DNA from: Syntrophomonadaceae bacterium | GTDB taxonomy: Bacteria > Bacillota > Dethiobacteria > DTU022 > UBA8154 | Reading direction: 5' to 3' | Assembly (NCBI GenBank): GCA_007135125.1 | Contig: SLJK01000053.1 | Coordinates: forward strand, 3,974-67,973 | DNA length: 64,000 bases | Shown here: positions 1 to 64,000 of the stretch, one piece after another | How the letters are laid out: every line of letters begins with the position of its first letter | Numbering within the stretch: position 1 is the first letter of the stretch | Position numbers and translations under genes: made by a program | The notes under the pieces: model-generated | Told to the model about the DNA's origin: nothing | The model's database searches: none | Seen by the model: the letters and a program-made list of their open reading frames with translations, nothing else

Positions 1-88
1 TAATATAAATCTGCTTTAAGCAGCGTATCTCATTCTGCAAAACAATCTATCCGCCAACATAACAAATTTTATTTTTATTAATTTAAAA

Positions 89-119
89 AGGAATAAAAGG
101 AACAGCTTCCTTTTATTCC
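89..119 (-). terminator. Rho-independent terminator: perfect 12-bp stem (ggaataaaagga / tccttttattcc) with 5-nt loop; on the minus strand it is followed by TTTTT; overlaps the TAA stop of the TPR gene
   Basis: Inverted repeat read directly in sequence; T-run on minus strand (plus-strand 80-89 is A-rich). Confidence 0.6.
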
Positions 120-1237
120 TTTTCTCTTTGAGTCAGGTACCTGAGCATATTATGATAAGCCCTATGTTCTATGTTCAAAACATTGTTTATATCATTATAC
201 CTGTTAGAAATGCTTGAAGACGACACCCCGTACTGTTCGGCAAGTTTCTTCTGGGTTACATTCAAAAAGTGATATTTAGCCAGGGCATACTCGAGGCTGG
301 CAGCCCAGGTTTCTTTTTTTTTGATAAAGGGTGTCTCTGGATAAATATTGTTCAAATAATCAATCCAGATAGCCTGCAGATCTTCATAAAAAAGTTCATT
401 GTATGCTTTGCTGTGGCGCATATTTTCCAGTGTACAATCCAGCACTTCCTGCCAGCGCTCCATCCACCTGGGCGCCAACAAAGGGTAATATAATAAATCT
501 ACCTCTTTAAATTCTCCATCCATATGAACGGTTACAAGACCTCTTATTCCCATGTTTTTGAGCTCTAAAAGGGCCTGAAGGCGCAGCCTTTGCTTAATCC
601 AGGGGTTTCTTACAAATTCTTTTAATATCTGTTCTCCCGCTTTATTATTAAGTAAGCCGTACATGTGAATTGCTTTTTCTGCAATCTGTTCGTTTCTGTT
701 GTAAAGTTTGCCCCATAGATAACTGCGCAGGGATTGACTTTCCTGGTAACTCTTACTTAGTTCTTCTTCTTCTTTGCCTATCTCCCTGGTAAAATTAACA
801 TTCTCCTCTGGAGGGGGGGCGATAATCAGCTCCTCTTCGCTTAAGGCAAAAAGCAATTCCTCTGCATCTTCCACCATTTCCCCTTCAGGAGAAAACTGCA
901 GGTAAAGATTTAAATAAATACGGGCCTTTTCCAGCTCATCCAGCAGACCATAATTTACCGCCATTAAAAAATAACACTCCGTTAAAGCTGGATCCAGATC
1001 GTGCACAATGGAAGCAAACATTTCATTTGCTTTTTCAAGGTAGCCCATTCTACTTAACAGGCAGGCCAGGTTATAATGGTAGAGCGAGTTCTCCGGTTCC
1101 ATTTCAATGGTTTTTTTATAAAAAAGCAGGGCCTTCTGCAGCTTGTTCTGCTGATAATAGTGATTACCTTTTTCAAAATAATAATGTGCATTTTGTTCGA
1201 AAGATATCACTTTGGGCAAATTATTTTTGGTCCTCAT
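113..1237 (-). CDS. TPR-repeat protein with C-terminal HTH-like segment
   Basis: 374-aa ORF; N-terminal repeated TPR-like Y/L/A patterns (YYFEKGNHYYQQNKLQKALLFYKK..., NLACLL...); C-terminus LAEQYGVSSSSISNRYNDI resembles a helix-turn-helix. Confidence 0.5.
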   Translation of the reverse strand: MRTKNNLPKVISFEQNAHYYFEKGNHYYQQNKLQKALLFYKKTIEMEPENSLYHYNLACLLSRMGYLEKANEMFASIVHDLDPALTECYFLMAVNYGLLDELEKARIYLNLYLQFSPEGEMVEDAEELLFALSEEELIIAPPPEENVNFTREIGKEEEELSKSYQESQSLRSYLWGKLYNRNEQIAEKAIHMYGLLNNKAGEQILKEFVRNPWIKQRLRLQALLELKNMGIRGLVTVHMDGEFKEVDLLYYPLLAPRWMERWQEVLDCTLENMRHSKAYNELFYEDLQAIWIDYLNNIYPETPFIKKKETWAASLEYALAKYHFLNVTQKKLAEQYGVSSSSISNRYNDINNVLNIEHRAYHNMLRYLTQREKE

Positions 1238-1411
1238 TCTTTCTCACCACGTTTTATAAATATCAAGATTATCAACCATATACTTGCCTTAAACCGACGT
1301 CCACCCGTCTGATAACGGTCTGGCACCGGCATATTCTTACTTAATAACTTTCTGCGCGCCGGGCATGATCTCCTGCACGTATTTTCTTATTTCTCTTAAG
1401 GACAGCATGAT

Positions 1412-2404
1412 CTAATAACCCTCGGGGTTGAGGTCAGCGTATATATCGTCTTGATGATATATCCTGCGCTGCAGAAAGCGATCCCACTCAGTCCATCCAG
1501 GAGATTCATCGCTTGTTTTAAGCACCTGTTGAAATTGCTTCAAGCGGGCACTTATGAGATCGGCATGAAACAAAGTAAAGGCTTCAAAGGTTTGCGGTAT
1601 TTCAGGGGAACCCCATTCTTTTTCCCCGTGATGACTTAAAATCATATGTTCCAGGTTCATCTTCAACCTTTCCGGAAAAGAAGCAACTTCGTCGATTTTT
1701 TCTTTAAGCATGCCGTGGCCAATAGTAATATGTCCCAACAACTTCCCCCGATCAGTCTGTTGAAATGTAATACTATTCATGTTGTATTCCTCAATTTTTC
1801 CAATATCATGAAATAGCGCTCCTATCATAAGCAAGGAGGTGTCCAGTTCCTCGGGGTAATACTGGGCTAACTTGTCACAAAGCTCTACTACTTCCAGGGT
1901 ATGCTCCAACAAACCTCCCAAATAATTATGGTGTATCGTTTTAGCGGCCGATGAAAGGACAAACCTGTCTACCATTTCTTTGTCATTATAAAAGACGTGC
2001 AAAAGCTCCTTTAGTTTCTTATCATTCACTTTTTTATCCATAATTTTTTGCAAAGATGACCACATTTCTCCTGGATCCCTGTCAGAGACAACCTGGAAAT
2101 ATTCCCTTTTGATATTATCCTTGTCCATCTTCTCGTATCCGTTTATGACAAGCTGCAGACCCTGATATTCTTTTACCTCGCCAGATACGTAAAGCACATC
2201 GTCAACTTTAATAGGTTCGCTTACCATAGAACGATCCCAAATTATAGATTTTATGGTTCCGCTGACATCTCCCAGGAGAATCCTTAAAAAATATTCCCCG
2301 GCTCTTGACGGGGCAGAATAAGGCAATACTTTTACATCTAACACTACAAACTGGCTTTGTACAAAACCGCCCCTTTTTAAGTCTTTCACAAATTGTTTGC
2401 TCAA
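1412..2404 (-). CDS. yhaM: YhaM-like 3'-5' exoribonuclease (OB-fold + HD domain)
   Basis: 330 aa; N-terminal OB-fold-like region; HD-domain motifs (HHNYLGGLLEHTLEV, FHDIGK); architecture matches Bacillus YhaM. Confidence 0.6.
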   Translation of the reverse strand: MSKQFVKDLKRGGFVQSQFVVLDVKVLPYSAPSRAGEYFLRILLGDVSGTIKSIIWDRSMVSEPIKVDDVLYVSGEVKEYQGLQLVINGYEKMDKDNIKREYFQVVSDRDPGEMWSSLQKIMDKKVNDKKLKELLHVFYNDKEMVDRFVLSSAAKTIHHNYLGGLLEHTLEVVELCDKLAQYYPEELDTSLLMIGALFHDIGKIEEYNMNSITFQQTDRGKLLGHITIGHGMLKEKIDEVASFPERLKMNLEHMILSHHGEKEWGSPEIPQTFEAFTLFHADLISARLKQFQQVLKTSDESPGWTEWDRFLQRRIYHQDDIYADLNPEGY

Positions 2405-2498
2405 GTTAAAACCTCCTCAACGCATACATGATTCTTTATTCTTTTTCTAAATCCTTCTGTAGTAAACGAGGAAGTGAATATTTCCTGGAAAAAGTACA

Positions 2499-2530
2499 TA
2501 AAAAAAATGGGGGCTTCCCCATTTTTTTTA
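2499..2530. terminator. Bidirectional rho-independent terminator (aaaaaaaa-TGGGGG-ctt-CCCCCA-tttttttt) downstream of metF
   Basis: GC stem flanked by an A-run and a T-run; lies between the metF stop (2558) and the yhaM start (2404). Confidence 0.7.
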
Positions 2531-2557
2531 GGCAGCGCTGTCTTTGTAAACTTACAT

Positions 2558-3493
2558 TCAGTCAACTGCAGGGCGCGGATACAACCCCGCTCTTTCTACT
2601 ATTTCGGGCACCATTTCTTCCCAGGCAATAGCCATAACATGCACCCCGGCTACCCCTTCAATTTCCTGCAATCTTTGAATAGTTTCAATGGCAATATTAA
2701 GCCCTTCTTTTTTCTTGTCCTGGGCTCCTTTTAGGCGATCGATAAGGGCATCGGGAACAATCATTCCGGAAACGTTATTTTTCATATAACGGGCCGCCCC
2801 CAGGGATTTTATGGGAGTAACTCCCCCCATAATATATACTTTCTCGTGTAAACCCAACTCTCTTACTTTTTCCATCCATTTTTCAAAGCGATCCAGGTCA
2901 AATATACACTGTGTCTGGACAAATTGTACGCCTGCAGCTATTTTTTTAGCCAAACGATAGGGCCGATATTCGAAAGGATCGGCGAAAGGATTGGCTACCG
3001 CCCCAATAAATATATTGGGAAGCGGATGCTCCAGTTCTTCTCCCCCTATAAAAACGTTATCGTCCCTCATTCTTTTGACGGCATTAATCCACTGCATGGA
3101 ATCAAGGTCATTAACATTTTTTGAACCCGGCTCATTCCCAAATTTACCGTGATCGCCCTGTAAACAGAGGAAATTTCTAACCCCAAAACTTGCTGCGCCC
3201 AGTAAATCTCCCTGCAGAGCAATCCTGTTCCGGTCACGGACCGTCATCTGTACTACAGGTTCCAGGCCCATCTGCATCAAAGTAGCGGCCACCCCAATAC
3301 TTGAGGTGCGCACTATTGCTGTCTGATTGTCTGTGATATTATAAGCTTCAACGTGGTTACGCATTTCATCCGCATGGTGCTTAACAGTTTCCACATCAGC
3401 ACTTTTGGGCGGGCCCAGTTCCCCCGTAACTGCAAAATGGCCACTTTTTAGGACTTTTTCAAGCTTGCTCGCTGGTTGTTTCAACCCTGGCAT
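2558..3493 (-). CDS. metF: 5,10-methylenetetrahydrofolate reductase (acetogen-type MetF)
   Basis: 311 aa; MTHFR TIM-barrel family; follows metV and the acs genes as in acetogen Wood-Ljungdahl clusters. Confidence 0.85.
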   Translation of the reverse strand: MPGLKQPASKLEKVLKSGHFAVTGELGPPKSADVETVKHHADEMRNHVEAYNITDNQTAIVRTSSIGVAATLMQMGLEPVVQMTVRDRNRIALQGDLLGAASFGVRNFLCLQGDHGKFGNEPGSKNVNDLDSMQWINAVKRMRDDNVFIGGEELEHPLPNIFIGAVANPFADPFEYRPYRLAKKIAAGVQFVQTQCIFDLDRFEKWMEKVRELGLHEKVYIMGGVTPIKSLGAARYMKNNVSGMIVPDALIDRLKGAQDKKKEGLNIAIETIQRLQEIEGVAGVHVMAIAWEEMVPEIVERAGLYPRPAVD

Positions 3494-4148
3494 CCTCCCT
3501 TACAACAGTTCTTGGACCTCCATGATGGGAAGTGGACCAATCCTTGGGGGGTTGGACCGGATCCATTCTATCAATAACACCCAATTTGCCCAGGCGTTCG
3601 TATATTAGCTGCCAGGCACAATCTACATCCTCGCTAACTTCGCACTTCCCGTCCTGGGAGCCACCGCAGGGTCCGTTAAGCATACTTTTTGAGCACCTGG
3701 CAATGGGGCAAATACCCATGGTCATATCCAGAACACAATCGCCACAGCCAAGGCAATTCTCTGTCCATACACCTTGCTCCAGAGGATAGCCAAAAAACTG
3801 GGTATTAAGACCCGGCAAAATAACCTTATCGGAAAGCCTTTCGGTCATTGCCTGTACTCCAACGCCGCAGGCCAGAGAAAGAATAACATCGTAGCCCTTT
3901 ATTTTTTCGGCCAGTTCATCAATATACTCGTATTCACACTGCCTCAACATTGTTTCGGAACTAACTTCTACCTCTTTCCCTTCTTTTTTACGCCAAATCG
4001 AAAGAGTTGCGGCTGTTTCTGCTGCCTCTTTTTCGCCTCCGGAAAGGCACACCGTTACGCACGCGCCGCACCCCAAAACACAGATCTTATTATAGGGCTG
4101 CAGCATTTCAGCTATTTCGGCCAGAGGTTTTCTGTCTCCAACAATCAT
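3459..4148 (-). CDS. metV: MetV, Cys-rich Fe-S/zinc-finger partner of MetF
   Basis: 229 aa; multiple Cys clusters (CVLGCGAC, CLGCGDC, CPIARC); overlaps metF by 35 bp, as in Moorella-type metVF. Confidence 0.75.
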   Translation of the reverse strand: MIVGDRKPLAEIAEMLQPYNKICVLGCGACVTVCLSGGEKEAAETAATLSIWRKKEGKEVEVSSETMLRQCEYEYIDELAEKIKGYDVILSLACGVGVQAMTERLSDKVILPGLNTQFFGYPLEQGVWTENCLGCGDCVLDMTMGICPIARCSKSMLNGPCGGSQDGKCEVSEDVDCAWQLIYERLGKLGVIDRMDPVQPPKDWSTSHHGGPRTVVREDARVETTSEQA

Positions 4149-4236
4149 TATTTCACCTTCCCTCTCCGTAACCTCCTCAGCAAAGTAAAATGCTTTGTCT
4201 TTTCCATCAGGATTCTTCTACACAATATATAAATAA

Positions 4237-4450
4237 GGGGCTGGAAATTACACCTGGACTATAATAACAACTGCTAGAACGTCTGTTACCTAAATTTTGC
4301 TACCTCAAAATGATATGGATAATGCTAAAACTGGTACACTGGTTTAAGCAACTGCTGAATATAAAATGCAATGGGCTGCTGATTACGCTGGAACACATAC
4401 AACACACATAAGGGCATTACTGCTATAAGACCTTTATCATTTCCAGCCCC
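4237..4450 (-). repeat. Long-range 12-bp perfect inverted repeat (GGGGCTGGAAAT ... ATTTCCAGCCCC) enclosing about 190 nt of the acsE-metV intergenic region
   Basis: Arms at 4237-4248 and 4439-4450 are exact reverse complements; on the minus-strand transcript the 3' arm is followed by a U-rich tract (UUAUUUAUAUAUU). Confidence 0.5.
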
Positions 4451-4460
4451 AAATCTTGGC

Positions 4461-6280
<1,820 letters not shown>

Positions 6281-6360
6281 CGCTCTTCTCCTTTCTGACT
6301 AATAATCTAAAACCGGAATGCTTCTGCTCCGACCGAGGAAAGAGATAATTCTGCCTGAGA

Positions 6361-7737
6361 TTACGCAAAATTACTCTTTGCAAACTTTTGAATTCCATTT
6401 GCCTCACGTGGCCCTACCATGACCTCCCAGCCAGATTCATCCTCCAGTTTTCCTTTCAGTACAGCTACACCACCAGGAATAACGGCTTTCTTATGGTTAA
6501 CCTTATCTTCAAGCCCCACGGCTTTGATGTCTGCTGCAATTTTCTCTGCTGTAAACTTATTATCTGCATAGGCAGTCAAAACGGAAATGCCGCCGGTATC
6601 CACAGAAAGTATGTAGCTGGGAATACGTGTAGCATCAACTTCACCTTCCACCAGGAAGTATGTTAGCGAAAAGTTCGTTGTGACGTATACAGGCGAATCG
6701 GCAGTGGGTTCACCTACTTCGTGCAAACCGGGCTCTACCGCAACAGGCTTTTGTGGGTCGGTAAATAGGTTGGCCCTCCAGCTGAGCAGTGGCATTAGGT
6801 GTTCTTTTTTGTCGGTCTTCAAAACTAAAACACTGGTAAACTTGGAGATATAAACCCCCGCCTGAAGCATTTCTTCCCGCAAATCTTCTTTGGTAGTAAA
6901 AGCAATAGTCGGATAACCGAAAGAGCGGAATTTCTTCCGCACAGCGAGGCGGCGGATCTGGGTCATATCAGCAAGCACCTTGCTTGTCTCTCTAGAACCT
7001 GGATCGATAACCAGTTCCTTATAGCCCAAAGCCACAACTTTATCCACCAGTTCAGCCAGACTGTTCAAGTCCTCGCCTTTGACAGCCAAAACACAGCCAT
7101 TGGCCTTGGCCAGCTCTGTCATCTTTTCGTAGTTGTCCTTATTGGCAGCATAAATAAGGGGCTTGCGTTCTGCCAGAACTCCTACAGCAGCTTCCATAGC
7201 CCCTACATCTTCCGTCACCAGAGTAATATTTTTAGCGGTTTTTGCGGCCGCTGTTTCAGCTGCAGCCTTAAAAGTAGCCGCATCTCCAGAAGCATTAATA
7301 ATTGCTACCATGTCAACCTCATAGCGCTGGCCGACACGTTCAAAAATTAGTTCGTTAATACTTTCCACTTTGGCTCCAACATCTTCGTTATCGTTAACAG
7401 CAATGGTAACCGCGGTAGGATGGTTGAAACGTTTATCATGGCGAAAAATTTCAGTTTCATCACCCATTTCAATAACGTTATCACCTGCTCCTACTTTTAC
7501 CAAGCGGATTGGAGGTGCTGCAGCAGACGATAAGGCTTCCTTAGCTTCTTCAGAAACATCTGGACACTGATCCAACGAGGTCTTTCCGTTGGCCAAAGCC
7601 ATCGCAAAAGCCAAGCAAGTTGGAAATCCACATTCTTTACAGTTGGTCTTGGGCAAATGCTTGAAAATCTCTAAACCTGTTAAACCCATTGTTTCGACTC
7701 CTTTCTTTTTAAAAATATTATTTCCATAAAACCCCAA
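6361..7737 (-). CDS. acsC: Corrinoid iron-sulfur protein large subunit (CFeSP gamma)
   Basis: 458 aa; N-terminal 4Fe-4S motif CKECGFPTCLAFAMALANGK; size matches AcsC. Confidence 0.85.
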   Translation of the reverse strand: MGFYGNNIFKKKGVETMGLTGLEIFKHLPKTNCKECGFPTCLAFAMALANGKTSLDQCPDVSEEAKEALSSAAAPPIRLVKVGAGDNVIEMGDETEIFRHDKRFNHPTAVTIAVNDNEDVGAKVESINELIFERVGQRYEVDMVAIINASGDAATFKAAAETAAAKTAKNITLVTEDVGAMEAAVGVLAERKPLIYAANKDNYEKMTELAKANGCVLAVKGEDLNSLAELVDKVVALGYKELVIDPGSRETSKVLADMTQIRRLAVRKKFRSFGYPTIAFTTKEDLREEMLQAGVYISKFTSVLVLKTDKKEHLMPLLSWRANLFTDPQKPVAVEPGLHEVGEPTADSPVYVTTNFSLTYFLVEGEVDATRIPSYILSVDTGGISVLTAYADNKFTAEKIAADIKAVGLEDKVNHKKAVIPGGVAVLKGKLEDESGWEVMVGPREANGIQKFAKSNFA

Positions 7738-7796
7738 ACGAGAGGGGCGTCATTGCACCTTAATGTGCTCCGCCCCCCGGGGTTTTTCAGGTCGAA

Positions 7797-10001
7797 TTAC
7801 ATCAAAGGATCCATGGTCAATGCCGGGTGTCCCTTTTCTTCCAGGAAAGGCAGTATTTCTTCTGCCGAGGTTCCAATCGTCTCATCAGCTATCTTATCAA
7901 CGAAGTCTGCACCTAAACCCTGATCTTCTGCTGCCTTACGCAGATCGTCACCTAACCATTCCTTCAGCTCCTTGGGAAGCCATACCACACGGGCCAGACC
8001 ACCGTCAGCCTTTATAAACTTTTTGCTAAGCGTGAACACACGCCCGTGGCCCATAAAACCGGGAGTCTGCACTCCACCGCCTACAGAGCCAGCCAGGGTA
8101 GAAAAGTTCATGCCGCAAGGAGTCATACCACCGTGTTCCCTGGTAGTTATCATAACTCCGTTGGCTTCGGGAACGATACCCATAATACATTCAAAGCAGC
8201 CACAGGAAGTCATGGGGCGGTCGATAAAGGAATACATAGAGCATTCTTCAATATTACGGTTAGTGTTGTTATAGACAAACTCGTTTACCGATTCCCAGAT
8301 ACCCTTCTCCTCGTCAACAAGACCCTCTTTCTTAATGGGCTGATTGGGGCCGGTAGGATCGATCTCGTTAGAAGCTTTGCCATCCAGCCAACTTACGGCA
8401 CCGCAAAGGCCTAAACGCTCCGGAGTGACCACGCAAACGTGGTTGGGAGCAAAGGACTGGCAGAGGGTGCAGGAATAAAAATCCTCCACCGATTCATCTG
8501 TAAGACCCGCTAACCGGGCGTCCCTCTCGGCATAAACTTCCCGGGCCCCTTCCAGTTTCTCCTCCACAGCCGCAGGATCTGTATATACAGTTACTTGAAC
8601 GCGGTCTACAATGGAAGGAAAATCGTCCTTAAACTTGGCAATGAGCAAGTCTCCATAGTGGCGGAACTTGAAGCCCTTGGCCACACAATCCTTGCTTACA
8701 CGATACCAGCAGAGGTTGCGCTGGCCGGCATGCCAGAGTCCTTCTCCGTAGTTTATAAAATCGTGGATGCGCCGCTCTAACACCCCTTCGAAGTCCTCCT
8801 GCATTTTGCGGCCGAATATTTTCACGAATATCCCGCCACTGATGGCAGAACCTTCTTCAATCTCATCGATTTCAGGGCCGACAACTTCCACCTTGCCGTC
8901 TTCAATCTCGTCTTCGTTAACCATTCTTACTAACTCAAATGAAGGAGTACGGCCGCCGCCAAATTCCATGTACATATCTTTCTTGCGAATGGCCTCTCCT
9001 TCAAAAGCAGGAGCCACAGTAAAGGGCACCGGGATATCCAAGATCTTGAGCTTGATACCGCGTACCTCCAAGGCAACCTGCACCAGGGTATCGTAATCGG
9101 GATGTGAGATATACCAGTTGGGAATCTGCTCGTCTTCAGGAAGCTCGTGGTCTACCAGGACCGGAAAACCCAGGAAAATAGCAGCAAAGTGGGCTGCAGT
9201 CTGCACTTCATCTCTTTCCCCGAATTGCAGGACAAATGCGCGGACACGACGGCGCTGGTAGTCTCTCTGCTCTTCTCTTAGCCCCGGGGTGATACCACCA
9301 AAGGCAAGGCCTGCTCTTAAGGCATAATTAACAGCATGAATAACCTGGGTAAAATTCCCCATGGGGAAAGTAATAAAGTCAATACCCAGCTTGAGCCCAG
9401 CCTCAATAGCCTGGTCTACAACCTCGTAAGCCATAAAAATCATGAAACCCTTGGCCTGTAGATCACTTACAATCTTAGCCAGAGCTTCGGTAGATTTAGC
9501 TTTGCCAACCAAGACCGCCTGACCGGGGATAGTCCAGTCTACCAGAAGGATTCCGTAACGACGAACCACCGGGTCTCCTAAAAAACCGGTCCAGGGTTCT
9601 ACGTGCAGCTGTTCTCCTTTCAGGTAGCGTAAGGCTTCAATTATTTCTGCAGCATATGCAGTGGACTCACCGCAGAGCCTGGCGTTGTAGAAATTCAGTT
9701 CCTCTTTGATCTGGTTCCGCATGCGGTTTAGAATTGGAGGAAGCTCACCCAGTTTGGTAACCTTCTCGCCACTCAAGTTCATGATGACCGGCAGGTAATA
9801 TCCGGTATCGGGATAGCCTACGGGATGCTCAGGGCCGTATCTCCTGATAGCCTGACTCAGAAGGATCTCGGCGTAGCTGGTGGCAATAATAGCTCCGTCA
9901 TACACCTTTTGGAATAACGGCAGGGGTGGCTTGGATTCATCAACCGCACCCTCAAATATCTCTTCGAAAGAATTTTCCCATTCTCTACTAACTGTGCTCA
10001 T
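7797..10001 (-). CDS. acsB: Acetyl-CoA synthase (A-cluster subunit)
   Basis: 734 aa; C-terminal A-cluster Cys-Gly-Cys motif (TSCGCFECIMG); size equals Moorella AcsB. Confidence 0.9.
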   Translation of the reverse strand: MSTVSREWENSFEEIFEGAVDESKPPLPLFQKVYDGAIIATSYAEILLSQAIRRYGPEHPVGYPDTGYYLPVIMNLSGEKVTKLGELPPILNRMRNQIKEELNFYNARLCGESTAYAAEIIEALRYLKGEQLHVEPWTGFLGDPVVRRYGILLVDWTIPGQAVLVGKAKSTEALAKIVSDLQAKGFMIFMAYEVVDQAIEAGLKLGIDFITFPMGNFTQVIHAVNYALRAGLAFGGITPGLREEQRDYQRRRVRAFVLQFGERDEVQTAAHFAAIFLGFPVLVDHELPEDEQIPNWYISHPDYDTLVQVALEVRGIKLKILDIPVPFTVAPAFEGEAIRKKDMYMEFGGGRTPSFELVRMVNEDEIEDGKVEVVGPEIDEIEEGSAISGGIFVKIFGRKMQEDFEGVLERRIHDFINYGEGLWHAGQRNLCWYRVSKDCVAKGFKFRHYGDLLIAKFKDDFPSIVDRVQVTVYTDPAAVEEKLEGAREVYAERDARLAGLTDESVEDFYSCTLCQSFAPNHVCVVTPERLGLCGAVSWLDGKASNEIDPTGPNQPIKKEGLVDEEKGIWESVNEFVYNNTNRNIEECSMYSFIDRPMTSCGCFECIMGIVPEANGVMITTREHGGMTPCGMNFSTLAGSVGGGVQTPGFMGHGRVFTLSKKFIKADGGLARVVWLPKELKEWLGDDLRKAAEDQGLGADFVDKIADETIGTSAEEILPFLEEKGHPALTMDPLM

Positions 10002-10034
10002 GTACTCTTACCTCCTTTTTTCTACGAATATATT

Positions 10035-12005
10035 TTACCAGGTTTCCGAGACAGCTGTTTCGTACTTTTCGGCAGCCATCTTGTGCACCTTCATCTTCCA
10101 GGTTCTTTCCTGCAAGGCAGCTAACAACTTCTTAGCAGCTTCCATGGGATCCTCTTCCCACATGAAGTAACCACCGTAGACATCCTGGGCAATCTGCAGG
10201 GCAATACCGTCTACTAGGGGGCTGCCAGGGATAGGCGGCATAACTCCTACGTGGGTAGGAACGCCCAGGGTTACGCACCAGCTACCGATTGATACAGCCT
10301 TTTCACTCATGGCCTCGGGGGCGCTGGCGACGAAGGGAACCTTGGGGGTATCCACTTTCCATTGCTCAGCCAAGGCGGTTACAAAGTCGTAGCACCGGGT
10401 GTTATCCACACAGGAACCCATATGGAAAATCAAGGGAAGATCTTCACCAATTTTTCCTTTATTGGCTTCGTTGAGGCGCTTCATGAAAGCTTTTAGACCA
10501 TCGCCGGCATACTTCTCCACGGCATCCCCGTTCATTAAACCAAGCTTGCCGAAAGTTCCTGCAGCACAGCCGGTTGATACCAGTAAAACATTGTTCTTGG
10601 CCAGTTCCGTGGCAATGGTAAAGTGGCTGCTATCATGAAAAACCTTGAGGTTGTTGCAGCCAGCAAAGAGGCAAACCCCCGCCAATTCGCCGGAGTCAAC
10701 AGCATCGGTCACGGCCTTGATGGGGCTTTCGGGGCTGATAGCGCCCAAAATATCCTCCATGGCTTCCAGGCTAAATCCTGCGATTACCTTGTTCTTAATC
10801 TGGGGAATGCTAACTTTGGAAGGATCACGTTCTTTATACGCTTCAATGGCCAGGTTGACAATCTCCCTGGCTTTTTCCAGGGCCCGGGTCTCATCAAAGT
10901 CAACGTAATAAGAGCTGGGAATCTTGGCATTGGGAATGGTAGTAATAACTTTGGTGTGATAGCATTCTGCAACGGCCTGAATTCCGGGCATGATACACTG
11001 TACGTCCACCACCATAGCATCCATGGCTCCGGTCATAATGGCCAGTTCCTGGGACAGGAAGTTGGTAAGAGGAGGCACACCCTGGCGCATCAGCACCTCG
11101 TTTCCTGTACAGCAGATTCCCACGCACTTAATGTCGTCTGCTCCGGCTGCTTTGGCTTCATCCTGCATTTCCCGGGCTGCTCTAACCACAATTTCGCTCA
11201 AGATGGGATTGTGACCGTGGAGAGCGATATTGACGTTCTTCTCCTCCAAAACACCCATATTGGCATCGGTTACAGCCGGTGTAGGTGTGCCGAAGAGAAT
11301 ATCGGAAAGGTCTGTGGATATATGCATACCGATGTAGTCACACAGGGAAGTCTTCAAAGACTGAAACACCAGGTTCACCGGATCAGCGTCCATCCCCATG
11401 TGGGTTTGAGCCATAGATTCGGCGATGGTTTTATGAATACTGTTGGGCATAATGTTGCAGTCCATGGCTTTTTGCACACGTTCAGGGACTACCGTTTTTT
11501 CCATCCACTTGCTGTACGTCCTTTTATCCAGGCGGCTGAACTCTTCCTCCGCCAGGTCTACCACATCTTTTAAAATCTCCTGTTCTGAACGACCCTCCAC
11601 GGCAATATCAAATTTGGTTGCTATCCGCTTCAGCTTGTCGCTGTCAGTAATACTATAGTCGCTCTCATGTCCATCGGCTATTTCCCTCATAACGGAAGTG
11701 ATATGCATGCCGTGGTCACAGTGGGCTGCTGTTCCTCCCAGAACATGGCGGAGCAAATTACGCCCAACAATCGTGTACGGCGCAGCACCGCAGATCCCTT
11801 TGCTTGCCTTCTTGGTAATACGGCAGGGCCCCTGAATACAGATGGTGCAGCAGATACCGGTATCACCATACTGGCACTGGGGCTGCATGTTAAGATAGCG
11901 GTCATATGCCGTCTCAACACCATTACCTTCGCAACTGGCTAGTACTTCCAGCGCTGCAGGGTCAATGGTTCTGTTGCGGTTCTTTTCCTTCTTTTTGTCA
12001 GCCAT
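10035..12005 (-). CDS. acsA: Ni-dependent carbon monoxide dehydrogenase catalytic subunit
   Basis: 656 aa; CooS/AcsA family with N-terminal Cys clusters (CQYGDTGICCTICIQGPCR); immediately upstream of acsB. Confidence 0.9.
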   Translation of the reverse strand: MADKKKEKNRNRTIDPAALEVLASCEGNGVETAYDRYLNMQPQCQYGDTGICCTICIQGPCRITKKASKGICGAAPYTIVGRNLLRHVLGGTAAHCDHGMHITSVMREIADGHESDYSITDSDKLKRIATKFDIAVEGRSEQEILKDVVDLAEEEFSRLDKRTYSKWMEKTVVPERVQKAMDCNIMPNSIHKTIAESMAQTHMGMDADPVNLVFQSLKTSLCDYIGMHISTDLSDILFGTPTPAVTDANMGVLEEKNVNIALHGHNPILSEIVVRAAREMQDEAKAAGADDIKCVGICCTGNEVLMRQGVPPLTNFLSQELAIMTGAMDAMVVDVQCIMPGIQAVAECYHTKVITTIPNAKIPSSYYVDFDETRALEKAREIVNLAIEAYKERDPSKVSIPQIKNKVIAGFSLEAMEDILGAISPESPIKAVTDAVDSGELAGVCLFAGCNNLKVFHDSSHFTIATELAKNNVLLVSTGCAAGTFGKLGLMNGDAVEKYAGDGLKAFMKRLNEANKGKIGEDLPLIFHMGSCVDNTRCYDFVTALAEQWKVDTPKVPFVASAPEAMSEKAVSIGSWCVTLGVPTHVGVMPPIPGSPLVDGIALQIAQDVYGGYFMWEEDPMEAAKKLLAALQERTWKMKVHKMAAEKYETAVSETW

Positions 12006-12170
12006 AATGTTTCCCTAACCTCCTTGGAATATTTATTTAATCGCCACTTGGGGCTCGTAGAAAACCCCGCCTATCCAAAATATGCCTCCATTTATAACAC
12101 AAAAGCTAATTGTTTAGCCGTTACATTTAGTCCCGAGAAATGAACTAAATCCCCCGGACTCATAAATAGC

Positions 12171-12956
12171 TTATTTACCACCTCCTTTGCTTAGCAAAGT
12201 TACGAGCTTCTGGTAAACTTCTTCCATGCCCGGCAGCAGATCTTCGGGAGCAAAGCCATGGGGAGACATCTCCATGGACCTCTCCCAAACATCTTCCTGG
12301 TAGTTCAAAAATCCTACAATATCTTCTTCCTTGAAGTTGCTGCGCAAAAACTCCTTTTCCTGCTCTTTGCGAATCTTATTCCCCAAAATTTTAACATTTT
12401 CGATACCCAGTTCACGGGCCAGTTTCTGCACTACGCCGGCTGTTTTCACACCGGCCCTGGTAGGTTCGGCTACTACCAGGATCATATCTACTCCTTCTGC
12501 TGTTCCCCTGGTTAAATGTTCAATGCCTGCACTCATATCCATAATAACAATTTCTTTCTTATCCAACAGCAGCGAATTCAGGACAGCATTAAGAAAGGAG
12601 TTCTCCTTGCAATAGCAGGCAGAACCCCCCTGTTTAATACCTCCCATCAACATAAACTTAATGTTGCCTTTTTGCAGGCTGTAGTTATCTATTACATCTT
12701 CCACCTCGGGGTTAATGCTGTAAAATGCACCACCGCCACCACTTTTTTCTTCGATAACTTCCTTCATTTCCACCAGGGGAGTAATAGAATCCAATTCGCC
12801 AGGGTCAAGTCCCAGGGTAAGCCCCAGGCTGGCATCAGGATCGGCATCCAAAGCAAAAACATGGTAACCCTCCCTGGCGAAAAGAAAAGCAAGATTGGCA
12901 GAGACGGTTGTTTTACCTACTCCACCCTTACCAGACACCGCTATTTTCACCGGCAA
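12171..12956 (-). CDS. cooC: CODH nickel-insertion accessory ATPase CooC/AcsF
   Basis: 261 aa; deviant Walker A (SGKGGVGKTT) of the MinD/CooC family; first gene of the acs operon. Confidence 0.85.
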   Translation of the reverse strand: MPVKIAVSGKGGVGKTTVSANLAFLFAREGYHVFALDADPDASLGLTLGLDPGELDSITPLVEMKEVIEEKSGGGGAFYSINPEVEDVIDNYSLQKGNIKFMLMGGIKQGGSACYCKENSFLNAVLNSLLLDKKEIVIMDMSAGIEHLTRGTAEGVDMILVVAEPTRAGVKTAGVVQKLARELGIENVKILGNKIRKEQEKEFLRSNFKEEDIVGFLNYQEDVWERSMEMSPHGFAPEDLLPGMEEVYQKLVTLLSKGGGK

Positions 12957-13159
12957 CTCCTCCTAACCTGGTTACCTATCAGCAAAATAAAATATTGCTT
13001 CAGATAATTATTATCTTACTAATATAATTATACTATAATTGTTCTCATCCCGCAATGAATGTTCTTTATCCACTTATTTTCTCTTATATACCATTGCTCA
13101 TTTCGCTATCTTTCAACTTTATTCCTGCACCAGAATTTTCTTAATTTAACCATGTTAGC

Positions 13160-13198
13160 ATAAAAAAAGCCCCGCTAAAAAACGGGGCAGCATTTTTA
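13160..13198. terminator. Rho-independent terminator (GCCCCG-ctaaaaaa-CGGGGC flanked by an A-run and a T-run) immediately after the clpC stop
   Basis: Perfect 6-bp GC stem read in sequence; T-run on the minus strand follows the stem; abuts the TAA at 13196-13198. Confidence 0.75.
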
Positions 13199-15712
13199 TT
13201 CAGAAGAACTTTTTTCTTCTTCTTTAGAACCTTTTTCCTCTTCTCTTTCTTGTTCATCAGGATCTTCTGATTTGCTGGCGCCTTTCGTAAAAACCAATTT
13301 TTCTGCGTCTTTTTCTTTTTCTACCATAATCTTATCACCGGTGGTAAAGTTGCCTTTTAACAATTCTTCGGATATACCGTCTTCTAATTTTTTCTGGATA
13401 ACACGCCTGAGAGGACGGGCCCCGTAAGTAGGATCATAACCTTCCTTGGCAAGCAGATCCTTGGCTTCCTGGGACACCTCCAGGGATAGACCGTAGTCAG
13501 TGACTCGATTCGAAAGCTCTTTTAACATAAGCTCCACGATCTTGGATATATCATCTTCAGTAAGGGATTTGAAAACAATAAGATCGTCAACCCTGTTTAA
13601 AAACTCGGGACGGAAAGTACGCCTGAGCTCATCCAGCAACCTACTCTTCATCTGCTCGTATGTTGCATCTTCATCAGATGTTTTAAAACCCATTACAGGT
13701 TGTTTTTTAATATAAGTTGCGCCTACATTTGATGTCATGATAACCACGGTGTTGCGAAAATTGATGGTTCTGCCTTTACCGTCGGTAAGCCGCCCATCTT
13801 CTAATATCTGCAGTAAAATATTGAATACATCCGGGTGGGCTTTTTCTATTTCATCCAAAAGGATAACGCTGTAAGGCTTGCGCCTTACCTTTTCGGTAAG
13901 CTGACCGCCCTCTTCATAGCCTATATAGCCGGGAGGCGCACCGACAAGACGCGCTGTGGTATGTTTTTCCATGTATTCCGACATATCCAAGCGGATCATG
14001 GCATCTTCATCCCCAAAAAGAGATTCGGCCAGGGTGCGAGCCAGTTCTGTTTTTCCAACCCCCGTGGGACCCAGGAAGATAAAGGAACCGATAGGCCTTT
14101 TGGGATCTTTTAATCCGGCCCTACCCCTTCTTATAGCCCTGGAAATAGCCTGCACAGCTTCATGCTGGCCGATGACCCTCTGGTGCAGTATTTCCTCCAT
14201 ACGCAACAATTTGGCCGACTCTTCTTCGGCAAGTCTTACAACCGGTATGCCCGTCCAGCTAGCAACAATATGGGCAATGTCTTCTTCGCCAACCAATACC
14301 TGGTCTGATACAACCTTTTTCTTCTCCCAGTCTTTTTTCAACTCATTAAGCTTGGCCCGGAATTGCTGTTCTTTATCTCTCAATTGGGCTGCCTGTTCAA
14401 ATTCCTGCCCTCTTACAGCAGCTTCCTTCTCCTGTCTAATGCCTTCCAGCTTATCCTCCATCTCCTTTAAATCCGGCGGAGCGGTATAATTTCGCAATCT
14501 GACACGAGAAGCTGCTTCATCAATTAAATCAATCGCTTTATCAGGAAGATATCGGTCTTGAATATAGCGATCCCCCAGCTTAACAGCAGCATCCAGAGCT
14601 TCATCTGTAATCTTAACCCTGTGATGCGCCTCATAGCGGTCCCTGAGGCCCCTTAAGATTTCCCGACTTTCATCCAGGGAAGGCTCACCCACTACGATAG
14701 GCTGGAATCTTCTCTCCAAGGCCGGGTCTCTTTCGATATATTTCCTGTATTCATCAAGAGTTGTGGCACCGATAGCTTGAAGCTCACCCTTGGCCAGGGC
14801 CGGCTTTAGAATATTGGAAGCGTCTATCGCGCCTTCGGCGGCACCTGCACCTATGATGGTGTGCATTTCGTCGATAAAAATAATTACATTACCGGCCTGC
14901 TGCAATTCCATCATCAGTTTGCGGAGGCGCTCTTCAAATTCCCCGCGATACTTGGTCCCAGCCACTACCGCAGCTAACTCCAAGGTTACCACCCTTTTGT
15001 CACTCAAAATGTCAGGTACATTTCCTTCAGTTATACGCTGCGCCAAGCCTTCCACAATGGCAGTCTTACCTACACCGGGTTCACCGATAAGGCAGGGGTT
15101 ATTTTTAGTCCTCCGGCTTAAAATCTGCACAACCCTTTCTATCTCCTGGTCACGTCCAATAACAGGATCCAGTTTTCCTTCTCCGGCCAACTTGGTAAGA
15201 TCCCGGCCAAAAGCATCCACGGTGGGTGTTTGGGGTGCACTCTTGCCGGTCTGGGCACTTCCCAGTTGTGCCTCCCCGCCCAGCAGTTGAATAACCTCTT
15301 TACGAGCTTTCTTCAGATCAACTCCGAGATTGGTTAAAACCTGTGCTGCAATTCCTTCCCCTTCTCTCAGCAAACCCAACAAAAGATGCTCGGTTCCCAC
15401 ATAATTATGACCAAGGTTTTGTCCTTCTTCTATGGCAAGCTCTATTACTTTTTTGGCCCGGGGTGTATAGCTTATGCCTTGTACTTGAGCTTTGTCACCT
15501 TTGCCGATAATTTTTTCAACTTCGGAACGGACCAGTACCAGCTCAATATCCAGGTTTTGAAGGGCCCGGGCTGCAATGCCCGATCCTTCCCTAACAAGCC
15601 CCAAAAGAATATGCTCAGTTCCAATAAAATTATGGTTAAGCCTTTTGGCCTCCTCCTGGGCTAAAACCAGTACCTGCTGGGCCCTTTCGGTAAATCTACC
15701 AAACATAAACAC
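13196..15712 (-). CDS. clpC: ATP-dependent Clp protease ATP-binding subunit ClpC
   Basis: 838 aa; two Clp-N repeats, two AAA+ modules with Walker A ([16 protein letters not shown]) and a UVR-like linker; last gene of the ctsR operon. Confidence 0.95.
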
Positions 15713-15823
15713 CAGAAACGCACTCCTTTCAAATTAGGATAAAGATTTCAATTTAATTAATAGCTACCTTGTATGCATATAATTCTATCTGGTTCAGCAA
15801 GCCTATCTAGTACAGCAAACCTG

Positions 15824-16849
15824 CTACGGCAAACATTTTTGTATTTGTACTGACCTTTCCAGGTCCCTTTCATAGTGACTTAAAGTCTTTTCTTTGAGAT
15901 TTTGAAGGCACCCCGAACGAATTAACACCAACAACTCGTTTAGGGTTTTCAGGGGTATATTATCAACCATCCCCATCTCCACTCCCAGACGGACATCTGA
16001 GATTAGCTGCATAGCTTCCTGGAAGCCAAGAAGCCGTGCATGTTTGAGTATGCCATAAGCCCGCCCGGCCCTATCGGCCAATTTTTCTCTCCCGGCATTG
16101 AGAAGTTGTTCCCGGGCCGCTCTTTCTTGATTAATAAGCTTGTTGATAACCCCATAGAGATTTCTCCATATTTCTTCTTCAGTCTGACCGAGGGTAACCT
16201 GATTGGAGATCTGGAAAAGCCTCCCTGTCATTTGACTTCCTTCCCCATATATACCTTCAACTGCCAGGCCTACCTGCCCTACAGCAGAGAGAATCCTGTT
16301 TATTTGACCGGTAATTACCAGGGCAGGCAGGTGAAGCAGGGCAGAAGCACGAAGCCCTGTTCCAACCTTGGTCGGGCAGGCCGTAAGATAACCAAGTTCT
16401 TCGCAGAAAGCATAATCTATCACTTCCTCCAGGTAATCATCATGGCAGGAAACTGCTTCCCAGGCTTTTTCCAGCTGCAGACCGGGCAAAAGGGCCTGCA
16501 GGAGGAGGTGATCCTCCTCATTAACCAAAATACCCATTACCTCATCAGGACTTAACAGGAGAGCACTGTATTCAGGTTCTCTTACCATCAAAAGACTAAT
16601 CAATTGCTTTTCTGTCAACACCTGACGCTTTATTGGAGACAGCCCGCTTAAATTTATTAATGAATAAGCTGAGAATCTTTCCTGTTGCTCCTTAAAAATC
16701 TTTTCCAGCAAACTAAATACTTTTTCGCGTTGTTCTTCGGTAGCCAGGCAAGGAAAAGGAATGCCCTTTATATTTCGCGCCAGCTGCATACGGCTGTTGA
16801 TCACAATATCAGCTTCAGGACCCGTCCCGTCCATCCATGTGCAGATCAT
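15824..16849 (-). CDS. mcsB: Protein arginine kinase McsB
   Basis: Strong similarity to B. subtilis McsB over its whole length (phosphagen-kinase fold, RIQCLFPG-like region); the longest ORF runs to 17074 and overlaps mcsA by 95 bp, so the start is set at the ATG (MICTWMDGTGPEADIV...) that aligns with the B. subtilis N-terminus; start uncertain. Confidence 0.8.
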   Translation of the reverse strand: MICTWMDGTGPEADIVINSRMQLARNIKGIPFPCLATEEQREKVFSLLEKIFKEQQERFSAYSLINLSGLSPIKRQVLTEKQLISLLMVREPEYSALLLSPDEVMGILVNEEDHLLLQALLPGLQLEKAWEAVSCHDDYLEEVIDYAFCEELGYLTACPTKVGTGLRASALLHLPALVITGQINRILSAVGQVGLAVEGIYGEGSQMTGRLFQISNQVTLGQTEEEIWRNLYGVINKLINQERAAREQLLNAGREKLADRAGRAYGILKHARLLGFQEAMQLISDVRLGVEMGMVDNIPLKTLNELLVLIRSGCLQNLKEKTLSHYERDLERSVQIQKCLP

Positions 16850-16979
16850 CTCTGCCCGCTTCTGGTCCTCTATAATTCCAGCGCCTTTATGATCCAGTTC
16901 CTTTTCCGTTTCTCCCTGGAGTCCCGGGTTCCCTTCTTTTTCCTTAAATACTTTTTTGCCCCGGCCCTGCTTTCTTTCA

Positions 16980-17564
16980 TTATTCTTCAAGGCCTTCACC
17001 TCCGGTAAAAACCTGGTCTTCCAGCTGGCGTATCTCGTCCCGCAATTTTGCAGCCCCTTCAAAATCTTCTTCATAAATTTTCTTTTGCATTTCGCTGCGC
17101 ATACGCTCTACTTCTTTTTTCAATTTCAGAGAAGAACCGGCCCGGGCAGGAACTTTACCGATATGTTTTTGGTTTCCGTGAAGCCTACGGATTAGAGAAT
17201 GAAGCCCCGGGGAAAATATTCTGTAACAACTATCACAACCCAGACGTCCTATTTGCATAAACTGGGCATAGGTCAATCCGCAGCTGGTACACTGCAATCC
17301 TTCTGAAGCCTCTCGCGGCAGTTTTTCAGTGCCTCCGGGCGGTATTATTTCCAGGATGTCGCTGAAAAATTGATGGAGAGGAAACTCTTCATCAAAGGAC
17401 AATTCAAAATCCCCTTGAGCCCTGGCACAAACCTCACAAAGGAAATATTCAGTTTTTTCCCCATTAACAATCTTTGTTAGATGCACATTTGCGTTGCCTT
17501 TTGCACACTTTTGACATATCATAAAAACAACCTCGCTAAATCTTAATGTAAAAATTGTCCCCAC
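16980..17564 (-). CDS. mcsA: McsA, activator of McsB (zinc-finger, UVR-domain protein)
   Basis: 194 aa; four CxxC pairs at the N-terminus and a C-terminal UVR-like motif (KLRDEIRQLEDQ). Confidence 0.85.
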   Translation of the reverse strand: MGTIFTLRFSEVVFMICQKCAKGNANVHLTKIVNGEKTEYFLCEVCARAQGDFELSFDEEFPLHQFFSDILEIIPPGGTEKLPREASEGLQCTSCGLTYAQFMQIGRLGCDSCYRIFSPGLHSLIRRLHGNQKHIGKVPARAGSSLKLKKEVERMRSEMQKKIYEEDFEGAAKLRDEIRQLEDQVFTGGEGLEE

Positions 17565-17618
17565 AGGTCCATTCTATGTAATCCTCGATGCTGCTGAAAA
17601 AACTACTATCCAAATCCG

Positions 17619-18080
17619 TTAAAAGGAAATCAAGGTAAATAGGACTTTCTTAAGCATCCAGCCTCTGAATTCTGCTCGCAAAGTGTCATCTTCAATATAA
17701 TTCAAGCTGTCCAGAACAGCCTCCATCATACGCCATTCACGAAATGATATCAACCGCCCATCAAAAAGCCTTTGCATAAAATCCCTGGCTTTATTATCCG
17801 TTATCTGACCCTCAATAATCTCTTCCAATATCATGCTAAGCAGCTCTTCTGAAGAAACATCTAATTGTCTAATTCTTAAATAACCTTTCCCGCCGCGCTT
17901 ACTTTCCACCAGATAACCTTTTTCCAGGGTGAACCGGGTTTCCAAAACATAGTTCACCTGCGAAGGGACACATTTAAATTTGGCAGCCAATTCTTTTCTT
18001 TTAATATCAATATAGCCAACCGCACTTAAACGTAACAGTTTTTTCAGGTAAGTTTCCATATTACTGGCCAAACTACTCAT
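17619..18080 (-). CDS. ctsR: Class III stress gene repressor CtsR
   Basis: 153 aa; winged-HTH N-terminus; canonical ctsR-mcsA-mcsB-clpC order. Confidence 0.9.
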   Translation of the reverse strand: MSSLASNMETYLKKLLRLSAVGYIDIKRKELAAKFKCVPSQVNYVLETRFTLEKGYLVESKRGGKGYLRIRQLDVSSEELLSMILEEIIEGQITDNKARDFMQRLFDGRLISFREWRMMEAVLDSLNYIEDDTLRAEFRGWMLKKVLFTLISF

Positions 18081-18114
18081 GCTCCACCTCGGGCATTAAA
18101 ATTGCCTACAGTGC

Positions 18115-18131
18115 TCTGACCTTCTTTGACC
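18115..18131 (-). promoter_or_regulatory. CtsR operator (GGTCAAA-GAA-GGTCAGA direct heptad repeat) 35 bp upstream of ctsR
   Basis: Plus strand reads TCTGACCTTCTTTGACC; the reverse complement matches the CtsR-box consensus (A/G)GTCAAAnAn(A/G)GTCAAA at 16 of 17 positions. Confidence 0.8.
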
Positions 18132-18282
18132 TTTTGTCTATTATACCTTCCCCACCCCCTAGCAGGGCAAACGGTAATTGAACTAACCTGTGACCATAGA
18201 AAGTGATTTTTGTCAATTAGCTCGGATTTACTAGTATATAACCTGTATATCAGGTTATTGCTGCCCATTCTGTACTATAAAC

Positions 18283-18307
18283 ACAAAAAAATGCCCCGCA
18301 GGGGGCA
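18283..18307 (-). terminator. Rho-independent terminator downstream of mgtC (TGCCCC-gcag-GGGGCA followed by T8 on the minus strand)
   Basis: Perfect 6-bp GC stem; plus-strand A-run 18284-18291 is the minus-strand U-tract. Confidence 0.7.
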
Positions 18308-18378
18308 CTCTGCCTGGTGAGAGCCTGTCGTAAACATTGCTTCTTTTAGCTTGCTGTTCAACCCGGGCTCACTATAAT

Positions 18379-19128
18379 TTAATGGTTACTAAAATAATTG
18401 TTCTTGTCCTTTTTAACATGTTCATCACCTTCAAGTTTTACTTCCAGAACATCTGAGAGAGCAGCAATCTTTTGTACAAGCTCATCGGTACCCAGACCTG
18501 GAGGAAGACGAAGAAATAGCTCCATGTAAAGAACATCTTGTTTTAATTCTTCTACGTATTCTGTATGACTTAAGTCTATCTTAGTGATATGAACATCCAG
18601 ATCTCCAAGCAGTGCACCTATACTTCCTACCAGCTTGGGGCGATCTATGCCACGTATCAGGAGACGTTTTAGCTGCTTTGCCCTGGTCAGGGGGCCTTCA
18701 ATACTACGCAGCATAACCAGGCTCACCAGCGCCATCAAAGTGGCCACTACTGCACCCAGGTAAAAACCAATACCTATGGCCAATCCTATACCGGAAACGA
18801 TCCAGATGCTGGCCGCTGTAGTGAGACCTGTTATGGTGCTGCCGTGACGTAAAATAGTCCCTGCCCCCAGGAAGCCTACACCAGTTACAACCTGTGCAGC
18901 AATACGAGAGGGATCTACCAAATAACCTTGAAAATCAGTAAATCCGTACGCTGAAACCATCATTACCAGGGCCGAACCCACACATACCAGTATATGGGTC
19001 CTGAAACCGGCCGGCCTCCTGTGGCTTTCACGTTCAAAGCCCACAACACCGCCCAGTAAAACAGCCAAAACAAGTCTTATAATAATTTCGTAATAGGTTA
19101 TCTCTGCCATGCAAACAACCCCAAACAC
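18379..19128 (-). CDS. mgtC: MgtC/SapB family membrane protein
   Basis: 249 aa; N-terminal MgtC TM domain (LVLAVLLGGVVGFERE) and a C-terminal ACT-like domain. Confidence 0.8.
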   Translation of the reverse strand: MFGVVCMAEITYYEIIIRLVLAVLLGGVVGFERESHRRPAGFRTHILVCVGSALVMMVSAYGFTDFQGYLVDPSRIAAQVVTGVGFLGAGTILRHGSTITGLTTAASIWIVSGIGLAIGIGFYLGAVVATLMALVSLVMLRSIEGPLTRAKQLKRLLIRGIDRPKLVGSIGALLGDLDVHITKIDLSHTEYVEELKQDVLYMELFLRLPPGLGTDELVQKIAALSDVLEVKLEGDEHVKKDKNNYFSNH

Positions 19129-19140
19129 TCTAATAAAAAT

Positions 19141-20334
19141 TTATTTGACAGGAACTGTTACCAAATCATCAGCAATGGGGCTTAGTTTTTCAGCTCCCGT
19201 TTCTGTTATAACCCATACATTTTCCAACCCTACTACACCTTTGTCAGGAAAAACGAACTTGGGCTCCAGTGCAAATACCATTCCTGGTTGTAATAGATGA
19301 GAACCCGCAGCTAGTATTGGAAATTCATCAATATCCAAACCAAGACCATGCCCGATGAATTTAACTTTTCCATCTCCATAACCCATAAAATATTCCTCCA
19401 GGCCCTCAGAACGCGCCAATTCCAGGCTTAGCGCATAAAGATCTTCAACCGCAACACCCGGCTGACACCTGGAAATAATTTCATCCTGTATTTTCCTGGC
19501 CAACCCATAGGCTTTCAACAGCTCCGAGGAGAGTTTGCCGATAGAAAATACACGGGTGTGATCCAGGGTATATCCTTCATAGATACTGGCATAATCAAGA
19601 CCGATAGGTTCATGTGGAGCCAGTTTTTTCCATCCGGCACCCTGGGGGCTGGCAGTGGTAAGACCCTCTCCACCTGTACAGCTGTCCAAAAAAGTGCTTT
19701 TCATTCCCGTAATGCCAGAATAAACATGCCCGAAAGCCATTTCCGTATTAAAGCTTCGCATCCTTAGCAAACCCTGGTGGCCAGCCCGGCGATACAGGTT
19801 CTCTATCTCCGCAGCCAGCATTAGTTCTGTTTTTCCCACCCGCAGCAGGTCGGGCACTTTCTCCATTATCTCTGCAGCTATACGGCCGGCTTCTCTAAAA
19901 CAGTCCACTTCATAGGATGATTTAAGCATGCGTATTTCTTTAATAGCCGGGGAAACATCCTTAAATTCAACACCGGGCATAACCGCTTGAAGGTTTTGGT
20001 ACTCATTTACAGGAAGAACATCCAACTCCAAACCAATTTTATGAACTTCCTTGAACCCTGTTTCAGCCAGATATGAGGGCAATTGCTTTACAGTTTTTAA
20101 ACGCAATATCTGATCCCACTGGGATTCTTCACAGGCACGGGAAAAATTGCGCTTGACCATATAAAGAGGATCTCCTTCTGCGGGAATAAATAGATAACCC
20201 TGCTGCATGGAACCGGCAAAGTAAAACAGGTCTATCCTCTCCCTCAAAAGTGCCCCCTCCAGGTCTTCCTGCTGCAATCTTTCCTGGAATCTATTCACTC
20301 TATTTTCCAATTCAAAACGAGGGGTGGGCTGCAA
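19141..20334 (-). CDS. M24 family Xaa-Pro aminopeptidase/dipeptidase
   Basis: 397 aa; creatinase N-terminal domain plus pita-bread fold with metal ligands (HGLGLDIDE, ENV). Confidence 0.8.
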   Translation of the reverse strand: MQPTPRFELENRVNRFQERLQQEDLEGALLRERIDLFYFAGSMQQGYLFIPAEGDPLYMVKRNFSRACEESQWDQILRLKTVKQLPSYLAETGFKEVHKIGLELDVLPVNEYQNLQAVMPGVEFKDVSPAIKEIRMLKSSYEVDCFREAGRIAAEIMEKVPDLLRVGKTELMLAAEIENLYRRAGHQGLLRMRSFNTEMAFGHVYSGITGMKSTFLDSCTGGEGLTTASPQGAGWKKLAPHEPIGLDYASIYEGYTLDHTRVFSIGKLSSELLKAYGLARKIQDEIISRCQPGVAVEDLYALSLELARSEGLEEYFMGYGDGKVKFIGHGLGLDIDEFPILAAGSHLLQPGMVFALEPKFVFPDKGVVGLENVWVITETGAEKLSPIADDLVTVPVK

Positions 20335-20437
20335 ATATAAAACCTCCAGTTATGCGCTATAACGCAATAGTATGATGCTCTAATCTTAATAGAGAAGCAC
20401 ACCTTTGTCAACTGAAGAAAGCCGGCGGGTACATCCT

Positions 20438-20484
20438 ATACAGTGAAACAGCCCGGGAGATAAGCCCGGGCTGTTTCACTGTAT
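20438..20484. repeat. Perfect 20-bp inverted repeat (ATACAGTGAAACAGCCCGGG-agataag-CCCGGGCTGTTTCACTGTAT) with no adjacent U-tract
   Basis: Both arms are exact reverse complements; lies 13 bp after the small ORF stop, downstream of the SNF transporter. Confidence 0.7.
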
Positions 20485-20496
20485 CTTACAAAAACC

Positions 20497-20601
20497 TTAT
20501 TTCCATCCCTTTCCCCTGCTGGCTATCGAGGCGCTCCAGAGGAACCCTCCTCCAAATATAACCAGTCCTACAATCAAAGAAATAACAGCTGAAGCTTCCA
20601 T
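20497..20601 (-). CDS. 34-aa single-TM small protein (MEASAVISLIVGLVIFGGGFLWSASIASRGKGWK), translationally coupled to the SNF transporter; candidate small subunit
   Basis: Its ATG lies 1 nt after the transporter TAA; strong SD (AGGTGGAG) is embedded in the transporter 3' end; one hydrophobic helix then a basic tail; shorter than the ORF-track cutoff. Confidence 0.55.
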   Translation of the reverse strand: MEASAVISLIVGLVIFGGGFLWSASIASRGKGWK

Positions 20602-20602
20602 T

Positions 20603-22111
20603 TTACTCCACCTCGCCTTCTTCATCTTCATAAGGCGTTTCTTTAGTCTTAATATACATAAAAACAATCCCCAGAATTATAAGCACCGCCATCATACCCC
20701 ATCCTCCTACAATTTGCATAAAAGTGGGGTATCCTTCGTACGGTTCCCTGATACGCTCGATTAAATTAAGCGCCAGGAGCACAATTAGAACAATGGGGGT
20801 AATGAACTTGATGCAGACATCGAACCAGGCCCCGATACGAATTTCGGAAACCTCGTTGATCTGCTCCCGGATTTTATGAGCACCGTAGCCCCAACCGATA
20901 ACAAGACAGGTAAAAAGACCCACCAGAACCAGGCCAAATTGGTTAATAAAGAAATCAACCTGGTCCAACCAAAGCAGTCCGCCCCGTGAAATAAAAATCA
21001 GGCCTACCAAGAAGGCCAAACCGCTGACCAGAACTGCTGCCACCTTGCGGGTAAGATTAAACTTATCCATTACCGCGCTTAACACACTCTCCGTTAAAGA
21101 GAAGGCGGAGTCCAACCCCAGGGTGAAGATGGTTATAAAGAAAATTATTCCGATTAGCGCAGGAGCCACAGGCATAAGGCTGATAGCCTCGGGATAAGCC
21201 ACAAAAGCCAGGCCTACGCCTGAAGCAAGCACCTCATCTACCGGTACTCCCAACTGGCCGGCCATATAGCCGGTAACACTGAAAACAGCAATACCGGAGA
21301 TAAAGGCCGTAAAGGCATCGGCAAAGCTGGTCATTAAGGAATTGTTGGCTATATCCGAGTCTTTAGGTAAGTAACTGGCATAGGCGATGAGAATACCCAT
21401 GGCAAGGCTGAGCGTAAAAAAGACCTGCCCGTAAGCAGCCAGCCAAACCTGGGGGTTAGCCAGGGCAGCGAAATCAGGCTTAAGGTAGAAATTAAGACCT
21501 TCCGCGGCACCGGGTAAAGTCAGACCACGTACCATAAGTACTAATATAAGAATAAAAGGAAGAGGCATGGTAACCATGACCACCCTTCCCAATCCCTTTA
21601 CTCCGCTGAAAACAATAAAGAAGATGGCCAGCCAGCCCAGGATAAACCCCAGGATTAAAGCAGGAGAAAGACCAAAAAGTGAACCGAAGGCCCCTGCCTC
21701 CAGAACCGGCGATATACCCAAGACAGTATCATAAAAGAAAGTCTCGGCATCCATACCCCACTCCAGGGTAAAAGCCCCCCACAGGTAGCGTAGGGACCAA
21801 CCCAATATAGCCGCATAATAAGTTATTATACCAAAACCAGCCAGCACAGCCCACCAGCCTACAAATTCATAGGATGGGTTGGCTCTCTTCATAGCCAAAG
21901 GAGCAGCCCCGGCAAAACGTCTACCCAGGTTGAATTCCAGCATCATTAAAGGAATACCCGCCGTAACCAAAGCAACAAGGAACGGAATTAAGAAGGCCCC
22001 ACCACCGGAATCATAAACCACATAAGGGAACCTCCAAAGGTTACCCAACCCGACAGCTGAGCCGACGGCAGCGACCACAAAAGCGCCGCGCCAAGTCCAC
22101 CTTTCTCTCAT
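20603..22111 (-). CDS. Sodium-dependent transporter, NSS/SNF (neurotransmitter:sodium symporter) family
   Basis: 502 aa; SNF signature (GNLWRFPY), about 12 TM segments. Confidence 0.85.
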   Translation of the reverse strand: MRERWTWRGAFVVAAVGSAVGLGNLWRFPYVVYDSGGGAFLIPFLVALVTAGIPLMMLEFNLGRRFAGAAPLAMKRANPSYEFVGWWAVLAGFGIITYYAAILGWSLRYLWGAFTLEWGMDAETFFYDTVLGISPVLEAGAFGSLFGLSPALILGFILGWLAIFFIVFSGVKGLGRVVMVTMPLPFILILVLMVRGLTLPGAAEGLNFYLKPDFAALANPQVWLAAYGQVFFTLSLAMGILIAYASYLPKDSDIANNSLMTSFADAFTAFISGIAVFSVTGYMAGQLGVPVDEVLASGVGLAFVAYPEAISLMPVAPALIGIIFFITIFTLGLDSAFSLTESVLSAVMDKFNLTRKVAAVLVSGLAFLVGLIFISRGGLLWLDQVDFFINQFGLVLVGLFTCLVIGWGYGAHKIREQINEVSEIRIGAWFDVCIKFITPIVLIVLLALNLIERIREPYEGYPTFMQIVGGWGMMAVLIILGIVFMYIKTKETPYEDEEGEVE

Positions 22112-22228
22112 TATTTTCCCTCCTTAACTAAGTAATAAGGCACGCAAAAGTATTTAATTGTTCTTCCCCGGCACCTCCTTTCGACACCTTATACCTCGAA
22201 TAAACCTGTCTACAACACATGGCGCCTA

Positions 22229-22252
22229 TATTCTACCAAATATTCTACCAAA
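22229..22252 (-). promoter_or_regulatory. Tandem 12-bp direct repeat; on the minus strand it reads as two extended -10-like elements (TGGTAGAATAT x2) upstream of the SNF transporter
   Basis: Plus strand TATTCTACCAAA repeated head-to-tail at 22229-22240 and 22241-22252, about 120-140 nt upstream of the transporter start. Confidence 0.4.
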
Positions 22253-22311
22253 AAAGTAAAATCCCTGCTCCAACATGGGAAAAAATTTAATTTTTTCATT
22301 TTTTCAGAAAT

Positions 22312-22354
22312 AAGTAGGGTGCAAAAAATAATCCCCCCTATCCTGTAACACCAG
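22312..22354 (-). terminator. Probable terminator of trxA (imperfect GC-rich hairpin followed by a T-run on the minus strand)
   Basis: Minus strand CCTCCCTGCCTGG-TGTT-ACAGGATAGGGGGG then ATTATTTTTT; the stem is imperfect. Confidence 0.4.
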
Positions 22355-22397
22355 GCAGGGAGGAAAAAATGTTTCCCAAGTAGAATGTATACCAATA

Positions 22398-22730
22398 CTA
22401 TAGATTCTGCTCCACAATCCCACTGAGTTCGTCCTTTTTGCGGACACCTACCAAAGTCTCTAACACTTCGCCATTTTTAAAAAGAATCATGGTGGGGATA
22501 CTCATCACGCTATAGCGTGATGCTGTATCGGGGTTCTCGTCTACATTAACTTTGACAACTTTCAGCCTATCCTGGTACTCCTGCGCCATCTCTTCCAATA
22601 CCGGCGCTACCATACGACAAGGACCACACCAGGATGCCCAGAAATCTACCAGCACCGGAACGTTGGCTTCAATAACCTCTTCCTGAAACTGGTTGTCACT
22701 AATATCAACAGGTTTCCCGCTCATAATCAT
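22398..22730 (-). CDS. trxA: Thioredoxin
   Basis: 110 aa; WCGPC active site. Confidence 0.9.
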   Translation of the reverse strand: MIMSGKPVDISDNQFQEEVIEANVPVLVDFWASWCGPCRMVAPVLEEMAQEYQDRLKVVKVNVDENPDTASRYSVMSIPTMILFKNGEVLETLVGVRKKDELSGIVEQNL

Positions 22731-22809
22731 CCAGGTACTAAAATAATACCCGGATACACCTCCCTTCTTTTAATAATATTACCATAAATATCCCTGCTAA
22801 AAAAACTCT

Positions 22810-23745
22810 TTAACTCAAATACTTTATTGACATCGCAGCCGCTATAGCACCATCAGCAGCAGCGGTTAATACCTGACGCAGGTACTTACGACGTATATCT
22901 CCAGCAGCAAAAACCCCGGGCAATGCTGTTTCCATTTCTTCGTTGGTAATAATAAAACCTTGAGCATCTTTCTCTATACCTTCTATAAATTCGACATTCG
23001 GGATTCTTCCTACATAGAGAAAAGCTCCATCGGCAGGCAGCTCCTTAATCGAAGAATCCGCCAAATTTTCAACAATGATTTTTTCCACCTTCTGTTCTCC
23101 GCCAAACTCTTTTACAACACAATTCTTATGGAATTCGATCTTGGGGTTAGAAAACATCTTTTCCTGCAAGGACGGTATAGCCCTCAAATTTTCACGCCGG
23201 TGAATCAGATCAATTTTATCAACAAACCTGGTCAGGTAAAGTGCCTCTTCCACAGCCGAATCACCACCTCCGATTACAGCCACCCTTTTCTCCCGAAAAA
23301 AAGGGCCGTCACAGGTAGCACAGAAGGAAATTCCCCTGCCTCTAAGCTTCTCTTCTCCCGGGACTCCCAGGGTTCTGGGCGCTGTACCCGTGGCGATAAG
23401 TACAGTTCGACCGTGGAACTCTCCTTGTGCGGTAAAAACCCTTTTAATCTCTGCTTCCAATTCAACCTTTTCAACAGCTGCAAAATTCAACTCTGCGCCA
23501 AAGCGCTTTGCCTGTTTTTCCAATCGTTCTCCAAATTCTGCTCCACTAATTCCTTCGGGGAAGCCGGGGTAGTTATCTAACTGATCAGTGGCAGTGATTT
23601 CACCCCCACTAAGCATAGATTCCAGTACCAGGGTCTTTAAATTGGCACGACAGGCATAAATAGCCGCTGTAAGGCCAGCAGGTCCTGCTCCCAGAATGAT
23701 CATATCATATGTCTCGTTCTGGCTTTCTAATGAAGACAATATCAT
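22810..23745 (-). CDS. trxB: Thioredoxin-disulfide reductase
   Basis: 311 aa; FAD motif GAGPAG, redox CATC (CATCDGPF), NADPH motif GGGDSA. Confidence 0.9.
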   Translation of the reverse strand: MILSSLESQNETYDMIILGAGPAGLTAAIYACRANLKTLVLESMLSGGEITATDQLDNYPGFPEGISGAEFGERLEKQAKRFGAELNFAAVEKVELEAEIKRVFTAQGEFHGRTVLIATGTAPRTLGVPGEEKLRGRGISFCATCDGPFFREKRVAVIGGGDSAVEEALYLTRFVDKIDLIHRRENLRAIPSLQEKMFSNPKIEFHKNCVVKEFGGEQKVEKIIVENLADSSIKELPADGAFLYVGRIPNVEFIEGIEKDAQGFIITNEEMETALPGVFAAGDIRRKYLRQVLTAAADGAIAAAMSIKYLS

Positions 23746-23781
23746 AGCCCCTTTCTACTGCCATTTTTTATATTTCCTAAA

Positions 23782-24099
23782 TTATTTATTTTCAAAACCC
23801 TCTATAGATATTACTTTGTTTAGCTGGATAAGGGTGAACATTTTCATCACATAATCATTCGTAATATTTACAATCCGCAGCTCCCCTCCCCGCTCCCTGA
23901 GTTTTTTTTGGAATAAAAGCAGCTTGCCCAGGCCTGAGCTGTCTATACTCTGCACATTTGAAAAATCTATTGTTACTGTATTATAACCTTCATCATATAA
24001 AGATAAAAGTGTATTTTTGAGGTCTTGCGAATTCGTAATATCCACTCTACCCCCAGGCTTAACAACCGCTGCATTTTCTTCTTGCTTCTCAACTTCCAT
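23782..24099 (-). CDS. STAS-domain anti-sigma factor antagonist (SpoIIAA-like)
   Basis: 105 aa; STAS fold with DSSGLG phosphorylatable-serine motif. Confidence 0.75.
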   Translation of the reverse strand: MEVEKQEENAAVVKPGGRVDITNSQDLKNTLLSLYDEGYNTVTIDFSNVQSIDSSGLGKLLLFQKKLRERGGELRIVNITNDYVMKMFTLIQLNKVISIEGFENK

Positions 24100-24282
24100 G
24101 GTGAATAATCCCCCTTAAAAATAGTTAATTTGTAATTCCACAAAAATTTAAAATATCCTCCCCGTGAAAAAGAGCTATCTGAAAATCTGAAAAGTGCCTT
24201 AAGAACTTTCACTTAAAGAAGGGGAAAAGTAAACACCATAGAAGTTATGTAGAGTATATTATTGCCACAGCTTTGCAGTTAA

Positions 24283-24305
24283 TTTTCCAGATACTATCTG
24301 GAAAA
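24283..24305. promoter_or_regulatory. Perfect 10-bp palindrome TTTTCCAGAT-act-ATCTGGAAAA about 45 bp upstream of the phospho-sugar mutase start; candidate operator
   Basis: Exact reverse-complement arms read in sequence; no flanking T-run, so not a terminator. Confidence 0.35.
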
Positions 24306-24349
24306 AGTAATTCGAAACGTCTTATTTCTAAAAGGAGCCTGCATTTATA

Positions 24350-26068
24350 ATGAAAGAAACAGACTGGGAAAAGCTTTACCAGGAATGGTTAAACAGCCCC
24401 TACATTGACCTGGAGACCAAAAAAGAGCTGGAATCCCTGGCTCAATTTCCAGCCCTAATAAAGGAACGCTTCAGCGAGGAACTGGAATTTGGAACAGGAG
24501 GCCTGAGAGGTCTAACCGGGGCCGGGACCAATAGAATGAACAAATATATTGTACGCCGTGCCTCTCAGGGCCTGGCCAACTTTATTTTATCCAGGTTTCC
24601 TGAAAAAACTGATAAAAAAGTAGCTATCACGTACGACTCACGACATTTTTCTTTGGAATTTGCCCGGGAAGCAGCGCTGGTTTTTGCTGCCAACGGTATC
24701 AAGGCTCTACTTTTTGAAGAAATGCGCCCCACACCCCAGCTATCTTTTGCAATAAGAGAATTAGACTGCCTGGCCGGAATAGTGATAACTGCCAGCCACA
24801 ACCCGTCTGCATACAACGGTTACAAAGTATATGGAGCAGACGGGGGTCAGGTAGTGCCTTACCTGGCTGATCAAATTACTTCCGCTATTAGAAAGGTAAA
24901 TTTTTTCAACGGAGTTAAAACCATGACCCGTCAAGAAGCAGAGGATAATGGGCTTCTGGCCATGATCAGCAGTGATTTCGATAATACTTACCTGGAAAAA
25001 GTAAAAGCACTTGCTTTTCAAGAGGGTAACAAACACTTAAAAATAGTATACTCTCCCCTTCACGGCACGGGTATTTTTCTGATTCCACGAATGCTAAAAG
25101 AATTAGGTTATTCCCAGGTATTTGTCGTTGAAGAACAGGCCCGTCCCGATCCTGATTTCAGCACGGTGCGGTATCCTAATCCGGAAGATAAAGAGGCTTT
25201 TGCCCTGGCCCTTGATCTATCTTCTAAGAAGGAAGCTGACTTAGTTCTGGCTACTGATCCTGATGCAGATAGAGTCGGTTGTGCTGTGAAAAATGAAGCA
25301 GGAAACTATACCCTTTTAAGCGGCAATCAGTTGGGAGCGTTATTGCTGGATTATATACTTAAACAGCTCCAAGCAACAGGTATGCTGCCCCCTGACGGGG
25401 CAATGGTTAAAACGATCGTTACCAGCAACCTGGGCAGGGAAATTGCCAATTATTACGGGATTGAAACAGTGGAAACTCTGACAGGATTCAAATATATCGG
25501 AGAAAAGATTAAAGAATTCGAAGAAAAAAAAGAGCGCCAGTTTCTCTTCGGTTACGAAGAGAGCTTTGGTTATCTGTGCGGCACTTTTGTGCGTGACAAA
25601 GATGCGGTAATTGCCTCCCTCCTCACTGCGGATATGCTAAACTATTATCAAAAAGAAGGCAAAAACATACTTTCAGTACTGGAAGATATATACCTTAAAT
25701 ACGGCTATTTTGTGGAAGACCTCCACGCTGTGGAATTTGAAAAAACGTCCCAAATGAAGAGCATGCTGGCCAAATTCAGGGAAACACAGCTGGAAAATAT
25801 ATCCGGGCTCCGCGTAGTTGAAAAAAGAGACTACAAGCAGCGCCTCAAATGGAAGCTGTCAGAAAAAACCAAGGAAGAACTAAGCCTCCCCTCATCTGAC
25901 ACCCTCTACTATGTGCTGCAGGACGGATCCTGGTTTTGTATCCGCCCCTCCGGAACAGAGCCAAAGGTGAAGCTTTACTTTTCTGTTAAGGGCAATTCAC
26001 GAAAGGAAGCAGAGCAAAAATTGGACCACTTGAAAAATGACATTTTAAACTTCGCAAGCAAACGATAG
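24350..26068 (+). CDS. pgcA: Phosphoglucomutase/phosphomannomutase family phospho-sugar mutase
   Basis: 572 aa; active-site TASHNP motif, alpha-D-phosphohexomutase domains. Confidence 0.8.
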   Translation: MKETDWEKLYQEWLNSPYIDLETKKELESLAQFPALIKERFSEELEFGTGGLRGLTGAGTNRMNKYIVRRASQGLANFILSRFPEKTDKKVAITYDSRHFSLEFAREAALVFAANGIKALLFEEMRPTPQLSFAIRELDCLAGIVITASHNPSAYNGYKVYGADGGQVVPYLADQITSAIRKVNFFNGVKTMTRQEAEDNGLLAMISSDFDNTYLEKVKALAFQEGNKHLKIVYSPLHGTGIFLIPRMLKELGYSQVFVVEEQARPDPDFSTVRYPNPEDKEAFALALDLSSKKEADLVLATDPDADRVGCAVKNEAGNYTLLSGNQLGALLLDYILKQLQATGMLPPDGAMVKTIVTSNLGREIANYYGIETVETLTGFKYIGEKIKEFEEKKERQFLFGYEESFGYLCGTFVRDKDAVIASLLTADMLNYYQKEGKNILSVLEDIYLKYGYFVEDLHAVEFEKTSQMKSMLAKFRETQLENISGLRVVEKRDYKQRLKWKLSEKTKEELSLPSSDTLYYVLQDGSWFCIRPSGTEPKVKLYFSVKGNSRKEAEQKLDHLKNDILNFASKR

Positions 26069-26111
26069 TCAACAATAGCCAACGATAAATCTTCTTTTTT
26101 AATTTCTGTAT

Positions 26112-26140
26112 TCGACAAAGTGTCTTTTCTATGCTATAAT
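26112..26140 (+). promoter_or_regulatory. SigmaA-type promoter (TCGACA -17 bp- TATAAT) for the nfu-thiI-nifS operon
   Basis: -35 at 26112-26117, 17-nt spacer, perfect TATAAT at 26135-26140; about 135-nt leader. Confidence 0.55.
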
Positions 26141-26275
26141 TAAGCCAGTTGCATCCCAGAAAGACAAATAAGATATAGTGAAAAAATAAGGAATTACGCT
26201 GAAAAACAACTGTTTACTTTTTGGGACTACAGCATAAATAATAATTATCAGAAAACTAAGGAGGTTTTATTCCCA

Positions 26276-26497
26276 ATGAGAGAGAAAGTGGAAACTGCCC
26301 TGGAAAAAATCCGTCCCGCCCTTCAGGCCGATGGCGGAGATGTATCCCTAATTGCAGTTGAAGAGGACGGTACTGTTAAGGTACAGTTAACCGGCGCCTG
26401 CGGGAGCTGCCCCATGTCTACCATGACCCTGAAGCAGGGTATTGAAAGGCTGCTTAAAGAACAGGTTCCCGGTGTTAAAGAAGTCCTCCAAGTTTAA
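26276..26497 (+). CDS. nfuA: NifU-like (Nfu-type) Fe-S cluster assembly protein
   Basis: 73 aa; Nfu C-terminal domain with CGSCP motif. Confidence 0.8.
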   Translation: MREKVETALEKIRPALQADGGDVSLIAVEEDGTVKVQLTGACGSCPMSTMTLKQGIERLLKEQVPGVKEVLQV

Positions 26498-26535
26498 ATA
26501 ATCTATCCCAAATACGCTCTATTCAATAGTTACTT

Positions 26536-26562
26536 AAAAGCCGGAACTCTCCGGCTTTTTTT
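26536..26562 (+). terminator. Rho-independent terminator after the nfu-like gene (GCCGGA-actc-TCCGGC + T7)
   Basis: Perfect 6-bp stem and T-run read in sequence; possibly leaky (thiI follows). Confidence 0.65.
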
Positions 26563-26677
26563 ATATATGAGTTGATTATATGCTGCTTATCTGGCACAAT
26601 AAAAAGAGAAATTATTAATCCAGGAAAAAGCCACATTATAAATTGCAACAGGCCCATAACCAGGAAGGAATTATCTT

Positions 26678-27856
26678 ATGGCCCTTTTACTGATTCGTTA
26701 CGGGGAAATTGCCCTTAAAGGCAAAAACAGGCCTTTTTTCGAAAAAAAACTGCATAAAAATATTCGGAACACCTTAAAGGGCCTGGAGCCTTTCCAGGTT
26801 ACTTTTGAAAAAGGCCGCTACTTTATCTCCATTCCTTCTGAAAAAATATCTCAAGCCCAGGAAAGGCTGCAGAAGGTTTTCGGAATCATTTCCATCTCCA
26901 GAGCAGTAAGAGTAAGCCTGGACCTTCAAGAAATATGCGCTGAGGCACTGCAATTGTTAAAAGACAATTATAAGCCGGGGATGAGCTTTAAAGTTAACAC
27001 GCGCCGTTCCAACAAATCTTTTCACCTTACTTCACCAAAAATAAACAGCACTGTCGGAGCGTATATTTTAGAGAGTGGACTGGATATTCAGGTAGATGTT
27101 CATAACCCTCAGCTGCTGCTTACAGTTGAAATAAGAAACAAAGGTGCTTACCTTTGCGCAGCAGAAGCCGCTGGCCCCGGTGGACTCCCTGTAGGTGTAA
27201 ACGGCAAAGGGATACTGCTGCTTTCAGGAGGTCTTGACAGCCCGGTGGCCGGATGGATGGCTTTGAAAAGGGGAATAGAGCTAGAGGCACTCTACTTTCA
27301 TAGCCCGCCCTTTACAGGAGAAGGCGCTGTCAATAAAGCAGTTGATCTATGCAAAGTACTGGCCACTTACGGGGACCCCCTGTATCTTCACCTTGCCCCC
27401 TTCACAGAACTGCAGAAACAGATCCGGCTTAACTGTCCTGAATCCCTGATGATCACGCTGATGCGAAGATCCATGCTCCGTGTTGCTGATAAACTTGCTT
27501 ATCAAAGGAAAGCGGGTGTGCTTTTTACCGGCGAAAGTCTGGGGCAGGTTTCCAGCCAGACACTGGAAAACCTTGCGGCCACTAATGAGGTCGCCTCTTT
27601 ACCCATCTTAAGACCCCTGATCGGATTCGACAAAGAGGAAATTATTGACCGTGCCCGAAAAATTGAATCCTACGATATATCTACACGCCCCTTTGAAGAT
27701 TGCTGCACCCTTTTTGTGCCTCCACATCCCGCAACCAGGCCTTCTATTGCTGAACTTCAAGAGGCTGAAAAAGTGATTCCCCTCAAAGAACTGGAAGAAT
27801 CCTGCCTGGGAAACATAGAAACAATAAAGATTTTACCGCGGGGAGGAGAAAGGTAA
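26678..27856 (+). CDS. thiI: tRNA 4-thiouridine(8) synthase ThiI
   Basis: 392 aa; THUMP domain and PP-loop (SGGLDSPVA). Confidence 0.9.
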   Translation: MALLLIRYGEIALKGKNRPFFEKKLHKNIRNTLKGLEPFQVTFEKGRYFISIPSEKISQAQERLQKVFGIISISRAVRVSLDLQEICAEALQLLKDNYKPGMSFKVNTRRSNKSFHLTSPKINSTVGAYILESGLDIQVDVHNPQLLLTVEIRNKGAYLCAAEAAGPGGLPVGVNGKGILLLSGGLDSPVAGWMALKRGIELEALYFHSPPFTGEGAVNKAVDLCKVLATYGDPLYLHLAPFTELQKQIRLNCPESLMITLMRRSMLRVADKLAYQRKAGVLFTGESLGQVSSQTLENLAATNEVASLPILRPLIGFDKEEIIDRARKIESYDISTRPFEDCCTLFVPPHPATRPSIAELQEAEKVIPLKELEESCLGNIETIKILPRGGER

Positions 27857-27859
27857 GAA

Positions 27860-29023
27860 ATGATGGCCCGGGAAGTATACCTCGATAACAGCTCTACTAC
27901 CCCCATGCACCCCGAGGTGCTAAAAGAAATGCAAACTTTACTGGAAAGAAAATACGGAAACCCTTCCTCCCTGCACCGCCTGGGTAACGATGCTGAAAGA
28001 ACTCTTAGTTCTTCTCGCCAGCTGTTGGCAGAACAGCTGGGGGTAAAAAGTGGGGAAATTTATTTTACTTCCGGCGGGACAGAATCCAACAATATGGCTC
28101 TAGCGGGGATAGCCCGCCGCAATTACAGGCGCGGCAAGCACCTGTTAACTTCCAAAATAGAACATCCCTCTGTGCTGGAACCACTAAAAAAACTAGAAGT
28201 GGAAGGTTTTCAGGTTACTTACCTTGAACCTGACCGTAATGGCCTTCTTGACCCTTTTCAGCTTGCCGAAACAGTAACCCCAAAAACAATACTGGTAAGC
28301 GTAATGCACGTCAATAATGAAATCGGCACCATCCAGCCTATCGCAGAAATTGCGGCCGCTATCAAACGAAAAAATCCACAAACCATAGTACATGTGGATG
28401 CGGTACAGTCATTTACAAGGCTTCCTCTATCCCCACGAGAACAGGGGATAGATGTTCTCAGCATAAGTGCCCATAAATTTCACGGACCCAAAGGTACCGG
28501 CGCCCTTTATATCCGTGGAGGTATACTGGTGGAGCCATTATTAGCAGGAGGCGAGCAAGAAAAGGGATTGCGGGCAGGCACAGAGAATACACCCGGCATC
28601 GCTGCCATGGCTTTGGCGGCCCGTCTGAACAGTGAGAACAGGAAAGAGAAAACCGCCCAGTCGAAAATTTTCAAGGAAAAGATGCTATCCTCTATTGAAA
28701 CGGCACATCCCTGGGCACAGATCAACGGCCCACGTAAAGCCGAAGGTGTACCTAATATACTCAATATTTCTTTCCCGGGGCTTAAAGGAGAAATTATCCT
28801 GCACGCCCTGGAAGAACATAATATTTTTGTTTCTACCGGCTCTGCCTGCCATTCCAGAAAAAATAAGCCCAGCCATGTTCTGGAAGCGATCGGCGCAGAA
28901 AAGGCCGCCCTGGATGGAGCTATTAGAATAAGCTTTTCCAGTATGAATACCCCGGAAGAAATAGAGTACGCCGCTTCCAAAATTCCGCAGGTTATTTCGG
29001 AACTTAAAGCTTTTATGAGCTAA
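27860..29023 (+). CDS. nifS: Cysteine desulfurase (NifS/IscS class, NifZ-like partner of ThiI)
   Basis: 387 aa; PLP-lysine motif (SISAHKFHGPKG), active Cys loop (STGSACHS). Confidence 0.85.
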   Translation: MMAREVYLDNSSTTPMHPEVLKEMQTLLERKYGNPSSLHRLGNDAERTLSSSRQLLAEQLGVKSGEIYFTSGGTESNNMALAGIARRNYRRGKHLLTSKIEHPSVLEPLKKLEVEGFQVTYLEPDRNGLLDPFQLAETVTPKTILVSVMHVNNEIGTIQPIAEIAAAIKRKNPQTIVHVDAVQSFTRLPLSPREQGIDVLSISAHKFHGPKGTGALYIRGGILVEPLLAGGEQEKGLRAGTENTPGIAAMALAARLNSENRKEKTAQSKIFKEKMLSSIETAHPWAQINGPRKAEGVPNILNISFPGLKGEIILHALEEHNIFVSTGSACHSRKNKPSHVLEAIGAEKAALDGAIRISFSSMNTPEEIEYAASKIPQVISELKAFMS

Positions 29024-29329
29024 AAGGTTGTTCACCTAGAATACTTTTATAATGCAGAGTAGCGTTAAAATAGCTCTTTTTTTGTTGCAATAAATTTAAG
29101 ACACACTCTCTCAAATGAAGGAACGATAGAGATCTTGTAAATTTTACACGACTAGAAAATTATGATAAGATAAATATAAAGAAGGTTGAATAATGAAAAT
29201 TCTTTTGGCAAGAGATTCAAATAGGTGGTAGCAACTGCTTAGCTAACCATTCATCTCCACAAAATCTAAGAAAAATGGAAAGATCAAAAGCATAATTGTA
29301 AAATAATGAGATAGGGAGGTGACGCAAAG

Positions 29330-29416
29330 GTGGATTGGAATATTATTTTTATCGGCTTATTCATCATGGCACTTATCATAAGTATAATAGTAGCAAAAGA
29401 TAATCCCACCGATTAA
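29330..29416 (+). CDS. 28-aa hydrophobic small protein (MDWNIIFIGLFIMALIISIIVAKDNPTD), GTG start with strong SD
   Basis: RBS AGGGAGGTGA 8 nt upstream of the GTG; single predicted TM helix; located in the convergent intergenic region between nifS and uspA. Confidence 0.35.
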   Translation: MDWNIIFIGLFIMALIISIIVAKDNPTD

Positions 29417-29493
29417 ACTTAAGGTAAACCGTATTCCGACATTATTTGCCATACTCCCCCCAAAAAGCTTATTATTGCTTTCCTGGCTGAAGT

Positions 29494-29958
29494 TTATTTA
29501 ACAACCAACACCTTTTTTTCACAATTCTGCACGACTGCATTACTAACACTTCCCAGCATTATACCCCAACCATCTCCTCTGCCTCTACTGCCAATTACAA
29601 CCAAATCAAAATTTCCTTTTGTAGCTGCCTCACATATAGTTTTTGCAGGGTGCCCTTCTTTTAACATTGTACTTACCTCAATATTTTTTCTTTTAAAAAC
29701 CTCTGCAGCGGTCTCCAAAACCTTTTTTCTTTCTTTACTCTCCTTCTCATCCAGGTTTTCCAAATGTTTACGCATTTCCGTTTCAGTTACGGCTGATTCA
29801 CCATCAGATAAATACCACGATGATTTAGCATATTTTCTCTTATACGTATGAAGCAGTGTAATAACAGCAACTTCTTTCATAGCCTCAGCAAGTTTGGCCG
29901 CTTCTTCTACCACTCGATTACTATTTTCAGAACCATCTGTGCAAACTAAAATTTTCAT
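29494..29958 (-). CDS. Universal stress protein (UspA family)
   Basis: 154 aa; Usp ATP-binding motif (VVIGSRGRG...GSVS). Confidence 0.85.
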   Translation of the reverse strand: MKILVCTDGSENSNRVVEEAAKLAEAMKEVAVITLLHTYKRKYAKSSWYLSDGESAVTETEMRKHLENLDEKESKERKKVLETAAEVFKRKNIEVSTMLKEGHPAKTICEAATKGNFDLVVIGSRGRGDGWGIMLGSVSNAVVQNCEKKVLVVK

Positions 29959-30059
29959 AGAAGTATTCCTCCTTTCCCATATTATCTGTCAAAGCAGGTT
30001 GTTATTTTAATTCCATAATTATTCGAATAATCCTGCCTGTTACAAATTAACGCTATTAA

Positions 30060-31448
30060 CTAACGATAGGATAGAATATCGCCTTCCGCCTTTTTTCCCA
30101 CCCTAACGTTACCGTCCTTAAATTCATTGGCCAGTTTTATCCAGCGACATGAAAGAATGTCAAGGTGTTCAGCAATATCCCCTTCCAAAGTTTGTTCTGC
30201 ACCCGGATGTGTTGGAAAAGCTCCGCAATCTTTGATCATCCTTCTAAGAGATGCAGGTGCATCTATTATAGGACAGGGAGCCAGATGGTTGTCGTTAAAG
30301 GGTTGTTCTTTCTGATAAGCTTTAAAAAAAGGATTCAATAAAACCTCTTTCAGGCTTTTCCCTTTGATGTTATCTACAGCAAAATGCACAAAAGCACACG
30401 GCTCCACATCACCTGCTGCATTTATATGAAAGTATTGCCTCCCTCCGGCAATACACCCTTTTGTATACTCTCCATCGTTCCAAAAGTCTGCAATAAATAT
30501 GGGCTTGTTTTTTCTCAGTTCCCTAATCCTTTTTACCAACCAGAGCCTTTGTTCCGGCGTAATCATCAGGTCAATATTAGGGTTTCGCCCTACAGGAATA
30601 TAGTGAAAGGACCAGATATAAATAATCCCCTTCTCGATGAGAAAATCAATAAATTCATCGCTGAAAAGCTCATATACATTTTTCGTGGTAACTGTTAGTG
30701 AAGCTCCGCTAAAAACCCCTCTTTCACGCAGGAGATCCATTGAATTGATCGCCTTATCAAAAGTACCCGCTCCCCTGCGAGCGTCAGTGCTATCACGCCA
30801 ACCTTCAAGACTTATGGTAGGCGTGAGGTTAGCCAGTTCCGCAAGACGATCTGCCGTTTTTTCATCAATCAGTGTTCCATTAGTATATACCATGAATACT
30901 GAATCTGTATGCTCAGCAGCTATTTCCAGCAGGTACGGATAGCAAAAAGGTTCTCCTCCTGAAAGAACAATCCAGTGTATACCCAGTTCCCTCGCTTCTG
31001 TTATAATGCGGTTTAAAAGCTCTGGTTCCAGGCGGTCAACCTTGTTGTATTCACCAGCCCAGCAACCCTCACAGCGCAGATTGCAGGCGGAAGTAGGATC
31101 AATCAGAATTAAGCAGGGAACGGAAACACCCATTTCACTGGATATTTTTTCCCTTTTGGAACGGCCCAGAAAGGTGCCATTTATTACCCAGGAATTGATG
31201 GCATTAGATAACATCCTAGGATTACAAACGATTCGCTGTGCCTGTTCCATAACAGGTAAATTATCTTGGAAATGATTTTTTAAGGATCTCACAATATTAA
31301 TATGCTCAGGAATTACAGCTACCTTTTCCAAAAAATTTAATATAGTAAATATATTTTTTTGCGGTTCCCTGGAAATATAACCGATAGCCTTCTCTACAGC
31401 ATACTCAGCAGCCTGCTTCTTAACCGATTCGAATGCCACCTTCCTCAT
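30060..31448 (-). CDS. Radical SAM/SPASM-domain protein with about 110-aa N-terminal extension (RRE-like); maturase-type enzyme of unknown substrate
   Basis: 462 aa; CNLRCEGC (CxxxCxxC) at residues about 121-128; C-terminal SPASM-like Cys motifs (CIAGGRQYFHINAAGDVEPCAFVHF, CPIID, CGAF). Confidence 0.75.
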   Translation of the reverse strand: MRKVAFESVKKQAAEYAVEKAIGYISREPQKNIFTILNFLEKVAVIPEHINIVRSLKNHFQDNLPVMEQAQRIVCNPRMLSNAINSWVINGTFLGRSKREKISSEMGVSVPCLILIDPTSACNLRCEGCWAGEYNKVDRLEPELLNRIITEARELGIHWIVLSGGEPFCYPYLLEIAAEHTDSVFMVYTNGTLIDEKTADRLAELANLTPTISLEGWRDSTDARRGAGTFDKAINSMDLLRERGVFSGASLTVTTKNVYELFSDEFIDFLIEKGIIYIWSFHYIPVGRNPNIDLMITPEQRLWLVKRIRELRKNKPIFIADFWNDGEYTKGCIAGGRQYFHINAAGDVEPCAFVHFAVDNIKGKSLKEVLLNPFFKAYQKEQPFNDNHLAPCPIIDAPASLRRMIKDCGAFPTHPGAEQTLEGDIAEHLDILSCRWIKLANEFKDGNVRVGKKAEGDILSYR

Positions 31449-31544
31449 CCTCCTTCTTTGCTGTTTTACATTTGCTATTTACTCAACCGAAAAGTCTTCT
31501 AGATCGTTTAGCAATCCAAACTTCGGGGCAACATCAAAAAAATT

Positions 31545-31979
31545 TCACTTATTATCTCGACATTGTTCACAATAACCAAAAAAACGAGTGGAGGAAGAAA
31601 CCACCAGAAAGTTTGTCTTACCATGCGATGGAGGAGTTACATTCCTTGAGTCTGATTCCAATATTTTACCGCAAGAAAGACAGATGAGGTGATTATGCCG
31701 GCCATCTCTTTTGAGTTCATAGCGGATGCGGCCATCCTCCAGAACTAGGGATTGTACGATAGAAAGCCTGGAGAAAAGCTCTAATGTTCGGTAGACCGTG
31801 GCTAACCCAAGTTGGGGACAATTATTTTTAGCTATACGGTATATTTCTTCCGCAGTTAGATGCTCTTCCTCTTTGCTGCCATATAGAACAAGCAGAACAG
31901 ATTTACGTTGAGGAGTAAGACGAAATTTGCTTTCTACAAGTTTTTCTGTCCCTGGAATTTTTTCGCAACGTGAAGACAT
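31545..31979 (-). CDS. Fur-family metalloregulator (Fur/PerR/Zur type)
   Basis: 144 aa; winged-HTH N-terminus; HNHLICLSCGKI and CEQC structural Cys pairs. Confidence 0.85.
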   Translation of the reverse strand: MSSRCEKIPGTEKLVESKFRLTPQRKSVLLVLYGSKEEEHLTAEEIYRIAKNNCPQLGLATVYRTLELFSRLSIVQSLVLEDGRIRYELKRDGRHNHLICLSCGKILESDSRNVTPPSHGKTNFLVVSSSTRFFGYCEQCRDNK

Positions 31980-32069
31980 AAATTTAATCCTCCCTGCTTA
32001 TATAGCTTGATCCTACCGAACAATAGAGCTAGTAAAAAATTGCTTTTCTTAGATTTACTGATAGGAATA

Positions 32070-32116
32070 GGTGACTGTTCAATCATCTTGGCTTCGATTA
32101 TGATAGAACAGTCACC
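32070..32116 (-). repeat. Strong stem-loop (11-bp perfect arms GGTGACTGTTC/GAACAGTCACC with extended imperfect pairing) between the DUF5320 gene and fur
   Basis: Exact reverse-complement arms read in sequence; no adjacent U-tract. Confidence 0.55.
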
Positions 32117-32156
32117 CAGGCAACATTCATTTATAATTTCTCAAATTACAGTAGGA

Positions 32157-32429
32157 TTAATCTTCATAATATTTAGCTACGTCTTCTAAATTATTTTCCA
32201 ACATTCTTAGCTGCTCTCTGAAATATTTTGCCTTTTCTTCTAGTAATCTTTTTTCTCCAACTGCTCTGCTACCGTAAAACAATGGTGTGCGGTATCCAGG
32301 CTTCCACCAACGCCTGCGCCCCTGCACAGGGTTGGCAAAGCCTGGCATTGGATATCCTGCACAGTAACCTGCAAACCTTCCTTTCCCAGAGCCAGACCCT
32401 AAGGGCCCTGTACCATCTCCACCAGGCAT
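32157..32429 (-). CDS. DUF5320-family small protein (Gly-rich N-terminus with GYCAGY motif, C-terminal coiled coil)
   Basis: 90 aa; MPGGDGTGPLGSGSGKGRFAGYCAGY...; paralog of 37903-38220; strong RBS (AAAAAAAGGAGGGA). Confidence 0.8.
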   Translation of the reverse strand: MPGGDGTGPLGSGSGKGRFAGYCAGYPMPGFANPVQGRRRWWKPGYRTPLFYGSRAVGEKRLLEEKAKYFREQLRMLENNLEDVAKYYED

Positions 32430-32520
32430 TCTCTAATCCCTCCTTTTTTTGTTATGTTCGAAGTACTCTGCACAAACATTTTGGACTTATATTCATATTA
32501 ATATTAAACAATATATTGGA

Positions 32521-32538
32521 CATATGTCAATTTCTATT
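32521..32538 (-). promoter_or_regulatory. Conserved box 1 (CATATGTCAATTTCTATT; minus strand carries TTGACA -35 then a TTAATA -10-like element 17 nt downstream), copy A
   Basis: 16 of 18 identical to 41204-41221; reverse complement AATAGAAATTGACATATG contains TTGACA. Confidence 0.55.
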
Positions 32539-32589
32539 AAAGGCTGAATAATTGTATAAGAAGCGCTTAGAACAAATAAGCAGCAATTT

Positions 32590-32614
32590 TTAATGATAAT
32601 GAGAATCTTTCTCT
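32590..32614. promoter_or_regulatory. Conserved box 2, Fur-box-like (TTAATGATAATGAGAATCTTTCTCT), copy A
   Basis: 20-bp core GATAATGAGAATCTTTCTCT identical to 41279-41298; 16/19 match to the classical Fur box GATAATGATAATCATTATC; 74 bp from box 1. Confidence 0.5.
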
Positions 32615-32694
32615 ACGATACGGTATACTTCTTATGATGTTAATAAGATTTAAGCAAAATCATAATTACACTATGAATAGCACTTAGGTTAAAA

Positions 32695-33303
32695 TTAAAC
32701 ATAGTAAATGTTGTCTGCCAATTCAATACATTCTTCTGAATCGTGTGTAACATAAAGGGTCGTCAGTATTAACTTCCTTTGCAGCCTCTTAAATTGACGC
32801 CTGAGTCGAATAACAATATTTTCATCGAGGCTGTTTAAAGGCTCGTCCATCAACAAAACACCTGGACGTGGAGCAAACGTTCTTGCTAATGCTACCCTCC
32901 GCTTTTCTCCACCGCTTAAATTTTGCGGGTAGCGATTTTCCAGGTGGGTGATTTCAAAAAGTTCCATCAATTCATCTACCTGTTCCTTTATTTTCTCTGG
33001 GGGAATTTTTTTTATTTTCAAACCGTAAGCAATATTATTGAAAACAGATAGGTGCGGGAACAAATGGAGGCCCTGGAACAGGTAACCAATATTTCTTTTT
33101 TGGGGTGGAACACAATCCATAGGTACATCGTTAAAAAAAACATACCCTTCATAAGCAATCAACCCTGCAACGATATTAAGCAAAGTCGTTTTGCCTGATC
33201 CTGTAGGGCCATAAATAACCCGCAATTCACCACGGTCAACCTTTAAAGAATAAGAACGTTCTACAAAACTTGGTTTAGCGTCGCATACTTTTATTTCAGG
33301 CAT
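32695..33303 (-). CDS. ABC transporter ATP-binding protein (NitT/TauT-like)
   Basis: 202 aa; Walker A GPTGSGKTT, signature LSGGEKRR, Walker B LLMDEP. Confidence 0.85.
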   Translation of the reverse strand: MPEIKVCDAKPSFVERSYSLKVDRGELRVIYGPTGSGKTTLLNIVAGLIAYEGYVFFNDVPMDCVPPQKRNIGYLFQGLHLFPHLSVFNNIAYGLKIKKIPPEKIKEQVDELMELFEITHLENRYPQNLSGGEKRRVALARTFAPRPGVLLMDEPLNSLDENIVIRLRRQFKRLQRKLILTTLYVTHDSEECIELADNIYYV

Positions 33304-34063
33304 CCGGGTTCCTCCATTTAGAAGTTAACTTATTTTCTATCAATAGAAATATTTTTTCTGAACAGAAACACAACAAAGATAAAATTAGTAAGCAAACAAT
33401 AATAATGTCGACTCTCAGTAAGCTTTCACCTTTCATTAATAATGATCCTAAACCAGTGGATATGGCTACCATTTCTGCAGCAATAATTACTCGCCAAGCC
33501 ATGCCGGCTTCCAGTTTTAAGCCCGTAAAAATGTTGGGTAATGCCAGCGGAAGCACTATGGTGGTTAAAACCTGCCACTCTGAAGCCCCCAGCATTTTTG
33601 ATGCTTTGACCAAACTTAGATCAACACTTTTCACACCCGTCATAGTGTTGTAAAGCATAGGGAAAAAAGCACAAATAAAGACAATCATCACCGGCAGTAA
33701 TTCATTAATACCTATCCATAGAATAAAAAGCGGCAACCATCCAATAGCAGGGATGGGGTAAAGAATGCTAATAATTGGACTAATATTGCTTCGAATAACC
33801 TCATTCCATCCCATAGCGATTCCTAAAACTAAACCGGTACAAGCTCCCAAGAAAAACCCGGCTGCCACTCTTAAAAAACTTGCCTTTACATGGTTAAATA
33901 GCAAACCTTCGCTTACTAGTAAACAAAAACACTTAAACACCTGTGAAGCAGGTGGAAATAAACTTTGATCTGGGAAAAAGTATCGTGAGCTAATTTCCCA
34001 GACGATAAACAGGAGAATAACAGGTTTAAGTGTATTTAAGTAAGAAATAATTATTTTAGCCAC
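33296..34063 (-). CDS. ABC transporter permease (NitT/TauT family)
   Basis: 255 aa; 6 TM; BPD_transp_1-type EAA-like loop; 8-bp overlap with the ATPase gene. Confidence 0.8.
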   Translation of the reverse strand: MAKIIISYLNTLKPVILLFIVWEISSRYFFPDQSLFPPASQVFKCFCLLVSEGLLFNHVKASFLRVAAGFFLGACTGLVLGIAMGWNEVIRSNISPIISILYPIPAIGWLPLFILWIGINELLPVMIVFICAFFPMLYNTMTGVKSVDLSLVKASKMLGASEWQVLTTIVLPLALPNIFTGLKLEAGMAWRVIIAAEMVAISTGLGSLLMKGESLLRVDIIIVCLLILSLLCFCSEKIFLLIENKLTSKWRNPDA

Positions 34064-34075
34064 GAAAGCACCTAT

Positions 34076-35083
34076 TTAAAAATTTTGAAAAAGAATTTCT
34101 TCTGCAGGAAAGGAGCTTTGAATATAATCCAAGGTTTCCAGGTAATCTATAGCTTCCTGAATTTCTTCGTGCTGCAGCTTTACACAATATTTATGATTGG
34201 TCAACGCTTTTTCCAAAATAGCAAGTGTAAATCTATAATTATCCCGGGGGAAAGCGTCACCTGTTTGTTCAATTATACCCGATGTTACATTAAGGTGATT
34301 GAAAATGATCTCGGCTGTTTCATGTGGATTATCATTAACCCAAGCAGTTGCCTTTGCGTTTACCTGTAGCATTTTTTCTACCAAGTCTGGATTTTCTTTA
34401 ATTAATTCATCTTTAACCACAAGGACACTGCCTTGCATTTCAGGCCATATTTCTGCGCCAGAAATAAACATTTTAAATCCACAGGCTTCGGCCAATGAAG
34501 CATAATGCTCAGGCAACATTACTACATCCAGATCACCTTTAATAAACAAAAGTATCTGTTTATGAGGGGTTAATCGTGATATATTTTCCAAGACTCTTTC
34601 TCTATCAAGATCGTGTTTTTCAATAAGGAGGTGAAGAGCTACATCTGCGGCACTGCCTTCCCTGGGACATCCTATACGAATATCTTTTTTCTCTAAATCG
34701 TTTAAAGTCTTGATTTCTGTTGGATTAACCACCATTCCATATCCATATTTATGAGTACCAGCAATAATTTTCAGATCAACCCCGCCATTAGCATAAGCTA
34801 TAATAGCCGGAGTCAGGCAAATATAAGCAGCCTGTACCTCCCCGCGGGTCAGTGCTGCAGCAAGTGCCAAACCCGTTTCATAGGTTTCATATGTGCCAAC
34901 ATTTATGCCTTCTTCTGCGAACCAGTTCTTTTCTAACGCAATAAAAGCAGCAGCAGCATGACTGTTCTGCTCCAGAGCTAGTCCAATTTCCCCCTGTTTC
35001 TCTCGGCATCCGGAAAAGACAAGAAAACTGTTCAACAACAATAACAATATTATAAATGATGCACTTTTTTTGACAAAAACCAC
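34076..35083 (-). CDS. ABC transporter substrate-binding lipoprotein (NMT1/THI5-like, NitT/TauT family)
   Basis: 335 aa; signal peptide + lipobox (FSGC); periplasmic binding fold. Confidence 0.75.
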   Translation of the reverse strand: MVFVKKSASFIILLLLLNSFLVFSGCREKQGEIGLALEQNSHAAAAFIALEKNWFAEEGINVGTYETYETGLALAAALTRGEVQAAYICLTPAIIAYANGGVDLKIIAGTHKYGYGMVVNPTEIKTLNDLEKKDIRIGCPREGSAADVALHLLIEKHDLDRERVLENISRLTPHKQILLFIKGDLDVVMLPEHYASLAEACGFKMFISGAEIWPEMQGSVLVVKDELIKENPDLVEKMLQVNAKATAWVNDNPHETAEIIFNHLNVTSGIIEQTGDAFPRDNYRFTLAILEKALTNHKYCVKLQHEEIQEAIDYLETLDYIQSSFPAEEILFQNF

Positions 35084-35105
35084 GGCACCTTTCCCCCTCC
35101 GTTAA

Positions 35106-35849
35106 TTAAGTACTCAATGGACAGAACCAAGACAATTTCAGTAGCCGCGATGAGCCTGCAATCGTTGTTCCGTAATAAATTATTTTCTCCTTATCCATAA
35201 ACATGTTGATAGTTCTGTTGGTAAGGACAGTGCCGGTGACCAAAGCCAGGTCACACCACTCCAGGTTTTCAGAAGTAGAAGCTTCTCCTTCCACAGAAAC
35301 CTGCCCAACTTTCTTTCCCCAGTTTTCCCTATCGAGATCGTTAATGCGCAGCGGGAAATTAACTTCCAGAACTTCCGCCATTCGCGGTTGAAAACCCACC
35401 AGGCTGATCTTTGGATGAACCAGGTGACAATAATTTTTCAGATATACCGGTAATTCACGGGCACATGACTGGGGCTGCTCATTTTTGCAATGCTCGCTGG
35501 CCGGGATCAATCTCAGGTATCGCATAGTAGCGTTTAAAGCAGCTATAAAAATGGTTATTTCTTGGCTGTTATGTAAGGGAAGCTTCAAAACTTGGGAAAG
35601 GCTCCCATGAAAACTACCTACACTACTGCTGTATGCCTGTCCTGCTACTCCCTTAAAGACAGCCTCTGTTAAGGATTCTTTGCCTTTTAATAAAGCATAG
35701 TCTTTCTCCTTTGGGTTACCAAGGGCTTGCTCGGGAGAAAGTGGGCGAGCCGTGATTTTTACCTGGTCCTCAAAAAGATTGTTATCGATGAGGATATTTT
35801 TCCACGTTGACCATAGTTTTTTATATATATCTGTTTCTGTAAAGAACAT
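35106..35849 (-). CDS. DUF364/DUF4213-like protein (putative heavy-metal chelation / Rossmann-like domain)
   Basis: 247 aa; C-terminal LVTGTVLTN...YGTTIAGSS pattern typical of DUF364; first gene of the ABC operon. Confidence 0.5.
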   Translation of the reverse strand: MFFTETDIYKKLWSTWKNILIDNNLFEDQVKITARPLSPEQALGNPKEKDYALLKGKESLTEAVFKGVAGQAYSSSVGSFHGSLSQVLKLPLHNSQEITIFIAALNATMRYLRLIPASEHCKNEQPQSCARELPVYLKNYCHLVHPKISLVGFQPRMAEVLEVNFPLRINDLDRENWGKKVGQVSVEGEASTSENLEWCDLALVTGTVLTNRTINMFMDKEKIIYYGTTIAGSSRLLKLSWFCPLST

Positions 35850-35974
35850 AGCTAAGAACCTCCTGTTTTTATTTGAAATTTGAAATATCAGTTAATAATT
35901 GAATATCATAAAGCGTTATACTTAGTTTAATATAACGAATTGCAAAAAAAACACGGTAATGCTTAACTTTTCTT

Positions 35975-36000
35975 TTTTCTATAAAACTTTTCTATAAAAC
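35975..36000. repeat. Tandem 13-bp direct repeat TTTTCTATAAAAC x2, followed by a weak hairpin/A-run (weak terminator for the minD-like operon on the minus strand)
   Basis: Read directly; lies between the second MinD-FeS gene stop and the DUF364 gene start. Confidence 0.4.
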
Positions 36001-36050
36001 ACAAAAAAACCCTTACGGGACATAAAGAAAATATTTATACAAAAAGAGCA

Positions 36051-36920
36051 TCAGATTGCTAAATATTTTTTGACCTGCTCCCAAGTTTCGTTAATTCTCT
36101 TTGCTGCAGGACTATCCCCGTATTCCACAACTGATACACCTTGGAGCATTGCTTCCGTAACCTTCCTATCCAAAGGAACTTTACCTGCTACGGGCACTTC
36201 AGCGGAATTACAGTACTCTTCTATCTTGTATGTATTCTCTTCGTCCAAATCATAGCGATTAATACAGACCAGTGCAGGTACTTTAAAATGCCTGCAAACT
36301 GCCAGCACACGCTCCATGTCATGAACTCCAGGCAAAGTAGGTTCGGTCACTACCAGTGCAACACTAACACCTGCCAAAGAGGCTATAACAGGACAGCCGA
36401 TACCTGGCGGGCCATCGGTAATAATACGCTGTTTGCTTTCTTCATTAGCAACCTCCTTGGCTTTATTCCGGACCAGGGTAACCAACTTGCCGGAATTCTC
36501 CTCCGCTATCCCGAGGCGTGCGTGCACCAAGGGGCCATGAGCAGTTTGAGAAATAAACCACTGCCCTGAAATCACCTCTTCATAAACTATAGCTTCTTCA
36601 GGACAGGAATGGTAGCAAACACCGCATCCTTCGCAGGAAAGGAGATCAACATCGTAAGCATTCGAAATTGCATCAAAACGACAAAGTTCACGGCACAAAT
36701 TACAGCCCGTGCACTTATCATGATTAATAAATGCTTTCTTCGAAGCCCGAAAATCATGTCGCTCCAAGAGGGCAGGATGCATTATTAGACTCAGGTTAGC
36801 AGCATCAACATCACAATCTGTAAAGACGCTATCCGTGGAAAGAGCAGCAAAACAACCCGTAATAGAAGTTTTGCCGGTGCCACCTTTTCCACTTATAACA
36901 GATATTTCTTTCATATTCAT
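36051..36920 (-). CDS. MinD/ParA-type P-loop ATPase with inserted 2x[4Fe-4S] ferredoxin domain
   Basis: 289 aa; deviant Walker A SGKGGTGKTS; CTGCNLCRELC and CEGCGVCYHSCP ferredoxin motifs. Confidence 0.85.
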   Translation of the reverse strand: MNMKEISVISGKGGTGKTSITGCFAALSTDSVFTDCDVDAANLSLIMHPALLERHDFRASKKAFINHDKCTGCNLCRELCRFDAISNAYDVDLLSCEGCGVCYHSCPEEAIVYEEVISGQWFISQTAHGPLVHARLGIAEENSGKLVTLVRNKAKEVANEESKQRIITDGPPGIGCPVIASLAGVSVALVVTEPTLPGVHDMERVLAVCRHFKVPALVCINRYDLDEENTYKIEEYCNSAEVPVAGKVPLDRKVTEAMLQGVSVVEYGDSPAAKRINETWEQVKKYLAI

Positions 36921-36939
36921 TTCCCTTCCATCCTGCTTT

Positions 36940-37788
36940 TTATTTATAAAGCTTCATCCGTAACAGGATTTGATCCCACAATTCCCTGAACCGTTTTTCC
37001 CAGAATGAGGAATGCATTGCTATTGGTTCACCCCTGGCATAAAGAACAGCTAACTCTCTGTCCCAGGGAATCTGCATAAGAACAGGCAGTCCTTCTTCCC
37101 GGCAGTATCTCTCAACATCTCTATTGCCCACATCTGCCTGATTAATAAGCACACCTGCTGGAACATGAAGCTTTTTTAACATCTCCACGGCCAGTTCCAG
37201 GTCGTGAAGACCAAAGGGAGTAGGTTCCGTTACCAACAGGCAAAAATCACTTTCCCGTATTGTTTCAACTACCGGGCAGGAAGTACCAGGCGGAGCATCA
37301 ATCAGAACATGTTTTAAAGGATCAATTTTCTTTTTTAGGGCATTGATGACTGGAGGGGACATGGCCTCTCCAGGATTTAAGCTCCCTTGTAAAAAATCAA
37401 ATCCGTATGCTTTTCCCTCTTCTATCAGGCCTATACCACGAGGTACTTCTGAAATAGCTCCTTTCGGGCAAAAGTAGCTGCAGCCTCCACAGCCATGGCA
37501 AAGTTCGGGGAAAACCAGTACACTTTCTCCAAGAACTGCCAGGGCATTGAAGGCACATATCTCTGAACACCGTCCACATTTGCTGCATTTTTCTTCATTT
37601 ATCTCAGGAACTAAAATATTGACCGTTTCAGAAATATTAAAATCAGGTTTCAGAAAAATGTGCGCATTAGGTTCCTCCACATCGCAGTCTATAAACTGAA
37701 GCTCTTCCTGGCTTTGCGTCAGGGCCAGGTTAACAGCAACGGTGGTTTTCCCTGTTCCTCCTTTTCCACTGGCTATCGAAATAATCAT
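36940..37788 (-). CDS. MinD/ParA-type P-loop ATPase with inserted 2x[4Fe-4S] ferredoxin domain (paralog)
   Basis: 282 aa; SGKGGTGKTT; CSKCGRCSEIC and CHGCGGCSYFCP. Confidence 0.85.
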   Translation of the reverse strand: MIISIASGKGGTGKTTVAVNLALTQSQEELQFIDCDVEEPNAHIFLKPDFNISETVNILVPEINEEKCSKCGRCSEICAFNALAVLGESVLVFPELCHGCGGCSYFCPKGAISEVPRGIGLIEEGKAYGFDFLQGSLNPGEAMSPPVINALKKKIDPLKHVLIDAPPGTSCPVVETIRESDFCLLVTEPTPFGLHDLELAVEMLKKLHVPAGVLINQADVGNRDVERYCREEGLPVLMQIPWDRELAVLYARGEPIAMHSSFWEKRFRELWDQILLRMKLYK

Positions 37789-37862
37789 TTATATCTCTCC
37801 AATTTATAGTGCTTATCATAATGCTGCAAAGTGTAAACTAGTACATCAAAAATTATGTACCG

Positions 37863-37895
37863 ACCCGGGAGGCTGTGGACACTTTACTCCCGGGT
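37863..37895 (-). repeat. 9-bp perfect-stem hairpin (ACCCGGGAG-15nt-CTCCCGGGT) 8 nt after the DUF5320 stop, with a T5 run 10 nt further on the minus strand; possible intra-operon attenuator
   Basis: Read directly; T-run is displaced from the stem, so terminator strength is doubtful. Confidence 0.35.
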
Positions 37896-37902
37896 CCTGA
37901 CC

Positions 37903-38220
37903 TTACTGGCTCTTCTGCTCATTTTCTAAATCAGCCAGCTTTTTTTCAATTTCCTCAAGTTCTGATCTTACGGCTTCTGCCTGCTGCTTTAGATAGTCAG
38001 CCTCTTCTTCAGGTTCAGGCTCCGGAACAAGCATCCAGGGCGGATAAGGAAAATAGCCCGCACCATACCGGTGGCATGGCCCAAACCAGCCAGGGTAAAA
38101 ACCTGCAGCAGCAGCAGCACTATTGGTATAAGCACCGCCTCTAAAGCCACCGCTTCCTGGAACCCAACCAGTGCCCCTTTTCCAAAATCCGGGGCCGTAC
38201 CAATATCTACCTCTTGGCAT
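37903..38220 (-). CDS. DUF5320-family small protein (second paralog)
   Basis: 105 aa; Gly/aromatic-rich N-terminus, one Cys, acidic linker, C-terminal coiled coil (LKQQAEAVRSELEEIEKKLADLE). Confidence 0.8.
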   Translation of the reverse strand: MPRGRYWYGPGFWKRGTGWVPGSGGFRGGAYTNSAAAAAGFYPGWFGPCHRYGAGYFPYPPWMLVPEPEPEEEADYLKQQAEAVRSELEEIEKKLADLENEQKSQ

Positions 38221-38306
38221 CGTTCTTCCCTCCCTTCAGTTAATATGTTCCCTTTCTCCCTAATTGTTTGCGCAACTTTCATTTAATACTTTTTGCCGGT
38301 CATATT

Positions 38307-39077
38307 TTACTCTTCGTGACAGTCATGAGTCCCACCATGCTGACCATGCTCACAAAGGCTTTCCCCTCCTGCCAGGCTGCCATAAAGATAGCTGTTGATA
38401 GCTTCTTCTACCGGTCCCGTAACACCGATAATTGTTTTGATCTCCTGTTCAGCAAAGAGATTCTGAGCCCGAGGACCCATTCCGCCGGCAATCACACAAT
38501 CAACACCTTTTTCCGCCAGGAAACGAGGCAAAAAGCCGGGCTGATGGCCTGGATTAAGGACGGTAGTTTTATTCGTCGCTACACCGCCTTCAATATCTAC
38601 CAGGGTATAGGCAGAGCAGCGTCCAAAATGCTGTGCTACTTCTGTTCCCTCAGTAGCGACAGCAACTTTAAGATCCTGCGAAAGGTGTTCGGTCCCCCTT
38701 CTCTCAGAGGAGGAGTCCAATCCAGCATGGGGGCTCACGGTTGCCTCGACCACCGGGCTGCAGTTCCCATGAAGGTACTGTTCCAGGGCTTCAGTTAGAG
38801 GCATTTCTGAAATTGAATAGACCTCCATCTCAGCTGATTTTAAAATGCTTGAGGCGTTAGGTCCCACATCACCTGTAAGAAGCACATCGGGTTTTTGTTC
38901 TAGCAAAAACTGTGCTGCCTTAACTCCCGCCCCACTACCCTCCACGGAGCCGGGGTTAGGCATAAAAGTCCATGTTTCTTTTTCCGTATCGAAAAAAGCA
39001 TAAAATGGGCACCTTCCGAAACGCGGTTCAAGTGAGGAGTTCTCTTCTTTACCGTTAGCACTAATAGCTATAATCAT
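38307..39077 (-). CDS. Tandem NifX/NifB-C-terminal-like (dinitrogenase FeMo-cofactor-binding fold) domain protein
   Basis: 256 aa; two copies of the ...HFGRC(P/S)xYxxVD...GVDxVIAGGMG... pattern; Cys/His-rich tail CEHGQHGGTHDCHEE. Confidence 0.8.
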   Translation of the reverse strand: MIIAISANGKEENSSLEPRFGRCPFYAFFDTEKETWTFMPNPGSVEGSGAGVKAAQFLLEQKPDVLLTGDVGPNASSILKSAEMEVYSISEMPLTEALEQYLHGNCSPVVEATVSPHAGLDSSSERRGTEHLSQDLKVAVATEGTEVAQHFGRCSAYTLVDIEGGVATNKTTVLNPGHQPGFLPRFLAEKGVDCVIAGGMGPRAQNLFAEQEIKTIIGVTGPVEEAINSYLYGSLAGGESLCEHGQHGGTHDCHEE

Positions 39078-39079
39078 TA

Positions 39080-39880
39080 TTACATTCCTCCTGTTTGTGT
39101 TTTCATTTGATGTGATTCCAGCAATTTATGGAACAGATCACTGCTATATTCCTCTACAGAGCCACTATCACAGCATTTTGCCAGACTTTGATCAAGAGGA
39201 AGACTGGCTAAGAATGGAATACCCGTCAAACTTGCCACTTCCGCTCCTTTACTCTTACCAAATATTTCTATTTTTGTTTGACAATGGGGGCAATACTGAT
39301 AGCTCATATTTTCCACCAGGCCCAAGATTGGGATATCCATGGCACCTGCCATCTTCATGGCCTTTTTGACGACCATTATCGCCAGATCCTGGGGTGAACT
39401 AACAATAACCAACCCATCTAATGAAATGGACTGCATAACGGTGAGCGGAACATCTGACGTGCCTGGTGGTAGGTCAATAAAAAGATAATCCAACTCACCC
39501 CACTCCACTTCTCTCCAAAATTGACTTACTGTATTACCGATGAGCGGCCCGCGCCAGATAACAGGGTCATCTTCATGCATTAACAACAAATTTAATGACA
39601 TAATCTTTATACCCAGTTTACTCTGGGTAGGAGCAAGACCTTTTGCCCCGTCAGAAACCTTTAATCCAAACATTTTTGGTATACTGGGGCCGGTAATATC
39701 TGCATCCAAGATACCCACTTTATACCCGTGTTTGCTGGCACCCGCCGCTAGCAGGGCAGTTATCGAGGATTTTCCCACTCCTCCTTTCCCGCTCATAACG
39801 GCAATGACATGTTTAACATCAGGGCGGATTATTTTTTCCGGTCTTTTGCTTTCTTGATTTTGAGAAGCTTTACAATTCAC
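39080..39880 (-). CDS. apbC: Mrp/NBP35/ApbC-family Fe-S cluster carrier ATPase
   Basis: 266 aa; SGKGGVGKSS Walker A; conserved CPHC motif (YQYCPHCQ). Confidence 0.85.
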   Translation of the reverse strand: MNCKASQNQESKRPEKIIRPDVKHVIAVMSGKGGVGKSSITALLAAGASKHGYKVGILDADITGPSIPKMFGLKVSDGAKGLAPTQSKLGIKIMSLNLLLMHEDDPVIWRGPLIGNTVSQFWREVEWGELDYLFIDLPPGTSDVPLTVMQSISLDGLVIVSSPQDLAIMVVKKAMKMAGAMDIPILGLVENMSYQYCPHCQTKIEIFGKSKGAEVASLTGIPFLASLPLDQSLAKCCDSGSVEEYSSDLFHKLLESHQMKTQTGGM

Positions 39881-39903
39881 TCAAACAGATCTCCTTTCGA
39901 CTC

Positions 39904-40692
39904 TCAATTTTTTATTAACAGGTGTGTAAAAAGGTAGGGATTAAGCACTTCAATATGAGTTCCCTTCATCCCCAGCGAACGAGATTCTATTACACCAGCA
40001 CTTTCAAGCTTGCGCAGGGCATTAACAATAACAGAACGGGTTATACCCGCTTGGTCAGCAATTTTGCTTGCCACCAACAACCCTCTATCGTTTTGAAGTT
40101 CATTAAAAACTTCCTCCAATGCCTCATGCTCCGAATATGAAAGTGTACTAATAGCCAACTTGCTGATTTCCTGTTGTCGTATTTCCTCTTCCGATTTTTC
40201 CGCCTTGGAACGCAGTATCTCCATACCCACTACCGTTGCACCTGTTTCGGAAAGAATAAGATCTTCGGGTTCAAAAACTTCATTAAAGCGAGCCAGCAGT
40301 AAGGTACCCAACCGCTCCCCGGCGCCTAAAATCGGTATGACAGTAACTAATTTTCCTGTAAACAAGCATTCTGCATCTTCCCAAAAAACACATCTATTAC
40401 GTTTCTGTTTAAGGTTGTCCCTCAATTCATCATCCCTTAAAAGAAACTGGTTATACTTTTCCGGGAAATACATCTTTTTTAAAACCCGATTAACCATGAT
40501 TTCACACTCGTATTCATCGACAAGAGCATATCCCATAATAATACCTGCTCTGTCCACGATATACACATTTGCCTTAATTACATCTTTGAGCACCATGGCA
40601 ATTTCCTTAAAATCAACGTACCTGCCTTCACCTTTTTGAAAAATTTTGTTAATAGAACGGGTTTTTTCCAACATTTGAGAGGCTATCATCAT
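39904..40692 (-). CDS. codY: GTP-sensing pleiotropic repressor CodY
   Basis: 262 aa; near-identical C-terminal wHTH to B. subtilis CodY (ASKIADxxGITRSVIVNALRKLESAGVIESRSLGMKGT); GAF-like N-domain. Confidence 0.85.
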   Translation of the reverse strand: MMIASQMLEKTRSINKIFQKGEGRYVDFKEIAMVLKDVIKANVYIVDRAGIIMGYALVDEYECEIMVNRVLKKMYFPEKYNQFLLRDDELRDNLKQKRNRCVFWEDAECLFTGKLVTVIPILGAGERLGTLLLARFNEVFEPEDLILSETGATVVGMEILRSKAEKSEEEIRQQEISKLAISTLSYSEHEALEEVFNELQNDRGLLVASKIADQAGITRSVIVNALRKLESAGVIESRSLGMKGTHIEVLNPYLFTHLLIKN

Positions 40693-40740
40693 TATCGCCC
40701 TCTTTCTTATTTAAATTATTACACATTTATAACTCTCCCT

Positions 40741-41118
40741 TCAGGTCTTATCTTTGAGCCGGCTTCTGTAATCAAGTATAGCCTGGTGCAGCGCCTCTGC
40801 CCCAAGATTGGAACAGTGAACCTTGGGGTCGGGTAGCCCCCCCAGTGCCTCAAGGACATCAAGATCTTCTATTTGCATAGCTTCATCGAGGCTTTTCCCC
40901 TGTGCTAACTCAGTTAACACACTGCTTGTAGCTATAGCTGCAGGGCAACCATAAATCTGAAATTTAATGTCACAGATACGCTCTTCCTTTACTTTTATAT
41001 TGATGCACAGATAATCACCGCAGGAAGGATCACCAATGGCTCCTATACCGTCAGCATCAGCTATAGTGCCTACATTGCGGGGATTCGAAAAATGTTCTAA
41101 TACTTTCTCAGCGTACAT
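40741..41118 (-). CDS. iscU: IscU/NifU N-terminal-like Fe-S scaffold protein
   Basis: 125 aa; conserved scaffold Cys residues (GDPSCGD, GCPAAIA, HCSNLG). Confidence 0.8.
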   Translation of the reverse strand: MYAEKVLEHFSNPRNVGTIADADGIGAIGDPSCGDYLCINIKVKEERICDIKFQIYGCPAAIATSSVLTELAQGKSLDEAMQIEDLDVLEALGGLPDPKVHCSNLGAEALHQAILDYRSRLKDKT

Positions 41119-41203
41119 GAAACCATCCTTTCATAAATTACCGCTAATTATTTTTTTCTCCATTATGTACTTATGTCCAATTAAATGTTAACCATAAAGT
41201 GTG

Positions 41204-41221
41204 CATATGTCAATTACTATT
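41204..41221 (-). promoter_or_regulatory. Conserved box 1 (CATATGTCAATTACTATT; TTGACA -35 on the minus strand), copy B upstream of iscU
   Basis: 16/18 identical to 32521-32538; the flanking leader is also similar (ACTTATgTcCAaTTAAA vs ACTTATaTtCAtATTAA). Confidence 0.55.
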
Positions 41222-41270
41222 TTGAACTTTCTGCGCCTTTGGGGAGCGAATAGGCAGGAATATACTTGAA

Positions 41271-41298
41271 TTAATGCTGATAATGAGAATCTTTCTCT
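41271..41298. promoter_or_regulatory. Conserved box 2, Fur-box-like (TTAATGCTGATAATGAGAATCTTTCTCT), copy B
   Basis: 20-bp core identical to copy A; 75 bp from box 1; lies in the divergent serC/iscU intergenic region. Confidence 0.5.
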
Positions 41299-41446
41299 GT
41301 TTATAGCCTGCTGGCAAATTAGAAAGATTTTCTTACAGCTGTTTTTATTTAAGTCAAGATCAGGTATAATGAACTAATCTGGTAGTTCTCTTGCAATCTC
41401 CACAGGAACCGGAGAAGAACAATCGTTTACTCAAATAATTCTTATA

Positions 41447-42550
41447 TTGATGGGAGGATTTCTCGTGCCGTACAGAATCTTTAATTTTAATCCTGGCCCA
41501 GCCACTCTTCCGCTGGAAGTTTTGGAAGAGGCCCGAGAAGAAATGTTAAACTACCGCAACACCGGGCTTTCTATAATGGAAATGAGCCACCGCTCCCCTG
41601 AATTTGAAGAAATCATAGACTCTGCTCAGTCACTTTTCCTGGAATTGGCAGAACTCTCAACTGCATACCAGGTACTTTTTCTCCAGGGCGGAGCCAGCTT
41701 GCAATTTTCCATGATCCCCTTCAATTTTCTAACCTCTGATACCACTGCTGATTATATTATCACCGGCAGTTTTGCCAAAAAAGCCATGCAGGAGGCGGCC
41801 AAGATAGGAAACACAAACGTGGCTGCCAGTAATGATGTAACAAACTATACTACCATTCCTCGCCCTGAAGACATTACTCTAAGCCCCAACAGCGCCTATC
41901 TTCACTTTACCACTAATAATACTATATATGGCACACAATGGAATTATGTGCCGGATAGCGGCACAGTTCCCCTCATTGCTGATATGTCCAGCGATATACT
42001 CTCCCGCAAAATAGAGATGCATAGATTTGCTTTGGTTTATGCCGGTGCCCAAAAAAACCTGGGTCCTGCCGGAGTTACTGCGGTTATTATCCATAAAAGC
42101 CTGTTAGAAAAAGCCTCTGCTTCTTTACCTGCAATGCTTAGTTACAAGACTCATGCTGAAAACGGATCCCTTTTCAATACTCCCCCCTGTTTTCCTATAT
42201 ACATTGTAAAACTGGTTCTGGAATGGATTAAGAAAAAAGGCGGCCTCAGCGCTATTCAGGAAACAAATGAGCAGAAAGCTGACCTTCTTTATCAGGCCAT
42301 CGATAACAGTGGTGGTTATTATATTGGGCATGCTGCAAAAGAGGACCGTTCTATCATGAACGTAACTTTCCGGCTCCCGGAAGAGGGACTGGAAAAAACT
42401 TTTCTGGAGGAAGCCGCTGCAGAGGGGCTTAAAGGGTTAAAAGGCCACCGCTCCGTGGGTGGTATAAGAGCTTCTATCTATAACGCCATGCCTTATGAAG
42501 GCTGTGAAGCCCTTGCCCAGTTTATGAAGGAATTCCCAAAAAAACACTAG
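41447..42550 (+). CDS. serC: Phosphoserine aminotransferase
   Basis: Class V aminotransferase family, N-terminal FNFNPGPATLP; ORF-track start is TTG at 41447, but the true start is more likely GTG at 41465, preceded by GGAGGA. Confidence 0.85.
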   Translation: MMGGFLVPYRIFNFNPGPATLPLEVLEEAREEMLNYRNTGLSIMEMSHRSPEFEEIIDSAQSLFLELAELSTAYQVLFLQGGASLQFSMIPFNFLTSDTTADYIITGSFAKKAMQEAAKIGNTNVAASNDVTNYTTIPRPEDITLSPNSAYLHFTTNNTIYGTQWNYVPDSGTVPLIADMSSDILSRKIEMHRFALVYAGAQKNLGPAGVTAVIIHKSLLEKASASLPAMLSYKTHAENGSLFNTPPCFPIYIVKLVLEWIKKKGGLSAIQETNEQKADLLYQAIDNSGGYYIGHAAKEDRSIMNVTFRLPEEGLEKTFLEEAAAEGLKGLKGHRSVGGIRASIYNAMPYEGCEALAQFMKEFPKKH

Positions 42551-42604
42551 TCAGATAAATTTGTTCACCAAAGCAGTCCTTTAAAAAATACCTTTCCTGG
42601 GGAG

Positions 42605-43804
42605 GTGTCCAGTATTCTATCGAAAAAAGCAATGCAGATTTCTCCGTCACCTACTTTAACCATTGACAGCAAGGCAAAACAAATGAAAAGCGAAGGCAAA
42701 GACGTTATAGGCTTCGGCGCAGGCGAGCCGGATTTCGACACCCCGGAACATATTAAAGAAGCCGCTATTAGAGCCATCAGGCAGGGATTTACCAAATACA
42801 CTCCTGCGAGTGGCACCCCGGAGCTGAAACAGGCTGTTTGCCAAAAGCTATACGAAGATAATGGGCTGTTTTACGAGGCTGAGCAGGTGGTCATCAGTAA
42901 TGGTGCCAAGCACTCCCTGAACAACATATTCGCAGCTCTTTTAAATTACAAAGACGAAGTAATTATACCTGCCCCATACTGGGTCAGCTATCCCGAGCTG
43001 GTCAAACTGCACGACGGCACCCCTGTGATTGTCTCCACTCGTAAAGAAAATAACTTCAAGCTGACAGCAGAGGAATTTAAAAAAGCTCTTACCTCAAACA
43101 CAAAAGCCCTGGTCATCAACACTCCTTCCAATCCCACAGGCCAGGTCTACAAAAAAGCTGAGCTTGAAAAACTGGCAGAAGTTTGCGTGGAAAATAATAT
43201 AATAATCATTTCCGATGAAGTTTATGAACGATTGATATACGGGTCTTCCAGTCATATCTCCCCGGCCTCACTGGGAGAAGAAGCAAAGAAGTTGACTATA
43301 GTGGTCAATGGAGTTTCCAAGGCATTTTCTATGACCGGTTGGCGCATAGGATATGCGGCTTCTGAAAAAGCGATAGCTAAAGCCATGTCTGATATTCAAG
43401 GGCATGCCACCTCAAACCCCAATTCTATTGCACAGAAAGCGGCATATGCCGCTCTCGATGGGCCCGGTGATTGCGTAGAAGAAATGCGCCAGGCATTTGA
43501 AAAACGCAAAAACTTCATGTTAAGTAAAATACGAGAAATGCCTTTTATATCATGTATAAAACCAGAGGGCGCTTTTTACATTTTTTTAAACGTAACCCAG
43601 ACCTTTGGAAAACAGTTCCGTGGGAAAAAGATACAAAACGGGGAACACCTGGCAGAGCTTTTACTGGAAAATTACCGGGTAGCCCTTGTCCCCGGCAGAG
43701 GCTTCGGGGCACCGGAATATGTCCGCGTTTCCTTTGCCACCTCTATGGAAAATATCATTATTGGACTGGAACGTATTGAAGCTTTCCTTACAGAGCTAGA
43801 ATAA
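42605..43804 (+). CDS. aspC: Aspartate/aromatic aminotransferase (class I/II, PLP-dependent)
   Basis: 399 aa; PLP-lysine motif (SKAFSMTGWRIGY). Confidence 0.8.
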   Translation: MSSILSKKAMQISPSPTLTIDSKAKQMKSEGKDVIGFGAGEPDFDTPEHIKEAAIRAIRQGFTKYTPASGTPELKQAVCQKLYEDNGLFYEAEQVVISNGAKHSLNNIFAALLNYKDEVIIPAPYWVSYPELVKLHDGTPVIVSTRKENNFKLTAEEFKKALTSNTKALVINTPSNPTGQVYKKAELEKLAEVCVENNIIIISDEVYERLIYGSSSHISPASLGEEAKKLTIVVNGVSKAFSMTGWRIGYAASEKAIAKAMSDIQGHATSNPNSIAQKAAYAALDGPGDCVEEMRQAFEKRKNFMLSKIREMPFISCIKPEGAFYIFLNVTQTFGKQFRGKKIQNGEHLAELLLENYRVALVPGRGFGAPEYVRVSFATSMENIIIGLERIEAFLTELE

Positions 43805-43859
43805 TACAGCTGGCGCAGCAGAAAAAAAGAGGGCACAACAGCTACTCACCAAAGTAGGT

Positions 43860-44051
43860 TTATGATTCCCTGTCACAGTAAAGCATACCATCTTCAGCCA
43901 GGTTTTCCTTTTTTATTTCTCGAATGACAATCTTGACGGCCTCCGGTTGGCAATTAACCGTTCTTACCAGGGACCTGGTTACTTCTTTAACCATCTCCCT
44001 TTTTTGTTCTATTGTCCTTCCCTCAAACATCTCGATCTGCACTATGGGCAT
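43860..44051 (-). CDS. 4-oxalocrotonate tautomerase family protein
   Basis: 63 aa; N-terminal MPIVQIEMFEGRT with catalytic Pro1. Confidence 0.75.
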   Translation of the reverse strand: MPIVQIEMFEGRTIEQKREMVKEVTRSLVRTVNCQPEAVKIVIREIKKENLAEDGMLYCDRES

Positions 44052-44074
44052 GAAATAACCTCCTATCTCATTAT

Positions 44075-44773
44075 TTAAAAACCTCTTAAATCCACAGCCT
44101 TAACATATTCCAGGCATAGATAAACCGCTTCATAAATATCTTCTGGGGGAAGATATTCATGGACATTAAAAGAAGAGTCGATTAAATCTGAAGAAGATAA
44201 AAAGCGCTGCAGCACAAACCTGCGGCACCCTCCTACCGCCTGGGCAATTTTAATAATATCTTCCTTATCTAACAAATCAGGAACAAAAGTAGTACGAAAC
44301 TCGTGTTCTACCACGTTATTTTTTACAATATTGATGGTTTCTTTAAGGGCGGAGGTATCAACTCTGACACCGGTTACCAAACTATATTTTTCAAATGGTG
44401 CTTTAATATCAATAGCAATAAAGTCCAGCATTTTATCTTCCAAAAGGCGGCTTATAATACCGGGTTTCATTCCATTGGTATCCAGTTTTACACTTAAACC
44501 TAAATTTTTTATTTCTCCGATAAAAGCCGGCAAGTCTTCCTGCAAAGTCGGTTCACCACCCGAAATACAGACCCCGTCAAGGAAAGAAATTCTCTTTTGC
44601 AGAAAAGTAAGCACCTCGTCTATAGGAAAAAAGGGGAGTGTTTCAGGTTCTAACACAAGGTCTTTGTTGTAACAATACAGGCAGCGCAGATTACAGCCTC
44701 CCACAAAAATGGTACAACAAACCTTTCCCGGATAATCAATAAGGCTGGTCTTCTGCAATCCCCTGATATCCAA
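44075..44773 (-). CDS. Radical SAM activating enzyme, anaerobic ribonucleotide reductase activase (NrdG)-like
   Basis: 232 aa; LIDYPGKV...GGCNLRCLYCYN (CxxxCxxC); no nrdD in the window. Confidence 0.65.
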   Translation of the reverse strand: MDIRGLQKTSLIDYPGKVCCTIFVGGCNLRCLYCYNKDLVLEPETLPFFPIDEVLTFLQKRISFLDGVCISGGEPTLQEDLPAFIGEIKNLGLSVKLDTNGMKPGIISRLLEDKMLDFIAIDIKAPFEKYSLVTGVRVDTSALKETINIVKNNVVEHEFRTTFVPDLLDKEDIIKIAQAVGGCRRFVLQRFLSSSDLIDSSFNVHEYLPPEDIYEAVYLCLEYVKAVDLRGF

Positions 44774-44817
44774 AGAAGAGCTCTCCCTCTGTTTTTATAC
44801 TTTTTATACTTAAAGTA

Positions 44818-46506
44818 TCACTCTGCTTCTTTCTCCCAAAGTTCTGCTCTTGCAAAAGTGCGGCTTCTTTCCTTGATAACTATCAGAACCTCTTCTCCAA
44901 CCAGGCTGCCCGCGTTTTCAATATCCAGAATATAGCCATGAAGCCTTGCAATACCCCTTCCAGCATCGGTGGAGTGTGGCTCTTCTATAGTAACACGATA
45001 TATTCCGCCTTCTTCTACGGGAAGGGCATGCTTTTCCACTTCTTTTAGCTGTCCAGCCATAATTATTTTATAATTTTCCAGGTGCATACTGTCTGAACCT
45101 CTGATAAAGATAGTTTTCCCCATCTGTGTTTCCAATTTTTTTAAATATAAACCGCCTCCTCCTATAAGGAGCGCTGCTACCTCGCTATTCATCTCCACCA
45201 GCACAGCTTCAACATCTTTTTTGTTAAGTGTTTTTTTCAGTTCTCGCTCTATTTTGCTGCTTACAGCTTCAGGAGAAAGCAACTTGCCCTTGCCCTGGCA
45301 ATACGAGCAGGGCTGCTGCATAACCGAAGAAAGTCCTTGTTTAACTTTCTTGCGCGTTATTTCCACCAGGCCTAAAGAGGTAAGCCCCAGGACATTGTTT
45401 CTGGTCCTGTCTTTGCTCATCTCTTCCCGAAGTTTTTCAAGTATTTGCTGACGATGTTCATAAGTGCTCATATCAATAAAATCAGCGATAACTATTCCAC
45501 CAATATCTCTCAAACGGATCTGCCTGACAATCTCCGCTGCAGCTTCCATATTGGTTTTGAATATAGTTTCTTCCAGGTCGGTTTTACCGGTAAATTTGCC
45601 TGTATTTACGTCCACTACCGTAAGGGCTTCTGTTTCATCAAATATAAGATATCCCCCGCTTTCAAGGCGCACCATACGGCTTAATGAACGATCCAATTCT
45701 TCTTCAACCCCAAAACGTTCAAAAATAGGCTCAATATTTTTATAATAAAAGACCCTGTTCTGCAGATGTGGAGAAAGATATTCCAGTATATCATGAACCT
45801 TTAAGTACTCCCTGTGGTTATCAATAATAAACTGGCTTATTGAATCATTGAATAGATCACGAATAATTCGATATATCAATCCCATATCAGTATGAAGCAC
45901 CGTGGGAGCATCTTCTTTTTTAAGGTTCGTTTTAATCTTCTCCAGTAAGTTAAATAAAAAATCAAGATCTTTTTTCAGGCTCTCTGCATCAGCACCCTGA
46001 GCCGCGGTCCTGACTATTACCCCTACCCCCGGAGGTTTAATTCCCTCCATTTCCTGCTTTAGCCGCTCTCTTTCACCGGGGTCCTGTATTTTTTTGGAAA
46101 TTCCCACATAGTTATAGCCGGGCATAAGGACCAGGTATCTTCCGGGTAGAGTGATTTCACCCGTCAACCGCGCCCCTTTACTCCCAAATGGCTCCTTCAT
46201 AATCTGCACCATAATTTCTTCTTTGATATGCAGTAGCCTCTGTATGGGATATCTTTCCGCAGTGCCGTTGTCTCCTTTTGGTTGTGGTATGTCATCCACA
46301 AACAAAAAGGCGTTCCTATCCTCACCGATATTTACAAATGCGGCCTGCATTCCTGGCAGGACATTTTCTACTACCCCTTTATAAATATTTCCCACAAGGT
46401 GCTGCTGCAAAGGTCTTTCGATATATATTTCCATTACCCTGCCGTCTTCCAGCAGGGCCACCCTCGTCTCCTTCTGGTTGTAATTTACAACAATTTTTCT
46501 CTCCAT
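44818..46506 (-). CDS. rng: Ribonuclease G/E family endoribonuclease (Rng/CafA)
   Basis: 562 aa; S1 domain N-terminus, RNase E/G catalytic core. Confidence 0.85.
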   Translation of the reverse strand: MERKIVVNYNQKETRVALLEDGRVMEIYIERPLQQHLVGNIYKGVVENVLPGMQAAFVNIGEDRNAFLFVDDIPQPKGDNGTAERYPIQRLLHIKEEIMVQIMKEPFGSKGARLTGEITLPGRYLVLMPGYNYVGISKKIQDPGERERLKQEMEGIKPPGVGVIVRTAAQGADAESLKKDLDFLFNLLEKIKTNLKKEDAPTVLHTDMGLIYRIIRDLFNDSISQFIIDNHREYLKVHDILEYLSPHLQNRVFYYKNIEPIFERFGVEEELDRSLSRMVRLESGGYLIFDETEALTVVDVNTGKFTGKTDLEETIFKTNMEAAAEIVRQIRLRDIGGIVIADFIDMSTYEHRQQILEKLREEMSKDRTRNNVLGLTSLGLVEITRKKVKQGLSSVMQQPCSYCQGKGKLLSPEAVSSKIERELKKTLNKKDVEAVLVEMNSEVAALLIGGGGLYLKKLETQMGKTIFIRGSDSMHLENYKIIMAGQLKEVEKHALPVEEGGIYRVTIEEPHSTDAGRGIARLHGYILDIENAGSLVGEEVLIVIKERSRTFARAELWEKEAE

Positions 46507-47204
46507 GCTTTTACCTCGTTAATATTATTATAAGCAGCCCCGCCCGGAGTTAACAGTTTTTCCCCAACTCTAAAAAACAAGGACTCCCTGGTAAGTATAG
46601 TCCCCTTTCTTAGTTCCGGAAGCTGCAAAAGCTCCAGTATCTCTTCAGGTCTGGCTCCCCCGCTGCTGCCAGTAACCAGAAGCATGAATAGGTTTCTGGA
46701 GCCACCAATTTCTTCTTCCCATAAATCTAAAATGAAAGGTCTGATATCAACCTGTTTTTTGCCCTTTTTGTGCTGTCGTTCTTTGGGCAATTGCTCAGCA
46801 GAAAGCAGGTTGCCAATATTCTGCTGCAAAGAACCGGGATCCATCTCAAGCCTCGCCCGGTAGAGCGCAGCCCCAATAAGCGCTGAAATAGCCGGTTCTT
46901 CCAGGCTTATACTGCAAATATTTTTAACAATCAAGCCCATCGGTAACTGCTTATTAATCCTTTTTTCCAGCAACTCCATTTGCATTTGACGGGTTAAAAA
47001 AAGGTCCAGGTACTCATTTATCCCCTCTATTCCTATCCCCAACGGGGCAGCAAAAACAACCCGGGGCTGGGGACTAAACCCCTGGCTGTAGGCCAGAGGA
47101 ATCTTGGCCCTCCGCAAGGCCCGCAAAAAAGTGCGCTGCAGATCCAGATGAGATATATATTTCAACATACCAGACTTAGCAAAGCATACTCTAAAGCGCT
47201 CCAT
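46485..47204 (-). CDS. TIGR03936-family (DUF2344) radical-SAM-associated protein
   Basis: 239 aa; overlaps the upstream gene by 1 nt (ATGA) and the downstream rng by 22 bp. Confidence 0.7.
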   Translation of the reverse strand: MERFRVCFAKSGMLKYISHLDLQRTFLRALRRAKIPLAYSQGFSPQPRVVFAAPLGIGIEGINEYLDLFLTRQMQMELLEKRINKQLPMGLIVKNICSISLEEPAISALIGAALYRARLEMDPGSLQQNIGNLLSAEQLPKERQHKKGKKQVDIRPFILDLWEEEIGGSRNLFMLLVTGSSGGARPEEILELLQLPELRKGTILTRESLFFRVGEKLLTPGGAAYNNINEVKAWREKLL

Positions 47205-49066
47205 TAGATCTGTTCACCTTTACCGTTTTGCTTTGAACAAGCTTCCAAGCCACAGCCGGCACAGTTTCCCCAGCGGCAATCTCCAGTTGTTATGCCTTCA
47301 ACAGCTCTCTGGTGTTCTCTAATCAAAAAATCTTTGCATACTCCGGTGCTAATATGATCCCAGGGAAGGGGGTCATCATAAGATGGGCTGTGCAATGCAT
47401 AAGACTCGCCCTTTATACCCACCGCTTGAAAAGCTTGCATCCAGGCAGAAAAAGAAAACATATCGCTCCAGGCATCCATCCGACAACCCTTAGTGAACGC
47501 TTTCTCCAGAACTGCGGCCAGTTTCCTGTCACCACGTGCAAAGACCGCTTCTATAAAACTGTTTTCTGCATTATGCCATGTAAAATCCACCCCTTTCATT
47601 TTTTGAAACCGCTCTCGTAAAAATAATTGCCGTCGCTTTACTTCCGGAATATTAAGTTGTTGTTCCCACTGAAAAGGCGTATGGGGCTTAGGCACAAAAT
47701 TGGAGACGCTTACACTGACTCTGGATTTATTGCCCCTGCCTCCACTTTTGGGGGGCGTAAAAGAGCTGATTTTTTGCACCAGTTTCACCATTTCCCGCAG
47801 GTCATCATATGTTTCCGTCGGAAGCCCTATCATAAAATAAAGCTTAATATGACCTCTACCTGTCCTAAAAGCATCCCTGGAAGCTTCCAAGATTTCCTCT
47901 TCGGTAATATTCTTATTGATCACGTCCCGTAACCGCTGTGAGCCTGCTTCAGGGGCAAAAGTGATTCCGCTTGCTTTATTCTTTTGGATCCTCTCCATCA
48001 ATTTTACCCCGAAAGGATCTGCCCTGAGAGATGGAAGGGAAAGTCTTATATTCTCATCTAACTCAGCTTCCAACTTTTCCAGCAGCTCTTCAATATATGG
48101 ATAATCACTGCTGCTAAGAGATGAAAGAGAAATTTCTTCCAATCCCGTCTGGTTTATAATATCTTTAGCTTGTTGAGATAACTTGGATACAGTCCGCTCC
48201 CTTACCGGCCTATAGATAATTCCGGCCTGGCAGAAGCGGCACCCCTGAGAACAGCCCCGAAAGAGCTCCAGGGTAGCCCTGTCATGTACTACTTCCATAA
48301 AAGGCACAATGAATGAACAGGGATAAGGGGCCTCCTCCAGGTTCAGCACTGTTCTCTTCTCGACAGGCAGGGAAGCCTCCTCTGCAAGAGGATTGATTCC
48401 CGCAAATTTGTCTTCCCGGTAAAAAGGTTCATAAAATGAAGGCACGTAGACTCCTGTCACTCCGGCCACTTTTTTTAAAAAATCATCTCTTCCCTTTGCG
48501 CTGCTTTCTGCTTTCCACTCTTTGTAAAGCTTCAGAATTTCCGGCAAAACCTCTTCCCCATCACCAACCACAAAAAAATCGAAAAACGGAGCCAGGGGCT
48601 CCGGATTAAATGCTAGCGGACCTCCTCCCAGCACAAAAGGCACTTTTACCCCTCTATCGGCACTGCGCAAAGGAATACCACCCAAAGCCAACATAGTCAA
48701 AATGCTGGTGTAAGCAAGCTCATACTGCAGCGTAAAACCCACCATATCAAAATCCTGTAGGGAAGTTCCGCTTTCCAAGCTAAACAGCATCTTATTTTCT
48801 TTTTGAAGCACCTCTTCCATATCAGGTGCTGGAGCAAAAACCCTTTCGGCATAAACACCTTCTACAGCATTAGCAACACTGTATAATATTTTCAATCCCA
48901 GGTGAGACATTGCTACTTCGTATAAATCAGGAAAGGCTAGTGCCAAATGCACCTGGAACTGGTCGGGTTCTTTATGCACAGCATTTATTTCTATTCCCAG
49001 GTAGCGGGCAGGCTTGTTTACTCTTAATAATAGTTGCGGGGACTGTAATGATGGCAAAATATTCAA
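47204..49066 (-). CDS. TIGR03960-family B12-binding-domain radical SAM protein
   Basis: 620 aa; N-terminal B12-binding-like domain; CSQGCRFCQAG (CxxxCxxC). Confidence 0.75.
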   Translation of the reverse strand: MNILPSLQSPQLLLRVNKPARYLGIEINAVHKEPDQFQVHLALAFPDLYEVAMSHLGLKILYSVANAVEGVYAERVFAPAPDMEEVLQKENKMLFSLESGTSLQDFDMVGFTLQYELAYTSILTMLALGGIPLRSADRGVKVPFVLGGGPLAFNPEPLAPFFDFFVVGDGEEVLPEILKLYKEWKAESSAKGRDDFLKKVAGVTGVYVPSFYEPFYREDKFAGINPLAEEASLPVEKRTVLNLEEAPYPCSFIVPFMEVVHDRATLELFRGCSQGCRFCQAGIIYRPVRERTVSKLSQQAKDIINQTGLEEISLSSLSSSDYPYIEELLEKLEAELDENIRLSLPSLRADPFGVKLMERIQKNKASGITFAPEAGSQRLRDVINKNITEEEILEASRDAFRTGRGHIKLYFMIGLPTETYDDLREMVKLVQKISSFTPPKSGGRGNKSRVSVSVSNFVPKPHTPFQWEQQLNIPEVKRRQLFLRERFQKMKGVDFTWHNAENSFIEAVFARGDRKLAAVLEKAFTKGCRMDAWSDMFSFSAWMQAFQAVGIKGESYALHSPSYDDPLPWDHISTGVCKDFLIREHQRAVEGITTGDCRWGNCAGCGLEACSKQNGKGEQI

Positions 49067-49246
49067 CTCTTTCTAGTTATATTATTATCAACCTGATTTT
49101 GTACAATATTTCTCCGGACAATAGAAAAACCCTTTCAGTATTTCTTTGCTTAAAAAACCCGGCACCGCAATTGGAAACCATTGTCAGGGAAAAAGCGCCG
49201 CTTATTAGTGGAAAGTAATATTTTTAAGTGTCTAAGCATTGTTTGT

Positions 49247-50350
49247 CTAAAACTGAATTTTGAACCTTCTCATTCCCACACTCAATACGACCCCAAGAGA
49301 GGCCATATTGACTATCATCGCACTTCCACCGTAACTCATAAAGGGGAGGGGAAGACCTGTAACGGGCATGATCCCCAGAGACATACCTATGTTAACCATA
49401 ACCTGAAAAGCAATGAGAGCAGCAACACCTAAACAGAGAAGCGCGCCAAAGCGGTCCTTGGAAAAAGAGCCAATTTTTAGGATGCGGTAAATTAAGAGAA
49501 AATAAAGGGACAATAGCAGTACTGCACCTAAAAAACCAAGCTCCTCTCCCAGTACGGAAAAAATAAAATCCGTATGTTGTTCTGGGAGAAATTGCAAGTG
49601 GGCCTGTGTCCCTTCGAACAAACCCTTTCCACCTACCCCTCCTGATCCTATAGCAATCATAGATTGACTCAACTGGTATCCGTAGCTCAAAGGGTCAAGC
49701 TCAGGATTTAAGAAAACCAGCAGCCTCATTTTTTGATAGTCAAGAAGACGGGACCAAAAAAGCGGAATGGTGGCCAAGCCGGCACAAGCCATCAATATCA
49801 AATTAACCAGGGGAACCCCTGCCATGAAAAGCATTGCAAAATACAAAACGATAAAGACAAGCGCCGTTCCCAGGTCAGGCTGCATGAAAATCAGTAAAAT
49901 TGGAGGTATAATGAATAACAACAGCAAGGGCAGCGATCTAATTAATGAGGGAAGCCTATTTTGTAAATCTACCAGTAACCTTGCCAAGCTTATAATAACG
50001 ATAAGTTTTGCCAGTTCTGATGGTTGAAAATCAAAGAAACCGAGGTTTATCCAGCGAAATGATCCACCTGCATCCCTGCCCACAAATAAAACCAGTACAA
50101 GAAAAATTATGTTGCAACTGTAGAGATACCAGCTCCAGCGATAATAGTTAATATAATCAATGCTTGCCGCCAACAATAGTCCGCCCATTCCAACTGCTAC
50201 CCATATAGCTTGCCTGCGAACATAAGCAAAAGTATCACTTACATGAAGGCCTTGAGTAGCGCTGCTGATAACTACCAGTCCATAAAAACAAAGGATTAGA
50301 GCAATTATCAATAATTGGTAATCAAAGTTTTTAAGAAGCCTTTTATCCAT
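49247..50350 (-). CDS. rodA: Rod shape-determining protein RodA (SEDS family)
   Basis: 367 aa; FtsW/RodA/SpoVE family, about 10 TM. Confidence 0.85.
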   Translation of the reverse strand: MDKRLLKNFDYQLLIIALILCFYGLVVISSATQGLHVSDTFAYVRRQAIWVAVGMGGLLLAASIDYINYYRWSWYLYSCNIIFLVLVLFVGRDAGGSFRWINLGFFDFQPSELAKLIVIISLARLLVDLQNRLPSLIRSLPLLLLFIIPPILLIFMQPDLGTALVFIVLYFAMLFMAGVPLVNLILMACAGLATIPLFWSRLLDYQKMRLLVFLNPELDPLSYGYQLSQSMIAIGSGGVGGKGLFEGTQAHLQFLPEQHTDFIFSVLGEELGFLGAVLLLSLYFLLIYRILKIGSFSKDRFGALLCLGVAALIAFQVMVNIGMSLGIMPVTGLPLPFMSYGGSAMIVNMASLGVVLSVGMRRFKIQF

Positions 50351-50370
50351 TATGCTTCCGGCCCCTCATG

Positions 50371-52227
50371 TTAATCATTTGCAGAATTGATATCATTTGT
50401 TTCATTTTCTAGCCCTTCCATATCCAAACCAAAATACTCCATTAATATCTCTCCAGCCACAGGAGCAGCAGTTTCTCCCCCAGTACCCCCGTGTTTGATA
50501 AATACCACCAGGGCTACCTCCGGTTCATCCACCGGAGCATAAGCTACAAATATACTATGGTTGGGAATGCTGCCTTCAGTTCCTACCACCTGAACAGTTC
50601 CCGTCTTACCGGCAATATCTACCGGCAGATCTGCCAGATGTCCGGCCGTTCCTCCGGGCCGGGCAGCCTTTACCATTCCTTCTCTAACAACATCCCATGT
50701 CGCACTGTTAACATCCATATGATGAAGCACCTCAGGTTCGGCCATCATCTCTACATTGCCTTCACTATCTACAACCTTTTCCACCAGGTATGGACGGTAG
50801 TGAATGCCTCCGTTGACAATCATAGCCGCATAATTGGCCATTTGTAAGGGAGTAAAGCTGTGAAAACTCTGGCCGATAGCCGCATCCATTGTTTCAGCAG
50901 GGTACCAACTCTCATTGTAAACCTGCTCCTTATAATCACGGCTGGCCACTATTCCGCTCTTTTCCCCAAATATATCAGTTAATCCTACGGGGCTGCCAAA
51001 GCCAAATTCCCTGCTGTAATGAGCCAGAGAATCTATACCAACTTTCAGGCCCATTTCATAAAAGAAAATATTGCAGGACCGGGTAATAGCATCTACAATG
51101 CCCAGGGTGCCGTGCACCGTTCCCCTATAACAAGATTTAGTCGCTCCGTAACGAGTCAGTGTGCCGCGGCAGGTTATCGTATTATTCCTGCCAACCCCCC
51201 CTGCCTCCATGGCAGCCACAGCCGTCACCATCTTGAAAGAAGAGCCCACCGGATAATGATCTGCGATAGCCTTGTTGTTAAGGGGGCGCCTGGGATCTTC
51301 TTCCAAGGAGCGATAATCCTGCCTAAAAGTATTGGGATCATAGGTTGGAATACTGGCAAGAGCCAAAACTTTTCCACTATCAGGCTCTAAAACCACTGCT
51401 GCAGCTTCTCCCGCATAAAGGTTTCCTTCCTCTTCCAGTTGGCGAGCAACAGCTTCCTTTAAAATATTTTCAACCTTCTTTTGAAAAGAAAGGTCAATGG
51501 TCAGGTATATATCAGAACCAGGTTGTGGGTCCACTCTTTCATACTCCCGAATAGCCTGACCGGTAACATTAACCTCTACCTGAACGCCACCATCTTCTCC
51601 TCTCAGGTAAGGCTCCCAGGCAAGCTCCAATCCTTTCTGCCCAACCAAATCGCCAATTTGGTACTCATAACCTTCCTCCTGCCAGCGCTCAACAATCCAC
51701 TCCTCCATGGGACTATCCCCGAGATATCCAATAATATGAGCAGCTGTTTCCTCACTAACATATTCTCTGATAGGTTGTGCTTCGATGAGGACGCCGGGAA
51801 GATCTAACCGGTGTTCGGCAATCTGTGCTACTACTTCTTCATCCACGTCATTTTTCAAACGTACCGGCAGGTAGCGTCGGTAATATTGTGAACGTATTTT
51901 TTCCATGATTTCCTCTTCTTCCATCTCCAGGAGTTCTCCAAGACGGGAAACGGTTTCTTCTTCATATCCTGTGCCCAGATCTACCATGGAAACAGTAAAA
52001 CCGGGTCTGTTAGTAGCCAGTTGTTCGCCTTGCTGGTCAAATACTTCCCCGCGTGGTGCGGTTATAGGAAGAATACGCATTCTGTTGGTTTCAGCTCTTG
52101 CCCAATAATGCTCGTGCTGGATAATCTGCAGGTACGCAAGGCGTGCTGAGAGGAGGACAAAAATAAGAAGCACAATTGATATAAACAATCGGGTTCTTTT
52201 TAACATTCGCTTATCCATATATATCAC
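50371..52227 (-). CDS. mrdA: Penicillin-binding protein 2 (class B transpeptidase)
   Basis: 618 aa; SxxK (SSFK), SxN and KTG(T) motifs. Confidence 0.85.
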   Translation of the reverse strand: MIYMDKRMLKRTRLFISIVLLIFVLLSARLAYLQIIQHEHYWARAETNRMRILPITAPRGEVFDQQGEQLATNRPGFTVSMVDLGTGYEEETVSRLGELLEMEEEEIMEKIRSQYYRRYLPVRLKNDVDEEVVAQIAEHRLDLPGVLIEAQPIREYVSEETAAHIIGYLGDSPMEEWIVERWQEEGYEYQIGDLVGQKGLELAWEPYLRGEDGGVQVEVNVTGQAIREYERVDPQPGSDIYLTIDLSFQKKVENILKEAVARQLEEEGNLYAGEAAAVVLEPDSGKVLALASIPTYDPNTFRQDYRSLEEDPRRPLNNKAIADHYPVGSSFKMVTAVAAMEAGGVGRNNTITCRGTLTRYGATKSCYRGTVHGTLGIVDAITRSCNIFFYEMGLKVGIDSLAHYSREFGFGSPVGLTDIFGEKSGIVASRDYKEQVYNESWYPAETMDAAIGQSFHSFTPLQMANYAAMIVNGGIHYRPYLVEKVVDSEGNVEMMAEPEVLHHMDVNSATWDVVREGMVKAARPGGTAGHLADLPVDIAGKTGTVQVVGTEGSIPNHSIFVAYAPVDEPEVALVVFIKHGGTGGETAAPVAGEILMEYFGLDMEGLENETNDINSAND

Positions 52228-52761
52228 TCACCTGTAGGAAGGGTTGAAAAAATTGGCACGGTCAGCCTTGTAAATAATAGGATAAAGAAAAAGCGTTAAA
52301 GCAAAGTGGTAGAAAGCACGGAACAGAAAAATACTTTCCACTGCCACAAAAAAACCCATTTCAGCCCCCCAATAAAAGCTGACCAACATATAAAGAATTG
52401 ACTCATGCATTATTGTAGCAAAAAAAACGGTCAGCATAGGGCCAACAATCTGATCCTTGTAAATTTCACGAGATATCAATCCGGAGAAATAAGCAGACAG
52501 CATTTTGGCAAGAGCAAAAAAACCAATTGCGGGGCCAAAAAAAATATCCTGGAGCAGGCCTGTAATAATTCCCAGAATCATACCCTTCTTCTCTCCCCAA
52601 AGGAAAGAAAGGCATACTATCACTATCAACAGCAAATCCGGTTTAATACCTCTTAAAAATACCAGGGCAAAAAAGGAACCTTCCAGCACCAGTAATATAA
52701 CCGCCAAAAAAATAATAATAAGGTAAGGGGCTAAAGTAATGCCATTCTCGTTATCCATCAA
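52228..52761 (-). CDS. mreD: Rod shape-determining protein MreD
   Basis: 177 aa polytopic membrane protein directly after mreC. Confidence 0.75.
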   Translation of the reverse strand: MMDNENGITLAPYLIIIFLAVILLVLEGSFFALVFLRGIKPDLLLIVIVCLSFLWGEKKGMILGIITGLLQDIFFGPAIGFFALAKMLSAYFSGLISREIYKDQIVGPMLTVFFATIMHESILYMLVSFYWGAEMGFFVAVESIFLFRAFYHFALTLFLYPIIYKADRANFFNPSYR

Positions 52762-53660
52762 AGTAGGCTTTCCCTGCCTTCCCTTTGCCCTTCCATGCTG
52801 AAATTGCCTTCCATATTCTCCTCTTCCTGCCTGATATCCAGGACAATAAAAACTTCTTCCAGGCGGTTAAAGTTAACTGCAGGACGCACCAATGCCTGCT
52901 GCAAAAGCCCGTATTGATCTTTGCCAACTTCCATTACCTCCCCCACAATCAATCCTTTGGGGAAAACACCGCCCATTCCTGAAGAAATAATGGTATCACC
53001 AGATTGTATATTGGCTTCCGGAGGAAGGTTAATCACTCTTAAATAACCTTCTTCTTCGGGGTAACCCTCCACTATTCCTGCCGTTCCCGGATCCCTGGAA
53101 CGCTGTACAAGTATACTAACTGCCCGCCTGGAATCCGTTAGCAGCAGAACCTTGGAAGTATTCCGGGAAACCTGAAAAACATTACCCACTAATCCTTCTG
53201 CAGTGACTACAGCCATTTTTTCCTCGATGCCGTGATAGTAACCCCTATTAATAGTAATAGTTTCGAACCAATGGGTAGGATCCCTGGCAATAACTTCTGC
53301 TGGAAGCAATTCGTACTCTGTTCTTTCTTGGAATCCAAGCATTTCTCTAAGGCGAAAATTTTCTTTCTGCAGCTCCAGCAGCTCTTGCCGGTAAGTATCT
53401 CTAGCTGCCAATACTTCACGAAGCTCACGGTTTTCTTCCAATATTTCCCTGTAACCCGTTACCCCCTGCAAAAAATCAGACGCGCTGCTTCCTAGCTCAG
53501 AAATAAATCCCTGTACCGGAGAAATGGCTGTTAATACCAGGTTTTCAATAAAGGTATAGCGAGAACGGTGTTCACCGGTAAAATTAATCAAGGCCAACAA
53601 TAATATTACTATAGCCAAAAAACCCAACAGTTTAGGGGAAAATCTAGTCAACCTTAACAC
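52758..53660 (-). CDS. mreC: Rod shape-determining protein MreC
   Basis: 300 aa; N-terminal TM, coiled coil, beta domain; 4-bp overlap with mreD. Confidence 0.85.
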   Translation of the reverse strand: MLRLTRFSPKLLGFLAIVILLLALINFTGEHRSRYTFIENLVLTAISPVQGFISELGSSASDFLQGVTGYREILEENRELREVLAARDTYRQELLELQKENFRLREMLGFQERTEYELLPAEVIARDPTHWFETITINRGYYHGIEEKMAVVTAEGLVGNVFQVSRNTSKVLLLTDSRRAVSILVQRSRDPGTAGIVEGYPEEEGYLRVINLPPEANIQSGDTIISSGMGGVFPKGLIVGEVMEVGKDQYGLLQQALVRPAVNFNRLEEVFIVLDIRQEEENMEGNFSMEGQREGRESLL

Positions 53661-53692
53661 TGCCTTCCCTCAATCAAGAATATTTCTGCGGT

Positions 53693-54733
53693 CTATTTCA
53701 CAAAAGCCTTATTGGGTTTAACAGCAACTCTTTTTAGAAGTTCTATAGCCGTAAGGGCTTTACCTGCACCTATTACCACACAATCAAGCGGATCTTCGGC
53801 CATATATACCGGCATCCCGGTCTCTTCAGCCACTAATTTATCCAGTCCTCGTAATAAGGCTCCTCCACCACTTAAAATTACTCCTTTTTCCATTATATCT
53901 GCAGCCAATTCAGGTGGAGTCCTCTCCAGGGTGTTTTTTATGGTCTCCATGATTGCAGAAACAGGCTCGGCAAGAGCTGTTTCTATTTCCCATGAAGTTA
54001 CTGTTAAAACCTTGGGGAGACCGCTAACCAGGTCCCTACCCCTGATATCTTTCTTTTCATCTTCCTCCATATGAAAGGCCGAACCAAGATCTATTTTTAG
54101 TTCTTCGGCAGTTCTTTCACCGATCATTAAATTATAGGTTTTCTTTATGTAGTTAATAATGGCTTCATCCATCTCGTCGCCACCGACTCGGATAGATTTG
54201 CTGGTAACAATACCTCCTAAAGAGATAACTGCTACTTCGGAAGTGCCACCTCCCACGTCGACAATCATGCTGCCGGTAGGCTCCTCCACGGGAAGCCCTG
54301 CTCCTATGGCAGCTGCCATAGGTTCCTCTATCAAAAAGGCCTGTTTGGCTCCAGCTTGTTTTGTGGCATCTAAAACAGCTCTTTTTTCTACCTCCGTAAC
54401 CCCGGAAGGAACACAAACAACAACCTGGGGAAGAAACAGAGCACGCCTCCTATAGGCTTTAGCAATAAAATGCTTGAGCATGGTTTGGGTGACATCAAAA
54501 TCAGCAATAACACCATCTTTCATGGGCCTTATGGCCACAATATTGCCCGGCGTTCGACCTATCATCTGCTTGGCTTCCTCTCCTACAGCGAGTATAGAGC
54601 CGTTATCTCTTCGAATAGCAACCACGGAAGGTTCTCGAAGCACTATTCCCTTTTTCCTCACATAAACCAGTGTGTTTGCTGTTCCCAGATCTATTCCAAT
54701 ATCTCTTACAAATAGCCCGTTAAAAAGCCCCAT
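53693..54733 (-). CDS. mreB: Rod shape-determining protein MreB (actin homolog)
   Basis: 346 aa; [16 protein letters not shown]-terminus. Confidence 0.95.
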
Positions 54734-54802
54734 TCTCTTGGAATCTCCTTTCTTTACCGTTTCTTCATCTTTTTCTTTGTCTGCCCATTATACTGGAAAA
54801 CC

Positions 54803-55435
54803 TCAATTCATAAAACCCATTTCTTTAAAACTCAGATATTTTTCTTCACCAACAATAATGTGATCCAGTACCACTATCCCCAATAGGTTTCCGGCTTTTA
54901 CTAATCTTGTGGTAATCTCCAGATCCTCGTTGCTGGGATAGGGGTCCCCACTGGGGTGATTGTGCGCCAGGATAATAGCGGCAGCGCTTTTTTTGACAGG
55001 CAAATGAAATATTTCCCGGGGATGAACAATGGAAGCACTTAGACTGCCTACAGAAACTTCTTCTAAAGAAATAATAAAATTTTTGGCGTCTAATAAAATA
55101 ATCTTAAAATACTCTTTTTTATAGTAACGCATCTCTTCCATTAAATAACTGCCCACGGCATGGGGGGAGTTTAGAGAAAGGTTGTGGGGGCGCAGTGTGA
55201 ATTTAATGCGTTTTCCCAGCTCCAACGCCGCTTTTAACTGGACTGCTTTGGCCGGTCCGATTCCCTTTATTTTTTCCAACTCTTCCAGGGTATAATCCGG
55301 CAGATAACGCAAACCCCCGACCTTTTCAATAACTGTTTCTGCCAGGTTTATAGCCGTTTTTTCCCTGTAACCTGTTCGCAGTAAAATAGCTAGAAGCTCC
55401 GAGTTGGAAAGTTTTTCAGCACCTTCGACTTTCAT
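54803..55435 (-). CDS. radC: RadC-family JAB/MPN domain protein
   Basis: 210 aa; HhH N-terminus and JAMM motif (HNHPSGDPYPS). Confidence 0.85.
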   Translation of the reverse strand: MKVEGAEKLSNSELLAILLRTGYREKTAINLAETVIEKVGGLRYLPDYTLEELEKIKGIGPAKAVQLKAALELGKRIKFTLRPHNLSLNSPHAVGSYLMEEMRYYKKEYFKIILLDAKNFIISLEEVSVGSLSASIVHPREIFHLPVKKSAAAIILAHNHPSGDPYPSNEDLEITTRLVKAGNLLGIVVLDHIIVGEEKYLSFKEMGFMN

Positions 55436-55507
55436 TCTCTCACGCGGACGTTCTTCCAGTGGGAAATCCTTAATTGTTCGTCTATTCTCCGTTGGAGTAT
55501 CCTCCTT

Positions 55508-56071
55508 TTACCAGATAGGCCAATTGTACTCTTTGAGCATTTTTACAAGCAATGCAATAGGCAGGCCTACCACGTTAAAATAACATCCTTCTATCCGTTT
55601 TACGAAAACAGCACCTTTTTCCTGGATGCCATAACCACCGGCCTTATCCCAGGGTTCCCCGGAAGCAGCATAAGAATATATTTCTTCCTCTTCAATCTCT
55701 CGGAAAAAAACCCTGGTTTCTTCCTGCTCAACCCTTGCCCGTCCCTTTTCCATGAGAGCCACAGCCGTTATCACACGGTGTTCTTTTCCATTCAACATAT
55801 TTAACATTTTTACCGCGTCTGAAGTATCCCGTGGTTTACCCATAATTATTTCTTCACATATAACAGCAGTATCAGCTCCCAGGATCAGGGAATGTGGATA
55901 TAATAGAAAAACCTTTTCCGCTTTCGCCAGGGCATTTTCCCCCACCATTTTTTCAACCTTCACAGGGGACTCTTGATATGGACTTCTTACAGAACGAAAG
56001 CTCAGCCCGATTTGCTTTAATAGTGCAGCTCGACGCGGTGATGCAGACGCCAGGATTATTTCTTCCACCAT
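55508..56071 (-). CDS. maf: Maf-like nucleoside triphosphate pyrophosphatase
   Basis: ILASASPRR N-terminal motif; the ORF track extends to 56098, but the Maf core begins at the second Met. Confidence 0.85.
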   Translation of the reverse strand: MVEEIILASASPRRAALLKQIGLSFRSVRSPYQESPVKVEKMVGENALAKAEKVFLLYPHSLILGADTAVICEEIIMGKPRDTSDAVKMLNMLNGKEHRVITAVALMEKGRARVEQEETRVFFREIEEEEIYSYAASGEPWDKAGGYGIQEKGAVFVKRIEGCYFNVVGLPIALLVKMLKEYNWPIW

Positions 56072-56109
56072 ACCGCCCCCAGAATAAGGATGCCACAAAA
56101 AAACGCTTT

Positions 56110-56646
56110 TTAAACTTTCACGGATTGCAAACCTATGCGTTCAGCTACCTTTTCCAGGTAAGCAGCAGCTACACCGGTAAAAAAACCTGTGGGAACTGCC
56201 AGAAGAAGTAAAAGAGGAAGATATCCCCTAAATAAAAGAAAATTTTGCACCAGCAGAGAAGCCAAGGCCAGTTGAACGATATTAAAGGTAACAGCTCCTG
56301 CAATGCTAACTGACACCAGGGTTATGACCCCTCGGCGGTAAATTTCCATAAACAGCGCCATCACCAGGCAGCTTATTATTGCTCCACTGAAGCTGAGGTA
56401 AAAACCAAATCCCAAAAAGTTTCCGATCATCAATGCCCCAATAATACTGCGTAAGGAGGAAACCAGCAGCCCGCTGCGCAATCCGTATAGAACGAGAGTG
56501 AGAAGAGTTATAATATTGGCCAGGCCTAATTTTGCACCCGGAACAGGAATAGGAAGCGGCAAGGCCGCTTCCACTGTATGGATCGCCACCGCAAAAGTGA
56601 CCAGCAAGGACAGGTAAACCATCCTGAAGGTTTTTCCCCGTTCCAA
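56110..56646 (-). CDS. Gx transporter family membrane protein (heptaprenyl diphosphate synthase component I-like)
   Basis: 178 aa; 5-6 TM; family usually paired with ApbE. Confidence 0.65.
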   Translation of the reverse strand: MERGKTFRMVYLSLLVTFAVAIHTVEAALPLPIPVPGAKLGLANIITLLTLVLYGLRSGLLVSSLRSIIGALMIGNFLGFGFYLSFSGAIISCLVMALFMEIYRRGVITLVSVSIAGAVTFNIVQLALASLLVQNFLLFRGYLPLLLLLAVPTGFFTGVAAAYLEKVAERIGLQSVKV

Positions 56647-56693
56647 CTTATTTTTGTCCCACCTTTTTAATCGGGAATACTATTACGGGTCTG

Positions 56694-57767
56694 CTATAAT
56701 ATCTCCAACTTCTCATCCAGCCCGGAAGTATAATGAATATCCCCTTCCTTATCTATCAATACTCCTTCCATATCAGAAAGAGTCTCTAATAATTCCAAGC
56801 CCCTTTCAATACCAAGAACAAAAACAGCTGTAGAATAAGCATCGGCAGCAAGAGTATCAGGACCCAGAACAGTCACGCTTATAATCCCTCCATCTGCTGG
56901 CCATCCGCTTTCAGGATCGATAATATGATGATAGCGTTCACCATCCTCTTCAAAAAAACGTTGGTAATCCCCTGATGTAGCCACGCTTCCCTGGTCAATT
57001 TGTAATGTGGCAAACCATTTTTGAGGATCACGGGGATCCTGGACAGCAATCTTCCATGGCTCGCCATCCGTCTTGGATCCGGTGATGTTAATATCCCCGC
57101 CGGCATTAACAAACGACCCTTCAACTCCCGATTCCTCTATTACTTTTTGTCCGCGATCTACGATAAATCCTTTGGCAATTCCTCCCAAATCCAGTTGCAT
57201 GCCTTCTTTAGCTAAAAAAACGCTGGATTCTTCCTCGTTTATTTCAACCTTTTCATAATCAACCTGTAATAGTGCCTCTTCAATTTCTTCAGAGGAAGGA
57301 CGCTGTTGTTCATCTTCTTCATTTCCAAAACCCCAAACTTCTAATAGCGGGCCCACTGTAGGGTCAAAGACCCCTTCTGTCAACCGGGAAATAGCCAGCG
57401 CCTCTTCAATTACCAGTATAACCTCCGGGCCAACCTCAACCCATTCACGACCGGCTGCCCTATTGATATGTTCAATATCGCTTCCTTCAATATGCCTGCT
57501 GAAAATGCCTTCCAAGCGTTCCATCTCGGCAAAAGCTTCTTTCGCAATAGCGTTTCCTTCACTTTCACTAATTCCATACATAGTTACAGTAACATGCGTG
57601 TCCATAACCAGGCGCATTCTGGTTATCTTATCTTCTTCAGAACCAAAACACCCGGAAAAAATCACGGCCAGAATAGTGAAGAACAGCAAAATCAATAAAA
57701 CCCTGTATCTATCCTTTTTCATAATATTTCGCTCCAATATTCTGTAACAATATATATCTTCCCGCAA
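56694..57767 (-). CDS. apbE: FAD:protein FMN transferase (ApbE family) lipoprotein
   Basis: 357 aa; signal peptide/lipobox (FSGC); ApbE fold motifs (DLGGIAKG). Confidence 0.85.
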   Translation of the reverse strand: MREDIYCYRILERNIMKKDRYRVLLILLFFTILAVIFSGCFGSEEDKITRMRLVMDTHVTVTMYGISESEGNAIAKEAFAEMERLEGIFSRHIEGSDIEHINRAAGREWVEVGPEVILVIEEALAISRLTEGVFDPTVGPLLEVWGFGNEEDEQQRPSSEEIEEALLQVDYEKVEINEEESSVFLAKEGMQLDLGGIAKGFIVDRGQKVIEESGVEGSFVNAGGDINITGSKTDGEPWKIAVQDPRDPQKWFATLQIDQGSVATSGDYQRFFEEDGERYHHIIDPESGWPADGGIISVTVLGPDTLAADAYSTAVFVLGIERGLELLETLSDMEGVLIDKEGDIHYTSGLDEKLEIL

Positions 57768-57919
57768 CTGAAAAAGGCAAACACTCTATGCAAGAGCTAT
57801 CATCTTGTCGAACATAATTATACTACCACTTTTGCTCTCTTTAAGCAAGGTAATCTCAGCAATGCTCGAAGGTAGAAAATAATAGCTAAAGTTCTCTTCT
57901 TCCTACGGAACAATTTGCA

Positions 57920-57946
57920 TAAAAAACAGCGTGACTAAATCACGCC
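57920..57946 (-). terminator. Rho-independent terminator of the Mrp-like operon (GGCGTGA-ttta-GTCACGC followed by T6 on the minus strand)
   Basis: 6-bp perfect stem; plus-strand A-run 57921-57926; 55 nt after the last gene. Confidence 0.65.
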
Positions 57947-58001
57947 ATTTGAATAGCTCACCCCGAAGTACTGTTTAAACTTTTTCCCCGTCCATATTTC
58001 C

Positions 58002-60443
58002 CTATAATTCCGTAAGACCACGGGCAAAATAAAAGAGGATAAAAATTATGATCCCCAGCATCAATACCAGGAGCAGAGAATCAAAGTTAAGGTTCTTAAT
58101 ATTCCATTCCATAGGATTTAAAGCGACTTTCTTGCGAGCACCTTGTCTTTTTTCTTCCTCCTCTTTGCCCTCCCCTCCTGTTGACTCTCCTTTTTGCAAG
58201 CTTTTATCGATAAATTCTCTGGTTGAAGAGCCAGCTTTTTCGTAACCTTTATTTAAGGCTTCATCAAATTTACCGGTACGATCCGTAAACTTTTTAACAG
58301 TTTTTCCAGTTTGTTCATAGGCTTCATCCAGCGCTTTATCTAAGCCGGCAGTGCGATCAGTCATGCGCCTTGTTGCTGCACCTGTAGATTCGTAAGCCTT
58401 ATCCAGGGCACGGTCCAAGCCGGCAGTCCGGTCTGCAAATTTTTTGACGCCGGACCCGGTGCGTTCATAAGCTTCATCTAAAGTACTGTCTAGCTCTCTG
58501 GTTTTTTTTACATAATCAAGGGCTTTTGATCCGGAGGTCATATAAAGATCATCCAATCCTTTATCAAAGGAACCAAAGTAACGGCAGAATTGGAGAAATT
58601 TGCCGCCAATCTCAGCGTAAAAATTATTCACACCCCCGTCCATTGTTTTACAGGAACGCAAAAGATAAAAATACACAATTTTTGCCAGGGGCGCAAAAAT
58701 TAAGTACTCGATACTAACCCAGCGGGGAAAGCTATATTCATACAACCTGAACTTGTGTAGTGGAATATATAACAATAATGCCAGCAAAATAACGGTGCCG
58801 GCCGCCGCCAGGGGGTGAGAACCGAAATAGGCCAGATCTCTTACATGTTCGATAGAGTATGGTTCGAAAACAAAAGAAGCTGTTGAAGCCAGGACAAATT
58901 GGTTTACAAAATAGTGGGGGAAAAACCCTATAATTAATATGAATAAGGCCAGCACATAGAGCGGGGCATAGAGTACCCATGTGCCGCTTTGCTTTACAAG
59001 CCCTTCAGGTTCTTTTCCCCAAAAAACCTGTTGAAAAAATTTCAAATAATAACAGAGAGTTAAGGCGCTGCCTACTATAAAAACCTTCTCTGCCAGGAAG
59101 ATATCCAAAGTACCATGAAGATAGTAAGCCTCCAGCAGTGAATCGTGAATAAGCGTTTTGCTAATATAACCACTAAAGAGGGGCACTCCCGCGATTGCCA
59201 GAACATATAAGATAAAAAACCCGGTCAGCATCGGCATAGAGCGATAAAGACCTCCCAATTTCTTAAACTCTAACTGACCGGTCCGGTAATAAATTATACC
59301 TACAATAAGAAAAAAACCTGTTTTGAATAGAGTATGGTTAAAAGAATGCAGCACAGCCCCGCTGTAACCCATAGCTTCTTCCGCACCAAAAAGAAAGGCT
59401 CCGGCACCAATACCCGTAAAAACATAACCCATCTGGCTGATGGAACTATAAGCTAAAAGCTTCATCATATTGCTCTGCAAAAGAGCTATTACCGCGCCAA
59501 CCACCATGGTCATAAGGCCCAGCCACATTACGAAATAACCGGTAGATACGGCGAAGGAAAAGAGATGCCCAGGCTCCAGGGTAGATGGGGTAAATACAAG
59601 CATGAGGATCCGTATTACACCGTAAACTCCGGCTTTGATCATTGCTCCCGAAGAAAGCGCATTGACTATGGCCGGCCCGGCAGCGTAAGCTTTGGGCATC
59701 CATAGATGGAGCGGCACAACTCCTGCTTTTATACCAAAACCGACAAAAAAACAGGCAAATATTAATAGCAAGCTAACTGCAGGACCTCTTTCCATCTCCT
59801 CCATCAAGTTTGTTAACTCTACAGTTCCGGCAGCACTATAAAGGGCGAATATCCCGAATAAGAGCACCAGGCCACCCGCTACTCCCAGGTATAAATAAAA
59901 TTTTCCTGCTGCCAGGGCCTGGGGATTAAGCCGCCCAATAACCAAAACATAGGAAAAAAAAGTCATCATTTCAAAAAACAAAAAAAGAGTGACCAGGTCT
60001 CCGGCGACAAAAACACCTAGAATACTTCCCAGTGTTAATAGTGAAAAACAATAATATAGAACATGATTGGCTTCAACCCGAATATAATGATAAGCAAATA
60101 TAAGCACAAGCATCCAGGCCAGGGAAGCTAAAAAAGCAAATATAAAACCTAAAAGATCCACCCTGAACGAAAGCCCCAGGCTCATGAGTTCGTAAAAGCG
60201 ATATTCTATCACCCCCTGACGCACTAATGGATACAAAGAAAGCACCATAAGAAAAGTGGCCATTCCCGCCAGGGAAGCAAAAAAAGCGGCCAATCTTTTA
60301 TTTTTAATGCTGAGCACATAAACCACAAGTGCTGCAGCCATAGGAAAAAGAACAACGGCCACAGGCCGCAAGGAAATAATGGTGTCAGCAGCTGCCAAAT
60401 TGTTCGATATTGCAGATAAAATCATGGGAACCATCCCCTTCAA
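58002..60443 (-). CDS. MrpA/NuoL-like antiporter-type membrane subunit with a C-terminal tandem 25-aa repeat domain and a terminal TM anchor
   Basis: 813 aa; proton-pumping antiporter-like core; residues about 600-720 contain 4 repeats (xGLDxALDxAYExTGxxxxxFxDRT); final TM LLLVLMLGIIIFILFYF. Confidence 0.75.
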   Translation of the reverse strand: MKGMVPMILSAISNNLAAADTIISLRPVAVVLFPMAAALVVYVLSIKNKRLAAFFASLAGMATFLMVLSLYPLVRQGVIEYRFYELMSLGLSFRVDLLGFIFAFLASLAWMLVLIFAYHYIRVEANHVLYYCFSLLTLGSILGVFVAGDLVTLFLFFEMMTFFSYVLVIGRLNPQALAAGKFYLYLGVAGGLVLLFGIFALYSAAGTVELTNLMEEMERGPAVSLLLIFACFFVGFGIKAGVVPLHLWMPKAYAAGPAIVNALSSGAMIKAGVYGVIRILMLVFTPSTLEPGHLFSFAVSTGYFVMWLGLMTMVVGAVIALLQSNMMKLLAYSSISQMGYVFTGIGAGAFLFGAEEAMGYSGAVLHSFNHTLFKTGFFLIVGIIYYRTGQLEFKKLGGLYRSMPMLTGFFILYVLAIAGVPLFSGYISKTLIHDSLLEAYYLHGTLDIFLAEKVFIVGSALTLCYYLKFFQQVFWGKEPEGLVKQSGTWVLYAPLYVLALFILIIGFFPHYFVNQFVLASTASFVFEPYSIEHVRDLAYFGSHPLAAAGTVILLALLLYIPLHKFRLYEYSFPRWVSIEYLIFAPLAKIVYFYLLRSCKTMDGGVNNFYAEIGGKFLQFCRYFGSFDKGLDDLYMTSGSKALDYVKKTRELDSTLDEAYERTGSGVKKFADRTAGLDRALDKAYESTGAATRRMTDRTAGLDKALDEAYEQTGKTVKKFTDRTGKFDEALNKGYEKAGSSTREFIDKSLQKGESTGGEGKEEEEKRQGARKKVALNPMEWNIKNLNFDSLLLVLMLGIIIFILFYFARGLTEL

Positions 60444-60532
60444 ACACTTAACCTATGTAGATTCCTGTATACCTGCACCACGGCAACAGGCATAAATTTT
60501 CCTTAATTCATAAAATTACACCGGGCCGGAAC

Positions 60533-62032
60533 CTATGGCATCCCGCTTTGGAAAAGAAAACTGGCTGCCTTAAGGGAAAGTTCAAAAAGAAAATTATGGG
60601 GCATGAGGCCAAAAACAAAACAGCTTAATCCCAACACGGCCAAAGGGATAATCATGCCATAAGTGGCATCATCATACTCAAGGGCCAGGGATTCTTCCCC
60701 TTCATGTTCATTTTCCCCTCCAAAAAAGGCTGCAATAATAATAGGCAGATAATACAGCCCGTTTAACAAACTGCTTACCAGTAAAATAAATACGTAAAAG
60801 GGAACTCCTGCATCAAGTGCCCCCAGGGCTAACGTCCACTTGCTGAGAAATCCATTCAAGGGGGGAATACCGATCATGGCCAGCGCAGCAATGGTAAAAG
60901 CTCCCATGGTGACAGGCATTTTTTTGCCTATACCATGAAGGTCGTTAATGTTGCGCAACCCTGTTTTCCAAATAATTGCGCCTGCCGCAAGAAAGAGGGT
61001 GCTCTTCATCAAGGCGTGGCTGAAAATGTGAAAAACGTCTCCCACCAGCGCCTTTTCGTTTAAAAGAGCCATACCCATGATGATATATCCCATCTGCCCC
61101 ACACTGGAATAAGCCAGCCGCCTTTTAAGATCATCCTGGGTCAACGCAACCGCTGAACCAAGTACGATCGTTATAACCGCCAGCACACCTAAAAGAATAT
61201 CCCAATTTGCCTCTTTAACTAAAGGAATATTAAAAACGGTAAAAAGGACCCTTAGCAGGCCGTAGGCCCCGGTTTTCAGCATGATACCGGAAAGCAAAGC
61301 GCTGGCTGGTGAAGGGGCTACCGGGTGAGCATCAGGTAACCAAACATGTAAAGGGAACATACCGGCCTTCATTCCGAACCCGATCAGAAAGTTAAGAAAA
61401 GCCAGGAAAGCCATTGTACTGGGCACGGTGATAAGAGTTCCTTCACTAAGGCTGACAGAACCGGCCAGCTCAAAGGTCAGAATAATGGCGAAAAATAACG
61501 CCAGACCGCCAATAATAGTCATGATCAGGTATTTGTATCCGGCCCGCAGAGCTTCACGAGTTTCCTCATGAATAACCAGCACATATGAAATAAGAGACAT
61601 AAGTTCAAAGAAAATAAAAAGAGTAAAAAAATCACCCGCCACAAATATACCCAGGCAGCTGCCGAGAACAAATATAAATATGGGGTAAAACCTATCGCCT
61701 GCGTGTTCATGAGACATGTAATCGATGGCATAAATGGAGACCAACATCCACACAAAGGAAGAAATAAGTGCCAGGCTGAAACTCAGGATGTCCAGTCTTA
61801 CAGTAATCCCCAATCCCGGCAAAATATCAAAGATGGTATAAGCAATTACCCCTCCATCTGCCACTGAGGGGTACATAGCTACCACAGATATAAAAGTGAG
61901 CACCGCTGTTGTTACAGAAAGACCGTCACGCATTTTCTCTGAACGCCTGCTGCTAACAAAGATAACAATAGACATAAAAATTGGAAATATTACTACCCAA
62001 ACAGGCAGAAAATTATAGATAGCTGTATCCAA
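60533..62032 (-). CDS. MrpD/NuoN/NuoM-like antiporter-type membrane subunit
   Basis: 499 aa; about 14 TM; conserved antiporter-module residues. Confidence 0.8.
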   Translation of the reverse strand: MDTAIYNFLPVWVVIFPIFMSIVIFVSSRRSEKMRDGLSVTTAVLTFISVVAMYPSVADGGVIAYTIFDILPGLGITVRLDILSFSLALISSFVWMLVSIYAIDYMSHEHAGDRFYPIFIFVLGSCLGIFVAGDFFTLFIFFELMSLISYVLVIHEETREALRAGYKYLIMTIIGGLALFFAIILTFELAGSVSLSEGTLITVPSTMAFLAFLNFLIGFGMKAGMFPLHVWLPDAHPVAPSPASALLSGIMLKTGAYGLLRVLFTVFNIPLVKEANWDILLGVLAVITIVLGSAVALTQDDLKRRLAYSSVGQMGYIIMGMALLNEKALVGDVFHIFSHALMKSTLFLAAGAIIWKTGLRNINDLHGIGKKMPVTMGAFTIAALAMIGIPPLNGFLSKWTLALGALDAGVPFYVFILLVSSLLNGLYYLPIIIAAFFGGENEHEGEESLALEYDDATYGMIIPLAVLGLSCFVFGLMPHNFLFELSLKAASFLFQSGMP

Positions 62033-62101
62033 TAATGTTCACCCCTATCATTTTTATTATAGCATATCATGGAAAATCTCACTGAATATTTCCTTTCTTC
62101 C

Positions 62102-63571
62102 TCACAAACCTATCGCTCTTTCAATAAAACTGAGCACAGGAGCCGGGTAAAAACCAAAGAAGATAATGCCTACGGCCAGTACCATAACCGGGACCAGCAT
62201 TAAAGCAGGAACATCTTTGTGCTCCGACTGGGGCATGATCTGTGTCCCAAAAAAAGCATCAATCACAATGGGAAAATAATAAATTCCGTTTAACAGGCTG
62301 CTTAATAAAATCACGGCCACAAAAAAGGGCCTCTCCAAATCTAAAGCTCCAAGGGCAAGGTGCCATTTACTGATAAAACCATTAGTACCGGGGATGCCTA
62401 CCATGGAAAACGCCCCTACGGTAAAAGCCAGCATAGTAAGGGGCATCCTCATCCCGATGCCTTTTAAATCTCTTATTTTTCTTATCCCGGAAGCATAAAT
62501 GATCAAGCCGGCAGCTAAAAATAGCATGGCCTTCATCATGGCATGATTAAAAATATGCAGAAGACCCCCTGCTAGAGCCCTGCCTTCAAAAAGCCCTATC
62601 CCCATAAAAACAAACCCTATCTGTGCGATACTGGAGTAGGCCAGCATCTTTTTTATATCATCCTGTACCATGGCAATAATTGAGCCGGCTAAAATCGCCA
62701 ATACTGAAAGGAATAGAACAATATCAAGAACAGGGATTACTTCAAAAATCTGCGGCGGAAAAACCTGAAATAAAAGTTTCACCAGGGCTACTGCATAGAT
62801 CTTTATTACCAGCCCTGATAAAACTGCACTGGAAGGTGAAGGAGCCGAAGAATGAGCATCGGGCAACCAAACATGTAACGGGAACAAAGCAGACTTAACC
62901 CCTAAGGAAACAATTATTAGACTCAAAGCAATAACAATATTATAAGGATAAAGGGGCAGGACATGAGGAAGTTCCTGTGCCACATAGGTAAAATTAAGGT
63001 TCCCCGTTATCATATAAAGCATCGCCACTGCCAATAAAAAACAACCTGAGCCCATAACACTCAAAATCAAATACTTCAAACTGGCTTCAATGCATTTGCG
63101 GTCATCTTTGATGGAAATAATACCACAAGCAGCAATAGTAGAAATTTCTATAAAGACATAGAGATTGAATAGATCATTGGTTAGAGCTATTCCACACATA
63201 GCCCCCAGCAGTAACAGGTAAAGGCTGCAGTACCAATGCAGGACATCACTTTTCAATTCGTGTCTCAGATCCTCTACGCCGTAAATGAGGACTACAAAAC
63301 TGATAGAGGTAAGGACCATTAGCACGTAGGCAGAAAGATAATCTACATACAGCTCAACACCCCATGGCGGCGGCCAACCTCCTACATGGTAGCTAAAAGG
63401 ACCTTCCTTCCCCACATGCTGAAGCAGATAAATGGATATAATAAAAACAATACCAAGAACCAACAGGGTGAGCTGGAAGGCCAGGTTTCTCCGCTTTTTA
63501 CCCAACAGGGAAACAACAAAAGATACCCCAAACAGTAAAACAACCATTAAAACGGGAAGATGAAGGTACAA
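62102..63571 (-). CDS. MrpD/NuoN/NuoM-like antiporter-type membrane subunit (paralog)
   Basis: 489 aa; paralogous to 60533-62032. Confidence 0.8.
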   Translation of the reverse strand: MYLHLPVLMVVLLFGVSFVVSLLGKKRRNLAFQLTLLVLGIVFIISIYLLQHVGKEGPFSYHVGGWPPPWGVELYVDYLSAYVLMVLTSISFVVLIYGVEDLRHELKSDVLHWYCSLYLLLLGAMCGIALTNDLFNLYVFIEISTIAACGIISIKDDRKCIEASLKYLILSVMGSGCFLLAVAMLYMITGNLNFTYVAQELPHVLPLYPYNIVIALSLIIVSLGVKSALFPLHVWLPDAHSSAPSPSSAVLSGLVIKIYAVALVKLLFQVFPPQIFEVIPVLDIVLFLSVLAILAGSIIAMVQDDIKKMLAYSSIAQIGFVFMGIGLFEGRALAGGLLHIFNHAMMKAMLFLAAGLIIYASGIRKIRDLKGIGMRMPLTMLAFTVGAFSMVGIPGTNGFISKWHLALGALDLERPFFVAVILLSSLLNGIYYFPIVIDAFFGTQIMPQSEHKDVPALMLVPVMVLAVGIIFFGFYPAPVLSFIERAIGL

Positions 63572-63572
63572 G

Positions 63573-63947
63573 TTATTGGTCCTCCCTGGTTCTTAACATT
63601 GCAATTTCATCCGCATCACAAGTGCCATAAGTGGCGTAAAGCTTTACGATAAGGCTAAGAGCATAAGCTGTAACGCTGACAGCCACAACGATACCGGTCA
63701 ATATGAGGGCTGAAGGCAGTGGATTTATATAAAGCAGCCCCCCTTCTTCCGCAATAATAGGAGCTCTTCCACCTCTAACATAACCTATGGATACAAAAAA
63801 AAGAAATATCCCCGTTTCCATGATATTCATTCCCATAACCTTCTTTATCATATTGGAATGAGTTAGCATGGTATGAAGGCCAATTACAAATAAAACCATG
63901 GCTACAAAGTAGTAATAATTATCCAGAATTTTAATTATTATTTCCAC
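63573..63947 (-). CDS. mrpC: MrpC/MnhC (NuoK-like) subunit
   Basis: 124 aa; 3 TM; conserved PLPSALILTGIVV segment; 1-bp spacing to the next gene. Confidence 0.75.
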   Translation of the reverse strand: MEIIIKILDNYYYFVAMVLFVIGLHTMLTHSNMIKKVMGMNIMETGIFLFFVSIGYVRGGRAPIIAEEGGLLYINPLPSALILTGIVVAVSVTAYALSLIVKLYATYGTCDADEIAMLRTREDQ

Positions 63948-64000
63948 TACTATCCTCTCCCGTGCTTAAGCTAAAAAAAAGGGTTGTCATGGTAGAGGCT

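Follow-up and report, generated by a model that had tools for sequence, protein, structure and literature searches.

A minus-strand operon of two genes, an NSS transporter gene and a 34-codon gene of the MetS family, is with high probability what the studied part of the 64-kb window contains (the window is the whole stretch of DNA that was analyzed, 64,000 nucleotides), and the hairpin downstream of the two genes is, in the same reading, an altered terminator. The transporter, the small ORF, the hairpin and the downstream promoter all lie on the minus strand:

20603..22111, minus strand: NSS/SNF (SLC6-like) Na+-coupled transporter gene, 502 aa plus stop; large subunit
20606..20614, minus strand: Shine-Dalgarno sequence of the small ORF, inside the last codons of the transporter; reads G-AGGTGGAG
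20497..20601, minus strand: small ORF, 34 aa plus stop; divergent MetS-family single-helix small subunit, assigned by homology, selection and conserved position
20438..20484, minus strand: perfect 20-bp stem with 7-nt loop, 12 nt after the small-ORF stop; probably the operon terminator or 3'-end hairpin
20383..20411, minus strand: promoter-like TTGACA-17-TAAGAT (10/12 matches in the scan), for the M24 peptidase gene (20334->19141); downstream boundary of the operon

Layout of the two genes

The large gene matches Pfam PF00209 with 412.6 bits (E 3e-123), which passes the cut-off of 27 bits, and also matches NCBIfam NF037979 (E 1e-24). Eukaryotic SLC6 structures align with the transporter through the TM12 region, and among the solved NSS structures those of eukaryotic SLC6 are the closest to it. 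Its TM1 motif is GLGN, with Gly in place of Asp, and for this reason the substrate of the transporter is probably an amino acid.

The stop codon TAA of the transporter occupies 20605-20603 and is followed by a single base (20602) and by the ATG of the small ORF (20601-20599). The stretch AGGTGGAG runs from 20613 to 20606, and the core GAGGTG (20614-20609), which is complementary to the usual 16S 3' end, is located 7 nt upstream of the ATG. The encoded peptide, MEASAVISLIVGLVIFGGGFLWSASIASRGKGWK (34 aa, stop codon TAA at 20499-20497), has a single hydrophobic stretch (about residues 5-27) and runs from an acidic N-terminus to a basic C-terminus. An earlier sequence-only reading of this DNA had placed the ATG one nucleotide after the transporter stop and the Shine-Dalgarno sequence within the last transporter codons, and had described a 34-aa ORF with a single TM helix; all of this can be read directly from the sequence.

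The small ORF as a real gene

Three relatives from genomes or metagenome contigs carry the same locus (L001, L026 and L027), with the common order transporter, small ORF, M24 peptidase, MgtC and CtsR, and their small ORFs are 82-91% identical in protein to that of the window. Among the four genomes compared, synonymous and nonsynonymous codon differences stand at 11:3 to 16:4, and third positions take 11-17 of the 15-28 nucleotide differences. Between the window and L026 there are 16 synonymous and 4 nonsynonymous codon differences, and the nucleotide differences by codon position are 4, 2 and 17; between the window and L027 the ratio is 15:6. Purifying selection acts on the small ORF.

In both L001 and L026 the small-ORF ATG is directly preceded, in frame, by the stop codon of the transporter itself, which fixes the start codon, and a homology search with a frame extended upstream to 56 codons returned only three near-identical clusters. 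The GAGGTG core is kept in L001, L026 and L027, 5-7 nt before the ATG. The spacing from stop to ATG is +1, 0, +3 and +2 nt in the four related genomes, so that the closeness of the two genes is kept and their relative frame varies. Programmed read-through or frameshifting into a fusion protein was considered for this junction and is thereby ruled out, since either the relative frame or the spacing differs in each of the four genomes.

The ORF had earlier been called unannotated, which is not strictly correct: the exact 34-aa protein has already been called, nameless, in NCBI, JGI, ENA and Logan records, and a relative is labelled 'hypothetical protein'. An exhaustive phmmer search with the single peptide as query gave P0129 alone (one 50%-identity cluster representative, 67% identity); a single sequence cannot reach the wider family.

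Membership of the MetS family

The NCBIfam model NF033493, 'MetS family NSS transporter small subunit', matched the peptide over positions 1-29 of 30 with 18.9 bits (E 9e-4), below its cut-off of 25 bits. Among the orthologues, L001 (25.4 bits) and P0003 (25.8 bits) pass this cut-off and P0002 scores 22.0 bits. Small ORFs beside transporters of 45-48% identity reach 42.8-55.9 bits against the same model, and their carriers are an uncultured bacterium, a Halanaerobiales MAG and the gammaproteobacterium Agarivorans. We also built our own profile from 35 small ORFs that adjoin related transporters, none of them from the clade of the window, and scanned all ORFs of 20-70 codons on both strands of the window with it. 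Among these 1,580 candidates it picked the small ORF as its sole match (29.2 bits, E 4.2e-8, from model position 1), the next best candidate having an E-value of 1.6. This result carries a mild ascertainment bias, because the 35 training ORFs were first gathered with a seed profile that contained the window peptide, which is offset by their separate NF033493 scores.

The alignment of the family has no gaps through the helix. M1 and A5 do not vary in it, and G18 and G19 are at least 90% conserved; the family motif M-x-x-[SGA]-A-[IVW]...G-G (positions 18-19) is represented in the window peptide by M1, S4, A5, V6, G18 and G19. The peptide also has the size and the single TM helix of the family (about 30-40 aa), and its gene takes the family's position, co-directional with an NSS/SNF gene and 1 nt downstream of it. 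NF033493 is matched by 16/21 of the aligned family members and the model of true MetS, NF033494, by 7/21. For the window peptide there was no match to the MetS equivalog NF033494 (cut-off 70 bits) at E <= 1, none to Pfam PF16951 MaAIMP_sms (cut-off 26.2 bits) at E <= 10, and none in the Pfam search of the peptide. Because NF033494 and PF16951 do not match, we neither place the peptide in MetS proper nor derive a substrate from the family. The peptide ends in a window-type C-terminus, GKGW[KS] (GKGWK in the window), resembling that of a sub-clade ending in G-x-GW[KE]D (L051, L055, L071 and L073), which a standard-type profile largely misses.

On these homologies, we assign the small ORF as a divergent member of the broad MetS family, and not as an orthologue of the methionine/alanine MetS. 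Knowledge of the family itself goes back to 2008, and both NCBIfam and Pfam have curated models for it; the window gene is a sub-threshold addition to it. The MetS-like coupled accessory subunit that the sequence-only reading had proposed by analogy is supported, and in a stronger form, as a matter of membership: NF033493 homology, the position of the gene across phyla, purifying selection and in-frame fusions all bear on it.

Distribution beside related transporters

We surveyed 105 loci with related transporters, taken from genomes and metagenomes, and MetS-like small ORFs adjoin related transporters in several phyla. Among transporters at 36-93% identity, a strict profile located the helix in 47/68 informative loci, either after the transporter or fused to it, and divergent or fused versions of the helix were present in 7 more of the 68 loci, which gives 47-54/68, or a presence of about 70-80% among transporters at 36-93% identity to that of the window. 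No small hydrophobic ORF was present in the other 14/68 loci of this identity range, and these 14 transporters without a small partner imply that dependence on one is not universal at 36-93% identity. At 35% identity or less the helix was found in 0/24 loci. Away from the 3' end of the transporter, no profile match below E 0.1 occurred among the 12,060 candidate small ORFs of the loci.

Where the small gene is separate, 28/46 of the genes begin no more than 4 nt from the stop of the transporter or overlap this stop (ATGA, TAATG). Tight gene coupling, as judged from such junctions, is a trait of the family. In two loci, L086 and L077, the small ORF apparently overlaps the frame of the transporter by 86-95 nt, and these overlaps may be assembly frameshifts.

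Fused forms and topology

The MetS-like helix stands in frame at the C-terminus of the transporter in L010 and L011 (two Brocadiaceae MAGs), L037, L088, L066 and L095. In the fused forms one extra hydrophobic adaptor helix always precedes it, and it is itself the 14th and last helix. Of the 120 best homologues of the L037 protein, the C-terminal helix is carried by 29/29 proteins of at least 533 aa and by 0/91 proteins of 470-514 aa. The AlphaFold2 model of a fused homologue, P0009 (from a 120-sequence alignment, and thus a model of this homologue and not of the window pair), has a pLDDT of 94 and a pTM of 0.90, with helices predicted at 461-482, 486-504 and 507-532, joined by loops of 2-3 residues, and with a pLDDT of about 85-91 across the two extra helices. 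The core of the P0009 model resembles dDAT and NET with TM-scores of 0.82-0.85. A profile search of the PDB yielded no MetS-like chain, and no description of the fused architecture with an adaptor helix was found in the searchable literature. The recurrent 14-helix fusions with an adaptor helix are the most interesting by-product of the analysis.

Since the 12-helix NSS core has its end on the cytoplasmic side, a single adaptor helix would let the MetS-like helix run from outside to inside, and such a run matches the acidic N-terminus and the basic C-terminus of the free peptides. The natural fusions lend Rosetta-stone support to the view that the free peptide would be a physical subunit of the transporter, and to this predicted topology. 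We further propose, tentatively and with slightly less than even confidence, that the MetS-type helix is standard, as helix 13, in a large clade of eukaryote-like NSS transporters in bacteria and has repeatedly been fused via an adaptor helix into 14-helix proteins. If this is true, the topology of the subunit is fixed as N-out/C-in, and a single-chain construct becomes available for solving how one helix supports a transporter of the SLC6 fold.

We give very little credence to the view that the small ORF is a chance ORF, or a membrane peptide unrelated to the transporter (a toxin, for example, or an independent regulator). Such a view could claim that hydrophobic ORFs of this kind are frequent, that the NF033493 match lies under the cut-off and that some related transporters have no partner; against it stand the selection on the reading frame, profile matches that occur only directly after the transporter (among 1,580 ORFs of the window and 12,060 of the loci), the predominance of overlapping or near-overlapping junctions, and the in-frame transporter fusions that recur across many lineages. 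Taken together, these points largely refute a chance or unrelated ORF.

Proposed working of the pair

For the pair read as transporter and MetS-family subunit, the following working may be predicted. With the ATG a few bases from the stop codon and the Shine-Dalgarno sequence in the last codons, re-initiation is possible, and a ribosome that ends the transporter would re-initiate on the small ORF, giving products in roughly stoichiometric amounts. The peptide would insert with its N-terminus outside and its basic C-terminus inside, and would pack as an extra 13th helix on the 12-helix transporter via a face of small residues (G12, G17-G19). By analogy with MetPS of Corynebacterium glutamicum, which consists of the NSS transporter MetP and the one-helix subunit MetS (cg1167), the peptide may be needed for the stability or activity of the transporter. 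The dependence of MetPS transport on the one-helix subunit was reportedly shown by complementation (work of Trotschel et al., 2008, in Biochemistry). Neither MetS nor partners of NSS transporters come up in a 2025 review on small membrane proteins of bacteria.

The hairpin and the downstream promoter

The two arms of the hairpin (20438-20457 and 20465-20484) are 20 nt long and 100% complementary, and they form the longest perfect inverted repeat of the 64-kb window, at a chance expectation of arm matches of 0.00. The RNA folds with -39.3 kcal/mol (z = -7.2), and 0/200 shuffles were as good. The sequence-only reading had described an inverted repeat of 20 perfectly paired bp around a 7-nt loop, without a U-tract, and had set it against GC-hairpin plus T-run terminators elsewhere in the window. 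Both descriptions are accurate: the repeat spans 20438-20484, no T-run follows it (the next 10 nt, AGGATGTACC, contain 2 T), and canonical terminators with a GC hairpin and a T-run were located at, for example, 18311-18288, 13188-13169 and 2530-2499. The terminator scan of the window, which called for a U-tract of at least 5 T in 8 within 0-2 nt of the stem, does not list the 20-bp hairpin; behind its 8-9-bp inner stem, the best sub-stem, there are 4 T in 8. In other respects the element is a GC-rich 3'-end stem-loop as in a terminator, with a CCCGGG core; 12 nt separate it from the stop codon on its upstream side and 26 nt from the -35 hexamer on its downstream side.

The intergenic alignment of the four genomes points to a probable origin of this structure. 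In all four, the hairpin core CCCGGG...CCCGGG and both promoter hexamers are invariant. The orthologous stems measure 13 bp in L001, 8 bp in L026 and 7 bp in L027, and the core is followed by a T-run in each of them (CTTTTCTTTTCG, also given as TTTTCTTTTC, in L001; TTTTTTCTTGGTTTTT in L026; TTTTCTTTTT in L027), so that these three hairpins are predicted canonical intrinsic terminators. At the position of the T-run the window has TGTTTCACTGTAT, to which the 5' flank is exactly complementary, and this extends the stem to 20 bp. The hairpin is kept in all contigs of this species, and a population variant, L030, turns a C-G pair into U-G with the pairing kept. REP/MITE-like repeats were considered as a source of the element and were ruled out within the window, where the arms occur nowhere else.

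Most likely, the hairpin is a terminator-derived 3'-end element with a decayed T-run. In the lineage of the window, the T-run would have mutated to TGTTTCACTGTAT and become fully paired with the 5' flank, and the hairpin would still define and protect the 3' end before the next promoter, through weak or factor-assisted termination combined with a block to exonucleases. As the U-tract reaches at best 4 T in 8, termination at the hairpin may be weak or factor-assisted. Across the whole window, nothing reached the gathering score of an Rfam family, and around the hairpin Rfam returned only chance miRNA/snoRNA-like matches below threshold, from which it follows that the operon is not governed by a riboswitch or another known RNA element.

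The stem had earlier been interpreted as an mRNA-stabilising or processing element rather than a terminator. In this interpretation the hairpin would be an RNase III site, or purely a 3'-exonuclease block, on a transcript that reads through. We do not favor it and consider it unlikely, since the core with its T-runs in three relatives and the invariant promoter that follows point elsewhere: in three related genomes this core, at the corresponding place, forms a canonical terminator, the conserved promoter directly after it means that the next gene needs no read-through, and no Rfam family matches. What speaks for processing is the structure itself, in that 20 perfect base pairs approach a minimal RNase III substrate, in length and perfection the stem stands out from the canonical terminators of the window, it lacks a T-run and is omitted by the terminator scan, and both arms have changed relative to L001 with all 20 pairs kept. 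An mRNA-stabilising role is compatible with the hairpin as a terminator.

The perfection of the palindrome may also be without function, a template-switch mutation having perfected a quasi-palindrome and overwritten the T-run, or it may reflect a protein-binding site in the DNA upstream of the M24 promoter; we consider these possibilities quite improbable. The window differs from the 3' arm of L001 at about seven positions, and each of these has its matching change on the 5' arm, the pattern expected from a single templated event, but the hairpin is fixed in all contigs of the species and its sole variant keeps the pairing, which may speak against a functionless palindrome. An operator could be suspected from the position of the palindrome, whose end lies 26 nt before the -35 hexamer, but 47 bp with a 7-nt centre is unusually large for one, and relatives with the same promoter lack the long arms. 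We retain the terminator-derived element as the best reading of the hairpin.

Implications

The small gene and the hairpin are both ordinary. For annotation, the sub-clade with GKGW[KS] falls under the NCBIfam cut-off, is missed by Pfam, and is left nameless or as 'hypothetical protein'. Where the small partner is overlooked in this way, transporter studies that clone the large gene alone could fail. The biological meaning is modest: a two-subunit design that was shown once (C. glutamicum, 2008) is extended to a broad clade of bacterial transporters of the SLC6-like kind. The natural 14-helix fusions provide handles for structural work. As to the hairpin, a canonical terminator can drift to a long perfect stem without a U-tract, which is a caution for terminator predictors and not a new mechanism.

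Comparison with known systems

The hairpin may be compared with intrinsic terminators in which an upstream A-rich arm pairs with the U-tract. It differs from these in that a perfect 20-bp stem takes up the whole of its interrupted U-tract (UGUUUCACUGUAU), and the T-run such terminators have is lacking; it shares with them a GC-rich core, a place at the end of an operon before a promoter, and canonical orthologues.

Small subunits occur in other bacterial secondary transporters too, such as MctB/MctC (cg0952/cg0953), listed in PMC2807442. As in MctB/MctC and in the Q and M subunits of TRAP-T, the window encodes a small membrane subunit beside a large one; the folds and families of TRAP-T and MctB/MctC are different, and the comparison is an analogy only. 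Fused TRAP QM proteins carry an adaptor helix. By the same analogy, the MetS-type fusions would need one extra helix for correct topology, as the TRAP QM fusions do.

Eukaryotic SLC6 transporters have single-pass partners as well, B0AT1 and SIT1 being associated with collectrin or ACE2. The window pair would resemble these as an SLC6-fold transporter with a single-pass partner, on which its dependence is presumed. Unlike the window peptide, the eukaryotic partners, with which it has no homology, have large ectodomains and act mainly in trafficking.

The closest comparison is with MetPS of C. glutamicum. The window peptide differs from MetS in its length (34 aa against the 53 positions of the true-MetS profile), in having no NF033494 or PF16951 match and a score below the NF033493 cut-off, and in its C-terminal GKGW[KS] motif, and import of methionine or alanine, as by MetPS, cannot be assumed for the window transporter. 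In common with MetPS, the window has an NSS/SNF large subunit followed by a co-directional gene for a one-helix peptide, and this peptide aligns over the full NF033493 model, which its relatives pass, some of them matching NF033494 as well.

Transporters fused to a MetS-like helix

We found that the transporter and a MetS-like helix are naturally joined in-frame in some homologues, which gives proteins of 14 helices, and in every case a single extra adaptor helix was present between TM12 and the MetS-like helix. The fused loci and proteins were as follows:
L010:3001-5076, transporter fusion
L011:1647-3722, transporter fusion
L037:1501-3141, transporter fusion
L088, L066 and L095, transporter fusions
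P0009-P0017, P0022-P0036 and others, fused proteins

Among the 120 closest homologues of the L037 protein, 29 had the fused form, and the AF2 model of the fused homologue P0009 had a pLDDT of 94. No mention of this 14-helix fusion architecture with its adaptor helix was found in the searchable literature.

Absence, overlap and variation of the small subunit

A small hydrophobic ORF was absent within 200 nt downstream of 14 transporters with 36-48% identity (L007, L008, L038, L043, L050, L057, L059, L063, L065, L068, L070, L090, L096 and L098), and therefore the partner was lost or never acquired in some lineages. The L065 product was unusually long (~688 aa). At two further loci (L086:2621-2764 and L077:2211-2318) we saw an apparent overlap of 86-95 nt between a MetS-like small ORF and the transporter ORF, with the two in different frames; a frameshift in the assembly or a mis-extended match is the probable cause.

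We also observed a sub-clade of small subunits with the C-terminal motif G-x-G-W-[KE]-D, in which W13 often replaces the central small residues:
L051:3000-3110, small subunit
L055:3003-3110, small subunit
L071:3008-3118, small subunit
L073:3003-3110, small subunit

The standard MetS-like profile did not pick up this sub-clade, and its members are probably without a name in annotation for that reason. The window's peptide (20497-20601, minus strand) has a similar C-terminal end, GKGWK.

Flanking sequences and gene neighbourhood

Upstream of the window transporter, TGGTAGAAT is present twice in tandem (TTTGGTAGAATAT x2, about 22228-22253, minus strand), and both copies look like an extended -10 promoter element; the leader of ~110 nt between them and the transporter had no Rfam match.

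The order transporter/small ORF, M24 peptidase, MgtC-family protein and CtsR/McsA was conserved in the window, L001, L026, L027 and L028. The window genes after the small ORF are:
19141-20334, minus strand
18379-19128, minus strand

The M24 peptidase is of the creatinase/prolidase type and has its own invariant promoter. A functional link, for instance in taking up and using peptides or proline, is purely speculative. In L027, several copies of a CAAGAAACAAGAAG tandem repeat lie in the intergenic region that separates the terminator from the M24 promoter (L027:3300-3360), and this repeat was absent from the window and L001.

Relation to known transporters

In a PDB sequence search with the window transporter (20603-22111, minus strand), eukaryotic SLC6 proteins were closer than any bacterial NSS within the 60 best hits, with matches to the human proline transporter, dDAT, GAT3 and TauT (E 5e-85 to 1e-70); LeuT and MhsT were absent from these 60 hits.

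Follow-up and report, generated by a model that had tools for sequence, protein, structure and literature searches.

Two Fe-S-related operons of a Syntrophomonadaceae bacterium appear to share a composite sigma-A promoter design with a predicted distal Fur-type operator

Two minus-strand operons in the 64-kb stretch of DNA analysed here (the window) carry the same set of promoter elements: a sigma-A core promoter bracketed by two copies of a palindromic operator (boxes 1 and 3) and a Fur-type operator (box 2) far upstream. Our preferred reading, to which we assign a probability of roughly 55%, is a composite sigma-A promoter at which boxes 1 and 3 would form the operator pair of a dimeric repressor and Fur, bound distally at box 2, would modulate both operons.

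Results

Two loci carry the same boxes at nearly the same spacing

The earlier note on this DNA had described an 18-bp box 1 and a box 2 with an identical 20-bp core shared by two loci, and a pattern search of the 64-kb window bore this out. The 20-mer GATAATGAGAATCTTTCTCT occurs exactly at 32595-32614 (locus A) and 41279-41298 (locus B), with no further copy in the window at up to three mismatches (expected 0.00); a T precedes every copy of box 2 (32594, 41278), so that the conserved block is 21 bp long. Box 1, CATATGTCAATTnCTATT, lies at 32521-32538 and 41204-41221, which are its sole matches in the window at up to three mismatches (expected 0.36). Start to start, the two boxes are 74 bp apart at locus A and 75 bp apart at locus B, as had been claimed. 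Alignment of locus A with locus B added an element absent from the earlier description, box 3 (32477-32498 and 41161-41182). Transcription was taken to start about 7 nt past each -10 hexamer, which would put the start near 32494 at locus A and 41178 at locus B and the centre of box 2 near -113. The previous estimate had been about 120 bp; the far-upstream position stands and the figure is corrected. The elements are:

32594..32614, minus strand: box 2 of locus A, predicted Fur-family operator; exact copy, 16/19 against the Fur consensus; centre 32607, 77 bp upstream of the -35; identical 21-mer in loci L093, L109, L055 and L079 of relatives
32521..32538, minus strand: box 1 of locus A; -35 hexamer TTGACA at 32530..32525, inside the upstream copy of the palindromic operator TTGACATATGTCCAA
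32501..32506, minus strand: -10 hexamer TAATAT of locus A, 18 nt after TTGACA; promoter scan 10/12
32477..32498, minus strand: box 3 of locus A, ATATGAATATAAGTCCAAAATG, from the A-versus-B alignment; second, diverged copy of the box 1 operator over the inferred +1; position weight matrix (PWM) score 28.0
41278..41298, minus strand: box 2 of locus B; 21-mer identical to that of locus A; centre 41291, 78 bp upstream of the -35
41204..41221, minus strand: box 1 of locus B; -35 hexamer TTGACA at 41213..41208
41185..41190, minus strand: -10 hexamer TAACAT of locus B, 17 nt after TTGACA; promoter scan 10/12
41161..41182, minus strand: box 3 of locus B, AATTGGACATAAGTACATAATG; second operator copy over the inferred +1; PWM score 29.9; right half kept in the sister locus L109

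A pair of identical 20-mers separated by 8.7 kb might point to a family of repeats, and the earlier note had itself listed a common dispersed repeat among the outcomes that would count against its reading. A dispersed repeat should show many copies and similarity that runs past the core; the window holds two copies, both at promoters, with near-random identity in the spacer and flanks that are not conserved. Two copies are likewise present in the metagenome-assembled genome (MAG) of the sister species and two in MAG DUQX01, always at promoters of related operons. A riboswitch or leader RNA was also considered and rejected: an Rfam search of 29000-44000 gave no match at E<=1, and with the start inferred downstream of both, boxes 1 and 2 would fall outside the transcript. 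We therefore consider it extremely improbable that the boxes are a dispersed repeat, the remnant of a mobile element or a structured leader RNA.

The shared promoters precede operons with Fe-S-related genes

Both operons had been described as led by DUF5320. This is the case for operon A; operon B begins with IscU, and DUF5320 is its fifth gene. The Fur-family gene claimed for the interior of operon A is indeed there, as a Pfam FUR match. Gene content, from Pfam and NCBIfam searches and, for operon A, the alignment of the Fur clade described below, is as follows:

29494..32429, minus strand: operon A
32157-32429, minus strand: DUF5320 (Pfam)
31545-31979, minus strand: Fur-clade regulator (Pfam FUR)
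30060-31448, minus strand: radical SAM/SPASM protein (Pfam)
29494-29958, minus strand: Usp (Pfam)
32695..41118, minus strand: operon B
40741-41118, minus strand: IscU (NifU_N), first gene (Pfam)
39904-40692, minus strand: CodY, second gene, a bona fide CodY (Pfam)
39080-39880, minus strand: Mrp/NUBPL (Pfam)
38307-39077, minus strand: double Nitro_FeMo-Co protein (Pfam)
37903-38220, minus strand: DUF5320, fifth gene (Pfam)
36940-37788 and 36051-36920, minus strand: two MinD-Fer4 proteins (Pfam)
35106-35849, minus strand: DUF364 (Pfam)
34076-35083, 33296-34063 and 32695-33303, minus strand: NMT1-type ABC transporter (Pfam/NCBIfam)

The gene order of operon B is repeated in other assemblies of the species, and proteins identical to those of the window are found in GCA_007126665.1, GCA_007122375.1 and GCA_003563065.1, which we take to be soda-lake MAGs. 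Among contigs with CodY homologues the gene context is kept only in the sister species, and for this reason the Fur clade was used as the anchor for comparison.

Several features of the gene set are recorded here in their own right. CodY is the second gene of the iscU operon both in the window (39904-40692) and in the sister species (L008:2720-3499), and in a more distant lineage (L010:9778-10789) a box 1-type promoter drives codY directly, with a degenerate Fur-like box about 59 nt upstream; CodY expression may thus be tied to the Fe-S regulon. The DUF5320 protein of operon A is small and Gly/Pro-rich with a C-terminal coiled coil, and its gene adjoins that of a radical-SAM/SPASM enzyme whose best NCBIfam matches, every one well under its cutoff, include peptide maturases. 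The two might conceivably be related through peptide modification; a literature search on DUF5320 returned nothing relevant.

Box 2 belongs to a widespread class of Fur-family operators

Measured against the classical 19-bp Fur box of E. coli and B. subtilis, GATAATGATAATCATTATC, both copies of box 2 agree at 16/19 positions, as previously stated, and no other site in the window does so (expected 0.02). Fur boxes have been described as three hexamers (6-6-1-6) or as two overlapping 7-1-7 repeats (PMC11353095). On the plus strand box 2 of locus A reads TGATAAT GAGAAT C TTTCTCT, with a core palindrome GAGAA-N3-TTCTC. It shares with the classical box the hexamer layout (GATAAT-GAGAAT-C-TTTCTC) and half-sites that start with TGA, and its left heptamer TGATAAT is perfect; it differs in a degenerate right arm, the overlapping repeat TGAGAAT-C-TTTCTCT keeping 5/7 pairs relative to the 7-1-7 inverted repeat TGATAATnATTATCA.

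When the pattern GAGAANGATTCTCATTATCA (19 specified bases) was searched against a single genome for each species, it gave 97 matches at 96 loci, set against a chance expectation of about 4 by our own estimate. The matches span Firmicutes, Actinobacteria, Gemmatimonadota, SAR86, Planctomycetota and others; 70 of them have T at the central base, 17 have C, 8 have A and 2 have G. When adjoining genes were sampled, all ten encoded metal-uptake proteins or FUR: three FeoA, two ZnuA, two siderophore-type binding proteins, one TonB-dependent receptor, one ABC-3 permease and one FUR. The A/G-centred variant is found mainly in Bacillota and Dethiobacteria. In Dethiobacteria MAGs it covers roughly +1 to +26 of feoA promoters with consensus hexamers. 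The L087 copy begins 7 nt past the -10 of a perfect TTGACA-17-TATAAT promoter into feoA, and the L014 copy begins 13 nt past a TTGACA-17-TAAAAT promoter into feoA. In the closest named relatives, then, the sequence class of box 2 is that of the iron-uptake (feoA) operator, and the metal-gene neighbours together with the feoA promoters indicate that it works as a Fur/Zur operator in many bacteria. The assignment of box 2 itself as a Fur-family operator is well supported by these comparisons.

The setting of the window copies is of another kind. They adjoin IscU and other Fe-S genes, and the overlap with -35, -10 or +1 that is typical of classical repression is absent at both loci and present only at the feoA promoters of relatives. 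The view that so distant a position is atypical for simple repression thus held up.

A metagenome scan for the lineage-specific box 2 yielded 15 loci and no new lineages; several of its matches fall within coding sequences of unrelated marine contigs, look like chance and were set aside. The exact 20-mer was also seen within coding sequences of the related marine contigs L117, L122 and L128, before the stop codon of a conserved ORF, where it is probably a chance occurrence unrelated to regulation. The CodY box AATTTTCWGAAAATT and the CtsR box were compared by eye with boxes 1 and 2, and neither gave a convincing match.

Two further Fur-like sites were noticed in the window (2 matches, 0.46 expected). 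The first, at 13002-13016, is a perfect 7-1-7 palindrome of Fur/PerR-like type (AGATAAT-T-ATTATCT) about 10 nt past a TATAAT and just upstream of a CooC/MinD-like gene (12171-12956, minus strand); from its sequence and placement it looks like a repressor operator of another Fur-family member. The second, AAATAATAATTATCA at 26236-26250, has two mismatches to the 7-1-7 consensus and lies directly before the ribosome-binding site of a gene for a 73-aa NifU-like protein (26276-26497).

Boxes 1 and 3 form an apparent operator pair around a sigma-A promoter

The statement that box 1 supplies a TTGACA -35 was confirmed: a promoter scan found TTGACA-18-TAATAT at locus A and TTGACA-17-TAACAT at locus B, each at 10/12 and each of sigma-A layout, and the same TTGACA/-10 layout recurs in all related promoters examined. 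This description needs to be extended, as box 1 is also one of two copies of a putative palindromic operator that would define a regulon of its own. The motif TTGACATATG is found on 2 of the 25 TTGACA hexamers of the window and is therefore no general promoter feature. In relatives, the extended motif AATnrTAATTGACATATGyyCATwA was found at 17 sites, all of them intergenic, upstream of genes for NifX-like/IscU, MOSC, NifU_N-MOSC, Mrp, radical SAM or DUF5320 proteins or of codY; the box 1 motif also precedes Fur-clade genes.

In L013 (twice) and in L008 the box 1 motif occurs in tandem pairs 34-39 bp apart. The first copy of each pair is the -35, and the second lies just past the -10 and has no -10 of its own, which makes it operator-like. 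Box 3 corresponds to such a second copy in diverged form, present in the window as well as in L016, L055, L079, L093, L087/L092 and L075; its consensus, TGrACATAAGnyCATAAT, has one base more than box 1 in the left arm. PWMs built from box 1/3 sites match the window at the two loci only, and their scoring on the opposite strand too indicates a palindrome of about 16 bp (wTGrnCAT|ATGnyCAw). The most economical reading of these sequences is that boxes 1 and 3 are an operator pair for a dimeric regulator and bracket the core promoter. The pair is apparently undescribed; a literature search with the box 1/3 motif strings returned primer sequences only and nothing relevant.

Other identities were tried for these boxes. 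Box 3 as a sigma-54, sporulation-sigma or tandem promoter was rejected, since in most lineages it is not followed by a -10 or -12 element at the right spacing, and direct reading of the sequence between box 2 and the start codons found no sigma-54 element TGGCAC-N5-TTGCW (-24 GG/-12 GC). The Gram-positive LexA (Cheo) box is CGAACATATGTTCG, and operators of ArsR/SmtB type take the form TGAACA..TGTTCA. An idealised palindrome drawn from boxes 1 and 3, TGAACATATGTTCA, departs from the LexA box at its outermost bases only; the actual sites keep one good GAAC/GTTC arm each (box 1 TTGAC-ATAT-GTyCA and box 3 TGrAC-ATAA-GnyCA, compared with CGAAC-4 nt-GTTCG), and the pairs sit on promoters of Fe-S genes, not SOS genes. 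The sites do not fit a LexA box.

The boxes and their spacing are conserved as the surrounding sequence diverges

The sister species, whose CodY is 81% identical to that of the window, is represented by L008/L109 and L093 and, from separate assemblies, by L125 and L123. Its orthologues of loci A and B both have the identical 21-mer, and those two copies are the only ones in its MAG. The intergenic region of locus B is 47% identical overall to that of L109, with islands of conservation at boxes 2, 1 and 3, the box 1 island taking in its upstream flank. In L055 and L079 the same 21-mer lies 62 nt upstream of a box 1 promoter that precedes a DUF5320 or NifX-like gene. The 21-mer is thus identical across four diverged lineages, in which the identity of DUF5320 to the window protein falls to as low as 46%. 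Contigs L093 and L109 (MAG CAZMLU01, isolate binchicken_co32_435) are labelled 'uncultured Desulfovibrionaceae'. They are syntenic with the window and encode the Bacillota-type CodY just mentioned; the mismatch probably reflects an error in the assigned taxonomy or a misbinning of these contigs.

Measured from the palindrome centre to the first T of TTGACA, box 2 lies 77 bp from the -35 at window locus A, L093 and L109, 78 bp at window locus B, 76 bp at L055 and L079, 67 bp at L014, 86 bp at L087 and L092, and 106 bp at L075. The 62-64 nt spacers of independent lineages are 19-42% identical (random expectation 28%), so that length is kept and sequence is not, and the other spacer lengths of 53, 72 and 92 nt differ from these by about 10 or 20 nt. 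With four independent spacing classes, a Rayleigh-type test gave p = 0.011 at a 10.0-bp pitch but only 0.10 at 10.5 bp. The test is weak, and the steps of about 10 bp suggest, and do not prove, a face-of-helix constraint. Separately, A-tracts (A6, A5, A4) recur at intervals of about 10 nt in the spacer of L055 (2307-2368) and in its equivalent in L079, together with a short inverted repeat, AAGCTTT/AAAGCT; these features may point to intrinsic curvature of the DNA between the distal site and the promoter.

In L014, L075, L083, L087 and L092 the box is a feoA operator placed back-to-back with the box 1 promoter. The divergent feoA promoter can by itself explain where box 2 lies in Dethiobacteria, and the association with box 1 promoters may therefore be partly inherited, not functional. 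Extended to the window, this would make box 2 a functionless relic of a divergent feoA promoter. We think this improbable: beside box 2 of window loci A and B, L093, L109, L055 and L079 there is neither feoA nor a conserved divergent promoter, locus A has no divergent gene at all, and the 21-mer and the 62-64 nt spacer length have been kept while the spacer sequence was randomised. Conserved spacing and the retention of box 2 where no feoA neighbour exists argue that box 2 acts on the box 1 promoter.

Box 2 might also be an ordinary repressor operator for a different promoter, be it the weak TTAACA-17-TATCGT site at locus A or an antisense promoter, or a roadblock to read-through from operon B. 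The promoter-like site at locus A (9/12, 32643-32615) does lie directly upstream of box 2, and no terminator is predicted between operon B and operon A, which follows it directly. In the sister species this promoter-like site has degraded, locus B and L109 lack it, and the number of promoter-like matches in the region equals that expected from shuffled sequence. This role for box 2 seems to us very improbable.

The Fur protein of operon A could bind a Fur box, and the boxes persist where its gene is lost

The earlier note had linked both operons to the Fur-family protein of operon A through a metal-responsive control unit. The part of this proposal that stands is a Fur-type operator common to both operons; the tie to the operon-A protein is weakened, as the sister species has lost fur from locus A and kept the boxes, and a link between box 2 and this protein is unproven. 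The protein belongs to a small clade (53-70% identity, with a drop to at most 46% beyond it). Its recognition helix, GLATVYRTLEL, is that of canonical Fur, and the sensing-site residues H40, D82, H95, H97 and E108 and both CxxC pairs are invariant in the clade; the third-metal-site His is missing (S-S in place of the canonical D-H), and three residues are deleted past the first CxxC, with the zinc site intact. With the canonical helix and sensing residues kept, the operon-A Fur could bind a Fur box.

These features, and the occurrence of the clade within the same gene set in L013, L014 and L017, favour an autoregulatory, metal-responsive loop in which the operon-A Fur binds box 2 and controls both operons. 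Three observations weigh against such a loop. Two independent assemblies of the sister species lack fur at locus A and, with it, two thirds of the radical-SAM gene (residues 1-332), and all three boxes are intact; no box 2 precedes the Fur-clade operons of L013, L014, L016 and L017; and the same type of box serves feoA in genomes where nothing ties that box to the clade. We regard the loop as a tentative and rather unlikely alternative. The sister locus A (L093:1400-3120; L123:600-4300) is decaying, with an extra DUF5320 gene after the promoter, and in L123 an IS element (ORFs of 399 aa and 248 aa) is inserted ahead of the second DUF5320 gene.

The Fur clade could instead bind the box 1/3 palindrome, with a housekeeping Fur at box 2. 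The clade is the sole regulator that recurs in box 1/3 operons (window locus A, L013, L014), and TGAACAT, the half-site of boxes 1 and 3, is similar to TGATAAT, that of Fur. Box 3 directly follows the -10 of a solitary fur-clade gene in L016, an arrangement that resembles autoregulation, and boxes 1 and 3 may yet prove to be the clade's own operator. The recognition helix, being that of canonical Fur, gives no reason to expect an altered specificity, and the half-sites are spaced 7-0-7 or 6-0-7, not 7-1-7. Moreover, the sister species keeps boxes 1 and 3 in spite of its loss of fur from locus A, and L017 has a fur-clade gene but no box 1/3. On balance this division of labour appears unlikely. 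Among the window ORFs compared with Pfam (40 of the 58 major ORFs, and a few more through Pfam marks), CtsR, CodY and the operon-A Fur were the only regulators, with no second Fur-family gene.

Discussion

A composite promoter with distal modulation by Fur

Under our preferred reading, loci A and B would be copies of one composite sigma-A promoter that controls an anaerobe-type Fe-S or 'orange-protein-like' gene set of IscU, Mrp, NifX-like, DUF5320 and MinD-Fer4 proteins. Box 1 would combine the -35 hexamer of a TTGACA-17/18-TAnnAT promoter with the upstream copy of the operator of about 16 bp, and together with box 3 it would make up a two-operator site for a putative dimeric repressor dedicated to this gene set. 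Centred near -113, box 2 would lie beyond the footprint of RNA polymerase, which it could not occlude from there, and would keep a constant helical phase with the promoter. An iron-sensing Fur homologue, either the operon-A protein or another Fur of the genome, would bind box 2 when iron is available and modulate both promoters from a distance, most probably by stimulation or by relief of the box 1/3 repressor. The outcome would be a coupling of Fe-S assembly capacity to iron supply.

The boxes, their conservation and the sequence class of box 2 are directly shown; the identity of the binding proteins and the sense of their action are what we infer from this arrangement, and the direction of regulation at box 2 in particular is a guess. 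Simple repression accounts less well for the position and spacing of box 2 than distal modulation, by activation or anti-repression, would. In E. coli, Fur acts as a repressor of suf, so that long-range or cooperative repression is equally possible in principle. Cooperative long-range repression, like the feoA relic and the operator of a weak upstream promoter discussed above, is possible and less well supported.

Comparison with known systems

Relative to the classical Fur regulon, the module differs in the position of its Fur box, centred near -113 and not over -35, -10 or +1, and in its targets, which are Fe-S assembly and carrier genes, not uptake genes. A parallel may lie in activation by holo-Fur, for which H. 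pylori nifS and oorDABC and promoters of Neisseria are examples. Activated Neisseria promoters carry upstream Fur boxes. Here, too, an operon for Fe-S biogenesis has its Fur box beyond the upstream edge of the polymerase footprint, and by analogy induction under iron-replete conditions would be the logical output. The organisms are unrelated, the present case is built from sequence, and the second operator pair suggests anti-repression as an alternative. In H. pylori, nifS is activated by iron-bound Fur, and whether Fur acts one way or another is set by the position of its box relative to RNA polymerase (PMC11353095).

The gene set has a counterpart in D. vulgaris, where two orp operons are controlled by OrpR, sigma-54 and IHF, share a palindrome at -131 and -88, and are the sole targets of OrpR (PMC8359166, PMC3897727). 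The likeness extends to the MrpORP-like, Nitro_FeMo-Co and MinD-Fer4 families and to the sharing of one distal palindrome by two operons. The stretch of operon B from Mrp to MinD-Fer4 (36051-39880) resembles the orp set, although its NCBIfam MrpORP match is sub-threshold (122 bits against a cutoff of 450). The control elements differ: in D. vulgaris an enhancer-binding protein recognises GGGCGYRTTTTGCGCCC at sigma-54 promoters and works with IHF, whereas here the promoters are of sigma-A type and the distal site is of Fur type.

Implications

Clusters of Mrp, NifX-like, DUF5320 and MinD-Fer4 genes are widespread in anaerobes and poorly understood, and to our knowledge the Desulfovibrio sigma-54/OrpR circuit is the only control of such clusters that has been studied. 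We put forward as a doubtful suggestion that the module represents an undescribed regulon of the orange-protein-like/DUF5320/MinD-Fer4 set in uncultured anaerobic Bacillota (Dethiobacteria and neighbours), in which a new palindromic operator pair would flank a consensus sigma-A promoter, and would combine with an enhancer-like Fur operator, in helical phase near -113, and a dedicated Fur clade without the third metal site to take the role of sigma-54, OrpR and IHF in Desulfovibrio.

Should box 2 prove to be a Fur target of the ordinary kind, the list of Fe-S operons under Fur would grow by two and no more, and as a variant of ordinary metal regulation the module is moderately interesting. A Fur operator and a dedicated second operator on the promoters of this gene set, in another phylum, would tie these genes to iron status, and the shared promoter design defines a compact regulon and provides DNA probes with which the regulator can be sought. 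If the preferred reading is true, a consensus sigma-A promoter with its Fur site phase-locked at -113 would offer a clean test case for the action of Fur at a distance.

Follow-up and report, generated by a model that had tools for sequence, protein, structure and literature searches.

A seven-gene cluster of a Dethiobacteria-like anaerobe as a probable Bacillota version of the ORP cluster

The gene cluster described here, which lies within a 64,000-nucleotide stretch of DNA (the window), is probably the Bacillota (Dethiobacteria-like) version of the ORP, or “orange protein complex”, cluster, a strict-anaerobe module of Bacteria and Archaea. The assignment is supported by homology, co-conservation, domain shuffling and a shared cis-element. 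The preliminary description of this DNA had taken the combination of genes to be unassigned; the first account of the ORP cluster in fact dates from 2011 (Fievet et al.), later studies have followed, and NCBIfam holds a model for MrpORP. Its physiological role is still unclear, the published suggestion being cell division (PMC8359166). The ATP-dependent role in Fe-S or metal-sulfur handling that had been read from the sequence agrees with the published biochemistry of the Desulfovibrio ORP complex (PMC6345978). New here are a promoter module with a 21-nt element, box A, that is shared with a DUF5320-Fur operon; fusions of ferredoxin and DUF5320 in other phyla; and a likeness in composition between the N-terminal half of DUF5320 and the tail of IssA.

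Table 1. Coordinates of the putative ORP-type cluster, the DUF5320b-Fur operon and associated elements in the window
Feature	Length	Position	Strand	Profile match or remark
Putative ORP-type cluster		36051-41118	minus	seven co-directional genes
IscU/NifU-N-type Fe-S scaffold	125 aa	40741..41118	minus	PF01592 E=4.9e-42
CodY	262 aa	39904..40692	minus	PF06018+PF08222
Mrp/NBP35-type Fe-S carrier ATPase	266 aa	39080..39880	minus	PF10609 E=3.4e-91
Two-domain NifX/NifB-C-type protein (NifX2)	256 aa	38307..39077	minus	PF02579 x2
DUF5320a	105 aa	37903..38220	minus	PF17253, 34 bits vs cut-off 27
GC-rich hairpin	10-bp stem	37862..37896	minus	directly after DUF5320 stop codon
MinD-Fer4-1 (Orp3/Orp4-type, paralogue 1)	282 aa	36940..37788	minus	CbiA/ParA + Fer4 x2
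MinD-Fer4-2 (paralogue 2)	289 aa	36051..36920	minus	CbiA/ParA + Fer4 x2
Box A, AGAGAAAGATTCTCATTATCA	21 nt	41278..41298	minus	upstream of IscU-like gene
Predicted sigma-70-type promoter, TTGACA-17-TAACAT		41185..41213	minus	consensus scan; within conserved block AATTGACATATG
Box A, second copy, identical		32594..32614	minus	upstream of DUF5320b-Fur
Promoter of DUF5320b-Fur, TTGACA-18-TAATAT		32501-32530		follows second box A copy
DUF5320b, canonical, motif MPGGDGTGP...GYCAG	90 aa	32157..32429	minus	PF17253 E=1.6e-16
Fur-family regulator	144 aa	31545..31979	minus	PF01475

In terms of layout, the genes are co-directional, as had been noted, and number seven rather than the eight counted previously; a Pfam profile search confirmed all of the earlier domain calls (Table 1). 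The intergenic gaps, from the IscU-like gene to MinD-Fer4-2, measure 48, 23, 2, 86, 114 and 19 nt, and a scan found an intrinsic terminator in none of the six. The gap between DUF5320a and the ATPase pair contains a GC-rich hairpin (fold of 37840-37910, dG -27.5 kcal/mol, z=-3.5); in the sister species L091, where overall divergence is low, its pairing is retained and a single G-C pair has become G-U. As the T-run is not adjacent, the hairpin is no canonical terminator; it may serve as an attenuator or RNA stabiliser before the ATPase pair. This strong hairpin and the 114-nt gap make one transcript for all seven genes plausible rather than firm.

The Mrp protein, which carries a deviant Walker A motif (GKGGVGKS) and a CXXC motif (CPHC), has as its best NCBIfam match the MrpORP model itself (NF041136, positions 3-233, 318 bits; ApbC, 199). 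The N-terminal domain of the adjacent NifX2 matches ORP, the orange protein of D. gigas (PDB 2WFB, E=1.5e-9), and also MTH1175 and TM1816. Its C-terminal domain matches TM1290 and PH0822 and aligns with positions 253-364 of the MrpORP model (122 bits), which constitute the Di-Nase part; the Cys/His motifs of Di-Nase (Pardoux 2019) are present in NifX2 and conserved among 38 orthologues. The protein ends in an acidic tail rich in Cys and His.

The preliminary description had proposed a neighbourhood census, and this was run on 80 genomes of very diverse anaerobic Bacteria and Archaea from many phyla, with neighbours counted within 5 kb of the ATPase pair and on the same strand. The two ATPase genes are adjacent in 80/80, paralogue 2 immediately after paralogue 1, and are accompanied by NifX-type genes in 75/80, DUF5320 in 53/80, Mrp in 42/80, IscU-like genes in 30/80 and Fur in 17/80 (18/80 if Fur anywhere in the locus is counted). 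DUF5320 mostly lies upstream of the pair, and both NifX subtypes are found in 63/80 loci. When genes within 5 kb of the pair were compared with those more than 6 kb away in the same 80 genomes, the counts were 138 vs 1 for NifX, 86 vs 0 for DUF5320, 42 vs 2 for Mrp, 29 vs 0 for IscU-like genes and 19 vs 0 for Fur, with 3 vs 3 for the ABC ATPase control; co-occurrence of the cluster genes with the ATPase pair is far above chance. The parts are also fused to one another, as NifXn-NifXc (8 loci), Mrp-NifXc (3) and Fer4-DUF5320 (2; L040 and L059, of other phyla), and in relatives Fur, DtxR-FeoAB and DUF5320 adjoin the cluster. The census thus shows the genes besides CodY to be co-conserved in many anaerobes, whereas CodY is near the ATPase pair in 0/80 loci.

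CodY is a global regulator that senses GTP and branched-chain amino acids, and the protein encoded here passes the NCBIfam equivalog cut-offs (NF003170, 343 > 255; TIGR02787, 316 > 267). It had been counted as a component of the cluster, which the census contradicts; linkage is confined to close relatives (L098, and L093 and L094 at another position), and the gene is deleted in the near-identical strain variant L002. CodY is here a genuine global regulator that stands in the operon only in the present sublineage and is not part of the machine. The IscU-like protein has the three scaffold cysteines, in DPSCGD, YGCPAA and VHCSNL, and does not reach the equivalog cut-offs of NCBIfam (NifU_clost, 167 < 188).

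Upstream of the IscU-like gene, box A resembles a Fur box (3 mismatches to TGATAATNATTATCA) and is set ~64 nt ahead of the -35 hexamer of a predicted promoter; the -35 block is invariant across all four aligned promoter regions. The promoter module that the preliminary description had singled out is real; it is not unique, as an equivalent stands at the DUF5320b-Fur operon (32.5 kb), the two copies of the box lying the same distance apart as the two copies of the promoter block (8683/8684 nt). Exact copies of box A are also found at equivalent intergenic sites in two related species (L098, 1646-1666; L091, 7377-7397), in which the surrounding sequence has diverged. Since the same operator precedes the DUF5320-Fur operon, we propose that the system is a member of a regulon responsive to iron or redox state. 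The Fur-family regulator of that operon, which in NCBIfam scores highest, though under the cut-offs, against Fur (110 bits) and PerR (85 bits), is a candidate for binding box A; the match of box A to the Fur consensus is loose, and a Fur repressor would not usually have its site near -100.

The N-terminal 62 residues of DUF5320a are rich in Gly, aromatic residues, Arg and Pro (15 Gly, 17 aromatic, 7 cationic, 8 Pro; pI 10.0; one Cys), and the C-terminal part is acidic and coiled-coil-like. This N-terminal half is similar in composition to the tail of IssA from Pyrococcus furiosus, a protein comprising an IPR003731 domain and a 70-aa tail (15 Gly, 14 aromatic, 7 cationic, 11 Pro, one Cys, pI 10.7), and the likeness raises the alternative of an iron-sulfur store under Fur control. 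The NifX-type domains would then nucleate thioferrate-like or polynuclear Fe-S species, the cationic DUF5320 half would bind these anionic species in trans, and the MinD-ferredoxin ATPases would load or mobilise them with ATP and electrons. Fur, DtxR and FeoAB adjoin the cluster in many genomes, and in M. voltae the IssA homologues Mvol_0689 and Mvol_0693, four loci apart, go up with FeoB and DtxR during thioferrate-like iron accumulation. The likeness to the IssA tail is, however, one of composition and not of sequence, and the NifX2 tail is not cationic. In Desulfovibrio, moreover, the cluster bound is [S2MoS2CuS2MoS2]3- for the orange protein and [3Fe-4S] for the Di-Nase domain, neither of which is thioferrate. 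We regard a store as unlikely, if worth keeping in mind.

Both ATPases are P-loop proteins of the MinD/Mrp class into which a 2x[4Fe-4S] ferredoxin domain is inserted and whose switch-region cysteines are conserved. In MinD-Fer4-1, which has more than 8000 homologues, the eight ferredoxin cysteines are 100% conserved and an extra cysteine, Cys171, lies in a PPGTSCP motif; Cys176 of MinD-Fer4-2, in PPGIGCP, is 100% conserved. The AF2 model of MinD-Fer4-1 (pLDDT 94.6) has ATPase-type HypB, ApbC, archaeal MinD and Cfd1 as its best PDB folds. Archaeal MinD is one of the top matches by both sequence and fold, which is in keeping with the published hypothesis of a role for ORP in cell division, by which the ATPases would be redox-gated proteins of division or spatial positioning. 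That reading derives from the morphological defects of a D. vulgaris orpR mutant and from the polar location of MrpORP; the division phenotype is indirect, as it comes from a regulator mutant. The best folds also include the metallochaperones HypB, ApbC and Cfd1, and the recurrent neighbours in the 80-genome census are Fe-S and iron genes, with no minC, minE or fts among them, which makes a positioning role rather improbable.

It is very improbable that the ORP-like domain carries a Mo/W/Cu thiometallate cluster supplied by the DUF364 gene (“putative heavy-metal chelation”) and the ABC transporter that follow the cluster. The D. gigas orange protein does bind a Mo-Cu sulfide cluster, a MOSC-domain gene stands between CodY and Mrp in sister species, the transporter ATPase best matches the tungstate protein WtpC, and the closest DUF5320a homologues lie near genes for a CsoR-family regulator and a copper-type P-type ATPase. 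The physiological status of the Mo-Cu cluster is nevertheless debated, the WtpC match is far below cut-off (210 < 440), the binding protein is NMT1/SsuA-like and no tungstate binder, and linkage of the DUF364-ABC unit is seen in just 2/80 genomes, the unit being deleted in the strain variant L006. Least credible is the earlier suggestion that the Ni-Fe-S CODH/ACS encoded nearby is the client of a dedicated machine for assembly and delivery: the source organism is an acetogen-type anaerobe of high Fe-S demand with a complete acs operon in the window (2.5-13 kb), but that operon lies 23 kb from the cluster, separated from it by clpC, mcsB and transporter genes, and is equipped with a CooC ATPase of its own (12171-12956), CODH is near the ATPase pair in 1/80 genomes and ACS in 0/80, and the cluster is present in Omnitrophota, Ignavibacteria and Dehalococcoidia irrespective of a nearby CODH gene.

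For the ORP-type assignment, we propose the following working model. The IscU-like scaffold would build Fe-S clusters, and an Mrp/NBP35 dimer with a bridging [4Fe-4S] cluster on its CXXC motifs would load the two MinD-ferredoxin ATPases. These may pair as an ATP-dependent heterodimer holding four ferredoxin clusters, with a possible further metal site formed by the switch-region cysteines. Together with the ORP-like and Di-Nase-like NifX domains and DUF5320, the heterodimer would hold, reduce or pass on labile iron- or metal-sulfur species, and expression would be driven by the sigma-70 promoter under the upstream 21-nt Fur-box-like operator.

The known Desulfovibrio system offers several points of comparison. 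There, the ORP proteins of D. vulgaris form a complex, MrpORP hands Fe-S clusters to the Orp3/Orp4 ATPases in vitro, and the orp operons are turned off when redox potential rises. Regulation here differs; a sigma-54 enhancer-binding protein was looked for and not found, and -24/-12 matches are no more frequent than expected by chance. DUF5320a sits where orp5 does in D. vulgaris and is a possible counterpart by position. Homologues of Orp5 are small [2Fe-2S]-binding proteins in the literature. DUF5320a has one Cys, whereas the Orp5 homologues reportedly have several. The Mrp protein resembles the P-loop half of MrpORP (Orp9), a fusion in Desulfovibrio that is split here, with a score of 318 against a model cut-off of 450, and the N-terminal NifX2 domain resembles the orange protein (Orp8). 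The order DUF5320-ATPase-ATPase is that of orp5-orp4-orp3 in D. vulgaris.

The cluster comprises seven genes, all on the minus strand and separated, from the IscU-like gene to the second ATPase gene, by gaps of 48, 23, 2, 86, 114, and 19 nt. A preliminary description had counted eight genes where gene calling gives these seven, and each of its domain names is confirmed by Pfam. The IscU-like protein carries a NifU_N domain, with all three cluster-ligand cysteine motifs found, and its score lies under all NCBIfam equivalog cut-offs (NifU_clost, 167 against 188). NifX2, the protein with two PF02579 domains, ends in a short Cys/His-rich tail and contains no radical-SAM domain by Pfam. The contig is part of uncultured soda-lake-type MAGs (GCA_007122375.1 and others).

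Features of the ORP-type cluster and of other loci in the window
Feature	Position	Strand	Evidence or remark
IscU-like	40741-41118	minus	PF01592, E=4.9e-42
CodY	39904-40692	minus	PF06018 and PF08222
Mrp/NBP35	39080-39880	minus	PF10609, E=3.4e-91
NifX2, two PF02579 domains	38307-39077	minus	Pfam
DUF5320 (DUF5320a)	37903-38220	minus	PF17253, 34 bits vs cut-off 27
MinD/ParA ATPase #1, inserted 2x[4Fe-4S] ferredoxin	36940-37788	minus	Pfam
MinD/ParA ATPase #2, inserted 2x[4Fe-4S] ferredoxin	36051-36920	minus	Pfam
Box A, AGAGAAAGATTCTCATTATCA	41278-41298		21 nt, upstream of IscU
GC hairpin	37862-37896		10-bp stem, z=-3.5
Downstream block	29494-35849	minus	DUF364 to Usp
Cysteine desulfurase	27860-29023		
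ThiI	26678-27856		
Small NifU-like gene	about 26294-26515	plus	
Fur-box-like site, AAATAATAATTATCA	26236-26250		~44 nt 5' of NifU-like gene
Palindrome, AGATAATTATTATCT	13002-13016		perfect 7-1-7
acs operon	2558-12956	minus	complete
CooC	12171-12956	minus	own ATPase of acs operon
CODH	10035-12005	minus	
ACS	7797-10001	minus	
MTHFR; AcsE methyltransferase (pterin-binding domain); both CFeSP subunits		minus	other genes of acs operon

In terms of identity, the cluster is a member of a known system, that of the orange protein (ORP), and not a new system. Among NCBIfam models, Mrp scores highest against NF041136, "iron-sulfur cluster carrier protein MrpORP" (318 bits over positions 3-233), with ApbC at only 199, and the C domain of NifX2 covers the remainder of that model (122 bits over positions 253-364); the cut-off of 450 bits is reached by neither. 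The N domain of NifX2 (residues 3-106) matches the orange protein of Desulfovibrio gigas (PDB 2WFB, E=1.5e-9), and a PDB search matches the C domain to TM1290 and PH0822. The Di-Nase Cys/His motifs CxHFGHCE and CDH appear in NifX2 as AQHFGRCS and SLCEH and are kept in 38 orthologues. The model and 2WFB matches, the gene order, and the Di-Nase motifs therefore identify an ORP-type cluster, a combination for which the preliminary description had seen no assigned function. Judged by sequence, the Di-Nase domain is joined here to the ORP-like domain and not to Mrp.

The ORP proteins of D. vulgaris form a physical complex. [quoted passage not shown] MrpORP binds Fe-S clusters and hands them to Orp3/Orp4 in vitro (PMC6345978). 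Both the complex and this transfer are known from D. vulgaris only. The genes of D. vulgaris Hildenborough form the operons orp5-orp4-orp3 and orp7-orp8-orp9, plus orpR (Fievet 2011; Pardoux 2019, PMC6345978; Fievet 2021, PMC8359166). Cell division has been suggested as the role of ORP, and the investigators term its physiological role unclear (PMC8359166).

Conservation of the gene set was assessed in a census of one genome per species, covering the 80 best loci for MinD-Fer4 #1, the first of the two paralogous ATPases (47-72% identical). The queries run against all translated ORFs were the window proteins and a DUF5320 profile made from the hits, and a gene was counted when it lay within 5 kb on the same strand. 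As a control, matches within 5 kb (620 kb in total) were compared with those beyond 6 kb (283 kb) in the same loci.

Census of the 80 best loci and near/far control
Gene	Genomes	Matches at <=5 kb	Matches at >6 kb
Paralogue 2 directly 3' of paralogue 1	80/80		
NifX-type	75/80	138	1
DUF5320	53/80	86	0
Mrp	42/80	42	2
IscU-like	30/80	29	0
Fur	17/80	19	0
DUF364	2/80		
CodY	0/80		
ABC ATPase (control)		3	3

At E<1e-10, MinD-Fer4 #1 has over 8000 relatives. Organism names assign every one of the 80 best loci to an anaerobic lineage, bacterial or archaeal. The bacteria include Dethiobacter, Syntrophomonadaceae, Omnitrophota, Ignavibacteria, Dehalococcoidia, Planctomycetota, Desulfobacterota, and NC10, and the archaea include Bathyarchaeia, Thermoplasmatota, and methanogens. 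ORP-like and Di-Nase-like NifX subtypes are both present at 63 of these loci; the two are fused at six loci and, in the opposite order, at two more. Fusion of Mrp with Di-Nase, as in Desulfovibrio, occurs at 3/80, throughout in Desulfobacteraceae, and a ferredoxin-DUF5320 fusion at two loci (L040, 878-1360, Pfam, 32 bits; L059, 7442-7951, by phmmer domain assignment only). The near and far counts together with the fusions therefore indicate that the gene set is conserved elsewhere, with the exception of CodY; the preliminary description had named a lack of such co-conservation as grounds for its refutation.

At L040 and L059, and also at L057, L014, L015, L018, and L076, all in other phyla, the small protein next to the ATPase pair joins a 2x[4Fe-4S] ferredoxin with DUF5320 or with its Gly/Arg-rich or coiled-coil halves, and plain 57-aa ferredoxins stand at the same place at L023, L041, L047, and L063. 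Orp5 of Desulfovibrio, which is rich in Cys, may belong to this ferredoxin/DUF5320 type.

By its scores, which exceed the NCBIfam equivalog cut-offs (NF003170, 343 against 255; TIGR02787, 316 against 267), the CodY protein, with its GAF-like domain and CodY HTH, is a genuine CodY, a GTP-sensing pleiotropic regulator. The most fitting reading makes it a resident of the operon and no part of the machine: it is absent from the 80 best loci, its place varies in relatives, and a putatively natural deletion variant is without it. The preliminary description had included CodY in a conserved operon; the gene is indeed present, but it is linked to the cluster in this sublineage only. On L098, a contig of a sister species with 81% identity in CodY, the genes run NifX-IscU-CodY-MOSC and then an incomplete one, probably Mrp. 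The order in a Dethiobacteria MAG (L093/L094) is DtxR-FeoA-FeoB-DUF5320-IscU-Mrp-NifX2-ATPase-ATPase-CodY, and a near relative (L095) has this arrangement minus CodY; further CodY genes, about 70% identical, are located elsewhere in their genomes. The deletion variant is a near-identical contig (L002; ENA ERZ27301262 k141_2495747) from which window positions 39175-40755 (1581 bp) are missing, taking out CodY and most of Mrp and leaving IscU in-frame with the last ~27 Mrp residues in a 152-aa ORF. SNPs are concentrated at the junction; the contig may represent a true variant strain or have been misassembled as a chimera. Autoregulation by CodY was rejected, as CodY boxes are no more frequent than chance predicts (7 matches, 7.2 expected) and the promoter is free of any.

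Between CodY and Mrp, both sister species carry a MOSC-domain gene of the molybdenum-cofactor-sulfurase C-terminal type (L098, 3680-4117; L091, 2-130), and L098 has an additional single-domain NifX gene ahead of IscU. Both genes are missing from the window.

The CODH/ACS encoded in the window, for the carbonyl branch of the Wood-Ljungdahl pathway, had been proposed as the client of the cluster. Acetogenesis or syntrophic acetate oxidation is the probable way of life of the organism. The acs operon is distant, with clpC, mcsB, and transporter genes in between, and has its own CooC; CODH lies near the ATPase pair at one of the 80 best loci and ACS at none. These observations speak against the proposed client and, with the separate CooC, against the MinD-Fer4 pair as a CODH maturation ATPase of the CooC/AcsF type. 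The palindrome AGATAATTATTATCT that heads the CODH/ACS operon, 46 nt 5' of the cooC start, is Fur-box-like with two mismatches and hints that the acs operon could be metal-regulated.

About 64 nt downstream of box A lies AATTGACATATG, which bears a predicted TTGACA-17-TAACAT promoter. Box A and the promoter block recur with equal spacing 5' of DUF5320b, the second DUF5320 copy of the window, and the Fur-family gene at 32.6 kb, and box A is unchanged at the equivalent sites in two sister species, where the flanks have diverged. Compared with the 7-1-7 Fur box, box A has three mismatches; such matches number 12 in the window versus 4.7 expected. From these sequence features we infer that the ORP cluster and the DUF5320b-Fur genes may share a regulon that responds to iron or redox state, in which the Fur-family protein (31545-31979) is a candidate binder of box A. 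A search for a sigma-54 promoter gave 30 matches to the -24/-12 elements versus 33 expected, none of them upstream of the cluster, and there is no enhancer-binding protein among the annotated flanking genes (29.5-44.8 kb).

Just 3' of the DUF5320 stop is a GC hairpin, followed by the 114-nt gap; the hairpin is retained in the sister species L091, where divergence is low. Together, hairpin and gap suggest that transcription may be attenuated or restarted ahead of the ATPase genes. Intrinsic terminators between genes were rejected, since hits were as many as in shuffled sequence and all within coding regions, and Rfam gave no riboswitch or known RNA in 29000-42500. Elsewhere in the window, the Fur-box-like AAATAATAATTATCA precedes a small NifU-like gene, downstream of which come ThiI and then a cysteine desulfurase.

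The block downstream of the cluster encodes, in order, DUF364 ("putative heavy-metal chelation"), an NMT1/SsuA-like binding protein, a permease, an ABC ATPase with tungstate WtpC as its best, below-threshold match, a canonical DUF5320, Fur, a radical-SAM/SPASM protein of 462 aa, and Usp. The DUF364-ABC part is retained in the sister species L091 and linked to the ATPase pair at 2/80 best loci. A near-identical contig (L006; Logan SRR13089370_8307) lacks window positions 29690-36058, and there a microhomology of 10-13 nt, AAAAAATATT, joins the end of MinD-Fer4 #2 directly to the Usp gene. The 6.4-kb loss removes DUF364, the ABC transporter, DUF5320b, Fur, and the radical-SAM/SPASM gene; this block can therefore be dispensed with and separated from the ORP genes.

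Both MinD-Fer4 paralogues retain the deviant Walker A lysine, and their eight ferredoxin cysteines are 100% conserved. Each also has a cysteine in the switch-II PPGxxCP motif (conservation 0.99 and 1.00), where Mrp has an aspartate, and the cysteine of the DCD motif is usually kept (0.96 and 0.73). The AF2 model of paralogue 1 (pLDDT 94.6) has ATPase-type HypB, ApbC, archaeal MinD, and Cfd1 as its nearest folds, and PDB sequence and fold searches returned no solved protein with the ferredoxin-insert architecture. The fixed order of the paralogues in 80/80 genomes suggests an obligate heterodimer, and the Walker A, ferredoxin, and switch-region residues, with the modeled folds, point to one that is ATP-gated and carries electrons. 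Such a heterodimer, perhaps with a bridging metal site, would have as its substrate a cluster bound to the two NifX-type domains, with loading done by Mrp and the IscU-like scaffold. A NifH-like identity was rejected, as the sequence search found no NifH and its fold ranked 31 or lower; it is kept as an analogy.

[quoted passage not shown] On the strength of this resemblance the cluster could have a role in iron-sulfur buffering, a reading we hold to be rather doubtful. Two further observations agree with it: iron-loaded M. voltae induces a clustered pair of IssA homologues, and Fur, DtxR, and Feo genes recur near the cluster in relatives. A broader proposal, which we regard as improbable, is that DUF5320, both NifX types, and the heterodimeric MinD-ferredoxin ATPase would form a near-universal Fur/DtxR-controlled Fe-S buffer of anaerobes, in which DUF5320 would be a free-standing equivalent of the IssA tail and the ATPases would reductively load or unload a polynuclear store. 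If true, this proposal would merge the ORP (Desulfovibrio) and IssA (Pyrococcus, methanogens) literatures and give ORP a function.

The closest homologues of DUF5320a (L007-L010, 56-64% identical) were rejected as cluster markers, since their contexts are unrelated and metal-related, not ORP-type: genes for a CsoR-family regulator and a copper-type P-type ATPase, or DUF5320-Fur-DUF5320-DtxR/FeoA-FeoA-FeoB. DUF5320 seems to accompany metal-homeostasis genes in general.

Of the anaerobe-specific gene sets whose function is unsettled, the ORP module is among the most widespread, and its ATPase shows 50-70% identity between copies in phyla from Omnitrophota to Bathyarchaeia; the window adds a member on a predicted sigma-70 promoter with a Fur-box-like operator. 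The census yields as leads the fixed paralogue order, the switch-region cysteine, the pairing of NifX subtypes, the DUF5320 partner, and the Fur/DtxR/Feo neighbors, and if these hold, iron-sulfur homeostasis would be favored over cell division or CODH maturation. The preliminary description was thus largely right in seeing a truly conserved gene set, and went astray over its novelty, CodY, and CODH/ACS.

Among known systems, Mrp/NBP35/ApbC/Cfd1 and ATPase-type HypB share with the MinD-Fer4 proteins the deviant Walker A, the PPGT(S) switch-II, and the overall fold, SIMIBI metallochaperone ATPases being the best Foldseek matches (5AUQ, 8ZKC, and 6G2G), and have a role in nucleotide-dependent metal or cluster delivery. 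Unlike the Mrp-type carriers, MinD-Fer4 has a ~65-aa 2x[4Fe-4S] insert, lacks CXXC, and has an invariant Cys where Mrp has Asp. The combination of PF02579 with a dimeric, cluster-bearing P-loop ATPase may recall NifH with NifX and NifEN, as the PF02579 fold of NifX/NafY/NifB-C binds complex Fe-S cofactors. The PDB matches of NifX2 are, however, stand-alone proteins (ORP, MTH1175, and TM1290) and not NifX or NafY, and nif genes are found neither beside the cluster in the annotated part of the window nor among the recurrent census neighbors screened.

With IssA the cluster shares the IPR003731/PF02579 domain and a segment rich in Gly, aromatic, cationic, and Pro residues that has one Cys and a pI of ~10, as well as a genomic and putatively regulatory tie to iron supply. 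The long cationic Gly/aromatic tail of IssA lies in the same protein as the IPR003731 domain, whereas the window has a separate DUF5320 with an acidic coiled-coil half. Also unlike IssA, NifX2 ends in a Cys/His-rich tail, and the cluster encodes dedicated ATPases.

The Desulfovibrio orp genes, also confined to anaerobes, have in common with the window cluster two neighboring paralogous MinD-type ATPases with two [4Fe-4S] motifs each, a PF02579 protein of the ORP (Orp8) type, an Mrp/NBP35 P-loop with CXXC, a Di-Nase domain with the same Cys/His motifs, and a small-protein gene directly upstream of the ATPase pair (the orp5-orp4-orp3 order). That small protein is DUF5320 in the window, a candidate counterpart of Orp5 by position; our literature search found no paper linking DUF5320 to ORP. 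In Desulfovibrio the genes form two divergent sigma-54 operons under OrpR and IHF, and Di-Nase is part of a single polypeptide with Mrp, whereas the window cluster occupies one strand, with a sigma-70-type promoter and a Fur-box-like operator, pairs Di-Nase with the ORP-like domain, and adds IscU-like and CodY genes.

Follow-up and report, generated by a model that had tools for sequence, protein, structure and literature searches.

The lateral helix (HL) is a signature element of complex I and of the Mrp, MBH and MBS complexes, and whether it acts as a coupling rod or as a clamp has long been debated. In the E. coli and T. thermophilus structures, the HL of complex I comprises ~73 residues (110 Å) and spans three subunits. 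The antiporter-like subunits themselves share a central hydrophilic axis composed of the TM5 Glu, the TM7 Lys and Lys/His residues of TM8 and TM12. The HL has been located on the cytoplasmic side (PMC9568556); it is called universally conserved, is credited with holding the antiporter-like subunits together and is said to match their number in length (PMC8165549). As far as the work of Chadwick et al. (2018) is related in PMC9040806, the NuoL of the Nitrospira '2M' complex I and the MrpD2 of Ca. Manganitrophaceae each have a 26-residue insertion in the HL, which goes along with one additional subunit. No description of tandem repeats in an HL was found in the literature.

The window analysed here, 64,000 nucleotides of contig SLJK01000053.1 from a Syntrophomonadaceae bacterium, contains the end of an Mrp-like operon whose terminal gene, designated T, encodes a putative HL-bearing subunit. 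The following genes of this region lie within the window:

58002–60443, minus strand: gene T (ORF with a TTG start), predicted 813-aa HL-bearing antiporter-like subunit (NuoL / MrpA-N / MbsH'-like)
60533–62032, minus strand: D2, 499-aa MrpD-like antiporter-like subunit without HL (PF00361, 236 bits), found at the same position in all loci
62102–63571, minus strand: D1, 489-aa MrpD-like antiporter-like subunit without HL (PF00361, 210 bits)
63573–63947, minus strand: MnhC/NuoK-like small subunit (PF00420)
56694–57767, minus strand: apbE, flavin transferase (PF02424, 314 bits), conserved downstream neighbour of T

Past the window end, mnhB, mbhE, mbhD, mnhG, mrpF, mnhE, moaC and rnfBAEGDC were read on identical contigs (L001–L003), where the whole operon has the order rnfCDGEAB-moaC-mnhE-mrpF-mnhG-mbhD-mbhE-mnhB-mnhC-D1-D2-T-apbE. 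The Pfam set of these contigs consists of PF01899, PF04066, PF03334, PF13244, PF20501, PF04039, PF00420 and three copies of PF00361. Judged by its gene content, the operon is an Mrp-type (CPA3) multisubunit antiporter with a split, 'Mbh-like' gene order, which may have Na+(K+)/H+ antiport activity. The arrangement rnfCDGEAB-mnhEFG-mbhDE-mnhBC-D1-D2-T-apbE is conserved in about 25 loci, and apbE, the product of which is the flavin transferase maturing RnfG and RnfD, is found 3' of T in nearly all related loci. The genes nuoB, nuoC, nuoD and nuoH are absent from the operon, and neither homologs of MbsJ, MbsK, MbsL and MbsN nor sulfane-reductase or hydrogenase genes were found in the locus. An earlier, sequence-only reading of this DNA had placed the repeats described below where MrpA has an MrpB-like domain; the MrpA C-terminal and MrpB-like parts are present as separate upstream genes (MbhD, MbhE and MnhB).

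The same reading had regarded T as a NuoL/MrpA-N-like protein, and this assignment is borne out by a PF00361 match of 186 bits (Pfam gathering cut-off, 21.5) and by MrpA and NuoL being the best structural matches. A public database copy of T (P0001, 807 aa) is 100% identical. Residues E158, K239, H246, K270, H366, H370, K374 and K429 of T are invariant among 120 homologs, their assignment to particular TM helices being by analogy alone. The AF2 model of full-length T has a mean pLDDT of 85; in Foldseek it best matched MrpA, MrpD and NuoL, and MrpA, NuoL and NdhF were aligned over 600–700 columns. Two parts of the membrane domain are relevant to what follows:

59124–60005, minus strand: Proton_antipo_M core, aa 147–440 (PF00361, E = 1.1e-54)
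58752–58820, minus strand: TM15, the helix where the lateral helix originates, aa 542–564 (AF2 helix H542–564; the profile alignment to MrpA 6z16_A passes through it)

The model displays the architecture of the HL-bearing subclass, namely TM15 (H542–564), a long helix with one break (H578–751) and an anchor helix (H787–812), and on this predicted structure T is an HL-bearing antiporter-like subunit of the NuoL / MrpA-N / MbsH' / HyfB type.

Between the antiporter core with TM15 and the final TM anchor, just where the sequence-only reading had placed a repeat segment, T carries six in-register 25-aa units (aa 601–750, nt 58194–58643; minus-strand ORF in the 25-aa register). The repetition is far above chance, lag 25 being the BLOSUM62 autocorrelation peak of the region (z = 21.8 vs shuffles). 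The copy number of four proposed earlier has to be raised to six, and the range given with it (58286–58631, aa 605–720) lies within the array and captures part of it only. The Lys/Glu-rich linker and the terminal TM anchor noted before were both recovered (aa 751–775 and aa ~787–812). The segment is composed as follows:

58644–58718, minus strand: HL part 1, the non-repeat HL start, aa 576–600, VSIEYLIFAPLAKIVYFYLLRSCKT (AF2 helix from aa 578)
58569–58643, minus strand: unit 1, aa 601–625, MDGGVNNFYAEIGGKFLQFCRYFGS, degenerate and more hydrophobic; position kept in the wider family
58494–58568, minus strand: unit 2, aa 626–650, FDKGLDDLYMTSGSKALDYVKKTRE, position conserved in orthologs
58419–58493, minus strand: unit 3, aa 651–675, LDSTLDEAYERTGSGVKKFADRTAG, site of low AF2 confidence and of the helix break
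58344–58418, minus strand: unit 4, aa 676–700, LDRALDKAYESTGAATRRMTDRTAG (25-aa register)
58269–58343, minus strand: unit 5, aa 701–725, LDKALDEAYEQTGKTVKKFTDRTGK (25-aa register)
58194–58268, minus strand: unit 6, aa 726–750, FDEALNKGYEKAGSSTREFIDKSLQ, conserved terminal unit type (LD.ALD.GYEKAG)
58119–58193, minus strand: Lys/Glu-rich linker, aa 751–775, predicted disordered (AF2 pLDDT <50, no helix)
58080–58118, minus strand: pre-anchor motif NP.EWNIKNLNFD, aa 776–788, conserved in orthologs
58008–58079, minus strand: C-terminal TM anchor (TM16 equivalent), aa 789–812 (AF2 helix H787–812; hydrophobic stretch SLLLVLMLGIIIFILFYFA)

Database searches with the C-terminal part of T were uninformative. 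Pfam returned only sub-threshold noise for the C-terminal 213 aa (DUF1664, DUF6781 and TMP_2, far under the cut-off), nothing beyond designed TPR and kinesin coiled-coil noise turned up among PDB sequences for the C-terminal 290 aa, a known-domain search with the aa 440–650 fragment produced no match, and the repeats alone retrieved a single fragment from a word-indexed protein database.

In both AF2 runs, the array was predicted to be helical rather than a disordered low-complexity linker, which answers the structure prediction proposed by the sequence-only reading. Full-length T contains helices H578–659 and H674–751 (pLDDT about 60–83), and a fragment modelled with a gap-free alignment contains H578–672 and H678–752 (pTM 0.23). 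The break between them is of low confidence and lies near the middle of the array in both runs, at aa 660–673 in the full-length protein and at aa 673–677 in the fragment. Foldseek gave 0 matches for the fragment model at E ≤ 10. The hydrophobic moment of aa 576–750 peaks at 100.5 degrees per residue (value 0.34, z = 7.5), a value reached by 0/500 shuffles, and its phase stays within 32–60 degrees across units 1–6, remaining coherent over 175 residues. The hydrophobic stripe is narrow (unit positions 1, 5, 8/9, 12, 16, 19 and 23) and is flanked by the conserved polar residues D2, D/N6, E10, G13, R17 and R22. The proposal that the repeats stand in place of the lateral helix was not upheld: the usual HL start after TM15, PRWVSIEYLIFAP, is retained and aligned to the HL start of 6z16_A. 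The profile alignment pairs HL part 1 with 'LSERMSLNFFY' of MrpA 6z16_A; the 'P.WLS(I/V)E' motif of this part is conserved family-wide, with P573, S577 and P585 nearly invariant among 120 homologs. Since the repeats extend the same predicted helix as the retained HL start, they are best regarded as the HL itself in an expanded form.

At the DNA level, the ~75-bp periodicity reported earlier is present, if weakly, and reflects merely codon conservation. Base identity is 0.48 at lag 75, 0.44 at lag 150 and ≤0.35 at other lags, and Tandem Repeats Finder, run on 57000–60000, did not report the array (one 12-bp item was listed elsewhere). Identity at third codon positions between units is near random (0.20–0.48), and the closest pair of units in the window shares 59% of its nucleotides; units 3, 4 and 5 have 56–68% amino-acid identity to one another. 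The weak periodicity, the near-random third positions and the negative Tandem Repeats Finder result together indicate that the repeats of the window are old and are maintained by selection at the protein level. A recent DNA-level duplication in this genome was ruled out by the randomised third positions and the nucleotide identity of ≤59%.

With the pre-anchor motif NP.EWNIKNLNFD as a search pattern, 39 loci were retrieved. Residues N203, P204, W207, I209, N211, F214 and D215 of this motif are invariant in alignment A3. Conservation among orthologs, on which the sequence-only reading had made its proposal depend, is evident within the array: from unit to unit, positions D2, L5 and Y9 do not vary among 14 orthologs with identities down to 34%. 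The linker is not conserved, being variable in sequence and ~8 to 60 aa in length. Across about 25 orthologous operons of constant gene content, T carries 5–7 units, and within the array of those loci the length changes solely as 25-aa quanta, with no other indels. The copy number thus differs between orthologs, and 'length-adjustable lateral element', as the segment had been called, is a fair description. In some lineages the duplications must be recent, since adjacent 75-bp copies are 91–96% identical (96% in L021, 92% in L012, 91% in L020 and L017). Exactly one unit separates L017 from L021. Both belong to a clade of MAGs from the CROMO site (L017, L020, L021 and L042), in which there is next to no linker (8 aa). 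Among cultured organisms, Dethiobacter alkaliphilus AHT1 encodes a six-unit T that lacks the linker (P0028).

A profile search of 1.84 billion representatives yielded 162 proteins; four very long matches (P0156, P0186, P0250 and P0258) were BspA/DUF285-type 25-aa repeat proteins and were set aside as spurious. Significant HL repeats were detected in 70 of 174 full-length family members, with a lag of 25 in 55 proteins, 26 in four, 27 in one, 50 in two and 52 in five, and the 25/26/52 period recurs in divergent branches of the family with quite different unit sequences. The rule that the HL is 'just long enough' for its antiporter-like subunits (PMC8165549) is violated by the ~175 helical residues of T in an operon with three antiporter-like genes. 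A ruler of one unit per antiporter-like subunit is likewise contradicted, by the three genes found with 5–7 units, by L046 (two antiporter-like genes, seven units), by L043 (four antiporter-like genes, and two HL-bearing subunits with one and four units) and by L049, a complex-I-like operon limited to L, M and N, whose NuoL has about three extra units. HL length in this family does not track the number of antiporter-like genes.

Some resemblances to the canonical HL were noted. Unit 1 of T (MDGGVNNFY) resembles the canonical NuoL HL motif IDGxVNG; P0238 has FDRMIDKGY units followed by the canonical FDIRVVDGTVNG...LRKPETG; and in P0246 the canonical HL motif is present as a 3 × 26-aa repeat. 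A profile built from 27 units detected no HL in solved NuoL or MrpA. A derivation of the unit from the canonical HL motif (IDGxVNG) may be considered a lead.

Based on the repeat, its predicted helicity and phase coherence, its conservation, the variation in copy number and the operon context, the segment is probably an HL that has grown as a 25-residue module was duplicated in frame and in tandem, and would form a strap on the cytoplasmic surface that evolves in quanta. By analogy to NuoL, MrpA and MbsH', the HL would run from TM15 of T along D2, D1 and further on the cytoplasmic membrane surface, the six units and the 25-residue HL start forming one continuous hydrophobic stripe, and would end in a flexible K/E linker and the TM anchor preceded by NP.EWNIKNLNFD. 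Its role may be that of a tether keeping the chain of membrane modules together. As 25 residues make seven α-helical turns (about 37.5 Å), an added module should lengthen the helix without rotating the residues that follow. New 75-bp copies are added mid-array, and the two leading units and the final one stay in place. Since the HL of T is ~2.4 times the complex I HL, which spans three subunits, it would reach beyond D2 and D1; the extra length could cross the small-subunit module, enter a dimer partner or reach another complex. Several observations count against this explanation. HL length departs from gene number in L046, L043 and L049 as well, and the unit profile did not detect the HL of solved NuoL or MrpA. 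The mid-array break in both AF2 runs may point to a hairpin instead of a single rod, and 5–7 units with a constant three antiporter-like genes are hard to reconcile with an anchor docked at one fixed site. The CROMO clade is especially hard to fit with a fixed anchor, because an 8-aa linker barely absorbs a change of ~37 Å.

As a rival, the array could fold back into an extended antiparallel hairpin or coiled coil of helices at or above the cytoplasmic face, with the anchor returning near T; it would then serve as an arm for dimerisation or partner binding. The break close to the array midpoint in both AF2 models would suit this. The gain or loss of a single unit would then barely shift the anchor, as suits the linker-poor L017, L020 and L021, and the stripe is narrow, has many small residues (L, L, A/Y, T, A, L/F, T) as in helix–helix packing, and is spaced 4,3,4,4,3,4,3 in a heptad/hendecad-like manner. 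However, no conserved turn (Pro or Gly-rich loop) marks a fixed tip, the position of the break differs between the AF2 models and coincides with low pLDDT, and the lack of Foldseek matches for the fragment model (pTM 0.23) is what isolated helices would give and a packed hairpin would not, so that a hairpin appears rather unlikely. Variation in copy number among close relatives, the existence of recent duplicates and the clearly unconstrained linker beside the array would also be expected if the repeats were a neutral spacer, with a loosely attached TM16 and a tether resized without consequence by 75-bp slippage or unequal recombination. This is very improbable in view of the strong position-specific conservation, with D2, L5 and Y9 invariant across orthologs, and of the age of the window's units 3, 4 and 5, which have kept 56–68% amino-acid identity despite randomised third positions. 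Moreover, the array changes only by phase-preserving 25-aa quanta, whereas the adjacent linker takes arbitrary lengths, and the 25/26/52 period recurs in divergent branches with different unit sequences.

A further explanation concerns the destination of the extra length. The oversized HL might link the antiporter-like subunits with the Rnf complex, whose genes lie immediately upstream, in a putative Rnf–antiporter supercomplex, in which a redox-driven ion pump would be strapped to Mrp-type modules, as hydrogenase and Mrp modules gave rise to MBH and complex I. In every repeat-clade locus with enough flanking sequence, rnfB (in some loci with moaC) borders the Mrp-like genes on one side and apbE on the other, and the HL far exceeds what D2 and D1 would require. 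Locus L046 has a D2 ortholog (66% identity) and a seven-unit T immediately after rnfCDGEAB, with no small Mrp subunits, D1 or apbE within 10 kb and with downstream neighbours as in the window; the small subunits of L046 could, however, be encoded elsewhere in the genome. Synteny may also mean functional coupling by way of a common Na+/H+ cycle, the complexes not touching each other; for Methanosarcina, Rnf and Mrp have already been discussed as co-regulated. The family members at the Hujiaoplasma locus L048 and at locus L044, outside the clade, do not adjoin rnf. Such a bridge is considered quite unlikely, and the broader conjecture that the strap ties the antiporter-like subunits to Rnf or to a second protomer, in a novel respiratory Rnf–Mrp supercomplex with a strap length tuned by 7-turn modules, is put forward as an equally doubtful one.

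With the enlarged HL, which remains the preferred explanation, comes a natural set of operons that are alike in other respects but vary in HL length by entire 25-residue modules, of which there are one to about nine; the HL of T is more than twice the complex I length, and some of the module duplications are recent. If the helix runs along the complex, the position of the anchor is not fixed, which would argue against mechanisms that need a precise HL geometry, and the orthologs would represent a natural set of constructs for testing HL function. Should the extra length touch Rnf or a dimer partner, this would point to an undescribed assembly in alkaliphilic anaerobes of soda lakes and serpentinising sites, habitats that make Na+/H+ bioenergetics critical. 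Experiments are possible with the cultured D. alkaliphilus and its six-unit T.

Compared with NuoL/ND5 and NdhF, the HL of T occupies the same position, after the 14-TM core and TM15 and before a single TM anchor, and by analogy it would likewise be an amphipathic helix on the cytoplasmic (N) side. Unlike the complex I HL of ~73 residues, it has ~175 helical residues, roughly 2.4 times as many, and is built from six recognisable 25-aa tandem units. T differs from the NuoL of complex I in that its operon lacks Nuo Q-module and NuoH genes, and it scores 170 bits with PRK06590 (cut-off, 556). The insertion of 2M NuoL and MrpD2, as portrayed in the secondary account cited above, lengthens the HL by the same quantum of about 25–26 residues as the modules here (25 in T and 26 in some relatives). 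That account links a single insertion to one more subunit, whereas T has five extra modules and no added antiporter-like genes; unlike what is related there, the copy number varies among orthologs of T and its units are visibly repeats of one another.

Across solved structures and NCBIfam, MbsH' of MBS (PDB 6u8y chain X; PRK08668) is the best or second-best sequence match to T. Like T, it takes the distal, HL-bearing position in a split Mrp-like module whose MbhD/MbhE-type genes are separate, and short family members (P0204, P0212 and P0218; 613–618 aa) have the MbsH' form, with an HL of ~30 residues and no repeats. T scores 282 bits with the PRK08668 equivalog, the cut-off of which is 617, and 223 bits with the best NCBIfam model for canonical MrpA (cut-off, 1104). 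With MrpA (PDB 6z16, 7qru and 7d3u), T shares the N-terminal antiporter-like domain and the succession TM15–HL–TM16, with the HL start aligned, and all of the Mrp subunit families E, F, G, B, C and D are encoded in the T operon. MrpA runs on past TM16 into a C-terminal domain (TM17–21, MbhD/MbhE-like), whereas T stops at its anchor and this domain corresponds to the separate upstream genes mbhD and mbhE (PF13244 and PF20501); in addition, three antiporter-like subunits are encoded here, compared with two in Mrp.

The post-core region of T, the antiporter-like subunit bearing the lateral helix (HL), has its autocorrelation maximum (BLOSUM62) at lag 25 (z=21.8 relative to shuffled sequences), and the protein repeat is thus far beyond chance. 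The repeat is real and reaches beyond the coordinates originally proposed: the sequence-only reading recognized it but counted four copies, whereas the 25-aa register holds six units, and its extent (aa 605-720) truncated the array (aa 601-750, nt 58194-58643) at both ends. The Lys/Glu-rich linker that it reported was found directly after the array (aa 751-775); beyond it lie the motif NPMEWNIKNLNFD and, at the C-terminus, a hydrophobic helix. The claimed ~75-bp DNA periodicity is present but faint: identity is 0.48 at lag 75, 0.44 at lag 150 and ≤0.35 at other lags, and Tandem Repeats Finder reported no repeat in the array region. Third codon positions are essentially randomized among the units, the most similar pair sharing 59% nucleotide identity; the DNA periodicity is a mere shadow of the protein repeat.

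T, its units (25-aa register from aa 601) and the genes upstream
58002-60443, minus strand: T ORF, 813 aa, TTG start
Unit 1 of T: MDGGVNNFYAEIGGKFLQFCRYFGS
Unit 2 of T: FDKGLDDLYMTSGSKALDYVKKTRE
Unit 3 of T: LDSTLDEAYERTGSGVKKFADRTAG
Unit 4 of T: LDRALDKAYESTGAATRRMTDRTAG
Unit 5 of T: LDKALDEAYEQTGKTVKKFTDRTGK
Unit 6 of T: FDEALNKGYEKAGSSTREFIDKSLQ
60533-62032, upstream of T: D2, ordinary MrpD-like subunit, 499 aa
62102-63571, upstream of T: D1, ordinary MrpD-like subunit, 489 aa
63573-63947, next after D1 going upstream: NuoK/MnhC-like gene

The start codon of T is ambiguous (60425-60443): the longest ORF (813 aa) begins with TTG at 60443, whereas in public gene calls the start is an ATG six codons further on, giving 807 aa (P0001).

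The sole Pfam match in T is PF00361 (aa 147-440, 186 bits). No NCBIfam model attains its cut-off against T; the top one is PRK08668, an MbsH'-type "NADH dehydrogenase subunit M" (282 bits versus a cut-off of 617), followed by MrpD, HyfB and MrpA, and the nearest solved chains are MbhH (6cfw_H), MbsH' (6u8y_X) and MrpA (7qru_A, 6z16_A). The complete operon, read from contigs L001-L003, which are identical to the window, is rnfCDGEAB, moaC, mnhE, mrpF, mnhG, mbhD, mbhE, mnhB, mnhC, D1, D2, T, apbE. Hence the parts following the HL, which are fused in MrpA, exist here as separate genes, and T is the counterpart either of MbsH' or of the N-terminal half of MrpA, which bears the HL.

In every repeat-clade locus with enough flank, the Mrp-like operon has rnfCDGEAB (in some cases plus moaC) on its upstream side and apbE on its downstream side (window 56694-63947 and past the window end; L001 1-13734; L004-L045). 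ApbE is the flavin transferase maturing Rnf. The moaC-mnhE spacing on L001 is ~3 bp. In the 234-bp T-apbE gap (57768-58001), no terminator-like site was found on the minus strand, and a single weak promoter-like match (57811-57783, 9/12) was seen; apbE may be co-transcribed with the operon. RnfG (FMN_bind) beside these operons is unusually long and variable in size.

RnfG proteins
L001 657-1475: 272 aa
L046 5153-6259: 368 aa
L045 848-2518: 556 aa

AlphaFold2 modeling of full T (120 homologs; mean pLDDT 85, pTM 0.78) gave the antiporter core, TM15 (the helix before the HL, aa 542-564), predicted helix at aa 578-659 and 674-751, a disordered linker and a terminal TM helix (787-812). The repeats are thus predicted to be helical rather than a disordered linker. 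A second run on aa 574-790, with 14 six-unit orthologs aligned without gaps, gave helices at 578-672 and 678-752, with a pTM of only 0.23. The sequence-only reading had taken the repeats as a substitute for the usual HL region. However, the "P.WLS(I/V)E" stretch directly after TM15 aligns in the family profile with the equivalent stretch of MrpA (6z16), and Foldseek matches the T model to MrpA, NuoL and NdhF across 600-700 columns; the usual HL start is therefore kept, and the units merely extend the HL.

Twenty-five residues correspond to seven helical turns (360 × 7/25 = 100.8° per residue). The Eisenberg hydrophobic moment of aa 576-750 (175 residues) peaks at 100.5°, with a value of 0.34 (z=7.5) reached by 0 of 500 shuffles, and the hydrophobic phase across units 1-6 is confined to 32-60°. 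Unit positions 1, 5, 8/9, 12, 16, 19 and 23 form a single unbroken narrow hydrophobic stripe flanked by conserved D2, D/N6, E10, G13, R17 and R22, and each unit is roughly neutral in net charge. At 1.5 Å per residue, 175 helical residues extend over ~260 Å, whereas the HL of complex I is ~110 Å long; the T helix must therefore reach well beyond subunits D2 and D1, or else not be straight.

The whole-protein search returned 35 close homologs (Dethiobacter, Bacillota MAGs) that share these repeats and whose lengths step by ~25 aa. An anchor-motif scan of GTDB genomes collected 39 loci, mostly from soda-lake sediments (CSSed/T3Sed MAGs), serpentinizing sites (CROMO) and deep mines. Gene order rnfB-(moaC)-mnhEFG-mbhDE-mnhBC-D1-D2-T-apbE is constant in the ~25 loci whose flanks are long enough, and each has three antiporter-like genes, while copy number does vary among them (5, 6 or 7 units). 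Every unit in all loci holds the strict 25-aa register, and other length differences are confined to the linker (8 to ~60 aa). Several lineages carry recent in-frame 75-bp duplications in mid-array: nucleotide identity is 96% (amino-acid identity 100%) between units 3-4 of L021, 92% between units 4-5 of L012, and 91% between units 2-3 of L020 and units 3-4 of L017; exactly one unit separates L017 from L021, a closely related pair. Units 1 and 2 and the terminal unit belong to recognizable types that hold their positions. Rather than lacking conservation, the segment keeps unit residues D2, L5 and Y9 invariant in the 14-sequence alignment, down to 34% identity.

The family is rare, a profile search having picked out only 162 relatives among 1.84 billion representative proteins. 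Significant HL-region repeats occur in 70 of 174 full-length members, with periods of 25 (55 proteins), 26 (4), 27 (1), 50 (2) and 52 (5), and unit sequences diverge strongly between branches. HL plus linker ranges from ~30 aa in the MbsH'-like P0204, P0212 and P0218, via ~100 aa, up to 234 aa; P0136 has about nine units. In the NuoL-type P0246, two further 26-aa copies of the canonical motif stand ahead of a canonical C-terminus (FDIYIIDGIVNGVG...LRPIQTG), and P0238, encoded in an 11-subunit complex-I-like operon with L, M and N only (L049), mixes FDRMIDKGY-type units with canonical motifs. These intermediates suggest that the unit may descend from the canonical HL motif; this is kept as a lead only, because a 27-unit profile detected no HL in solved NuoL and MrpA structures. 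Four very long BspA/DUF285-type proteins with ~25-aa repeats ("SFNQPLNDWNVSSVTDM"; P0156, P0186, P0250, P0258) were rejected as relatives, their HL-profile matches (E between 1e-22 and 1e-4) being spurious products of a shared period and W-N-V/I pattern.

We consider the array to be probably a surface-lying amphipathic strap, the length of which evolves in phase-preserving seven-turn modules. Indels confined to 25-aa steps, beside a linker of any length, are the pattern to be expected were helix-face orientation important throughout the HL. A neutral spacer is contradicted by the conservation and phase quantization, and is highly improbable. A helical hairpin or coiled-coil arm would account for the break near the helix midpoint in both AlphaFold2 runs, but the break shifts between runs at low confidence and without a conserved turn, and Foldseek found no packed-helix match, making such an arm unlikely. 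That the extra length bridges to the neighboring Rnf complex is in keeping with the strict rnf...apbE synteny and with L046, where rnfB directly precedes D2 and T without small Mrp genes within 10 kb; we regard it as quite improbable, and the idea of a strap that reaches Rnf or a second protomer is speculative.

In L046 (2886-12400), a D2 ortholog (66% identity) comes immediately after rnfCDGEAB, and then a seven-unit T of 799 aa; no mnhE, mrpF, mnhG, mbhD, mbhE, mnhB, mnhC, D1 or apbE was found within 10 kb, and the downstream neighbors (Hpre_diP_synt_I, maf, radC, mreBCD) are those of the window.

According to the literature, HL length matches the number of antiporter-like subunits (PMC8165549). 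On gene counts, this rule fails.

Antiporter-like genes and HL units
Window clade: 3 antiporter-like genes; 5-7 units
L046: 2 antiporter-like genes; 7 units
L043: 4 antiporter-like genes, two HL-bearing (677 aa, 665 aa); ~1 and 4 units
L044: at least 5 antiporter-like genes; 52-aa units in two subunits
L049: L, M, N only; ~3 extra units

L043 (6907-14133), a relative from the window contig's own sample, encodes antiporter-like proteins of 492, 499, 677 and 665 aa. The last two terminate in a WN(I/T)KNLNFD anchor motif; the 677-aa protein carries roughly one unit and an acidic coil, the 665-aa protein four units. In the L044 operon (1-9342), at least five PF00361 genes follow one another (462+, 491, 523, 691 and 814 aa); the ~52-aa HL repeats of the 691- and 814-aa proteins resemble a pair of 26-aa halves (DxGxNG-like and DxxLxPxxLxP-like). 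L049 (3271-15127) comprises nuoA, B, CD, H, I, J, K, an unknown 133-aa gene, L, M and N; its NuoL (P0238, 735 aa) has just M and N to span, yet about three additional HL units of 26-27 aa come ahead of its canonical NuoL C-terminus. A second PF00361 gene (20134-22208, 824 aa) lies on the opposite strand.

No account of an HL that is built from repeats or varies in copy number turned up in a literature search, and the HL of T is of moderate to clear interest to complex I/Mrp research. The HL as an element is already known; its modular construction, length and variability are new. In 2M complex I and in Manganitrophaceae MrpD2, an extra subunit comes with a 26-aa HL insertion (PMC9040806), a quantum of the same size as in T.
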